DNA from: Macrostomum lignano
Taxonomy: Eukaryota
DNA length: 64,000 nt
Assembly (NCBI GenBank): GCA_002269645.1
Contig: NIVC01003682.1
Location: 1 to 64,000, forward strand
Reading direction: 5' to 3'
The notes under the pieces are model-generated. The model was not told where the DNA came from. It worked only from the letters and a program-made list of their open reading frames with translations, and did not search any database. Position numbers and translations under genes: made by a program. Within the stretch, counting starts at the first letter, position 1, and each line of letters starts with the position of its first letter. Below are positions 1-64,000 of the stretch, piece by piece.

Positions 1-85
1 TTATATCTAGCTTCGTTAATGCCTACCATAGGCCTATTCCAAAGAGTGCACGGAGCAGGCAGTATGGCTTCCCGTGAATAAAATC

Positions 86-7587
<7,502 letters not shown>

Positions 7588-8677
7588 CTTTCCGCGTTCA
7601 TAGTATACAGATTTTAAAAAATTAATCTTACCGAAAGCCGTCTGAAGACAGCGCCGAGGCATTTTGAATTCAAAATCTTCTTCGATTACTCGTAGCGCTC
7701 AATTTAATCGCAATCTCAGCTAAAGCAAGGTGAAAATATGCCGAAGCAGTCTCTGGTCTATAAAGATAGTTTGAAAGAATGTTGATTGAATGTTCTTGCT
7801 TTTTAAGAGCTGCGAGTTCTTTTATAACACTGGGCGGGCCCTCCTCGGTCTTGTCGAAACTGGACGAGAATGAAGGACAAGTGGAGAGCGAATTGGTCAC
7901 AGAATCGTTGGCTGGATTAATACGAGCCAGCAGGCAGTGACATTAGAGACACCCACACACACAGGACCCCTAGTGCGCTCCACTTCTCTCCCTCTCTATC
8001 TCAGCAACAGTAGCATCTCATTGTGTCGGACTGGCTATAAGTCAGCAATGCTGGACTTGCTCTGTTTAAAAAATTGTGGCCTTGCGTTTTACAGATTCGG
8101 TTTTTTTAAGGAAGGCCAGACTGAGAGCAGATGGCAACTCCACCCTGTCTTTCGGGTAGTTTTCCAAACGACTAAATTCAGTTCTACGAAGAGAGAGAGA
8201 GACTCATGTTTTGATGGCGAGCACTTCCTACCGGTTTCGGCAGAATTGCAGCAATTGCACACTCGCTATACTAGGGAAGCAAGCTGAATGATGTCGCTGG
8301 CGCAATTTCATAATGCCGATTCTATAAAGAAAGCTTTTAAATAATGAGACCTCAAAAAATTATTTTTTTAAATTTCTTTTCGGTAGTTCAAAGATGCTTT
8401 TTAGGTAGATTGAGCTTGCATGTTCTCAGAAAAAATGGCAACCATTTTCGGAAATGACCGAGTCTGTTTCAGTGTAAAGTTGTAAACGTAAAATAAAATA
8501 ATTTCTTTGACTAGGAAGAGAATGCGCGTTCGGCATTTCTAATATTTTATTAGAACTTCACTTTAAGCAGCACTCGCAACTGATTGCTTAGTGCATGCCA
8601 GCCAGCCAGCTGACTAGGAAAATCAATTGGAATTTTTTAAAACAAAATCTCAAATGAAAATATTCTCGCGCAAACAA

Positions 8678-10359
8678 TCAGTAGTCTTCGTCATCGTCGT
8701 AGTATGCCGCCAAATCGTCATCGAAGTTGGACACGGCAAACGCGTCTTGCTCGGCTCGATCGTGAACCCCGCTTCGTCCGCCAGCTGGAGATCCTTTAGC
8801 TACGTAGTCTTCAACACGGGTTGGCACTGTTACACCGTCCGCCACTGCCTCTTGCTTGGTGACTTCGACTTGCCTTCTGAAATTGTGCGACCGCGGAGTA
8901 ACGGGAGAGTGACATCACACTGACAATCAGACCGGTGGAGTGGCATTACAGTAAAAATCTAGAGAAACAGAGGCTGGTATCTTAATGAACAATCTAAGAT
9001 ACTTGATGATGTATTCACCTGACAATGTCAAAGTACTCCGTATTGGCGCCATCCTTCCACTTGCGATACATGACAGACGCGTCCACATTGGCTGGCGAGC
9101 TGGTATTGGGTTCATTGAGCAGCGAAATTACGCTGAGCAGTACAGTGCGAACATTCTGAGTAGGATTCCATCGTTCGGACGGCAATTCGCCACTAACTGG
9201 GTCCTCGCCTGGTGGGTGCAAAATGGATATGCACACCTTGCCGTCCTAGGTTTGAAAAAAGGATTTAAGTAATTGAACACCGAAGACCTTGAAAGTTTAT
9301 TAATGGAAGCTGTAGACCATTACCTCATAGATGTTTGGATGCCACATTTTCGTAACGAATTTCATTGATGGAGGAGAGTATGGATAATCATTTGGAAACT
9401 TCAAGTCAGCCTAAAATTTTGCATTGTTGGTGTGTGTATGTTATTGAAAAAATGTTCATGTTATTTAAATGCATATGCAGATTCTGCAATGCTAAAAAGT
9501 AATATACAACAAAATTTTCATACTTGCTTTCTGAAGGATAATTTAAAGAAATTGAACCTATTCATTATTTTAAATTTTAAAGAAAATATTGCAAAAACAA
9601 ATTTTCTATCTATGGTATTAACTTTGTGTATATTTTATCGAAAAATAAAAAAGGCAATTGATTCGTTTGTGTTTCTATATTTGAACCTGCTCCTGCTCCT
9701 GCTCTGTTCTGCTCTGCTCTGATCCTGCTCTGTTTGGCAGCTAATAATTAATAAATATTTAATACAAAATCTTCAGTTACTGATCAGAAGTCTTTTGTGA
9801 ACTTTTTAAAACAAAAAACGATTCGTCTAGATTATTTTTAGATGCATAAAATAAAAAAGCAAGAATTTCTGCTTTACTGAGTAAATACTTTTTGGCAGAA
9901 TCGGAAACCGAATATGTATACATACACGATCACTTGCTCAGAAAAAAGTCACATAAAATGAAATACATAGAAAATAAATCCAATAATTTTTGCTCCAGGT
10001 AAAAATCTGAGCAAGTTTTGATTTAAGAAAGCATTTATAAGGAATTAGCAGATCCACGACTAAAACTATGGACTTAAGTATATTAAATATTTCGAGCCAT
10101 TTTTTGTTTCCTTATTGTAGTCTAACTTTTAGTTAAAGGATGAGCTAGTGAAGCAGAAATGATTCAAAAAGAATAATCTCACCTTTAGGTAGCCACCTTC
10201 GTATAGAGTGCCTGGAGGACCAAAGATTACAACATTCCAATCATAAATGTTATCGTCATTTTTTAGGTGTACTAAAAATCCTTCCACAGGGGAATCGTTA
10301 AGACTCTTAAATTCTTGCTGGAGCACTTTTATTGAAGTGCTCTTGGATAGGAGAGCCAT
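8678..10359 (-). CDS. CDC34: Ubiquitin-conjugating enzyme E2, CDC34/UBE2R family
   Basis: Exons 10359-10183, 9410-9324, 9245-9019 and 8876-8678 are all GT-AG and phase-compatible. Translation contains [28 protein letters not shown]|[28 protein letters not shown] (active-site Cys plus the CDC34 acidic loop insertion) and an acidic tail ending YYDDDEDY*. Confidence 0.96.
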
Positions 10360-11300
10360 ATTTTGCACTCTGTAAGTGTGGGAAAATAGTTATTTAGGTA
10401 AACACGATCAATTGTCTGTGCAAAATTTCGCACCGCAATCAACGAATTTAATTTAGTGCATTAAAGTTTTCACTGTACTCATTAAAACAATCAGTCAAAC
10501 ATGAACTCTTAAAAGAATATATTTTAAGAAATTTATTTTGCAATAAAATTATTTCTTGTTTTTTGTAAAACTTATTGGTATCTATTTTAAGAGCTTAAAA
10601 TTCCTTACTGACCCACGTGGCCTTGAGCAAGTACTAGGCCTGGCCTACCGCTATAGCGCAGGCACCTTATTACACAATTTTTTAACCGCAGCAATCTGAC
10701 AAGTTAAGTCTACTCTACTCTAGCTTATTTTAGCTGCGATCCATTTTTCGATAATCATGTAGCCTAGGTTAATTTATAATTTTTACTACTTTCAATATAC
10801 TAGAAAATGCTAATATTAAATTTAACAGTAGAAATGTCAAATTATAAGTATGACATGTATATGATTTCAGTCTATGCTTTTACTTAATTAAAAGAATAGG
10901 AATTAAGTTTTATTGTAATTTTTTATTTTCTAGGCCTCATACTATTGCTAAGAAACCAGTGGAATTTTGAAAGTCTTTTTATTTTTCATCTTTCAACTTT
11001 TGTGTAGGCCTAATAAATATTTTTGCCTACCTTAGACTAAGTAAAAAGACACTTTAGACCCTACTTTTAAAAATTGGTCAAATAGACCTGGTAAAAAAAG
11101 TTGTAAAACTTTTGTATCCTAAATCTAATGGCAATGCACTATTTATACCATGGCTTTATTGTTAATTATATATTAAAATATTTTTATTAGTTTTTTATAT
11201 ATAATAAAATAGTTGAGTTGATTGTTTTTTTCAAGCAGCATCCTTGTCAATGTCAGATAGCAGCTTAAGACAGGCTCATTAAGAAGATACTAGTATATTA

Positions 11301-12545
11301 TACGAGGGGAAGTAAAAAAGTAATGATATTTTTCAAAGGACAGAAAGTCATGTCAAGGCTTTTTTCTCTACAAAATCTCCATCCAGCTCTAGGCACTTTT
11401 CTATATGATAGTGCCATCACTCTAGCCCCAAGCCACTACTGAGCTTCTGTTTTCACCTCCTCCTTGCCTAAATATCATATTCCTTTTATTGTTTCCTTCA
11501 ACTTTGGAAATAGGAAGAAATCTAATAGAGCAAGATCAGGGCTATAGGGAGTTTTGGAGGGAATTTTCCAGCAAAATTCATGCAAAATGCCTTATCAAAG
11601 CTGTAAAGTATGTGCCAAGGCAGGCATTGTTGTGGTGGAAGAGGATGTGCCAGTGGAGCTTGCCAGGTCACTTGCAGCACATCTTTATAGAAGGCCCTAA
11701 TAATCATGCACTACAACTCTAAGAAGACTAGTAAGATAACTCCCTCTGCATCCCAGAAAATGGTTGCCATGACCTTGGCCACAGAGCGGTTGGCCTGCAA
11801 CTTATTTGGCCTAGTAGATCCTTGAAGCAGCCACACTTTTGACTAGATTTTAGACTTTGGATTGTACTAGTAGATCCAAGTCTTATCACCAGTTACCAAC
11901 CATTTGAAAAATTGTTAGCATCAATGTCAAGGCAGTTGAGCAAGTTTGCTATGCACTTGCTACATTGGGCCTTGTGCTCCAGGTACAATGCCAAAAAAAC
12001 CCAATGGGCACTTAGCTTGTTGAAGCCCAAATTGTCTATCAAGATCAAATGAACACTGCTATCTGAGATGCCCAGTTCCTCAATAATAGCCTCAATGGTC
12101 ACACGCCAGTCTTGCTCAACTTTTTGATGCACAGCAATAACTATCTCTTCTATGTGCATTGTGCTCAGTTGTCCACTGCAGTCAGCATCTTCAATGGCCT
12201 TCCGACAGACCTTAAACTCTTGGATCCACCAATAAACAATAGGATTCAGTGGGCAGCATCCCCAAAGACCTTCTGTAAAGCCTCAAGGATAGCAGCCAGC
12301 TTCTAATGCAACTGCATTAAAAACTTCACATTGGAATGCATTTCAAGTTTGAAATTTCCCATTGTTGAAAATGGGTACTGCATTTGTACTTCGCCTATGG
12401 TTGAACTATATATCCAAAAAGAGCAAAAAAGCATTACAATAAGAAACAAAAGATGCTTATTCAAGTGGAAAATGTCTGGGTTCAATATTTATTTCCTGCC
12501 TTGTGCAGGAGCAAAATTATCATTACTTTTTTACTTCCATCAATA
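11301..12545 (-). mobile_element. Decayed Tc1/mariner (mariner-like) DNA transposon
   Basis: The left end tacgaggggaagtaaaaaagtaatgata and the right end tatcattacttttttacttccatcaata form an imperfect TIR pair about 1.25 kb apart. Transposase remnants on minus include ...VTIEAIIEELGISDSSVHLILIDNLGFNKLSAHWV (HTH and WVP-like motif) with stops and frameshifts. Confidence 0.88.
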
Positions 12546-12883
12546 GATCAATATAGAACATGCTATAGTGACCTAGGTCCTTTGCTTTATTTCCTAAAAA
12601 TATCTTACTACTGCCACCAAATATAGAATGTTGCTACCCTTTCTTAGTGCACATCCATAATTAAAATTTTAATATTTGTACAGAAACTGCTCTTGAAATC
12701 CATCCCAAGAACCCTAATAATTATAAAATTGTTGATACACTCATACTTCAAATTAAAGTATGAATGATACAAATTTGAAACTTGAATTAAATGGCATCCA
12801 GCCTAAAAACCCATGTCAACTAAATTGCAGTTTGCTACTGTACTAGAATTTCATATTTGAAATTGTCTACCATACATTTACAG

Positions 12884-15800
12884 GCAAGCCATCAAACTGT
12901 GCCAGCGCCCCCACTGCCGCAGTGCCTGCCTGGACTTCAGTGTCCACTTGCACAGCTGAGCCCTCGGCAGAGACGCAAAATTAGTAGAAAATGGCATCAA
13001 GCTGCTTCAGCAGCCGGCTCCACAGTGCTAAGCGCCGAGCCCACAGCCTGCTTGTTAGTGGCCAATGCTGGCCTCCATAATGGCATCGGTGAGTCCAACC
13101 TAGTCAGTCTGGGCTTGCCAGGCCTAATCAGAGTTATCCAACCAGCTGGCCAGTCTCACTGCTTCCTGCTATTCCACGATGCCGCCTCAGCAGAAGAGGC
13201 TGCCGCTGGTTTGCAGTTACACCAACTGGCCGATTCCATGCCTGCGGGCTCAGTTCTGTATGTCTTCTTTGCTGATCCGGAGTTGGCAGTCAAACAGGTG
13301 CAATCTTCGGATCCTAATGAAGTGAGTGGGTCTAAGCGTTTATAGGCTCAATATATTCTTAAATCTAGTATTGATTTGGTATGATTCATTTGAAGTTGCT
13401 CGCAAAATTACAGGAATTCAGATCCTTGGCTTGGCCACCGCCAGCCTCCCAGATCCTTAGTTGCTGGGTCATCAACACCCTCTCAGATCCTTACTTGCGG
13501 TGCCACCGCCACCCTCCCAGATCACCAGTTGCTGGGCCACCGCCAGACTTTCAGATCCTTAGGCTGTGCCACCCTCCCAGATCTTTAGTTTGGCAGGTTT
13601 CTTAATTTCTATACCATAGCTATGAACATATCATGGTATCGTTAACATTGTCGTAATCTGTGCTTAAAGGTGGCTACAACAAATCTAGCCGACAGCAGCG
13701 CGCTGCCGCCCGGTCTCAGCCTCACCCTGGACGCCGTGTCGCTGGCCGAGGAGGCCGAACTCCTGGCCCTGGTCGATGCCGAGCTAGACAGCGGTGACCG
13801 CGACGTCGCCATTGCCGACGGCCGCCTACGCAATCGCCGCGTTGTGCACTGGGGCCACGAGTTTCTCTATGGTCGAAACCGGCTGGCTCCGCTGCCCGAC
13901 CGGCCGCTTCCCCCCGCCTGCGCGACCGTCGCCGATCGACTGACGCCGGCCTGGCTGCCCAGGCCCGACCAGCTGACTGCCAACGTCTACGAGCCAGGCG
14001 GCGGCATCGCTGCTCACGTGGACTCGCACGCCGCTTTCGGCGATTCAATTCTGTCTGTCAGTCTGGGCAGCGGCTGCGCTTTCAGATTGACCCGGCCCGG
14101 CCGGCCCACCATCTGTCTGGCGCTGCCGCCTCGATCCGCTCTGCTGCTGACTGGAGAAGCGCGCCTAGTCTGGCGCCACGAGATTCCGGCTCGCCAGGTT
14201 GACTTGGTTGCTTCTGCTAGCAGCAGCGGAGGCTGCGATTTAGTTAAGCGAGGTCGACGGGTGTCGCTAACCTTTAGGCAAGCTCGGCAATCCAAACAGC
14301 CGTGCAGATGCGGCTTCGGCGACGTCTGCGACGAAGATCGAGGCGTTGATGGTGCTTCTAGGTTAGCTAACTCGCCTCCACTGATATTTTTTGTGCCGAA
14401 GCCGAATTTGCGTGATCTTTACCCGAATGTTAGTAGCCTTATAATCCAATGCGTGATAATCTTCATCCTATGACTGATTATCTTCATCCTATGACTGATT
14501 ATCTTCATCCTATGACTGATTATCTTCATCCTATGGCTGATTATCTTCATCCTATGGCTGATTATCTTTATCTTATGGCTGATTATCGTCATCATATGGC
14601 TGATTATCTTCATCCTATGGCTGATTATCTTCATCCTATGACTGATTATCGTCATTATATGGCTGATTATCTTCATCCTATGACTGATTATCGTCATCAT
14701 ATGGCTGATTATCTTCATCCTATGGCTGATTATCTTCATCCTATGACTGATTATCGTCATTATATGGCTGATTATCTTCATCCTATGACTGATTATCGTC
14801 ATCATATGACTGATTATCTTCATATTCTGGCTGATTATCTTCATACTCTGGCTGATTATCTTCATCCTCTGGCTGATTATCTTCATCCTATGGCTGATTA
14901 TCTTCATCCTATGGCTGATTATCTTCATCCTCTGGCTGATTATCTTTATCTTATGGCTGATTATCTTCATCCTATGGCTGATTATCTTCATCCTCTGGCT
15001 GATTATCTTCATCCTCTGGCTGATTATCTTTATCTTATGGCTGATTATCTTCATCCTATGGCTGATTATCTTCATCATATGGCTGATTATCGTCATCATA
15101 TGGCTGATTATCTTCATCCTATGACTGATTATCGTCATCCTATGACTGATTATCTTCATCCTCTGGCTGATTATCTTTTATCTTATGGCTGATTATCTTC
15201 ATCCTCTGGCTGATTATCTTCATCCTATGACTGATTATCGTCATCATATGGCTGATTATCGTCATCATATGGCTGATTATCGTCATCATATGACTGATTA
15301 TCGTCATCATATGGCTGAATATCTTCATCCTATGACTGATTATCGTCATCCTATGACTGATTATCTTCATCATATGGCTGATTATCTTCATCCTATGACT
15401 GATTATCGTCATCATATGGCTGATTATCGTCATCATATGGCTGATTATCGTCATCATATGACTGATTATCGTCATCATATGGCTGATTATCTTCATCATA
15501 TGGCTGATTATCTTCATCATATGGCTGATTATCTTCATCATATGGCTGATTATCGTCATCATATGGCTGATTATCTTCATCCTATGGCTGATTATCTTCA
15601 TCATATGGCTGATTATCTTCATCATATGGCTGATTATCTTCATCATATGGCTGATTATCGTCATCATATGACTGATTATCGTCATCATATGGCTGATTAT
15701 CTTCATCCTATGACTGATTATCGTCATCCTATGACTGATTATTTTCATCATATGGCTGATTATCTTCATCCTATGACTGATTATCGTCATCATATGGCTG

Positions 15801-18800
15801 ATTATCGTCATCCTATGACTGATTATCGTCATCATATGACTGATTATCGTCATCATATGGCTGATTATCTTAATCCTATGACTGATTATCTTCATCATAT
15901 GACTGATTATCTTCATCATATGGCTGATTATCTTCATCATATGGCTGATTATCGTCATCATATGGCTGATTATCGTCATCATATGACTGATTATCTTCAT
16001 CATATGGCTGATTATCTTCATCATATGGCTGATTATCTTCATCATATGGCTGATTATCTTCATCATATGGCTGATTATCGTCATCATATGGCTGATTATC
16101 TTCATCCTATGGCTGATTATCTTCATCATATGGCTGATTATCTTCATCATATGGCTGATTATCTTCATCATATGGCTGATTATCGTCATCATATGGCTGA
16201 TTATCGTCATCATATGGCTGATTATCTTCATCCTATGACTGATTATCGTCATCCTATGACTGATTATCTTCATCATATGGCTGATTATCTTCATCCTATG
16301 ACTGATTATCGTCATCATATGGCTGATTATCGTCATCCTATGACTGATTATCGTCATCATATGACTGATTATCGTCATCATATGGCTGATTATCTTCATC
16401 ATATGGCTGATTATCTTCATCCTATGGCTGATTATCGTCATCATATGGCTGATTATCTTCATCATATGGCTGATTATCGTCATCATATGACTGATTATCG
16501 TCATCATATGGCTGATTATCTTCATCCTATGACTGATTATCGTCATCCTATGACTGATTATCGTCATCCTATGACTGATTATCTTCATCATATGACTGAT
16601 TATCTTCATCCTATGACTGATTATCTTCATCCTATGGCTGATTATCTTCATCCTATGACTGATTATCTTCATCCTATGACTGATTATCTTTATCCTATGA
16701 CTGATTATCTTCATCCTATGGCTGATTATCTTCATCATATGACTGATTATCTTCATCCTATGGCTGATTATCTTCATCCTATGGCTGATTATCGTCATCC
16801 TATGGCTGATTATCGTCATCCTATGACTGATTATCTTCATCATATGACTGATTATCTTCATCCTATGGCTGATTATCTTCATCCTATGGCTGATTATCTT
16901 CATCCTATGGCTGATTATCGTCATCCTATGACTGATTATCGTCATCCTATGGCTGATTATCGTCATCCTATGGCTGATTATCTTCATCCTATGGCTGATT
17001 ATCGTCATCCTATGGCTGATTATCTTCATCCTATGGCTGATTATCGTCATGCTATGGCTGATTATCTTCATCCTATGGCTGATTATCGTCATCCTATGAC
17101 TACTATGGACTGGCAGATCCGTTGATTTTGGAGGTGGGGTGGGTGTCAACCCTCCTCGCCTCTCATTGGCTGGCGCCCCGATCACTAGGTGATCGATACG
17201 CGTATCGATATCGGCGCTCGGCGCGCGCGCGCCGCAGGCGCGTGGCGCCAAGCGCCGCAGGCGCACCCTCCCGATATTAGATCCCAATAAATCAATCAGA
17301 TCCCAAATCAATCAGATCCCAAGCGCACCCTCCTGAGCCGCAGACGCCCATGCCGCAGGCGCCCCGAGTGTACACTCTCCCGAGCCAAAGGTACACTCTC
17401 CCCAGTACACTCTCCCCAGTACACTCTCCCGATATGTACACTCTCCCACTCTCCCGATATGGGTGTACACTCGCCCAATACAGGTGTACACTCTCCCGAT
17501 ATGTAGTCAACGATACGTACCCCGCAGGCACCCTATACCTCACGCCCTGCCCCCACCTAGCCTCTTCCCCTCTCTCACCCACATCTCAACTAGCGAAATC
17601 GAACCCAGGTCGCGCCCATACTAGGCCACTACACGGTTTGGGGTATAGGGAGCGAGAAGTTTTAACCCTGATGCTGACGCAGCCCTGTACAGTGAGCGTG
17701 TACGGGCAGAGAGGGGTGGGGCGGACAGAGAACCAGCCACTAGGTTGTTATACTGTTGAAGCATAGGGAGCGAGAAGTTTTAACCCCGATGCTGACGCAG
17801 CCCTGTACAGTGAGCGTGTACGGGCAGAGGGTGGGTGGAAAGAGATGTGAATAACACAGCCTGCTGCAGGAGCCGGATAGAGAGGCGCATGCTAGGACAG
17901 AGAGACAGTGTGAGTCACACACACACCCACAGAGAGAGCCGTACAGAGGATAGAGAGCTCCCTCCCCAGTTGCAGGGGACAGAGAGGCAGGCAGGGTATG
18001 CAGGGGCATGCGAACAGTCAAGGGGCCACGCGAGGATAGAATGGAGGAGCAGAGATGTGTATGGACAGAGAGCAGGCCACGCGTGCGTAGTGTGAGGGAA
18101 CAGAAACATATGGAGCAGGAGGGAGATAGGAAGCAAACGCGCAGGGTAAGGGAGCCACACAGGGCGGTACAGTGAGACACGGGCAGGGGTGGAGCCGTGC
18201 GTGGACAGAGCTGAACGGCATGGTCAGCTGCAGGAATAGGATGATAGAGAGGCGCGGATAGGAGGGACAGAGAGCAGTGTGCAGGGGTAGGCAGCCACGC
18301 TGGCAGGGAACAGAGGCGCGTGTAGCCAGTTGCAGCCCGGGACAGAGAAGTGTGAAGGGGGCCTGGGACAGAGTTCCGAGCAAGGCACAGAGAGGTAGGG
18401 TCCGGTAGCCATGTATAGACAGGGACCCACGCGAGGGCAGGACAGGGGAGTAGACATGCAAGTTGCATGCAAGGCCAGAGAGGTGTGCGCGGAGGGAGAC
18501 AGAGAGCAGTGTGTAGGGGTAGGTAACAGCAAACTTTAGTAGAGGTGCGTGCGGGGACGGAGAAACCAGTCTGAGCGTACAGAGACGTTACAGAGAGGTA
18601 CACAAACAGAGAACAAAGCGAGCAGAGCACATGTGTAGGCGCAGAGACGTGAGGGAGAATCGACCAAAACACGCTATGTATTATCAAAAGTTGGTTTTAG
18701 TGCAGCATATTTAATAGTGGGTAGTATAATAGTATGTACATAGTAGGTATAATGGTAGTAATAATAGTAAGTATATTAGTCCAAAAGGTAGGCTAAAACA

Positions 18801-21800
18801 GGCTAAACTGTGTGTACGCATCCTCATCACCCCACAAGCCCCCTCTCCCGCCAGATTCACTCTTCCAAACCCTCCTGTATTGCTGTATGAAGGAAAATAT
18901 AGTGTAAAAATACAGATGTTAACCGTCAGACCGCTGAAATCAGGGCACACTAGAGGGGGTTTCGGGGTCTGCATGCTCTATGTAAGCTGCTTGAGGAGGT
19001 TCCAAGGGCGTTGTGAGGGTTTCCATTATGTTTTGAAAAAACTAGGGGCTTAAATACAACGTTTTATTCAAAAAGTAGGTTATTTTAATGAAATAGCTGA
19101 CACAATCATTGTCGAGAGTAGAAATTTTTATAAGAAACCAGGCATTTTAGCAAAAATAAACCTTCAAACCACATAAAATTGAATAAAAAGCAGACATTTT
19201 CAATTATAAACCGCAAGTATTTTAATAGAAAAGTAAGCAAACAAGGCACAAAAGCAGCAAATTTTACCTTTTTTATTTTAATGTTACTGTTAAGGTAGAG
19301 AGTAGAAACTTGTGAGCTGTACGGAGTTAGAAAGTATTAACCATTATGTATCGTATGAATTATTAGTTCAGTACCAGCTATTGGTCAAGCGAGCATTTAT
19401 GAAGTTATTACGAGTGATGAAGGGATAGAGAGCTATATACAGGAAGACAGTATCCTTCTAAACCACCACGAACAGATTGCTAATACAGATAAGCTTTGTC
19501 TGTGTGCAGTATGAGTAAGCGAAGGCGGGGCAAATACTTTTCCACATGCCGGACAGAACAGTATTGTGCTAGGATTTCTCTCGAAATCGCGGTACGTTAC
19601 TAGTTTTTATCACACCATCCAGATGCGTCATCTAGTCAGCAGTAGTCATTTATATGTTATTAGAACTTACAAACCCAGGTCAGGTAAATATTACAAAGAG
19701 TATATTACGTACACACGCCAACTCCGAATACCAAGCCATACTAGTCTACTTGCAGTGCTCCTGGAGGGAAGGGACGGTCAAGAGTTACACACCAAGAATG
19801 CATTCACACAAAGAGTACACCACTCGAGCCCCGTCCATGCGCCCCGATATGTATGACGCAGGCAGCCCTCCCGACATGTATGCCGCAGGCGACCCTCCCG
19901 ACATGTACCCAACATGTATGTCGCAGGCGACCCTACTGACATGTACCCCGACATGTACACCCTACCAAATGGCACTCGAGCCACAGGTGCCAAGCGGCCC
20001 CCCGAAATGTACGCCGCGGGCGCCCCCCCCTCCCGAGCCGAAGGTACACTCTTCCAATATGAGTGTACACTCTCCCAATACAAGTGTACACTCTCCCAAT
20101 ATGAGTGTACACTCTCCCGATATGATCTCCCGATTAGACATAATTGTACGCATAAATGTACGCAATTTCCGGTATATAGGACCACATGTACGCAAATGTA
20201 CACAATGTACACAAACAAACACACACACACACACAAACACAAACACACACACACACACACACACATACACACACACACACCCTCAGGCGTATTCACAGCA
20301 AGAGCTTCCTGCCGATGGCGCCATCGCCTGCGGCGATCGGCGCTGCAGGATGCGCTCTGCAGGATACGCCTGAGTGTGTGTGTGTGTGTATGTGTGTGTG
20401 TGTGTGTGTGTGTGTTTGTGTTTGTGTGTGTGTGTGTGTTTGTTTGTGTGCATTGTGTACATTTGCGTACATGTGGTCCTATGTGCCGGAAGTTGCGTAC
20501 ATTTGTGCGTACAATTATGTCTATGCGCTACATTGTGTGTAGTTCGTTGCCCTGCGTTTGTAAATACAGTTTAGTCCGTGCACTGCATTGATGCCTACTT
20601 TTGTGTTAGGTACCTGCTTTTTATTAAATACACTGCACCAAAAGCAACTTTAATCGGTACATACTGTGTTTTTGTAGAGGTGCCGGTATGCTTTTTAATA
20701 CATATGTCTTTAGTGTAATTTGGTGTGCTTCAACTTGGCTCGCGAATCTTGCACTATAGCTCTCTAGTGGAAAGTACTCTTACTTGTGCTGGCTGCAGGT
20801 GATAGTAAGGCTTTCTGCTTGACTTCTTTAGTTTACTTGATGGTTAAATGAGGAGTGGGAGCTGACGCGCCTACCTCGGGGGAGGAATGCAGCCCCACGG
20901 TCTGGTGCAGTGCAGCGCTTTCTGTTATCCCTCTCCGTCCGCACTGTACTTGGTCTCCGCTAGGATCACCCCTTGGGGTTAAGAGTGGGCGGGTCCTTTG
21001 TACTCGACCCTGGGTTAAAAACTCGCATTTGGAGGCTCTGGGGAGAGTTGCAGTGGAGTTCAACAAATTTCTGATAAGATCTCTTGCGGGGGCATGACAC
21101 TCGTCTCGAAATAATAAAAACCTGAACAAGTGCTGGATGCCCTTACTAGTTGGCGGGTTGTTACCTCTACAATTGTGTACTATTTCTGTCAATATTTTCC
21201 CCTGCATTATGTCAATATGTGCTACAGCGTGTCATAATATGATACTTTACGCACTAATATGTATCATAATTTTCCTGCATTATGCCTGCTTCTGTCTCTA
21301 CGATGTGTGTATTTTAGCCTATGCATCTACATAATTCGAATCTACAGTGTGTGCATATGCACCTGCATTATACTTGTATCTACTGTGCGTATGTGTATTT
21401 CAACCTATGTTTTACAATATACTAGCATCTACAAGCGCCTACTACACTAATGAGTAGGTTCTGTGTATTATACCTACTATTTTGTCTATTTCACCTACTT
21501 TTCTGCCAAAATATCGATAAAATGCACCTACATTGTGTGTTTTTGCTGTCCATATGCTTAATTCTATATGTCCGTACACCTATATGTTTCGTAATATGTA
21601 TTATGCCCTGATATTTACACCTACTGATGTGATTAATATGTGTTTTGCTTACTTTTTACGTAAATATACGCAATTTCACCTACTATAAGTAGTTTTCACT
21701 AGCCTAATTTTGTGTTAATAGGTATTGTTGACTACAAATCGATGTACACTCATATCGGGAGAGTGTACACTCATATTGGGAGAGTGTACACTTGTATTGG

Positions 21801-24800
21801 GAGAGTGTACACTCATATTGGAAGAGTGTACCTTCGGCTCGGGAGGGGGGGCGCCCGCGGCGTACATTTCGGGGGCCGCTTGGCACCTGTGGCTCGAGTG
21901 CCATTTGGTAGGGTGTACATGTCGGGGTACATGTCAGTAGGGTCGCCTGCGACATACATGTTGGGTACATGTCGGGAGGGTCGCCTGCGGCATACATGTC
22001 GGGAGGGCTGCCTGCGTCATACATATCGGGGCGCATGGACGGGGCTCGAGTGGTGTACTCTTTGTGTGAATGCATTCTTGGTGTGTAACTCTTGACCGTC
22101 CCTTCCCTCCAGGAGCACTGCAAGTAGACTAGTATGGCTTGGTATTCGGAGTTGGCGTGTGTACGTAATATACTCTTTGTAATATTTACCTGACCTGGGT
22201 TTGTAAGTTCTAATAACATATAAATGACTACTGCTGACTAGATGACGCATCTGGATGGTGTGATAAAAACTAGTAACGTACCGCGATTTCGAGAGAAATC
22301 CTAGCACAATACTGTTCTGTCCGGCATGTGGAAAAGTATTTGCCCCGCCTTCGCTTACTCATACTGCACACAGACAAAGCTTATCTGTATTAGCAATCTG
22401 TTCGTGGTGGTTTAGAAGGATACTGTCTTCCTGTATATAGCTCTCTATCCCTTCATCACTCGTAATAACTTCATAAATGCTCGCTTGACCAATAGCTGGT
22501 ACTGAACTAATAATTCATACGATACATAATGGTTAATACTTTCTAACTCCGTACAGCTCACAAGTTTCTACTCTCTACCTTAACAGTAACATTAAAATAA
22601 AAAAGGTAAAATTTGCTGCTTTTGTGCCTTGTTTGCTTACTTTTCTATTAAAATACTTGCGGTTTATAATTGAAAATGTCTGCTTTTTATTCAATTTTAT
22701 GTGGTTTGAAGGTTTATTTTTGCTAAAATGCCTGGTTTCTTATAAAAATTTCTACTCTCGACAATGATTGTGTCAGCTATTTCATTAAAATAACCTACTT
22801 TTTGAATAAAACGTTGTATTTAAGCCCCTAGTTTTTTCAAAACATAATGGAAACCCTCACAACGCCCTTGGAACCTCCTCAAGCAGCTTACATAGAGCAT
22901 GCAGACCCCGAAACCCCCTCTAGTGTGCCCTGATTTCAGCGGTCTGACGGTTAACATCTGTATTTTTACACTATATTTTCCTTCATACAGCAATACAGGA
23001 GGGTTTGGAAGAGTGAATCTGGCGGGAGAGGGGGCTTGTGGGGTGATGAGGATGCGTACACACAGTTTAGCCTGTTTTAGCCTACCTTTTGGACTAATAT
23101 ACTTACTATTATTACTACCATTATACCTACTATGTACATACTATTATACTACCCACTATTAAATATGCTGCACTAAAACCAACTTTTGATAATACATAGC
23201 GTGTTTTGGTCGATTCTCCCTCACGTCTCTGCGCCTACACATGTGCTCTGCTCGCTTTGTTCTCTGTTTGTGTACCTCTCTGTAACGTCTCTGTACGCTC
23301 AGACTGGTTTCTCCGTCCCCGCACGCACCTCTACTAAAGTTTGCTGTTACCTACCCCTACACACTGCTCTCTGTCTCCCTCCGCGCACACCTCTCTGGCC
23401 TTGCATGCAACTTGCATGTCTACTCCCCTGTCCTGCCCTCGCGTGGGTCCCTGTCTATACATGGCTACCGGACCCTACCTCTCTGTGCCTTGCTCGGAAC
23501 TCTGTCCCAGGCCCCCTTCACACTTCTCTGTCCCGGGCTGCAACTGGCTACACGCGCCTCTGTTCCCTGCCAGCGTGGCTGCCTACCCCTGCACACTGCT
23601 CTCTGTCCCTCCTATCCGCGCCTCTCTATCATCCTATTCCTGCAGCTGACCATGCCGTTCAGCTCTGTCCACGCACGGCTCCACCCCTGCCCGTGTCTCA
23701 CTGTACCGCCCTGTGTGGCTCCCTTACCCTGCGCGTTTGCTTCCTATCTCCCTCCTGCTCCATATGTTTCTGTTCCCTCACACTACGCACGCGTGGCCTG
23801 CTCTCTGTCCATACACATCTCTGCTCCTCCATTCTATCCTCGCGTGGCCCCTTGACTGTTCGCATGCCCCTGCATACCCTGCCTGCCTCTCTGTCCCCTG
23901 CAACTGGGGAGGGAGCTCTCTATCCTCTGTACGGCTCTCTCTGTGGGTGTGTGTGTGACTCACACTGTCTCTCTGTCCTAGCATGCGCCTCTCTATCCGG
24001 CTCCTGCAGCAGGCTGTGTTATTCACATCTCTTTCCACCCACCCTCTGCCCGTACACGCTCACTGTACAGGGCTGCGTCAGCATCGGGGTTAAAACTTCT
24101 CGCTCCCTATGCTTCAACAGTATAACAACCTAGTGGCTGGTTCTCTGTCCGCCCCACCCCTCTCTGCCCGTACACGCTCACTGTACAGGGCTGCATCAGC
24201 ATCAGGGTTAAAACTTCTCGCTCCCTATACCCCCAAACCGTGTAGTGGCCTAGTATGGGCGCGACCTGGGTTCGATTTCGCTAGTTGAGATGTGGGTGAG
24301 AGAGGGGAAGAGGCTAGGTGGGGGCAGGGCGTGAGGTATAGGGTGCCTGCGGGGTACGTATCGTTGACTACATATCGGGAGAGTGTACACCTGTATTGGG
24401 CGAGTGTACACCCATATCGGGAGAGTGGGAGAGTGTACATATCGGGAGAGTGTACTGGGGAGAGTGTACTGGGGAGAGTGTACCTTTGGCTCGGGAGAGT
24501 GTACACTCGGGGCGCCTGCGGCATGGGCGTCTGCGGCTCAGGAGGGTGCGCTTGGGATCTGATTGATTTGGGATCTGATTGATTTGGGATCTGATTGATT
24601 TGGGATCTGATTGATTTGGGATCTGATTGATTTGGGATCTGATTGATTTATTGGGATCTAATATCGGGAGGGTGCGCCTGCGGCGCTTGGCGCCACGCGC
24701 CTGCGGCGCGCGCGCGCCGAGCGCCGATATCGATACGCGTATCGATCACCTAGTGATCGGGGCGCCAGCCAATGAGAGGCGAGGAGGGTTGACACCCACC

Positions 24801-26247
24801 CCACCTCCAAAATCAACGGATCTGCCAGTCCATAGTAGTCCTATGGCTGATTATCTTCATCCTATGGCTGATTATCGTCATCCTATGGCTGATTATCTTC
24901 ATCCTTTCGCGGATTTTCTACACAGTAGGAATGCAAAGCCATTTCTCCGCCCGCAGAACTACCAAAGTAGGGGGCCCCCTAAAACTGCAAACTGCCATCA
25001 AGTCACCAGCTTTTCGGACCGCCTAGATAAATATTCAACAATTCTGCTAGAAGGGAAGTTTGGATTTTCACATAAGCGCCAGTGTATTCAATACAGCCTC
25101 TGTGCGTCAATCAGCACTGCACCTCAGTGCGGCCTTGCCAAGTCTCTAAATTTCATCAGCACTTCGACCATGTGTCTGCATCAGTTCTGACTTCGTTTCT
25201 CACCCGCCTTCAACCAGACAGAGCTTCTGGGCCTTCAATATGTTGACACCAGGTGACTATGGACACCTGTTTTGAATTTCTTGGATGTCGCAGATCAAAA
25301 TTCAATAATGAGCAAACCTCAAGGCTGATGATATAGCCATGCTAAAAAAAAATTAATAATGTCCACATTGACGTTGATGCTCTCTGATCCCATTTCAATC
25401 TTGATTTGCGAGATTCCATTACGACTAAGCCATGACTCGTACCTGCAATTCCAGCCTCAGCCCCGCCGAGAGCCAGCCAACTCAGCAACAGCAGGCTCTA
25501 GATCCAGCCAGCCTTGAGCGCGAGTTCGTACACTCAGTGTACGACTCCATCGCCGATCATTTCAGCGACACCCGGCACTCGCGCTGGCCCCGCGTGGCCG
25601 CTTTTCTAGCGGACCTGCCGCCAGGCTGTCTGCTTTTAGACATCGGCTGCGGCAACGGCAAGAACATGTTGGCTAGGCGGGATCTGCTAGCTATTGGCTG
25701 CGATCGCAGCGTGGCGCTGTGCACCGTGTGCGCTAGCCGCAGCCTGCCGGTATTCCAAGCCGACGCTTTGCAATTACCATTGCGCAATGCCGTATTCGAT
25801 GCGGCCGTGTGCATTGCCGTATTGCATCATTTGAGTACTAGGGAGCGCCGGTTAGCCGCTATTAAGGAGCTGGCCCGCGTCAGCAGGCCTAACGCGCCGA
25901 TTCTAATCTACGTGTGGGCTATGGAGCAGCGGCGCAATGGCAAAGCATCGGCCTACTTAAAGAAGCCAGAGGAGTCTGACGATGCCGGACAGAGAGGGGA
26001 ACAGTTGGTTCGCGATGCCCGCACGGGTCTGGGCGTTCATCGGCCCGGCTCCGAATTCAAATCTGCCGACATGCTGGTGCCTTGGCGCAGCCGATCAGAC
26101 GAACGATTGCGCTTCTATCACTTGTTTGTTGAAGGCGAATTAGACCAGCTGTGCACAGATAGCGGCCTGTTCCAACTGATCGAGGCCTACTACGACAATG
26201 GCAACTGGTGCGTCCGACTGTTGCGCAACGATGCGCCTGTCAGCTGA
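12884..26247 (+). CDS. ALKBH8: ALKBH8 tRNA wobble-uridine modifying enzyme (RRM + AlkB 2OG-Fe(II) dioxygenase + Cys cluster + Trm9-type SAM methyltransferase)
   Basis: Exons 12884-13321 (RRM-like: LLVANAGLHNG...SHCFLLF), a probable 13414-13596, 13670-14361 (PPGL...NVYEPGGGIAAHVDSH...RRVSLTFR...CRCGFGDVCD) and 25455-26247 (LEREFVHSVYDSIADHFSDTRHSRWP...LDIGCGNGK...NGNWCV). The phase-2 donor at 14362 matches the phase-2 acceptor ending 25454. The start codon was not located. Confidence 0.93.
14454..17098. repeat. 21-bp minisatellite/satellite (consensus cctatggctgattatcttcat), ~125 units; about three more units at 24840-24905
   Basis: Directly visible; source of the MADYLHP and KIISHRM ORFs. 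Confidence 0.98.
17099..24839. mobile_element. 7.74-kb non-autonomous foldback/palindromic element with ~3-kb inverted arms (17099-20124 and 21750-24839), ~1.6-kb spacer and a TSD
   Basis: Ends are ACTACTATGGAC...GTCCATAGTAGT. Flanks are cctatg (17093-17098) and cctatg (24840-24845). Mirror-image identical ORFs in the track (e.g. 17740-18687 minus and 23186-24133 plus) confirm near identity of the arms. No recognisable enzyme ORF. Confidence 0.9.
20135..20523. repeat. Nested ~390-bp imperfect hairpin (MITE-like) in the spacer of the large palindrome
   Basis: tagacataattgtacgc...(AC)n-ctcaggcgtat on the left mirrors atacgcctgag-(TG)n...gcgtacaattatgtcta on the right. Confidence 0.85.
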
Positions 26248-26759
26248 ATTGCAAGTACTTTTTTTCCGCATTTTCAATTGTCTTCATGCGTTTGTTAACA
26301 TGATTGATTGATCTAAATTTGTTTGAGTTTTGTGTGATGTCGGAGCATATTTTCACTGGTGCATAGATTCCTTTGGTTCATAGATTAATAATACGCAGTT
26401 ACAAATACGAAAATGTGTGTACAGAACAAAATGAAGTATAAAACAATCATTTGTTTTCGCTTACATGTTTTTAATTATTTAACTACAACGCTAGTTTTGG
26501 ATCGTAGCTTTAGCTTACATGAGAGATTATCTAATTTTAACTGAATGCAGCTTTAAAAATGTATGCGAAGTACACGCAAAGTTCAGCGCTACATGTACAT
26601 GTGCAATGAGCCTGTTCGAGCCGCAAAAAATCACGTTTTCATGAAGATCAGCGAATCTTATGAAGTACTTATGGTTTTCTCGGGGTGGTCTGGTAGGTCT
26701 TTGAATCCCACCGCTGCCACCAATGAAGTGGAATGGTGTTTCTTCCCGGTTTAGGCACA

Positions 26760-29700
26760 TAAGATTACCTTAAGACTCGAGCCTCTTCAGTGGGAAGTTC
26801 TCTCAACTCTCAGTAGCGTAGGTAGTGCTGCCACCAGTTCCTCCAGGTCTCGGCCTTGGATGAGGTGAGCTTCCCGTCGGAACGAAATAAACAAGTCAAC
26901 GAACTCAGCACAGCGTGCAGATTTGCAGATTAATGAACAAGGCGTCCTGATCAGCAGATCCCCGCCGGGCTCAGGGGTGGCTGGGAAGGCAGTGTTAGCC
27001 TCCCTTAGGCTTGGGCTTTAGTGGGGTCTCAGTCAGACCAGTACAAACGGATTCAGTACGCAAAGGGCACTTAGTTAGACACTGACGCGCACGGGATCTT
27101 AGTGAATTCTTCACAGATAAGAAGCCTTTCCTTGACGGAAACAAGGGAGAGGGGTCCTATTTATAACCGGGAAACACCCACGCACAAGACCTCGTGACCT
27201 CGTTCTATTTTTAGAACTGACGTCACTTGAGGGTCTCCCAGCAGAGTGCACATGGCTGTGACTCAGTTGCTATTTTTAGCAACATTAGTCACTCCTCTCC
27301 TTATATTAGAGAAGGGAGGGGGCCGAAAGCATGTGACTCTCCCGGTAAACAGGGCCAACAAGTGCAGTAAACATTTTTACTGCACTTTAGGACTCAAGGA
27401 ACAGAGGATCTGTCATGTGACTCGCTCACATGACAGGGGAAACAAAGACCGAGCGAAACAGAGACAGCCCACAGCAGAGAAGCTGAGGGCTGAGAAACAA
27501 GGGGCAAAACGGGGGGGGGGGGGGCAAACGGCAACCTAAACCGAGGGACTCTGTGACATCTGCCAGCTTTTCGTCTTTCGAGGAGGCTTTTCCCCCTCCT
27601 TTTTCGCTCTGGCCTGGCGTGGAAGCGGCTAGCTTCCTCGTTTTGGTCTGCTGGTGGAGGACGGATCCCCCCTGCTGCTTTTCTGCAGGGCAGGTGGCTG
27701 CTAAGTAGTTGGCCGCTGGCTAAGCGCCAACTACCCATCGACAGCCCATGGTTGCAACTGGTACCACACGGGTTCTCGAGGGCCGCTCCTGTGGGGGAGG
27801 GCTCGGGCGTCGGCTGTCAACCCGACCTGGCGCCTGTGTCCCAAGCCCGCAGCCGGCCTCCCGCCCCCTGATCTTGCAGAGTGTGGACCGGGGGCCTGCC
27901 GGAGCCTCGCCTGGGAGCAATCCTGGGGAAAGATGGCAACCCAAAGCCTTCCTGCTGTTCGCCGTGGCAGGGGGTAGCTCCTCGGAGCTGGCTGGGGGTA
28001 TACCCAGTCCCCGAGCGGTCGGTCTGCCTTTTTCTAATTTGTGTTTCTTCTCCGTTTCAGCTTCTATGGATTCTGAACAAAAATCTCTTCTGGCTCGGGA
28101 GCCGGCAACTCCCGCGGCCGGGGGTCCGAAAATCCCCCAACCCTCCAGCTCGGAGGTACTTCTCTCCGCGAACCCCGCGGTTACTACCCTAAGTGGGGCT
28201 AATTCGACTCCCACTGGTGGAGATTCTGGTGGTGACACAACCACGTACCGCGACAGCGAGGCTAACGCGGCTCCCAGCACTGTCCGCAAGAGGCAGCAGC
28301 CTGAGGACCGCACACTTACCCCCAGGACCCGAAGCGCTCTAAGGGCAGGGGGACAGCCGGCTCCTATGCCAAGGTGGCTGCTGAGCCCCTCCATAAAACC
28401 TGCGTCCGTGCGGCCAGCGGGACGCTGAGTGACGCCCAGATGGAAGGTGCTGTAGCCCTCGTTGACGACTTCCTCTGGGATAACGACCATCTCGGTGTTG
28501 AGGTCGAGTCAGTCAGATTCGCCAACGGCAATCTCATCCTCGCTTTCAAAAGTGAGGTCCATCTGAGCACTGCCTTAGCCAACCTGCCCAGCATCGACTG
28601 GAGTACCTCCACGGCACAGCTCCCGGAGCTGGTCGTTGAGAAGGCCCGTCCTCCGCCTCCATGTAAGAGGTATAGGGCCTTCTATTCCGGGCACAGGACG
28701 ATCGAGGAGATCCGTGGTCGTCTTGTCGCCAAGCACCCCGAGTTGCCTGCGGACGGCCTCCGGGCCTACAAGGAGGTGCCGGCCAAGGACGGCAACGGGA
28801 AGACCCTCTACATGGGCCTCTCCGCAGATTGGGAGCGCCACATGCAAGGCAAAGACCACGCCGCCTACGTTGGGGCATGGAAGTTAGTCTTCCACCTCAT
28901 CCCTAGGAAGAAGCGCAACGCCGGCGGTGAGCAGCGCCGAGACGATCCCGAGAGCCCGGATAGCTCTGAGGGCGAGACTTAAGCTGTTCTCGACCCGCCA
29001 TGCCCAGATCTTCAATGATGAGGCGTGACCGTCTGAGGACCAACCCGGCGGGTGGGTCCAATGATGATTTAACCACACTCACGCAAAACAGTGATCCTAA
29101 CCTGCACATCGTGCAGATTAATCTGCACCACGCGGTCGCAGCCTCCAGCAGCCTCACCGACACCCTCGATGGCACCGGTGTTGACATCTACCTCATCCAG
29201 GAGCCTTACACCGTGAGAGGTAAGCCCACCCTGCTGCCGAAAGGCTACCAGATCCTCTTCCTCTCTGGAGGGGAAACCCCTAGGGCCATTGCTCTGGTCA
29301 AGTACGAGCTCGCAGCCATGCTCATGCCGATGTTTTGCAATAAAGACATCTGTACCTTCACCGTGAACGGGATGATTTTCTCATCCGTCACCCCTCCTGC
29401 AGGATCTCGCAAACTATTGTATCATCGAGAACCGGAACCTCATTATTGGTTGCGACGCTAATGCTCACAACACTGCGTGGGCTAGCAGTAACACTAACCT
29501 CAGAGGTAGTATGCTTATTGATTTCATTGATTCGAATTTGCATATTTGCAACTTGGGGCGTAAACCCACCTTTGCGAATGCTAGCAGGAAAGAGGTCATT
29601 GATCTCACCCTTGCGTCCAGTAGCATCCTTAATCGGATTCAAAATTGGAGGGTCAGAGACGACATCCCCTCGCTCTCGGACCATTTCTACATCCATTTCA

Positions 29701-32700
29701 GCGTCACAGCTGGCGGCGCTCGCGTCACCAAGGCGAACCGTCCCAATTTAAAAAGGGCGGACTGGACTGGCTTCTGAAGGGACCTTGAGTCTCTGATCAG
29801 CAGAGAACCGGCCGATGACCTGGAAGGCTGCGATGATATTCCGAGCATTGAAGCACGCTGCAACAAACTTGTCGAGCTGCTTAATGCGGCCACGATCAAG
29901 AACGCTCCTCCGATTGTCAGTAGAAAGAAGTACTCACCTTGGTGGAACAAGGAGCTCACCCGCTTAAAAAAGGCCTCCCGTCGGCTGCATCGGATTGCCA
30001 ACCGGAACAACACCCCAGAAGACTGGGAGAACTACCACTCTGCTTTGAGAATCTACAAGAGTTGCATCCGGAAGGCCAAAAAGGACACCTGGAAGGCCTT
30101 CTGCGCCGGTTTAGAGGGCCAGCATCCTACTGCCCGGCTGGTCAAGTCCCTCAGGCATGACAACCTCGCCCAGTGTAACTCCCTCCTCCATTTGGATGGC
30201 AACTATTCCAGAACCGCCGAGGAATCCCTCAATCTGCTTTTCTCAGCTTGTTTCCCCACATGCGAGCATCCTGAGCAAATCGTTGCTGATCACAACCCAA
30301 GAGATCGACAGCTTTTCGAGCAGTGCGCCACCAAGAGCTTAATTCAGCTGGCCGCCAACACTTTTAAGCCGTTCAAAGCCCCCGGCATTGACAATATCGC
30401 CCCCTGTGTTCTCCAGGAAGCGGTTAAGCTGCAGAGCTTCTCTGCCTTTTTCTCTAAGCTCATCATTGACTGTTTCACCACTGGGTACATTCCCACTATC
30501 TGGAGGACCGCTCGGGTGGTCTTCATCCCCAAGCCTGCCAAAGGCGACTATTCTAATGTGAAATCTTTCCGCCCCATCAGCCTTACATCCTTCTGCATTA
30601 AGCTGATGGAGAGACTCATCTTGTGGAGGCTGCGCTACTGCGAGTTAAGGACGGCACCCATAAGTAAGCACCAATTCGCCTTCCAGCCAGGTAAAACCAC
30701 CGAGCACGCTTTGCATGTTATTACCTCAGCCATTGAGAAAGCTATCCTGAGTAAGCAGATTGCCTGTGGGCTTTTCTGCGATATCGACGGGGCCTTCAAT
30801 AACGTTTTGTTTGGCTCCTTCAGTGACTCCCTTTTGCAGAAAAAGGTCCGACCCAGCATTGTGCGTTGGATCGACTTTATGATCCGGAACAGGAAGGTGA
30901 CTTCCTCCCTCATGGATGCCACCTGCACTCACACGGTTACTAAGGGCGGAGCCCAAGGTGGAGTGCTCACCCCGCTGCTCTGGAATCTCGTGATGGACGA
31001 GCTCCTGACGGCTGACGTCCCCAGCAGCATAGTCAAGGCTGGCTACGCTGATGATGTCGCTGCTATTGTCAGTGGCCCTGACACCAGTACCCTCCGAAGC
31101 TTAATGCAGCAGTTCGCCGATAAGGCGCAAGCCTGGGCTACCCGGCACGGCCTAACCATTAGCACCGCTAAGACGGTGTCCATTATCTTCACCAGGAAGC
31201 GGAAGTGGAGCATGCGGAACCTCACCATCTACGGTAAGGACATACCCTTAGTCAAGGAAACTAAGTATCTAGGTGTGACGCTCACCCACGATCTGCGTTG
31301 GACCAAGCACGCTGACAATGTCATCGGGCGCGCCAGGCGCTGCTTTGCGCAGGTGAGGAGAGCCATCGGGCCTACTTGGGGTCTTTCTCCCAAGACGGTC
31401 AGATGGATTTACACCGGCATCGTTCGGCCCAGTATCACCTACGCGTGTGTTATCTGGTCCAGTGCGTTGGAGTTGAAGACTGTACGGGATCGGTTGTACC
31501 AGCTGCAGGGTAACATCTGCCGAGCCATCACCGGTGCGTATCCATCCACCCCTTACGAGGGGCTCAACACCATCCTCAGCATGCCTCCGCTGCATTTGTT
31601 CATTAGAGCTGAGGCGATGAAGGGCGCCGCGCGTCTCATCTGTGATAAATTTATTGCTAACACGCCCTCGGGCTTCATGCCTGAGAAGACTCTTTTCCCA
31701 CATCTGGACTATATCCGTCGCGATCTTCAACGCATCCACCTCAATTTAGACGAGGTGGACTGCAGATCCCCCACTCTCATCCTCAGGAGGGGCTTCAAGT
31801 GTACTCTTCCACCGAGAGGGAGTCACCCGCTGGACGTGGGCATCAACCGGAGAAGCCAGGGTATTCACTGCTTCACTGACGGATCCCTGCGTGACGGTCT
31901 CGCTGGTGCAGGCATTGCCATTTTCCACAAGGGTGAAGCGATCTTACAAGAGAGTCTTCATCTTGGTGAGAATGTCTCGGTTTTTCAATCCGAAGTTGTA
32001 GCTATCAACCAGTGCGCTGAGCATTTGCACAAAGCTGGCATCAGCAGCTTTGACATTTATTTTTACTCTGACAGCCAGGCCGCTATTAAGGCCTTGTCTT
32101 CTATCAAGCTCTCAACCAAGTCAGTCTCAGACTGCCTCAAAAGCTTGCAGACCCTAGCGATTCTCAACAGGATCAATGTTATCTGGACACCAGGCCATAG
32201 CAACATCCTCGGCAACGAGCTTGTGGATCAGCTTGCCAAGCGGGGTTGCACCCCTGATGGAGCGCAACGCTCAGTCAAGTTACCTTCTCCGAAGTCATCA
32301 ATCAACCGCGCCATTCAAGATTGGCTGAACCGCCAGCATCAGACTCACTGGGACAGCTGCTCCGGATACCGGCAAGCACGAAAGGCTATGCCTGCCATTA
32401 ACCGGAAAGTATCCGAATATCTAATCTCCTTAAGTAAAACTGACCTGAGGGAGATGTGCATGGTCATTACTGGCCATGGCTTCTTCCAGAGACATATTTC
32501 ACTGCAAAGTGGCTGCTCCCCTATCTGCCCATTCTGTGATTTAGAGGAGGAAACCTCGACGCACCACGTCACTTTCTGCCCGCACTTCAACGAGGCGCGG
32601 AGGCGTCACCTCGGTCACCCGCTAAGGCTTGACGAGCTCACCACTCCGGACCGTATCCGTGATCTACGTGCATTCGTTCGGGATTCTGGGCGGATGAAAA

Positions 32701-33016
32701 TCGCAGACGCCACTCTCGCGAGCTCTTCTGCCGGCGAGGGGTGGGCGCAGCCCCAAGGCTAACGCCTTTCTGTTTCTGTTTAGCTTGGGGTTGCGATAGG
32801 GGCCTCGCGGCCTGTTCGCGGCGCTCTGCCCCCCGTCGGTAGTAAGTAAGTAAGGGGCAAAACGGGCAAACGAGGGAAGGGATCAGCAGCAACAGACAGA
32901 CAAAAGGAGGGAGGCGGGAAGCTGACCAGCGGCAGACAGCAACCCAGGGCGAGGGCGAGGGCAAGGGCGACTGCTGACAAAGTGCGACGCCTAACACCAA
33001 CTAGCGGATCACTACA
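26760..33016 (-). mobile_element. Possible solo-LTR-like sequence (26760-27530 plus 32852-33016) split by the LOA LINE
   Basis: On minus it starts TGTAGTGA at 33016 and has TATAAATA near 27160. A matching CA end and TSD were not found. Confidence 0.3.
27531..32851 (+). mobile_element. Non-LTR retrotransposon (LOA/R1-like) with ORF1 and ORF2 (APE + RT + RNase H + terminal Cys/His motif), inactivated
   Basis: ORF1 is split across frames (27748-28428 and 28374-28982). APE motifs QINLHH...IYLIQEPY and IIGCDANAH...DLT...SDH are broken by a frameshift (~29.4 kb) and a TGA at 29775. RT: KAPGID, FRPISL, QGGVLTPLLW, YADD. RNase H: FTDGS, SDSQAA, WTPGH. The element ends in a (TAAG)n tail and is flanked by duplicated aaggggcaaaac(G)ncaaacg. 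Confidence 0.92.
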
Positions 33017-34481
33017 CTTACATGTAGTTAAAACAGCAATTTAATATTTTTAAAATCACCTTGTGCAGATCAATCAAACTACTTCCATGCATAGCGTCTG
33101 CTGATTTCTGCTTTTACTTCTTAGTTGCTCAGGGTCTTACAACTGAACCGGGGATGTACGGGCGTGTAAGTTAACTTGCATGTTACATCTAAGTGTTACA
33201 TCTTGACAGCTATAACAGAACAAAGTCGAGTTAAAACAAACTGACTAGATGAATTGTATTTATAGTACTGCTGCATCAACTTTAAATATTTTGAAGCCAC
33301 AAAATGTATATAAAAATACGATTCTATTGCCTTTACTCTCGAATGAAATAGAGGACTTAAACTTTTAATTCTACTGCTTTTTCCGAGAAATCTAACAGTC
33401 TTTGTTGTTGCTGATGCTGATGATGCCCATTTGAATCGAACAAAGGCCATACGCCCATAACCACATAATTCTCGATTTCGAAACTCGAACTAATACTCGT
33501 CATACCCATGAACACGGTGTCTTGACTGCTGATTTTGGTTCCTTTTTAAATAGTTAATGTGGTTTAAATATCTGTTGGCGTTGCATCTATCTATGCAATA
33601 GGCCCTAGCCTAGGTAGGCCTATTGTCTATTTAGTATTGACCAGCTGTCCAGACTCCAGAGCAGTTATACATGTAAAACTTTGCTGCTATGTAAATGAAT
33701 AGTAGAGCAGACGAAATTGTATACAATGCCAATAAAAGAGTAGGCCTAACAGCCATTTTTTCTACAAGCAAATGATAGAAAGACTGCTAAAAATAAAGAC
33801 TGACCTTCCTTATAAAGGCATCTTTAGCTTACATGAGAGATTCTCTAATTTTAACTGAATGCAGCTTTGAAAAATGTATGCGAAGTACATGCAAAGTTCA
33901 GCTTTTTGTTCAAGTTCCTAAGTTCAAAGTTCAGGTTGTTGATAGGCCTATATATAATATTGTAAAATCTAATATATAATTTTAGTAGGCAATGTAAATC
34001 ATTTTGATAAGAATTTTGAATCAGAAATCAAATGGTCAATAACTTTTACAAGTAGTAAATGGGTTTGTTAAAGATGAATAAAATTTTTTTTGAAATTCAT
34101 ATTTGAATTTATGCAATTTTGGTTATAGCTTTATGTTTGTAGCTTTGGTTGACTTTAATTTCTAGAGACAGATAATAAAACATTTATTTTAATAAATGGC
34201 AATAAATAAATAAACTTACTTTTATAATTAAAGGCATAGGCTAATTATTGGATGTCACTTTGGCGACAGTCATTTTGGGCAACATATTTGGATCACTTTG
34301 GCGACAATTAGCTAAATATTGTAAGGGGAGAGAGGAGCAGGCAGAGACTGCAAGTCTAGCTGTGAGGGGAAAGAGAGGAGGAAAGGAGAGAGAAAGAAGA
34401 ACAGACAGACGACAGACAGACAGACAAATTGAGAAAGTACAAATACTCTTCAAACTACCATATGAAAATACATGTAATTTA

Positions 34482-35322
34482 CAGTGTTGGGCAAGTTACT
34501 CAAAAAAAGTAACTTGCGTTACTGTAACTTAAGTTACCAATTTTTAAAAGGTAACTTACGTTAGCCTAGTAACTTTAGACAAAAATCTGGTAACTTTTAA
34601 GTTACTGTCCGTTACTCACTTCCGTTACCCATGTTATTAACAAAAATTTTCAGCTTTTTTTCACATTGCACATTTTTTCACATTGTTGTTACCGAAATTT
34701 GCCATTGGGCATTGGGATTAACCGATTAACAGACAGAGACAGGAATTGGCGACACGATGTGAGGCAAGTAGAAGGACCAATGGGCAATGGCAATCAATAA
34801 TTAAAATTATAAATGATAAAATAAACGAATATCAATAATTCAATAGAGTAAAATAAATAGAACTGTATAAAATGGTGTAGTGTACTGCAGTGCCAGTGGA
34901 GGGACTTGTGGAGGCTACAGATGAATTTCTTTCTTTGGTTGTTTGTTTGAATCAAACTTGAAAATTTTTAGTAACGAAAATGAAAGGCGACAATATTTTA
35001 CCGAAATTAACAAAGTAAAACATGTTTCAAGTATTTCTTCATTAATTAAACGCAATACCATATGATACTATTCACTTAATTTTGAATTTAGGAATGAAAA
35101 ATGCAAAAACATGTGACAACCGGCGTAATAGCTAAGCATTTCAGTTTTAAATTTAAATATTGCGATTGTTGCAAAGTAACTGTAACGGACTTCTGAAATT
35201 TGAGTAACTTACCGTTACTCCGTTACTAAAATAAAAAAGTAACTTGCGTAAGGAACGCTTTACGAAAAAGTAACTTGCGTTACCATTTGCAAGTTACTCG
35301 GTAACGGAAGTGCCCAACACTG
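34482..35322. mobile_element. Non-autonomous hAT element (841 bp) nested in the MULE
   Basis: TIR cagtgttgggca...tgcccaacactg; perfect 8-bp TSD gtaattta (34474-34481 and 35323-35330); subterminal gtaac/gttac repeats. Confidence 0.93.
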
Positions 35323-37816
35323 GTAATTTACCTGGACATGTCAAACAGAGTGATGAGCTGTAGAAAAGCATTTGCTACCAGTATTCCTTTAAGCTCAAAG
35401 AATGCCCGGGAAATCTCGGCACTCGGCAAAAATGGCAGTGCCATCAACTTTCTGCAAAGGCGCTGGGTGCCATCATCAGTTGGCATATGCAATTTGCAGT
35501 CTGACAGTCTGTACGTGACGCCACACCACCTGCGTATAATGGAACACGCATCCCTGGATTTGGCCATTTGAGAAGACCTAGCGCAAGGCGCGCCACATGG
35601 CTGCCTCGTAGTCCAGGACAAAGCGTGACGGGCTAGAAGGAAAGGGAGGCAAATAATTATTAAATGCATGTTGCTTATATTTTTATACGCATGTAGGAAG
35701 TACATGTACAAAATGCATCTGCATGAAAAACACTCACGCTGCAAAAGGAATAAGTTCCATAATGGCTTGTAGGACCTTCCTATAGTCTTTGCGCCTTTTC
35801 CCCAACATAAGCACGAAAATAAGTGGAACCTGCTTGCGGCTGGCTTTGCTAGTACTCAAAACTAATGCGTGTATACTGTACAGTTGCACGAAAGGATGTT
35901 GCACTACACGAAATGTGCCATCCATGTACCAGGCTTTGGCCCAGGCAAGGAGAGACAGCATTTCTCTCGTAGCAAAGATGATATGCCGATAACCATCGGA
36001 GTGGATGTCTATTTGCAGGAATCCCTTTGAGATAGCATTCTGCTCCAGTTCGAACTGTAGATCAGATAGCTCATCTGGACAAGCTTGCCAGCATTGACAA
36101 TTCGCCGCTTGCGCCAGATTTGCAGCATTTGGTACACTGCTGGTGTGGCTTGTATGAAGTAAAATAAGAGATTTTAGAGGTATAGTGTACAGAAGACAGG
36201 AGAGATGGTGGAGAGAAAGAGAGGAGAGAGTAGAGAGAGAAGAGGAGGCAAGAGGCAAAGGTATGGTAATAAAGATAAGGTACATATGTAAGTTGCTTAC
36301 AGTGAACTGATCCATTGTGTGAAGAATCTCCTCACAAGCAACCTGATTTGCCGAGACAAACAGGTTAGCGGCAGCACGGCCAATTACTTGTTGTCGAAGC
36401 CAAGCTCTTTCAGCTGGAGAATGCTCAGGAGGGTCACAATGCTGGATCAGTCCCTTGGAGAAAGTGAGTTAAAAGGTCCCTTGAAACTGTTGCATGACAA
36501 TGAGTATGCAAGTTGTATTTGGCGCATCTTTAGTATATATTGCTGCCACATCAATGGCTGATGACAAATGTGTAGCCACCATCAACAACAAGCATATCCT
36601 TCTGCTTAGTGGAACCAGAATCGACAATCTTGGACTCAGGGCAGTTGTCATCCATGGCCATTCAAGGAGCTGGATCACTCATGTTGATCGACTCTGTGTC
36701 CTTACCACCTTGAAAACTCATGGCACCTGGCCCCTGGTCAGTAGTTGCACCAGCTGCACCTTCATGGGTGTTCGCAATTGGAGCGATTGTGGCAGCACCA
36801 GTTGGCAAGTCATCTGCAGCAGGTGCAGCTGCATTGTCAGCAAAATTGACATGTGGATATATGGCAAAGGAAGAAGGCACTGTCACAGCCTGCTCTATTT
36901 GCTGGCAGAGACTGCAAGTCCAGCTGAAATATTCATCCTCTTCACACAAAAAACAATATTCAATGGCAGACACTCCTAAAAATATAATACAGATCATATA
37001 TATATATTAAAAGTTGCAGAGTGTGGGACAGTGTGACAGTGAAAAACTAGCTAAATATCAATAAAAATGATAATCATCCTCTAAGAGACAGAGTGCAAGA
37101 TTAGAGAGGGAAAGAGAGAGAGAGAAAAAGAGAGAAAGAGAGATAGAGAGAAAAGAGGTCACGGCGTGTTTAAAAAAATCAAAAGACTAATTAATTTAAT
37201 ATGGGCTACCGGTTTCGAGCCTCTAGGCTCTTTGTCAGGCCAAAAACCAGTGTTTCATGCAGTGCAAGTTGGTCTTTTAAGTATTAGTTTTCTCAGTCTA
37301 ATAAAATTGCTGAGCTGCTGTACATATGAGGGGTATACATTTAAACTGGGTTCATTCTAGCTCTACCTTGTCCCAGAGGCTTTCAACCAGTCAGTTTAAG
37401 CGACGGTATATTTAGTATATTAAAAAAATTGTTTTTTCGAAGTACAATTAAATAAAATGCGGTATTGAGGGTGGGAGCATAAAAATCGATATTTGTGCGT
37501 ACAGTCAATCAGTTTGAATAAAATACATGACAAAGTGAATAAATATTGTAGTTCTATAGGTAAAAAGAGCGCATTGATTAAAACAATTCAATGGTTTCCT
37601 GGCTAGGACTTAAACTTATTGGGAGCCAGGAGGCTTTGTAAATTTTGTTGCTGTGTAAATGTGGGTAGTATGCGGGAGCCTGGTTTATTTTGTAGCTTCT
37701 CAAAGTTTTTAGCAATCTCATTGGCAAGCCAGACCATAGATGGGTGAAAAGGAAGGACCAGTGGAATGGGTCAGAGAAGATGATTGTTGACCCTAATGTT
37801 CGTACCTGGCGGTTTG

Positions 37817-38030
37817 TCAGTCCCCAGTTTTTTTAATCCAGATTTCTTCCCTTAGTTCGATTTTGTTGTTATTAAGAACTTGTTTGATAGCAATGGAGAC
37901 AAAGTTTGCAATCGAGTGATTGGGGGTGAGAAAGTGCTCAGATCCCGAAGTAACAACTCTCCTGTTAATATTTGACCTGTGCTGGTTCATTCTATCTCTC
38001 ATTGTTCTTCTAGTTCTTCTGTTCTTCTGT
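37817..38030 (-). mobile_element. Penelope-like element fragment (GIY-YIG endonuclease C-terminal part)
   Basis: RDRMNQHRSNI...EHFLTPNHS...LREEIWI matches the R-x-x-EH/HF...RE..WI pattern of Penelope endonucleases. It lies within the MULE PHD intron. Confidence 0.7.
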
Positions 38031-38102
38031 TCTTCTATATCTAAGAGACAGAGTGTGAGATTAGAGAGAGAAAGAGAGAGAGAGAAAAAGAGAGAAAGAG
38101 AA

Positions 38103-38171
<69 letters not shown>

Positions 38172-39930
38172 TGTACTTTGCTCACCTGTGTTACACTTCT
38201 AATGATACCAATGGTCGCACCCGTTGCATTGCAGAGCATGATGTTGAACGGAGACAAGCTCAAAACAAACGGGGCAGTTATAACTTATAGGTGTCGCTTT
38301 GCATTGTTGAATTAAGGTACAAATTATAAGTATTGATCCTCTTCAGATGATGTGTTGGTAAAAGTTGGTAAATCGCAGCACAGTTAAAGTTACATGTACA
38401 TGTAGGCAGCTCATACATGTATTTAATGTATTCAGAGAAGGATGGTCTTTTCCCATTCTATTAATACCCAGCTTTGTAAGTTAACCTGTACAACTAATGC
38501 ATTGTCGTGTAAATCAATTCTAGGTATAAATCTCAAGCAGTGGGAGGTCGAATATGAAACACTAAACATAGGCTAGTACATACCAGTATGTATTGTGTAT
38601 GAGCACAATGTGCTCGAGGTGTGGAAGAGTAGAGCAAGGTGATAAAATGTGGGTAGGCTGAACTATGCATTGCATTTTAAAATGAATGTATGAATCCAAA
38701 GAGAGATATACTAAAACAAATATGCACATAGAGGCGCATTATTGAATATACGCAAGTACAGTACAGTGTATATGCAAGCAATATTATATATTTAAGGGAT
38801 ATTATATATTTAAGTGATATTATATATTTAAGCGATATTATATATTTAAGCGATATTATATATTTAAGCGATATTATATATTTAAGCGATATTATTACTA
38901 GGATTAGCACTATGCTTATGCAATATATGTCTGTTGCCAAAGTAATCCAAATGTGTCGCCAAAGGGACTTGTCACCAAAGTGACTTGTAGCCGAAGTGAT
39001 TGGTGACCACCTTAGATGATATCTTTTTGCTAGGAAAATTCTGGTACATAGAAGCATTCTTAGGCTAATATCTTAGCAGATGCCATAGTCTGGATCATTA
39101 TATCATACTGGGTACATGCCTAAACAAAAATCAAATAATTATAAATGCACACCAAAAAATTGAATGCATGCCTATTCTCAAAACTACGAGGTGTTATGAC
39201 AATAATGAACTTACATTGTGACAATAAAAGACCTTTTCTAAATTGTGCAATTGACCTTTTTTGGCAAATAATTTAGTTAATTTTTTTGCCTTTTCAATGA
39301 TAATATTCATAATGAAAAAACTACATGCAAAGATTTGCTTAAATACTTTATTACAAACTTTAAAAACCTGGAAAACTTAAAATTTATGCTTAAAAATGAA
39401 CCTTTTTTCATCTTTTTTCTACTTCACAATAACTCTTCCACGTGATTCTATGAAATGAATGTTAGGTATACATGTACAATATTTTCTTAGGAGTAATACA
39501 CGCCAACTGTGCATGCTTATTTTGGCATGCAAGGCCAATGCACACCCAATTTTTGGGTGTATACTACATGATCTGGAGTGTGGAGCAGATGCAGCATAAG
39601 ATATGCTATGTCCATTGTATTTGATATAATACATGGAATAGTATATAACATAATGCAACAAATATAAAAAAGGATAAAAGCAACTATTTATTGAGAAAGT
39701 GTAGTTGTAATTATGGATAGTTATAAAAATGAACTATTATTGATAATTAAATACAGACAAAAAGCCTACATTAGAAAATGATACATGAAAAAAATATTAA
39801 AACAAAGTTGTCAATACAAAGTTGATTTTGAAAATAATGGGATTATTTTTTGTTTTTGGCCTTTGAATAAACTGTAGCTTGATTAATCATGATCTTAGTC
39901 ATAACCACAAATAAGTAATCATGCTTGGGT

Positions 39931-40074
39931 GCAACCTAGGGATTCACCCGGCCATTTCTATTGGCAACATATATGGCTATTGAATAAAATAGTAGTCATG
40001 TAACTGCTCTCAGCCAATAGCAACTTACATGTGTGTGTTGCCAATAGAAACAGCTGAGTGATTCCCAAGGTTGC
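39931..40074. mobile_element. Small MITE-like inverted repeat
   Basis: gcaacctagggattcacccggccatttctattggcaaca mirrors tgttgccaatagaaacagctgagtgattcccaaggttgc. Confidence 0.65.
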
Positions 40075-40780
40075 GCATGTATAAAAGTAATAAATTGTAT
40101 TTTCAAAAGTTTTTTGTTTAATTTACAAAATATATTAAGCATATTGGCAGAAAGGTAATAGAATTGTAATAAACAAGCAATTGAATAGTTTTAGAAAGGC
40201 AGGTCACCATTTCAAGTCTATGGCTACTATTGCATACCACTAAAGTCAATTTATCTTAACTTGAGCCCTTACTATCCCAACTACGAGTACAATGTGTATG
40301 TGGCATCAGATAGAATATCTCTTCTGTTTAAGTCCCCAAGCCCATGAATTTAAGAGCTTTCCTCATATTGACAGTGAAAAAACCATCTTTTAACATTAGT
40401 CTCAACCATCCCTATCGTACAATGGGCATATGGCATCAAAAGTCCTTGTTGCTTAAGTCCTTAGCCCTAGCCCCTAGGGACTTATAAGCTCACCTCACAA
40501 AAGCTTTGAAACTGGCAACATTGATTCATTTCTTAAACTTTTTCACTGCTCTACCCCCACCAATCAACTCAATGGCTCCAATAGTCTTTTAAGTCTTACA
40601 AGTTATTGAGTGGCCTAGATACAGGAACTAGATATGGAAATATGCGCTCCTGTAACCATATCTGTATCCAGAGTTACAATGAAACTCTAAATCATACGTT
40701 GCACTTTTCTACAGCCTTCCTGGCCAACTTTGCTCTTGTCTTTCATTGGACACTCTGCCAAGCGCCAAGTCCATTATTAG

Positions 40781-43700
40781 TTGGCCATGGAGCTGCAGCA
40801 GCAGCAGCAGCAGTCTCATTATCACCAAGCCAGTGGGTTGCTCCGCTCTGTTCAAAGCTGCGAAGATGTTCAACAACTGATTCCTAATGCTACTGTCAGT
40901 AGTTCGGTTGGACAGGGCGCATCTAGCGGCAATGATCAGCTGATGCTGTCCGCGGCTAGGGAAGAGCGCGCCACCTCCACTGTGCTGCCCAGTAGTCAGC
41001 AGGCGGCCACCAGCACCTCGGATCTGTTGGACGCCTGCGGTGGCGTTGGCAGCGGTATTCAAGAAGGCTGTCCGCTTGTTGTCTGGCACTGCCGCTCGCC
41101 GTCCTCGCAGCTGTGCGACCAGCAGCAACATATGGCTACCGGCTCTGCTGAATGCGCGGTGAGTCTGGGTTTTTGTTTAGTTAGCTAAGCTGTGTACTTA
41201 TTTTGAGCACACACATGCTCTCACAGGGGCCCTGACTTCCAATCGCCAGGCATGTACACTCTCTGTGCCTTTAGGGTTGGCCCTCGTGGGCGAGAATCGC
41301 GGAGGGAGGGATGAAATCAAAGAGGGGAGAGGAGAGAAGAAAGAGATGAGAGAAAGACAAGAGAAGAGAATGAAATGAGAGAGAGGAAAGAAGAGAAGCA
41401 GATGAGAGATATGGTACAGATAAGAGAGGAAAGAAGATAAGCAGATGAGAGATATGGTACAGATAAGAGAGGTAGGTAAGAAGAGAAGCAGATGAGAGAT
41501 ATGGTACAGATAAGAGAGGAAAGAAGAGAAGCAGATGAGAGATATGGTACAGATAAGAGAGGTAAGAAGAGAAGCAGATGAGAGATATGGTACAGATAAG
41601 AGAGGGAAGAAGAGAAGCAGATGAGAGATATGGTACAGATAAGAGAGGGAAGAAGAGAAGCAGATGAGAGATATGGTACAGATAAGAGAGGGAAGAAGAG
41701 AAGCAGATGAGAGATATGGTACAGATAAGAGAGGGAAGAAGAGAAGCAGATGAGAGATATGGTACAGATAAGAGAGGAAAGAAGAGAAGCAGATGAGAGA
41801 TATGGTACAGATAAGAGAGGGAAGAAGAGAATATGAGAGTAGAGAGAAGGAATTAGAGAGTAGAGTGCTGAGAATAGCCACAAACCTTTAGCGGGCCGGA
41901 TTGCTATTGTGAAGTTTCAAAGGACCCCATGGTCGGATAGAGAGGCTTTGCGGTCCGGAGTTTTCCAACCCCTGTTCTAAATAAAAAGATACAGAGACAT
42001 AAATTAATCGTTTACTGCTTTTAAATGATCACGATTTGTGAATTCAAGGCACAAATAGAAAGAAAGAAAAAAGAACAATTTTTTTATACTACTAAGCATT
42101 ATACTCTAGTAGTATGTGCTTTGTGTTAGGCATCTCACGATAGGCTGTTTAGTCTAGCAGTTGACGTTTTAATTGTTGATAACTAACTACTCGACAACAA
42201 GCTGTTCGCTAATTTTCCTCGCGCTATATAATTGGCCTGTTGGGTAATAATTTTTGTCCAAATTGCAGACTCTAATACTTTTAGAAAAACTTCGGTTAGC
42301 AATTTAACTGTCGCACTGCCTAATAACTGCGCTGTATGTCGCGTTCTCATGTCTGACTAGAATAAATTAGCATTACATTCTGCTGCTCGTTTGTAACAGC
42401 GCACATTTTAGTCTAGCGATCTTTTTAACAAAATGTTGCAGTACTTGTAGCTTTTAGCAAATTTGTATTTAGCTAAATCGAAGTTACAAAATTTAGAACG
42501 CTTTTTATTATAATGTCTGCGGAATGGGCAGAATAGCCATCGGCGCTGGTTTGTGCGATGATTTCGCCGAAGGCGTTGTGCCAGGGGGGTTGTAGCGTCG
42601 GACTCACGACTTGAAGGTCGGGGGTTCGATTCCCGATCCCTCTGGTCTAATTTGTGTCCTTGAGAACTTGACACTTAACTCTGCATTGCTTCAGTTCACC
42701 CAGCTGTAAAATGGGTGCCAGCATTAACTGGGGTAATTGAGGGTGTGTGTGGCGACCCTTGAGTCTATGGACTGAACAGCCGTACGCAGCCTTCAGATGC
42801 GCCGCGCGATTGCTGCGGCTGAGCTGTCGGTTGCACATCTGGCCCAATTGGGTCAGGTGTGATCAATTATTATTATTACTATATTGTCAGTATCCCTGTG
42901 CGACATGTTTTCCCGTCAGCCAGCCCGACTGAAAAATTGCTGATGGCACAGTTTGTATCACCCGTTCCAACCCTTCCGCAGCCGCTGCATCTTCAGCACT
43001 ATCAGCATCAGTTGCCGGTGTCTGCCGGTGTCTCACCAGATACCGCCGACTCTCAGGCTGACATCTGCCGAATCTGTCACTGTCCGGACACTGATCCGGC
43101 CGGCGATAATCCGCTTATATCGCCCTGTCTGTGCTCCGGCTCTTTAAAATACGTGCACAGAGACTGCCTGCAGCACTGGGTTAAATCGCAGGATATTAAA
43201 GTTTGTGAATTGTGCAAATTTGGCTTTGTTATGCGGGTCACTACTAAGCCGATTAGCGAGGTGAGAAATATGTCTTAACCCTTCCTACGTACCTGTCAAT
43301 TAACATATTTTTATCCGACCCTGTCAGCCAATCAGAATCTACCCCTATCCAACCCTGTTAGCCAATCAGAACCTACCCCTGTCCGACCCTATCAGCCAAT
43401 CAGAATCCATCCCTATCCGATCCTGTCAGCCAATAAGATTAGTCCCTATCTGACCTGTCAGCCAATGAGCTTCGTCCCTATCCGACCCGACCCTGACAAC
43501 CAATCAGCTTCGTCCCAATCCGACCCTTCAGCCAATCAGAATTCATCCCTATTCGACCCTGTCAGCCAATCAGAATCCATCCCTATCCGACCCTGCCAGC
43601 CAATCAGAATCCATCCCTATCCGACCCTGCAAGCCAATCAGAATCCATCCCTATCCGACCCTGCCACCCAATCAGAATCCATCCCTATCCGACCCTGCAA

Positions 43701-44346
43701 GCCAATCAGAATCCATCCCTATCCGACCCTGCCACCCAATCAGAATCCATCCCTATCCGACCCTGCAAGCCAATCAGAATCCATCCCTAACCGACCCTGC
43801 CAGCCAATCAGAATCTATCCCTAACCGACCCTGCAAGCCAATCAGAATCCATCCCTATCCGACCCTGACAGCCAACCAGCTTCATCTGTGACTCGCAGTT
43901 CACTAATCCCAGCTCATTTTCTCATTAAAACTATAGTACTAATAGGATGAAACTCTCCAATTCCGCAGTGGCGAAAGCTGGACATTAGCTCTCTAGAGCG
44001 GCGCAAGATAATCTGCAGCGTCTCATTTCACATCATCGCGCTCACCTGCGTGATCTGGTCCCTATACGTGCTAATAGAGAAGACCAGCGCCGAGATCAAC
44101 TCGGGCAAGCTGGAGTGGCCGTTCTGGACTAAGCTGGTAGTTGTAGCCATCGGCTTCACCGGCGGCACAGTATTCATGTACGTGCAGTGCCGCACCTACT
44201 TCGGCTTGTGCAGACGGTGGCGCTCGTTCAATCGGACCTTCCTTATTCAGTCGGCATCCGAGGAGGAGCTCAGCCGGGCCAGGGCGCTGGCCAAAGCCCG
44301 GCCGCCAAGACGGTCGAGTGATTACTGCAGCGACGAATTAGTGTAG
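40781..44346 (+). CDS. MARCHF8: MARCH-family RING-CH membrane E3 ubiquitin ligase (MARCH1/8-like)
   Basis: The RING-CH exon ending at 43260 reads CRICHC...[19 protein letters not shown]...CELCK. It splices in phase 0 to 43969-44346 (WRKLD...[27 protein letters not shown]...[23 protein letters not shown]). The Gln-rich putative first exon 40781-41158 and its acceptor (possibly 42952) are less certain. Confidence 0.88.
41388..41830. repeat. ~43-bp purine-rich minisatellite, ~10 copies, in a MARCH intron
   Basis: Unit gaagagaagcagatgagagatatggtacagataagagagg(aa). Confidence 0.95.
42571..42880 (+). mobile_element. tRNA-derived SINE with conserved central domain and (ATT)n tail
   Basis: B box GGTTCGATTCC at ~42623; central tgtgtccttgag...cacttaac...cacccagctgtaaaatgggt resembles CORE/Deu-type SINE cores; ends attattattatt. 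Confidence 0.8.
43305..43875. repeat. ~34-bp minisatellite containing GCCAATCAG in nearly every unit
   Basis: Unit gccaatcagaatccatccctatccgaccct(g..), ~16 copies, in the intron after the RING-CH exon. Confidence 0.95.
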
Positions 44347-46847
44347 TGTGTGTGTGTGTGTGTGTGTGTGTTTGTGCATTAGGCATTTCTTGGGACAAGC
44401 GTGTATAAACTGACCCGTGCTATTAGGACCAAAAATGTGTTGGGCCAGGCCCAATAAGTGCGTCCCGACACTTCCAAAAATGAATTCTATTGAAATGAAA
44501 AAATATTCATTGGAACCGTCTTTCGATTCTCCTTTCAAAAATCATTGTCATTTTTTCATATTTTTAATCAAACACGGGGAATCTAATGATTTGCAGTGTC
44601 CTAAGAAGTTTAAAAAATTATGCGAACTGATGGTCTGATCCAACAGAACAATTGGGTCTCAAATCGGAATTCTCGTTTTATTACAATATTTCTTACAATA
44701 TCAAGAAAGTCTACTACAAGTAACAGATAAAGGTTCCCCACAGGGCTGCCAATCAACACTTGAAAGGATCCACTGACATTTGGCATCGTGTTTACTAAAT
44801 ATGAAATAATTTAATACAGATTTAGAATATTACAAGCAAGCATACAAACCTAATAGATTTAGTATATTTAGATTTTTGCATAGAAACAGCTAGCATCTAA
44901 ATTCATTAGCTTCCAATTTCACTTATACACGAAACATAACAAATTAAGGTTACATCCGCTCGTGCCCTGGGCCATTTTAACTGAAATTCTCGTTTTAAAT
45001 CCGCTGCATTAATCTATTTGTCATATGTGAATGGGATTAACGGACTCAAGTTAGTGACTGGAGGCCATTAACGTAAAGTGACACTTTGAGTGAGGTAGTT
45101 TTCCGGTGGAAATTCTCACAGTCTTATGAAGCGCTTTTAGAGCAAAGAAATAAAGGGCAAAGAAAAACTTTGCATTTCCCGAGAAAACCGAGGACGAGTA
45201 TTAGAGGGAAACGTTTAATCTCTAAGGCTTTAAATGACTTCTTTATTGGCCTGGGTTTGGGCAGCCATACTATGCAGCAAATTTTTTCCTAGAATTATGA
45301 TAATTATCGTCTGGTATACTGAAAAGTACGGAGATACCAAGAAACTTAAGATGACTGCATGGACTGCTAGCACATGTTTGAGTGTCACTGTCACTGTAAA
45401 GTCTAAATCGATGACTAGTTGGCCCAAAACTACTAGGCCTTCCTGGAAAACAATTCTGCTTATCTTGGATCGTAAAGATAAACCCACGTACAGTGCAGAA
45501 GTGTTAGGACAAGCGTGTACAAGACCCAGGCAATCCCTTACCCAGGCCACGCGTACATTCCTATCGCGGCGGGGGGAAGCGGGGAGGAGAGGCGGGTGCA
45601 AGGGAGTCGGGATAAAGTTTACACTGAAGTTGAGGCCTACAAGAGGAAGAGCCAATTCTAACGGAAAGGTTCATGTAGAAGTTCCCTTTGACAAAAGGCG
45701 TACTGGCGGTACTGCATATGTTCAAACGAATATAATTCATTTACGAGACCTGCACTACACAGACAAAATGTGCCATGTCACAAGAGTTTCCATGCATGAC
45801 CTGGCATGAAAAGACTTGGCTAGGAACCATTACACATATGTAAGTAGAATTTAAAATTCTTTTTAAAATTTTATGATTAAATAAAAACTTAACTGGAATT
45901 TACATATGTCTTTTCTAAAATTCCAGATACGTTGATTTCGATAAGCTACCGTTTTCTTCTATAACAAACAGATTTGCCTTCATTGTCCAGTAAGTATTGT
46001 CTCGTACTCGTATATGTCGTATTTTTTGTACGTTGAAAAAAATAATTAGCAGCCTAGTAATACTCTGAGCTCAGTGAAATATAAGAGAGGCGGCACGATC
46101 ACCTTATTTATCAATTAATTTACAACAGCCAGTTGAGCAATCATAAGTAGGCAAAATTTACACTTCTAGGAAGAACAAATTTTACTAAAAGTTTCAATCA
46201 AAACATTTAGGAAAGAAATCTCGCATGACACATCGCCCACAGTACTAGAGACTTGGAGAAATACTATGTGAGTTTGCTGGGCAACTAATATAATATATTA
46301 CTGTTATAATTCGATAGTCAAATTATTTTTCTACTCAAAGCAGTATTATTACATAACTAAAGAACAGTATAAAATGACAGCATTCTAGAACGAGAAACAA
46401 AGCTTACTGCAAAGGCAAACGCCTAAAGAAAAGCAGGGCAGAGTCAGCAACAAAAAAGAAGCTCATCTGATTGGGAAGATGGGCGGTCAGCAAAGAGATA
46501 GGATCTCAGAAAATTGCAATTCCCAGTAACTAAAACTTAATTGCAATAAGTGTTTTGTTTTCTAGGGCATTATTAAAACAAGCAAGCCTGCCTGCAGTCA
46601 GCTAAGGGCAAAGTAAGTTGCTGCGGCACTATCGAGAAAGTGAAATTTGTACATACTCCATCTAACTGACACAAGCAGCACCGTTGGGACAAACTACGAG
46701 TATTTTAATTGTACAGTAAAATTTCATTGACAATGAAGCATTTATTAGAACAGCGACATTTAAATCTGTTTTCAAACAAATCAGACAGATTTCTCAATAA
46801 GTGATTTTTCTTTTGTGCGCCCACGCACAGGTTCATCCGCATTCAAA

Positions 46848-49800
46848 CTCGCCGCTGCATCCGTCATTTATTTCACTTGCTGCTCACAAGCCGCAGCAGC
46901 AGCAGCAGCAGCAGCAGCAGCCGCTATCCATGCAGGCAGTCAGTCTATTTGTGAATTTTCTGGTGGATCTGAAGAAAACCCGTCCGGCACAGGATTAAAG
47001 AGAAAGAGACGATCTGTTTTGGGTGAGTATTATCTGCTGTAGAAGTATTGTACACCAGAGTACTTGTGTTACCTGGTAGAGCACAATTCAAAAGCAATGC
47101 AACATCTCAGTGGCATTGTTGGGACACAAGCTACAAACGCAATGAATAGTAAACACAGCCCAGTCTAGCTCAAGGCTAGTAATTTGTTGGGCATTTATTG
47201 GGACATTGCAGCCAGGCTTATTTTTTGAACAGCATTTGTTGGGTCGCACTTATTGGGACAATACTGATTCTAATCGCGACTACTTCTGAGTTCTGACTTT
47301 TCAAAACAGACCCAGCATTAGTTGAACACGTTCTATTAAAGGGTTCTTTATAGCCTATTAATGATTACTAAAGCAAGCCTATCTTAATTGATTTCTTTTC
47401 CTCACAGCTTCTGAAGTCAGCAACGCCAGCGACATGCCTAAGAGACAAGAATGCGCTTTAACGATCAGCAGCGAGCATTCTGATCTCGCCGCTGCATCCG
47501 TCATTTAGTTCACTTGCTGCTCACAAGCCGCAGCAGCAGCAGCCGCTATCCGTGCAGGCAGTCAGTCTATTTGTGAATTTTCTGGTGGATCTGAAGAAAA
47601 CCCGTCCGGCACAGGATTAAAGAGAAAGAGACGATCTGTTTTGGGTGAGTATTATCTGCTGTAGAAGTATTGTACACCAGAGTACTTGTGTTACCTGGTA
47701 GAGCACAATTCAAAAGCAATGCAAAATCTCAGTGGCATTGTTGGGACACAAGCTACAAACGCAATGAATAGTAAACACAGCCCAGCCTAGTTCAAGGCTA
47801 GTAATTTGTTGGGCATTTATTGGGACATTGCAGCCAGGCTTATTTTTTGAACAGCATTTGTTGGGTCGCACTTATTGGGACAATACTGATTCTAATCGCG
47901 ACTACTTCTGAGTTCTGACTTTTCAAAACAGACCCAGCATTAGTTGAACACGTTCTATTAAAGGGTTCTTTATAGCCTATTAATGATTACTAAAGCAAGC
48001 CTATCTTAATTGATTTCTTTTCCTCGCAGCTTCTGAAGTCAGCAACGCCAGCGACATGCCTAAGAGACAAGAATGCGCTTTAACGATCAGCAGCGAGCAT
48101 TCTGATCTCGCCGCTGCATCCGTCATTTAGTTCACTTGCTGCTCACAAGCCGCAGCAGCAGCAGCCGCTATCCATGCAGGCAGTCAGTCTATTTGTGAAT
48201 TTTCTGGTGGATCTGAAGAAAACCCGTCCGGCACAGGATTAAAGAGAAAGAGACGATCTGTTTTGGGTGAGTATTATCTGCTGTAGAAGTATTGTACACC
48301 AGAGTACTTGTGTTACCTGGTAGAGCACAATTCAAAAGCAATGCAACATCTTAGTGGCATTGTTGGGACACAAGCTACAAACGCAATGAATAGTAAACAC
48401 AGCCCAGCCTAGCTCAAGGCTAGTAATTTGTTGGGCATTTATTGGGACATTGCAGCCAGGCTTATTTTTTGAACAGCATTTGTTGGGTCGCACTTATTGG
48501 GACAATACTGATTCTAATCGCGACTACTTCTGAGTTCTGACTTTTCAAAACAGACCCAGCATTAGTTGAACACGTTCTATTAAAGGGTTCTTTATAGCCT
48601 ATTAATGATTACTAAAGCAAGCCTATCTTAATTGATTTCTTTTCCTCACAGCTTCTGAAGTCAGCAACGCCAGCGACATGCCTAAGAGACAAGAATGCGC
48701 TTTAACGATCAGCAGCGAGCATTCTGATCTCGCCGCTGCATCCGTCATTTAGTTCACTTGCTGCTCACAAGCCGCAGCAGCAGCAGCCGCTATCCGTGCA
48801 GGCAGTCAGTCTATTTGTGAATTTTCTGGTGGATCTGAAGAAAACCCGTCCGGCACAGGATTAAAGAGAAAGAGACGATCTGTTTTGGGTGAGTATTATC
48901 TGCTGTAGAAGTATTGTACACCAGAGTACTTGTGTTACCTGGTAGAGCACAATTCAAAAGCAATGCAACATCTCAGTGGCATTGTTGGGACACAAGCTAC
49001 AAACGCAATGAATAGTAAACACAGCCCAGCCTAGTTCAAGGCTAGTAATTTGTTGGGCATTTATTGGGACATTGCAGCCAGGCTTATTTTTTGAACAGCA
49101 TTTGTTGGGTCGCACTTATTGGGACAATACTGATTCTAATCGCGACTACTTCTGAGTTCTGACTTTTCAAAACAGACCCAGCATTAGTTGAACACGTTCT
49201 ATTAAAGGGTTCTTTTATAGCCTATTAATGATTACTAAAGCAAGCCTATCTTAATTGATTTCTTTTCCTCACAGCTTCTGAAGTCAGCAACGCCAGCGAC
49301 ATGCCTAAGAGACAAGAATGCGCTTTAACGATCAGCAGCGAGCATTCTGATCTCGCCGCTGCATCCGTCATTTAGTTCACTTGCTGCTCACAAGCCGCAG
49401 CAGCAGCAGCCGCTATCCTTGCAGGCAGTCAGTCTATTTGTGAATTTTCTGGTGGATCTGAAGAAAACCCGTCCGGCACAGGATTAAAGAGAAAGAGACG
49501 ATCTGTTTTGGGTGAGTATTATCTTCTGTAGAAGTATTGTACACCAGAGTACTTGTGTTACCTGGTAGAGCACAATTCAACAGCAATGCAACATCTCAGT
49601 GGCATTGTTGGGACACAAGCTACAAACGCAATGAATAGTAAACACAGCCCAGCCTAGTTCAAGGCTAGTAATTTGTTGGGCATTTATTGGGACATTGCAG
49701 CCAGGCTTATTTTTTGAACAGCATTTGTTGGGTCGCACTTATTGGGACAATACTGATTCTAATCGCGACTACTTCTGAGTTCTGACTTTTCAAAACAGAC

Positions 49801-51945
49801 CCAGCATTAGTTGAACACGTTCTATTAAAGGGTTCCTTTATAGCCTATTAATGATTACTAAAGCAAGCCTATCTTAATTGATTTCTTTTCCTCGCAGCTT
49901 CTGAAGTCAGCAACGCCAGCGACATGCCTAAGAGACAAGAATGCGCTTTAACGATCAGCAGCGAGCATTCTGATCTCGCCGCTGCATCCGTCATTTAGTT
50001 CACTTGCTGCTCACAAGCCGCAGCAGCAGCAGCCGCTATCCATGCAGGCAGTCAGTCTATTTGTGAATTTTCTGGTGGATCTGAAGAAAACCCGTCCGGC
50101 ACAGGATTAAAGAGAAAGAGACGATCTGTTTTGGGTGAGTATTATCTGCTGTAGAAGTATTGTACACCAGAGTACTTGTGTTACCTGGTAGAGCACAATT
50201 CAAAAGCAATGCAACATCTCAGTGGCATTGTTGGGACACAAGCTACAAACGCAATGAATAGTAAACACAGCCCAGCCTAGTTCAAGGCTAGTAATTTGTT
50301 GGGCATTTATTGGGACATTGCAGCCAGGCTTATTTTTTGAACAGCATTTGTTGGGTCGCACTTATTGGGACAATACTGATTCTAATCGCGACTACTTCTG
50401 AGTTCTGACTTTTCAAAACAGACCCAGCATTAGTTGAACACGTTCTATTAAAGGGTTCTTTATAGCCTATTAATGATTACTAAAGCAAGCCTATCTTAAT
50501 TGATTTCTTTTCCTCGCAGCTTCTGAAGTCAGCAACGCCAGCGACATGCCTAAGAGACAAGAATGCGCTTTAACGATCAGCAGCGAGCATTCTGATCTCG
50601 CCGCTGCATCCGTCATTTAGTTCACTTGCTGCTCACAAGCCGCAGCAGCAGCAGCCGCTATCCTTGCAGGCAGTCAGTCTATTTGTGAATTTTCTGGTGG
50701 ATCTGAAGAAAACCCGTCCGGCACAGGATTAAAGAGAAAGAGACGATCTGTTTTGGGTGAGTATTATCTGCTGTAGAAGTATTGTATACCAGAGTACTTG
50801 TGTTACCTGGTAGAGCACAATTCAAAAGCAATGCAACATCTCAGTGGCATTGTTGGGACACAAGCTACAAACGCAATGAATAGTAAACACAGCCCAGCCT
50901 AGTTCAAGGCTAGTAATTTGTTGGGCATTTATTGGGACATTGCAGCCAGGCTTATTTTTTGAACAGCATTTGTTGGGTCGCACTTATTGGGACAATACTG
51001 ATTCTAATCGCGACTACTTCTGAGTTCTGACTTTTCAAAACAGACCCAGCATTAGTTGAACACGTTCTATTAAAGGGTTCTTTTATAGCCTATTAATGAT
51101 TACTAAAGCAAGCCTATCTTAATTGATTTCTTTTCCTCACAGCTTCTGAAGTCAGCAACGCCAGCGACATGCCTAAGAGACAAGAATGCGCTTTAACGAT
51201 CAGCAGCGAGCATTCTGATCTCGCCGCTGCATCCGTCATTTAGTTCACTTGCTGCTCACAAGCCGCAGCAGCAGCAGCCGCTATCCATGCAGGCAGTCAG
51301 TCTATTTGTGAATTTTCTGGTGGATCTGAAGAAAACCCGTCCGGCACAGGATTAAAGAGAAAGAGACGATCTGTTTTGGGTGAGTATTATCTGCTGTAGA
51401 AGTATTGTACACCAGAGTACTTGTGTTACCTGGTAGAGCACAATTCAAAAGCAATGCAACATCTCAGTGGCATTGTTGGGACACAAGCTACAAACGCAAT
51501 GAATAGTAAACACAGCCCAGCTTAGTTCAAGGCTAGTAATTTGTTGGGCATTTATTGGGACATTGCAGCCAGGCTTATTTTTTGAACAGCATTTGTTGGG
51601 TCGCACTTATTGGGACAATACTGATTCTAATCGCGACTACTTCTGAGTTCTGACTTTTCAAAACAGACCCAGCATTAGTTGAACACGTTCTATTAAAGGG
51701 TTCTTTTATAGCCTATTAATGATTACTAAAGCAAGCCTATCTTAATTGATTTCTTTTCCTCGCAGCTTCTGAAGTCAGCAACGCCAGCGACATGCCTAAG
51801 AGACAAGAATGCGCTTTAACGATCAGCAGCGAGCATTCTGATCTCGCCGCTGCATCTGTCATTTAGTTCACTTGCTGCTCACAAGCCGCAGCAGCAGCAG
51901 CAGCAGCAGCCGCTATCTGTGCAGCAGTCAGTTAATTCATGAGTT
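46848..51945 (+). repeat. 622-623-bp tandem array (~8 units), each unit an exon-intron cassette
   Basis: Donors G|GTGAGT follow positions 47022, 47644, 48266, 48888, 49511, 50134, 50756 and 51379. A polypyrimidine-CAG acceptor occurs in each unit (e.g. exon 47408-47644). Units are nearly identical. Confidence 0.95.
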
Positions 51946-52135
51946 TTCTGGCGGAGCTGGTTATATTTTAAGTTTCTGAATCGAGTAGCCGATCAACTGT
52001 TGTTTGATTTACTCGAATATTATTTAAAGGACGCATTTGTTTGCATTCTGTTTCTAATAAAATCCTGTGCACTGACCGCGGTGGAGCTCTAGCATTTTGC
52101 TTTTTATAGTATTTGTGTATATTGTTCTTCAAGCT

Positions 52136-52430
52136 ATACTGGAATTGTTGGGACAGCCCTATCCACACTGGCTATGCTGGAATTGTTGGGACAGCCCTAT
52201 CCACACTGGCTACGGTGGAATTGTTGGGACAGCCCCATCCACACTGGCTATGCTGGAATTGTTGGGACAGCCCTATCCACACTGGCTATGGTGGAATTGT
52301 TGGGACAGCCCCATCCACACTGGCTATGGTGGAATTGTTGGGACAGCCCCATCCACACTGGCTATGGTGGAATTGTTGGGACAGCCCCATCCACACTGGC
52401 TATGGTGGAATTGTTGGGACAGCCCCATAC
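52136..52430. repeat. 38-bp minisatellite, ~7.5 copies
   Basis: Unit ggaattgttgggacagccc(c/t)atccacactggctatg(g/c)t. Confidence 0.95.
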
Positions 52431-53035
52431 TATAGTGTGTGCTGGCTTCTGCTATAGTGTTGTTCATTTCCGCATCCTTTTACGTAGCATTCTGTGGGTC
52501 CGAATAGCTGACATGTACCTTTTGAGTAATTCTAGTGATTGTGTCATAATCAATAAAGTTCATTTTTATGAACAGTGGAGTTTCGCTACAGAATTGTTTT
52601 TTCCCAGTGGCACTAAATGTAGCAAATTTTGTTTATTCAGATCGTAAAATTTTTTTGATATGTGTCAATGTCGTTTGTCTTCGATAACCTTAAAGTCCCT
52701 TGCCATTTACCATCCTGTCTTCTATATTCTATGATCGCTGAAATTATCCGGTGAAATTTGACGCGCTGATATTATTGCCTTAAGTGGAATTCAGCAAGGG
52801 TTTTTTAATTCTGTTTTAGACAAGTATACATGTACAGTCTGTTGTGAGTTCAATACACCTCGAAAAATGCTTTCCAACTGTTTTCAGTAAGCTAAAAGCA
52901 TGTTGTCAATAAAAATCTATTTGTTGGGTTGAAAATTGCCTGTGTGGGGACGTGTGTGTGTGTGATTTTTCGTGTGTCGGAGCAGTCCCAATATGTGCAA
53001 GCTTTTGCACACTTGGCCAATAAGTGCCTCGTGCA

Positions 53036-53066
<31 letters not shown>

Positions 53067-53427
53067 CCTGTACCCCAGCCAACTGGAGCAGAATGTCGGC
53101 AATCTTACTGTATATTTTTCAGAATACAGTATAGCAAAATAGCAAATCTTTACGAAATCTGTGTTTAAAAACACGAACTGTTGTGTTTGATCTAGCGTTG
53201 CCGCAAACAGCAAATTCGGAACTAGAGGAGTTGTATTGCTAAAACACTGAAAACTTCCCTATTTCGCTGATGCATTTTGAAGCAGAAACTGCTATGCATG
53301 CATAACGGTCGATCCAATTAAAAGTACAAAGTTTTCAGGTCAAAAAAATTCCATGTTTGTCCCATGGACAGACATGATTATTCCAGTGGGATAATAATTA
53401 ACAAAATAATTAACAAAATTATTCCTG

Positions 53428-53498
53428 TCGAATCAGGAATCGAACCCCCGACCTTTCAAGTCGCGATTCCGACGCTCTAACCACTAGGCTACAACCTC
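53428..53498 (-). mobile_element. tRNA-like SINE head / tRNA pseudogene
   Basis: Minus strand reads GAGGTTGTAGCCTAGTGGTTAGAGCGTCGGAATCGCGACTTGAAAGGTCGGGGGTTCGATTCCTGATTC. A and B boxes are present, the anticodon stem pairs poorly, and it is homologous to the SINE head at 42571. Confidence 0.7.
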
Positions 53499-55149
53499 TA
53501 TTGTCTATGATTCACTGTCATTTGTGGGAGATTCTTCAATTTAGACTACTGAGAAAAGTAGACGAATAAAGATTTTTATTGTAAAATCCTTCAGATCTCT
53601 CTCACGACAAAAGAATGTCTCCATAAAATAACCGTCTGTGCACACTAAGAGTGGTGGGAGAGGACGGCGTGTGGCTTATGGCCGACTGTGGCTGTGGCAA
53701 ATGAACCAGAGACCTGTCTGCTGTCTCTGTCTGTGCAAGGTTCGATCGAGTACAGCATTTTTTGTCATGCTAAGATAGACAACAGGCTTCGAAAATTTTG
53801 CCTTTGAAATTTTAGTATTGATTCGTTTGTGCCGGAGACAATACGCAAATTTGTAACTGAAACACTCACTCTGTTAAGAGACAAACAAACTTGCGTTTAA
53901 AATATAAATTGCAAGTTTGGGTGTCCCAGATGTATTCCAGGCCTGCTTATCTTAGTCGACTTTTTCAATCATATTTGCATGTTGTCTATGGCCCAACTCT
54001 GTTCTATGGGCTTTCAACTTGGGATTTCCGTTTTCTAACTTAGTGCGTCATGACAAAAGCAATGATCGCCTACTGATTAGTAGTAGGGAAAGAATGTGAA
54101 GAGACAAACACAGACAAGGACTACTTAAGTAAAAGGACAGGAACTACGTTTCTTGGAAAAGTTTTAGGAGGCTGGTTTTTATCGAAAAATACATTTGCGG
54201 ATATCAAATTAACATGGAATCCTGATTTTCTGAACAATAGCTTTAAATATATATAAAAAGCGTATAAGAAAGGCAAGCTATACCAAAAGATGAACACTGG
54301 GTTTTCCTTCTATCAAAAGCAATAACAATTTCCGTATTGTACTTTTTCAGTAAAACCTGCCTCCTAACTTTTTTAAGAAACCTTTGAGTGTGTGTTCAGA
54401 TGTGTAAATTATGCTAGCTAGCCTACTAACCAGTAGCAAGGAAAGAATACATGACGCAAATCTGAATTGAGTGCAAATTTTTCAAAGTAGTAAGTAAGAA
54501 TGGTGTAAATTGTTTTTGAAAGAGTCGCATTCCCATACCTCTTTACCCCGATCTCTGTTGTTGTTGTTTTTTTAACTTAAGTACCAACGGCGTGAGTGTC
54601 ACTATGCCTCTGGTTTTGGCCTCGTCAGTTAACTCAGAATTCTAAAAAATGTTTTTTTCAACGTTTCCCTCTGCTGCTTCCTTTGTCGTTGTTTTTAAAA
54701 ACCTATTCTATTGCTGGTTAGATGCTGACACTACTGGCAGATTGTGTGAGCGTTTTGTTTTAACTGTTGCAATATTATTGATTTGGCCATTTTAGATTTT
54801 GATGCTTCAATTCTGATTGCTTGCGCATGGCGAGTGTTTTTATAACGCCTATATGCTTTCAGCACCTGCTTGCTCTGCATACACGCCCAATGGCCTAGTC
54901 TCGTCTCATTGCTGAGCCTGTGTAAAATATAACTGTTTGAGTTTTATTGTGTAACTTACTGTATTGCGTTATCTCTGTCTTTGCCTGACTCTTAGTATTG
55001 AATCTCTCCCCTGCTGGCAATGCCTGCTGGCTTCATCCTGGATTTGTCCTAGTTGATGAGCAAAGCCTGTCTGCTAGCTGACGTTCGAATTGCCCTAATT
55101 GTTGAAGATTTCTCCAGGCTGTACCTGTCCAGTGCTTATAGACTCCACT

Positions 55150-55286
55150 TGTCGCTAGTTAGTTAGTTTACTTGTTAGTAGGTTAGTAAGTTATTTAGTT
55201 ATTTAGTTAGTTAATCAGTCAGTCAGTCAGTCAGTCAGTCAGTTAGTTAGTTAGTTGGTCAGTCAGTCAGTCAGTCAGTCAGTTAG

Positions 55287-55325
<39 letters not shown>

Positions 55326-55382
55326 TTTAGTTAGTTAGTTATTTAGTTAGTTAATCAGTCAGTCAGTCAGTCAGTCAGTTAG

Positions 55383-55425
<43 letters not shown>

Positions 55426-55492
55426 TTTAGTTAGTTAATCAGTCAGTCAGTCAGTCAGTCAGTCAGTTAGTTAGTTGGTCAGTCAGTCAGTC

Positions 55493-55533
<41 letters not shown>

Positions 55534-55592
55534 ATCAGTCAGTCAGTCAGTCAGTCAGTCAGTTAGTTAGTTGGTCAGTCAGTCAGTCAGTC

Positions 55593-55644
<52 letters not shown>

Positions 55645-56145
55645 GGTCAGTCAGTCAGTCAGTCAGTCAGTCAGTTAGTTAGTTGGTCAGTCAGTCAGTC
55701 AGTCAGTCAGTCAGTCAGTCAGTTAGTTAGTTGGTCAGTCAGTCAGTCAGTTAGTCAGTCAGTCAGTCAGGCAGTCAGTCAGGCAGTCAGTCAGTCAGTC
55801 AGGCAGTCAGTCAGTCAGTCATTTAGTCAGTCAGTCAGGCAGTCAGTCAGTCAGTCAGGCAGTCAATAAGTCAGTCAGTCAGGCAGTCAGTCAGTCAGTC
55901 ATTTAGGCAGTCAGTCAGTCAGTCAGTCAGTCAGTCAGTCAGGCAGTCAGTCAGTCAGTCAGTCAGTCAGTCAGTCAGTCAGTCAGTCAGTCAGTCAGTC
56001 AGGCAGTCAGTCAGTCAGTCAGTCATTTAGTCAGTCAGTCAGGCAGTCAGTCAGTCAGTCAGGCAGTCAGTCAGTCAGTCAGTCAGTCAGTCAGGCAGGC
56101 AGTCAGTCAGTTAGTCAGTCAGGCAGGCAGTCAGTCAGTCAGCTA
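55150..56145. repeat. Compound tetranucleotide microsatellite (AGTT)n/(AGTC)n/(AGGC), ~1 kb
   Basis: Directly visible. Confidence 0.97.
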
Positions 56146-57031
56146 GTTTCAAGAACAGGCTTTGGTCACTGTCGTAAGCCCTAACGCGCGCAGGGTGTGC
56201 GGCTGCCCTGGCTTTCTCATTGTAAAGCACGCGCGCCCTCAGCCTTGGGGGTTGGCCCTCATAACGGCTTGAATCGCACGACAAGCACCAAATGGAGTCG
56301 AGTCTGTGTGGCAGGGGAGTTTGGCACTGTACATACCAAATCTGTTAATACTTGGCGTCAGCAAGCTTCACACCGGTTTGTGCAGTTAAATTCAAAACCG
56401 CACGCTGTCGTTGTGCTTTTCACTAAGAAGTTAGTCTCGTCTGTTTTATTGTTTATTAACTTTGTTTTAACAATGGTTTATTAGTCGCATCCGGTCGGCT
56501 TCAAATGCCCTTTATTGTCCCAAGTTGAGGGATTTTTCCCTTCGTCTCTGGCAGATTCTAATGTTAATACTGTTGTTTAGATTTGTCAATAGCGTCTTGT
56601 TTATATTCGTCTCTAGCATGTATAACTACGCTTAGTCAGGTCTTATTTTTGTTTGTCTAACAAATAGGATTGCAGACTTGGATCGTGACCTGTTTAATTT
56701 CAGTATGGCATATTTTATTGAGCTGTTTGAAATGCTGAGTACATGAATATTAGAAATACAGTACATTCAAGTTGCCATTGTATTCAATGCCGTGCTAATT
56801 AACGTTGTCGTAAAAAATTGATGCTAAAAATAGTTTTCATTTCCTTTGTTTGATTTTGTCATTTTTGCGCTACTAATAGTAGTTAAATAATATATCATCT
56901 CAACTTCGAATTTGTCAATGGTGAATTGAAATTTGTCGGCTGACAGGTCTTCACGGGTAATTTGACAGTTAATTCAAAATGTCTGCGTGCGCCAGACAGG
57001 GAGGTCAGCAGGAGCAACAGGAAAATCTGCA

Positions 57032-60000
57032 CACGGTAATACGGAGCTGGCCCACAGGCTGGCCTCCCTGCTCCCCGCCGCTATACTCCTTCAGGAAACC
57101 AAGCTTAAGAAAGAAGAAGATTATAACCCGCCGTGGGGATACGTAGTGGCCTCCAGGGAAGACGGAGTGCATAACGCCGGCCCCGATGACCGCGCTGTCG
57201 TGACACCTGCTCACCCCAATCGGCCACCCGACACTAACGGTACAGGCGCCGCCGGGACACGACGCCGTACCAACCCGCGCTGCCGGCTGAGATTCCCAGG
57301 ACTCCGCGAAAACTGGTGCGCCGGATGTCGCAGCGGCCGTACCGCCTGCAGCGTCCGTTTCACACCATGGCATGGCGCAGACAACCAATCTGTTCAAACC
57401 AGTGCATCCGGACGAGAAATCACCAGCACGCCACCGCCAGCCCAGCCCACTATCCCAAAAACCAACAAAAAAATTACAGGACGGGGAGGTACTATGGTGC
57501 TCGTCCGCGATGACGTCCAGTACGACAGACTCAAAGTCGATAGAGAACACGACCTCCTGGACGTTGCCGCCTGCCGCATCCGCCTCAAAGGACAGCAGCC
57601 GATCGTGATAGCATCTATCTATGCACCACCATCCAGCTGCCAACGCCCCGATAACACCTGGCAACCCAGCTTCACCAATCTCCCGACTACCGGTAGAGTC
57701 ATCCTCGGAGGCGACTACAACGCACACGGAAGCTGGGACCGCCACATTGATGAAGATCTCAGAGGCCAGACCGTCGACGAGTGGGTCGCCCGCAATGGGC
57801 TCGTCATCTGCAATACCACCTGCCACACACGCACCTGCCCCAGTACTGGCCGCCTCAGTAGCCCAGACGTGACCATCTGTATTAGCACCATTGCCGGATC
57901 CATCACGGACTCCTGGAAGACGCTACCAGACTGGGGAAGCGATCACCTGCCGATCGTTTTCGGCCTCCCAGCCTCTAACACCGGAAAGACCCGTCACTGC
58001 GGGCAAAAACGCTGGATCTATAAGAAGGCAGACTGGGGAGCCTTCAGGGAGTCGCTAAATACCTGGGAAGAATCCGAACGCAACGACACCACCTTAAACA
58101 CAGAGGCCACACGCCTTGCCGAAGCCATCCTGAACTCAGCAAGACTTGCCATCCCGCGCAGCTCCGGGAAAGAGACGAGACGCCTGCCGTTCTGGAACGA
58201 CGCCTGCGAGGAGGCCTCCAAAACTACACGTTCCGCGAGACAATCCGCAGAAAAAGAACCGACACCAGAAAATATTATTGCCGCAAACAGAGCCCGCCAC
58301 AACGCCTCAGGCTGTCTCCGGAGGGAGAAAAAAGCCTTCCTGTTCGACAAAGCGGCAAATTTCAGACAGGACTCGGACATTTTTGGCTTACTCCGCGCTA
58401 TGAGAGGCGATGGTTTTAAAACTCCGGACCCGGCTGCCATCGTCAGGGCCGCCTCCCCAGAATCGCCGGAGCGCACCGCCCGCACTAACAAAGAGAAGGC
58501 CGAACTCTTTTGCCAACTCTACGCCGAAGTTAGCCGAGTCCCCAGACGGAAAAATGACTCGGCCATCAGATACGAAGCGAACGAGGCCACCACGCCTATG
58601 GGTGACCCCCAAACAGACGGCCCGGACGCCCCTTTCGAGATCGACGAGCTCCGCGCCGCTATCCGATGTCTCAAATCAGGGAAGGCTGTGGGAACCGACG
58701 GTGTCTCCAACGAGATGCTTAAACGCCTCCCGCCGGCCGCTGACAAAGCCTTACTCAGCCTCATCAACCGCACCTGGCGGGAGGGCAAAACACCTACCAG
58801 CTGGCGAATTGGCACCATTATACCGATCCAGAAAAAAGGGAAAGACGCCGCATCACCGGATAACTACCGCCCCGTCGCACTTACCAGCTGCATCGCCAAG
58901 TGCGCGGAGCGCATGGTTCTGGCTCGTCTTAATTATGACCTGGAGAGCCGTGGCGGCCTCACGCCCACTCAAGCTGGCTTTCGTCGCGGTCGTAGCACCG
59001 AGGAACAGCTCGCGCGAGTCTGCCAAGCCATTTTTGATGGCCTCGAGAGTCTACCGGCGCTACGCAGCATCCTCTGCCTCCTCGACTTCTGCCGAGCGTA
59101 TGACAGAGTATGGCGCCTGGCCCTGTATGCCAAAATGCACCGCATGGGCATCCCGAAGCGCATCATCCGCTGGATCCGCGGCTTCCTGTCGGACCGTCAC
59201 AACGCAGTCCGCTGGGTTAACGCCACGAGCCGCAACAGAGTCTTCCGCGAAGGTCTGCCACAGGGCAGTGTGCTAGCGCCCACGCTGTGGAATATCTATG
59301 TCAACGATTTAGCCCAAGCAGTCGCCGAGGCGAACCCTTTGGTCAGCCTCAGTCTCTACGCCGATGACTCGGCCTTACTGGCGACCGCTCGCACACTCGA
59401 CATCTGTGCCAGAGAACTCCAACCAGCCCTGGATGCAGTGGCCGACTGGTGCCGAGATTGGAAAGTCTCCATTAGCACTGGGAAATGCTGCTACTCCACC
59501 TTCACTCTAGCGGCAAATGAAAACAACGGCAAACGGAGAGTGAACCTCCAGATCAACGGCGACAAGCTTGCCTTCGATCCAACACCGACCTTCCTGGGAC
59601 TCACTCTTGACGACAGCCTAAGTTTCAGCCACCATGCATCAAAGATCCGTAAAAAGATGGCCGCCCGCAGAAGACCTCTCACTGCCCTCGCTACCAGATC
59701 GGCCGGTGCGGACAGTCAGATCCTCCGCATGGCTTACATCGCCACCGTTCGCTCTGTTGCCGACTACGCGTGCGGGGTCTGGGGGTCCTTCACTGCAGCC
59801 AGCTCTAAGCTGCTGATTGACCGCCAACAGCACAGCTGTGCGCGGATCATCACTGGGTGCCTCCAACTTACTCACATCCGGGACCTGCTTGCGGTGGCGA
59901 ACCTGTCGCCCTTCAGCCACCTGGTGCTACAACGTAGTGCGACGCTCAGAGAAAGAATCCTACGTCTCCCGCAGGACACTCCAGCACTTCAGGTCGCCAA

Positions 60001-61126
60001 AATGGACACCCGACCACGACTGAAGAATCGAGCCTTTAAGATCCACCAGAGAACACCGAGAGACCCAAAGGACATTGTCACCGTCCTCCACGACTACCAG
60101 CGAGAACACCGTGGTTGCTGGCGCCGCGTTAGCCAAGAGCTCGACAGACAGGGGTTGCTCAACGGCCCCACCAGGGAGCCCGCTCCGCAGCCCCAGCCGC
60201 CGTGGACGGCCCACGAAGCGATCACCTTCGACCTCAGTTTGGCTACGCAGTGCAGCCGCAGCCAGCCCCAGAGCCTCCGCAGCGATACTGCACTGAGGTA
60301 CCTCGAGGAGCGCGGCTCCCACCCGGTCAGCGTTTGGACTGACGGCTCGGCCGCCGGCGGCACATCGGACGGCACCAGCGCAGCGGTGATCATCACCCCA
60401 TGCTGGGGTCGGGTCGTCACCAGCGCTGCAGGGAACATCTGCAGCAGCACCCAGGCGGAACTTCAAGCCATACTGCTTGCCATCCAGAATACCAGAGAGC
60501 ATCAATGTATCGACATCTTTACTGACTCCCAGGCGGCCATTTACAACATCATGGCGGGCCAGCGCAGCAACAGCAGAATCGTCTCCGAAATTTGGAACCA
60601 GAGTAGCGATCACTCAATCCGCATCACCTGGATACCGGCTCACTGCGGCATCCCCATGAACGAACGCGCAGATAGGGCGGCTAGATTGGCGACCGCAGAT
60701 CAGAGCGACCATGGTGCCCCCATCATGGCAGCCAGCGCATACCTCTGCCGGAAAAGACGTGATCTAGACCTCGAGCTTTGGGGCCGTAAGGCGCCATGGC
60801 CAAGACTCCCAACCTTGCCGAGGAAACTTGAGGTCCTGGTCAACCAGCTCCGCGCCGGATGCAGCAACCTTGCCGCCGCCACTAGACTCCGACTCGGCCT
60901 GTCCGACTCCGACGTGTGCCCGGACTGCGGAGCTCGCGACACCGAGCAGCACATTCTTTTCGACTGCCCACGAGGGTTCGCGGCCCGCCCCGGCGAACAA
61001 GACGCACTCCTGGCTGACGCGAGCCTCACCATCAACCTTCTTCGCAGGCTGGGGCGCATCTAGCGCCCCCGTCCCTTGCAGCCCAGCTGACATCGAGACG
61101 TGCGGTGCAGAGAGAGAGAGAGAGAG
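57032..61126 (+). mobile_element. Young 5'-truncated non-LTR retrotransposon (I/Ingi-like) with uninterrupted ORF2: EEP endonuclease + RT + RNase H + terminal Cys/His motif
   Basis: 13-bp TSD aggaaaatctgca (57019-57031 and 61127-61139) and an (AG)n tail. No stops up to 61063. Motifs LQETKL, GGDYNAH, SPD...SDH, YRPVAL, GLPQGSVLAP, YADD, WTDGS, TDSQAA, WIPAH, CPDC...EQHILFDC. The ORF start given in the track (56987) is read-in from flanking DNA. Confidence 0.95.
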
Positions 61127-61439
61127 AGGAAAATCTGCAACAAGCTTCTGCTGCATTTTTGAGGGTCACAGTCTCTCCTGCACACACCTCATCCACCTCA
61201 TCAGTTGTCCTCTTGGTGTCCAGTTCTATTGTGAAATGACATCATTGTATTGTTAACAAGTATAATCCTGGAATTTTCAAATTTACCCATTTTGTAGATA
61301 TATTCATTTTGTGGCTCAGAGCTGACACAAGTGTACATAGCTATTGAAATTTAAAACAGCCCTGCCAATGCTGATTTATCCGCATATTTGAACTCATGTA
61401 TTCGCTTTAGTCCATAGACGGGAGTAGCTCTGACAGCCA

Positions 61440-62035
61440 GGCCATGTACAGATACAGTTAGGCCATAGACAGATGCAGCCAGGCCATCGACATATACAGC
61501 TAGGCCATAGACAGATACAGCTAGGCCATAGACAGATACAGCTAGGCCATAGACAGATACAGCTAGGCCATAGACAGATACAGCTAGGCCATAGACAGAT
61601 ACAGCTAGGCCATAGACAGATACAGCTAGGCCATAGACAGATACAGCTAGGCCATAGACAGATACTGCTAGGCCATAGACAGATATTGCTAGGCCATAGA
61701 CAGATACAGCTAGGCCATAGACAGATACAGCTAGGCCATAGACAGATACAGCTAGGCCATAGACAGATACAGCTAGGCCATAGACAGATACAGCTAGGCC
61801 ATAGACAGATACAGCTAGGCCATAGACAGATACAGCTAGGCCATAGACAGATACAGCTAGGCCATAGACAGATACAGCTAGGCCATAGACAGATACAGCT
61901 AGGCCATAGACAGATACAGCTAGGCCATAGACAGATACTGCTAGGCCATAGACAGATACAGCTAGGCCATAGACAGATACAGCTAGGCCATAGACAGATA
62001 CAGCTATAGGTCATAGATAGACACACTTAGGCCAT
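61440..62035. repeat. 21-bp minisatellite, ~27 copies
   Basis: Unit gctaggccatagacagataca. Confidence 0.97.
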
Positions 62036-62150
62036 AGACATGCAGCACGCAGATACAATACTTGTATTCGACAGACAAAGCCTGCAGCCTACATAGCTAC
62101 AGGCAACCGAGCTGTAACTATATGCTGGCCTAACTGGCTAACGGTTGCAG

Positions 62151-62730
62151 TCAGTCCTGCCTGGCGAATCTCTCCAGGCTGCCCCGAACTGCGCCGCCGT
62201 CTCGGCCGGCCCCAACCCCCGACCCGGCCGCAGCTCGCTGCCCGCCGAGATCGATGCTGGCCAAGTAGGCGGCCAGTCTGGCCACGTTTGGCTGGCTGAA
62301 CAGCCAGATGAGGCCCAGCATGGTGCTGAGCACTCCCAGGCAGCTGCACACTGCGGCCACGCGGCCGTAGGCCACAGCGCGTCGCCTATCAGCGGCCGCT
62401 CTCGACGGTTGGCCTTCGGCGTCGCGTCGATCGCCGCGGGCCAGCAGGCTGTGCGAACGCATCGACAGGGCGACGGCGACGCCGCCTAGCAGGCAGTTGA
62501 AGCAGAGTGCCGTCACGGCCGAAACTACAAAGTTGGTCACTCGGTTGGTGTTGCCCCGGCAGCTGACGGCTCTGGCGGAGGCGCCGGCTCCAAACCGGAT
62601 TGGGAGGAGGCGCGGCGGAGCGGCGGCGACAGCGGCGCGGTCGATTCGCGTTTGCTGCGGCTGCTGTAGCTGCCACGGGAGCTCCGGAGCGGCGTCCGGC
62701 CTTTGGGCGGTTTTTGTGAATCTTTTCCAA
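62151..62730 (-). CDS. Probable exon of a multi-pass membrane protein (adhesion/secretin-type 7TM-like, TM5-TM7 region)
   Basis: GC-rich open frame with hydrophobic segments NFVVSAVTALCFNCLLGGVAVAL and VAAVCSCLGVLSTMLGLIWLF, then AAYLASIDLGGQ. Exon boundaries were not resolved. Confidence 0.4.
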
Positions 62731-62814
62731 ATTTTTCCCTAATCTTTCCCGAATCTTTCCTGAATCTTTTCTGAATCTTTTTCGAATCTATTTACGCGTA
62801 GAATATTTTACACT

Positions 62815-63515
62815 GGCGCCACTCTTACTGCCCATCTAGCCCCACTCCTGCTGTCTATCTGGCGCCACTCCTGCAGTCTATCTGGCGCCATTCCTGCTGT
62901 CTATCTGGCGCCACTCCTGCTGTCCATCTGGCGCCACTCCTGCTGTCCATCTGGCGCCACTCCTGCTGTCTATCTGGCGCCACTCCTGCTGTCCATCTGG
63001 CGCCACTCCTGCTGTCTATCTGGCGCCACTCCTGCTGTCCAACTGGCGCCACTCCTACTGTCCATCTGGCGCCACTCCTGCTGTCTATCTGGCGCCACTC
63101 CTACTGTCTATCTGGCGCCACTCCTACTGTCCATCTGGCACCACTCCTACTGTCCATCTGGCGCCACTCCTGCTGTCTATCTGGCGCCACTCCTACTGTC
63201 TATCTGGCGCCACTCCTACTGTCCATCTGGCGCCACTCCTACTGTCCATCTGGCACCACTCCTACTGTCCAACTGGCGCCACTCCTACTGTCCATCTGGC
63301 GCCACTCCTGCTGTCCATCTGGCGCCTGCACTCCTACTGTCCATCTGGCGCCACTCCTACTGTCCATCTGGCGCCACTCCTGCTGTCCAACTGGCGCCAC
63401 TCCTACTGTCCATCTGGCGCCACTCCTGCTGTCCATCTGGCGCCTTCACTCCTACTGTCCATCTGGCGCCACTCCTACTGTCCATCTGGCGCCCCTCCCG
63501 CTGTCCATCTGGCGC
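62815..63515. repeat. 23-bp minisatellite, ~30 copies
   Basis: Unit tctggcgccactcct(a/g)ctgtc(c/t)a. Confidence 0.97.
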
Positions 63516-63790
63516 CAACAGAAGGTTTAAGCACTTTCCGTCAGCCTATAAAACCCCTATTGAACTTTTGCACTTTCTATTCCAAAGAAAGTTTGGTTGT
63601 CTTGTCCGCTGTCTTGAGCTTTTCTATCGTATGTTTCTTGCAAAAGAAAGTAAAAAGTACGAATTCCCCAGTCATTAATTATTCCATTAACTACTCACAT
63701 TTGAGTCTGGAGAAACTGCGTCAGGACTTGGCTGCTTTACCAAGGGGCTGCCTGCCGTTGAGGCCAACCTGTTGTGGATGCAGGAGACCC

Positions 63791-63821
<31 letters not shown>

Positions 63822-64000
63822 TCAGGGAAGCTGCTCTGATGTCCACTTGAAATCGAACTGGACTCGTACGTTTATTAGCCAAGATTTGGATGGGAGTGCA
63901 GGGTCTTGGCCTCTCCAAGCTGATTGGATTCTGCCTGGTGCAAGGAGAGCCTCACTCTAGTCTCTCACACTAGCATGTCACTCTAGCCTGTCACTCTAGC

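Follow-up and report, generated by a model that had tools for sequence, protein, structure and literature searches.

The gene-less palindromic element at positions 17099–24839 of the window (the whole 64,000-nucleotide stretch of Macrostomum lignano DNA analyzed here) shares its ends with two classes of gene-bearing elements in the same genome, class A, which carries a polymerase, and class B, which carries an integrase and a capsid. Judging from the integrated copies, which are the form that we read, A and B are likely the two parts of a bipartite Polinton, and the element its snap-back satellite. A broader reading, to which we give an even chance, is that of an old lineage of bipartite integrating dsDNA animal viruses, in which two segments of ~10 kb are packaged separately, the polymerase is spliced by the host, a gene-less hairpin of a size to fit the capsid acts as a cheat, and a combinatorial “barcode” of 20 bases beside the origin is swapped by all three classes during joint replication. 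For A, B, and the palindrome, we infer complementation, free DNA, and particles.

The element and its host locus comprise the following features (strand in brackets where one applies):

13646–26247 (+), host gene, encoding a 2OG-Fe(II) oxygenase (exon 13646–14473) and a methyltransferase (exon 25429–26247), both from Pfam
14454–17098, resuming at 24839–24919, host 21-bp satellite, the insertion target
17093–17098, left target-site duplication (TSD) CCTATG, single copy at the empty site on contig C4875
17099–24839, gene-less palindromic element, beginning ACTACTA and finishing TAGTAGT
17099–20124 (+), left arm, inner 1227 bp gone
17099–17105 (+), left end ACTACTA, where protein priming and integrase action probably take place
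17106–17125 (+), hypervariable 20-base block, with variants that also occur in A and B elements
17126–17520 (+), subterminal region akin to the class A terminal inverted repeat (TIR), with GC-rich hairpins and 16-, 14-, and 21-bp subrepeats
17666–17990, approximate (+), class B TIR-like stretch, from an alignment measured on the right arm
20135–20523, central stem-loop, comprising stem and (CA)n/(TG)n tracts, with an asymmetric ~92-bp loop that is conserved (about 20280–20374)
20524–21750 (−), unpaired inner right arm, its outer part like the inner TIR of A elements
21750–24839 (−), paired right arm, terminating TAGTAGT
24840–24845, right TSD CCTATG

The preliminary description of this DNA had placed the element, its ends, and the flanking CCTATG at these same positions, and had noted near-identical arms that differ in a 16-bp subrepeat, in homopolymer lengths, and in a substitution. 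All of this we found again: BLAST aligns the arms at 99.7% identity over 2851 bp, and they differ by one 64-bp block (two vs six copies of the 16-bp unit), three 1-bp homopolymer indels, and one substitution. What had been taken as a 1.6-kb “spacer” between long TIRs is really the stem-loop center together with arm sequence whose partner was lost, and the window element derives, by the loss of 1227 bp of one arm, from an element of ~9 kb that was palindromic over its whole length. The stem-loop is the symmetry center of the element and folds with a z-score of −36 against 100 shuffles, and the right arm aligns with the class B TIR at 73% identity over 317 aligned bases (score 82, compared to at most 42 in 40 shuffles). 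The reported absence of an enzyme reading frame also held, with a Pfam match in 0 of the 6 long frames scanned, and a full-length palindrome copy gave no Rfam match.

The element lies between the oxygenase and methyltransferase exons of the host gene, which we take to be ALKBH8-like, and within the 21-bp satellite, as had been proposed for its target. The search for an empty site, suggested in the preliminary description, located an exact one on contig C4875, where the 200-bp left flank joins the right flank directly with one CCTATG. Two further homologous loci also lack the element, and at all three the satellite arrays are shorter and uninterrupted. The window element is shown to be a recent insertion.

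Elsewhere in the genome, full copies of the palindrome (~9 kb) are palindromic from end to end, and 18 of the 20 copies without nested inserts measure 8.1–9.4 kb. Arms within a copy diverge by 0–0.25% in 20 of 21 palindromes, compared to a median of 2.6% between copies; assembly polishing may inflate this identity, and the arms of one copy (C660) are 3.4% apart. Clearly unlike left and right ends occur in none of the 21 palindromes vs 5 of 19 A copies (p 0.018). The same central loop is present in 17/20 copies and was not found in the A and B copies compared. The center region occurs in sequencing runs of eight studies; the absence of an RNA run among the holders listed carries no weight either way. 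The first 180–480 bases match A elements at 67–95%, and along the arm, sequence like the A TIR and sequence like the B TIR are pieced together, with ~2.4 kb traced to no source in the A/B TIR comparisons. We note several aberrant copies: two (C201 and C843) carry their own left flank again, inverted, in the interior, one (C558a) is a short derivative with a nested LTR retrotransposon, and another (C2693) has a tandem array as its interior. A further copy, C106, was considered as a master copy and rejected, its integrase and capsid belonging to an unrelated nested AGTAGTA Polinton with its own 6-bp duplication.

Palindromes, A, and B have in common the ACTACTA ends, TIRs with the short tandem end motif (ACT)2A, 6-bp duplications, and sizes of about 8–10.5 kb. 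A tally of TSDs over other copies, as had been recommended, covered 62 ACTACTA elements with both ends and gave exactly 6 bp in 60 of them. The alternative parse with a 4-bp duplication is excluded by the base preceding ACTACTA, which is G, C, T, or A in 29, 28, 19, and 12 of 88 ends. ACTACTA itself, first met in unselected sequence, is invariant in these 88 ends because it belonged to the pattern used to find them. The adjoining 20-base block, on the other hand, takes 38 variants among the 88 ends, with identical variants shared by palindromes and A (eight), palindromes and B (three), A and B (four), and all three classes (two). Two hybrids with their own duplications were also found, one joining the polymerase to a palindrome arm (C428) and the other a B element with an A-type right end (C150). 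In family 1, A and B are alike little past the first ~31 bases. The proposal of a non-autonomous, Polinton-related element with a 6-bp TSD and atypical ends is thus upheld, while its foldback-type component is not; the ACT start is also less odd than had been supposed, as vertebrate Mavericks include an (AC)3A start (described in PMC8097293).

The 19 class A copies examined span 8.7–10.5 kb and hold a protein-primed polymerase gene whose product matches Pfam DNA_pol_B_2; the copy checked for motifs has those of the exonuclease and the polymerase, and an N-terminal OTU-like motif was read by eye. The closest UniRef entries are labeled Macrostomum lignano, a laboratory flatworm. These copies gave no match to integrase, capsid, protease, or ATPase markers, while the same markers detected integrases in 8 of 35 distant loci and in class B. 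The polymerase appears to be spliced: its gene region contains five GT-AG introns, which are retained in every genomic copy measurable and spliced out in contigs of two to four of four runs, the types of these runs all being guesses and one of the four guessed to be DNA.

Class B, represented by 57 B-type ends and by four copies covered in full (10.5–11.9 kb), encodes an rve integrase with D-D-E motifs, a double-jelly-roll capsid, and protease-like and ATPase-like proteins. The capsid has no sequence match to solved structures, but a fold search relates its predicted structure (pLDDT 84.5) to the major capsid proteins of PBCV-1 and virophages (Foldseek E 1.7e-17). The ATPase was assigned by similarity to a resident Polinton marker, and the minor capsid and protease, which gave no Pfam match, from position and motifs read by eye. 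Queries with five polymerases found no match in class B, and neither parvovirus NS1 helicase nor single-jelly-roll capsid was matched by Pfam in the 13 B and 6 A frames scanned.

Enzyme-coding relatives with the same ends, which the preliminary description had suggested looking for, therefore exist, although no single longer copy holds all of the enzymes, which are split over two classes: a polymerase and an rve integrase occur together on none of the window element, A (polymerase only), and B (integrase only). Among listed loci, 0 of 56 B integrases lie within 20 kb of any of 103 A polymerases, the nearest being 45 kb away. Because the genome searches score only the best candidates, such counts are lower bounds, and a rare complete ACTACTA element could still exist. 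A second family, with ACTACGTA ends, likewise comprises an A class and a B class, so that complementary gene sets on separate elements with shared ends are found in two families; as their polymerases are 61% and their capsids 88% identical, the split is old. The genome also contains many complete Polintons whose ends start AGTAGTA, and whose enzymes might serve in place of those of A and B; none of those checked share ACTACTA-class ends. A helper among them was considered and dropped once class B with ACTACTA ends was found. The original end pattern had missed class B because its sequence differs after base 31, and the 20 unpaired ends sampled with that pattern included no capsid class. Screening by markers and long frames found no transposase among the 62 two-ended and 20 single-ended loci.

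Taking these observations into account, we envisage that the ACT-ACT-A end would serve the protein-primed polymerase of class A as its starting point, so that any molecule bearing that end would be copied. A palindromic strand, once displaced, would then fold on itself over its full length and give a hairpin duplex of ~4.6 kb that already has an origin; replication around this hairpin would regenerate the ~9-kb molecule and leave its two arms identical. Arm identity and the concordance of the ends suggest such free-hairpin replication at the helper’s expense. The B integrase would insert all three classes, whose common size points to packaging in the B capsid, and the 20-base block may be reshuffled through template switching or recombination among co-replicating molecules. 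The window copy would afterward have lost its 1227 bp.

The palindrome could instead be a fold-back artifact of long-read assembly, a reading to which we attach almost no probability. C201 and C843 do look as artifacts, or rearrangements within the genome, would make them, but the flanks of the palindromes differ between left and right and carry a 6-bp duplication, one conserved non-flank center recurs across independent insertions and in the runs of eight studies, and the exact empty site with its single CCTATG on C4875 means that the window element is no assembly fold-back. Foldback elements have long inverted arms with internal subrepeats, and in this the palindrome resembles them. Nevertheless, the reading in which it is a non-autonomous cut-and-paste transposon of foldback type, mobilized by some unrelated transposase and with ends that resemble those of Polintons by chance, is largely refuted and very improbable, given the match of its first 180–480 bases to A elements, the terminal variants shared with A and B, and the same 6-bp duplication.

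It is also unlikely, if somewhat less so, that A, B, and the palindromes all arose by deletion from one complete ACTACTA Polinton, a still active master that was missed or lies outside the assembly. The searches give lower bounds, and A and B together have all the genes of a Polinton at an ordinary total size; however, deletion should leave varied breakpoints, whereas layout and size are fixed per class, the TIRs differ between classes past base ~31, none of the listed A and B loci adjoin, and the same split in two families makes it old. We consider it possible but doubtful that A and B are not partners at all, but independent dependants of the complete AGTAGTA Polintons, with A an integrating element of linear-plasmid type that uses any integrase, B a polymerase-less virus that uses any polymerase, and the palindrome dependent on A only, as its satellite. 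Complete Polintons are numerous in the genome, ACTACTA and AGTAGTA differ at two positions only, the A and B TIRs are mostly unrelated, integrase-less integrated PLVs have been reported (PMC11296320), and capsid loss from Polintons is described as the source of cytoplasmic linear plasmids (PMC11071308). This reading is nevertheless hard to reconcile with an unusual end and identical 20-base variants common to A and B, with the hybrids, with the same pairing in a second family that has an end motif of its own, and with ends shared by none of the AGTAGTA elements checked.

Snap-back (copy-back) defective viral genomes are gene-less, keep terminal signals, and fold on themselves. The palindrome, as the likely satellite of a bipartite Polinton, resembles them in being gene-less and self-complementary and in keeping its helper’s termini; unlike them, it is a stable lineage of helper length with one conserved center, built from the TIRs of both helpers and inherited as chromosomal insertions. 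In the same respects it resembles the “full cheats” that theory expects beside the complementary halves of multipartite viruses (PMC10159356). Like Polintons/Mavericks (adintoviruses, Eupolintoviridae), the elements have a 6-bp duplication, TIRs, and a short tandem end motif, and A plus B supply the full set of rve integrase, double-jelly-roll capsid, and protein-primed polymerase, but described members keep polymerase and integrase on a single molecule, whereas here they are split. Intact vertebrate Mavericks are described as 12.7–24.6 kb long and intronless, with (AGT)2, (AG)3, or (AC)3A ends (PMC8097293), in contrast to the introns of the polymerase gene, the (ACT)2A end, and the abundant gene-less palindrome found here. 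The similar sizes of A (8.7–10.5 kb), B (about 10.0–10.5 kb, one 11.9 kb), and most palindromes (8.1–9.4 kb) recall segmented viruses. In bidnaviruses and Drosophila Vesanto virus, which infect animals, the genome is divided into segments that have related terminal repeats, and one of the segments bears a polymerase (as described in PMC8363768 and PMC8502044), but these viruses are single-stranded, have a parvovirus-type capsid and helicase, and lack an integrase, as opposed to the Polinton capsid and integration with duplication seen here. Class A alone is comparable to cytoplasmic linear plasmids and transpovirons, which are capsid-less and linear with TIRs and a protein-primed polymerase or derivative (PMC11071308), yet it differs in its spliceosomal introns, its insertion into an animal genome with a 6-bp duplication, and its matching capsid-integrase class.

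In C. elegans, polymerase-plus-TIR loci without integrase are described and taken as partial copies (PMC11414722), and Polinton surveys that demand linked polymerase and integrase (such as that of PMC10748475) would throw out both A and B as fragments. As multipartite viruses of animals, a 2016 review names only the bidensoviruses, with single-stranded DNA, and a single RNA virus (PMC5094692). If A and B are segments, one genome records both halves of a two-part dsDNA virus lineage together with its full cheat, and the model in which multipartite viruses originate through cheating could be tested on it directly. Furthermore, shared ends and hybrids of separately inserted classes are indirect evidence for extrachromosomal Polinton replication, a long-open point. 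Our search of the main text of open-access literature found neither a segmented Polinton nor a palindromic satellite described, and the families may already stand in Repbase as separate entries. Single-protein scans outside the genome gave no relatives; alignment scans gave distant polymerases only, mostly 23–40% identical and on contigs too short to judge segmentation. Three capsid proteins from outside the genome are ~80% identical to both B families.

The window element runs from ACTACTA at position 17099 to TAGTAGT at 24839, with CCTATG on both sides, so that the 6-bp target-site duplication (TSD) put forward in the preliminary description is borne out, as is its insertion into a satellite, here a 21-bp repeat interrupted by the element. 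The arms differ as described, by a block of subrepeats 64 bp long, by three indels of one base each and by a single substitution, and 1227 bp of the left arm are missing from this copy. The claimed absence of an enzyme ORF also held, with six long frames lacking a Pfam match; the palindrome likewise has no Rfam match. The host gene has an oxygenase exon on one side of the element and a methyltransferase exon on the other. Three homologous loci of the assembly lack the element, among them an empty site on contig C4875, where the 200-bp left flank is joined straight to the right flank with one CCTATG; it is thus a recent insertion rather than a fold-back read. Elsewhere in the window, we note:

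228–6586 (minus strand): gene of several exons, encoding repeated domains with cysteines as well as Thr-rich tracts; mucin-like by eye
28305–32762 and 56966–61063: two LINE-like retrotransposons, judged by eye from long frames
46839–51959: tandem repeats of a ~620-bp unit, 97–98% alike

Searching the genome with the terminal 182 bp of the element gave 265 candidates, the best 40 of which were scored, and the exact end pattern matched 239 times, versus once for a control. A set of 51 two-ended elements retrieved through this type of end comprises 22 palindromes, 19 elements with a polymerase, and 10 short or rearranged derivatives. Full palindromes are ~9.2 kb long and symmetric throughout, their centre being a stem with CA/TG tracts that encloses an asymmetric ~92-bp loop. 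As one centre is common to the copies (printed in 17 of 20, recognized by a BLAST match in one, and lost in two), the palindromes form a single lineage rather than recurrent accidents. Arms within a copy diverge by 0–0.25% in 20 of 21 cases (3.4% in the other), and the median divergence between copies is 2.6%. On C1, a 4.3-kb insertion with a 6-bp duplication consists of one arm and the centre, closed on the right by ~20 terminal bases, and the minimal right end may hence be very short. At C201:682657 and C843:289764, internal extra ends are succeeded by the left flanking sequence of the same element, repeated in inverted orientation over 184 and at least 219 bp, respectively, reflecting either palindrome-driven rearrangement or assembly error.

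The polymerase-bearing elements (class A; 19 copies, 8.7–10.5 kb) share the palindrome ends and 6-bp duplications, and encode a protein-primed family B polymerase and a small protein with distant similarity to PC4 proteins from resident Polintons; some copies also have one further frame without assigned function, and none of the 19 matched integrase, capsid, protease or ATPase markers. At least 66 loci of this polymerase family are present in the genome. The nearest proteins to the polymerase are labelled Macrostomum lignano, and outside relatives are 28–41% identical. Five GT-AG introns, retained in all measurable genomic copies, are skipped in contigs of four public runs whose types were guessed (three in all four runs, two in two of four). 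Looking for capsid genes with a distantly related query then recovered class B, elements of 10.5 kb bounded by ACTACTA and by 6-bp duplications (10 of 10 pairs), which carry an rve integrase, ATPase-like and protease-like frames, and a capsid protein whose predicted model matches the capsids of PBCV-1, Sputnik and mavirus; 14–30% of members in its Atlas neighbours contain DJR-like_dom. No polymerase was present in the class B elements examined. The genome holds 57 B-type ends, and among 56 listed B-type integrase loci none lies within 20 kb of any of 103 listed A-type polymerase loci, both counts being lower bounds. Genes for a Fic-domain protein and a TBP-like protein also occur in class B, and resident complete Polintons have a TBP-like gene too.

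Directly inside the terminal ACTACTA, bases 8–27 are hypervariable (38 variants among 88 ends) between nearly fixed positions, and the four-gamete test rejects 113 of 190 position pairs. Palindromes, A and B have 21, 18 and 16 variants, with eight common to palindromes and A, three to palindromes and B, four to A and B, and two to all three. Left and right blocks are clearly unlike in 5 of 19 A copies versus 0 of 21 palindromes (p 0.018), and also mismatch in some B copies. Hybrids between classes with proper duplications occur on C428 and C150, and the palindrome arm is itself a patchwork, A-like at both ends and B-like over ~320 bp, with ~2.4 kb without an assigned source in this comparison. 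Judged from these sequences, the classes appear to exchange ends, with host silencing one candidate driver of the variable block. Target sites, read from the sequence beside 144 ACTACTA ends, favour pyrimidine-purine in the middle of the 6-mer (about 80% at each of the two positions), a preference that is symmetric by construction as both ends were counted.

Structure, mobility, complementary gene sets and shared ends are observed, and from the known biology of protein-primed replicons we infer how they might be connected. The A polymerase would initiate at the repeated ACT end; the displaced strand of a full palindrome would fold into a hairpin duplex that already contains an origin, and copying round the loop would restore the long form while keeping arms and ends alike. 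The B integrase would make the 6-bp duplications, and the common element size would reflect a capsid. ACT in place of AGT is possibly one change, copied by slide-back initiation. By membership, the window element alone is not a Polinton, yet it behaves as a Polinton dependant; together with A and B it probably constitutes a bipartite Polinton with a gene-less snap-back satellite, while true separate packaging in particles seems about evenly balanced.

A and B copies also exist in a second family, whose ends are ACTACGTA; its polymerases are 61% and its capsids 88% identical to those of the ACTACTA family (family 1). A palindrome copy on C106 was considered as a coding partner and rejected, its integrase and capsid genes belonging to a nested ordinary Polinton (G000:C106:360392-372511) with AGTAGTA ends and its own 6-bp duplication; C2693 has the same palindrome insertion with a tandem array in place of the nested Polinton. 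The complete Polintons checked begin AGTAGTA (12 of 14 upstream regions, 3 of 3 further elements, two more, and the C106 element). Bases ~8–24 vary between their subfamilies, with AGTAGTA and the next motif kept, so a block of this kind may be a general feature of the ends of Polintons.

Vertebrate Mavericks are single, intronless and 12.7–24.6 kb long, and (ACT)2 is not among their three end motifs (PMC8097293); the joint presence of polymerase, hexon and integrase defines adintoviruses (PMC11071296, PMC8502044). Of the relatives that share this kind of polymerase, the single-stranded bidnaviruses and Vesanto virus are segmented (PMC8363768). Integrated PLVs without integrase (PMC11296320), C. 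elegans polymerase-plus-TIR loci without integrase (PMC11414722) and fungal polymerase elements without capsid (PMC13215967) are on record, but the accessible portions of these papers describe no paired halves, and a lizard survey remarked that non-autonomous Polintons were apparently lacking (PMC3014272). We found no report of a segmented Polinton in the literature searched, Repbase, subscription journals and supplements lying outside the search.

A third polymerase family has ACTACTTA ends and 6-bp duplications (G000:C89:299555-309864; C237:16057-27381). Two family-2 A copies (C1945:114286-117021; C2286:145609-150282) carry a LINE reverse transcriptase in frame after the same N-terminal stretch, as if a LINE targeted that site, and in another, on C1263, one frame looks dUTPase-like by eye. 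TIRs of 502 bp that begin with AC are present on a 13.7-kb metagenome contig, along with related polymerase, integrase and capsid genes.
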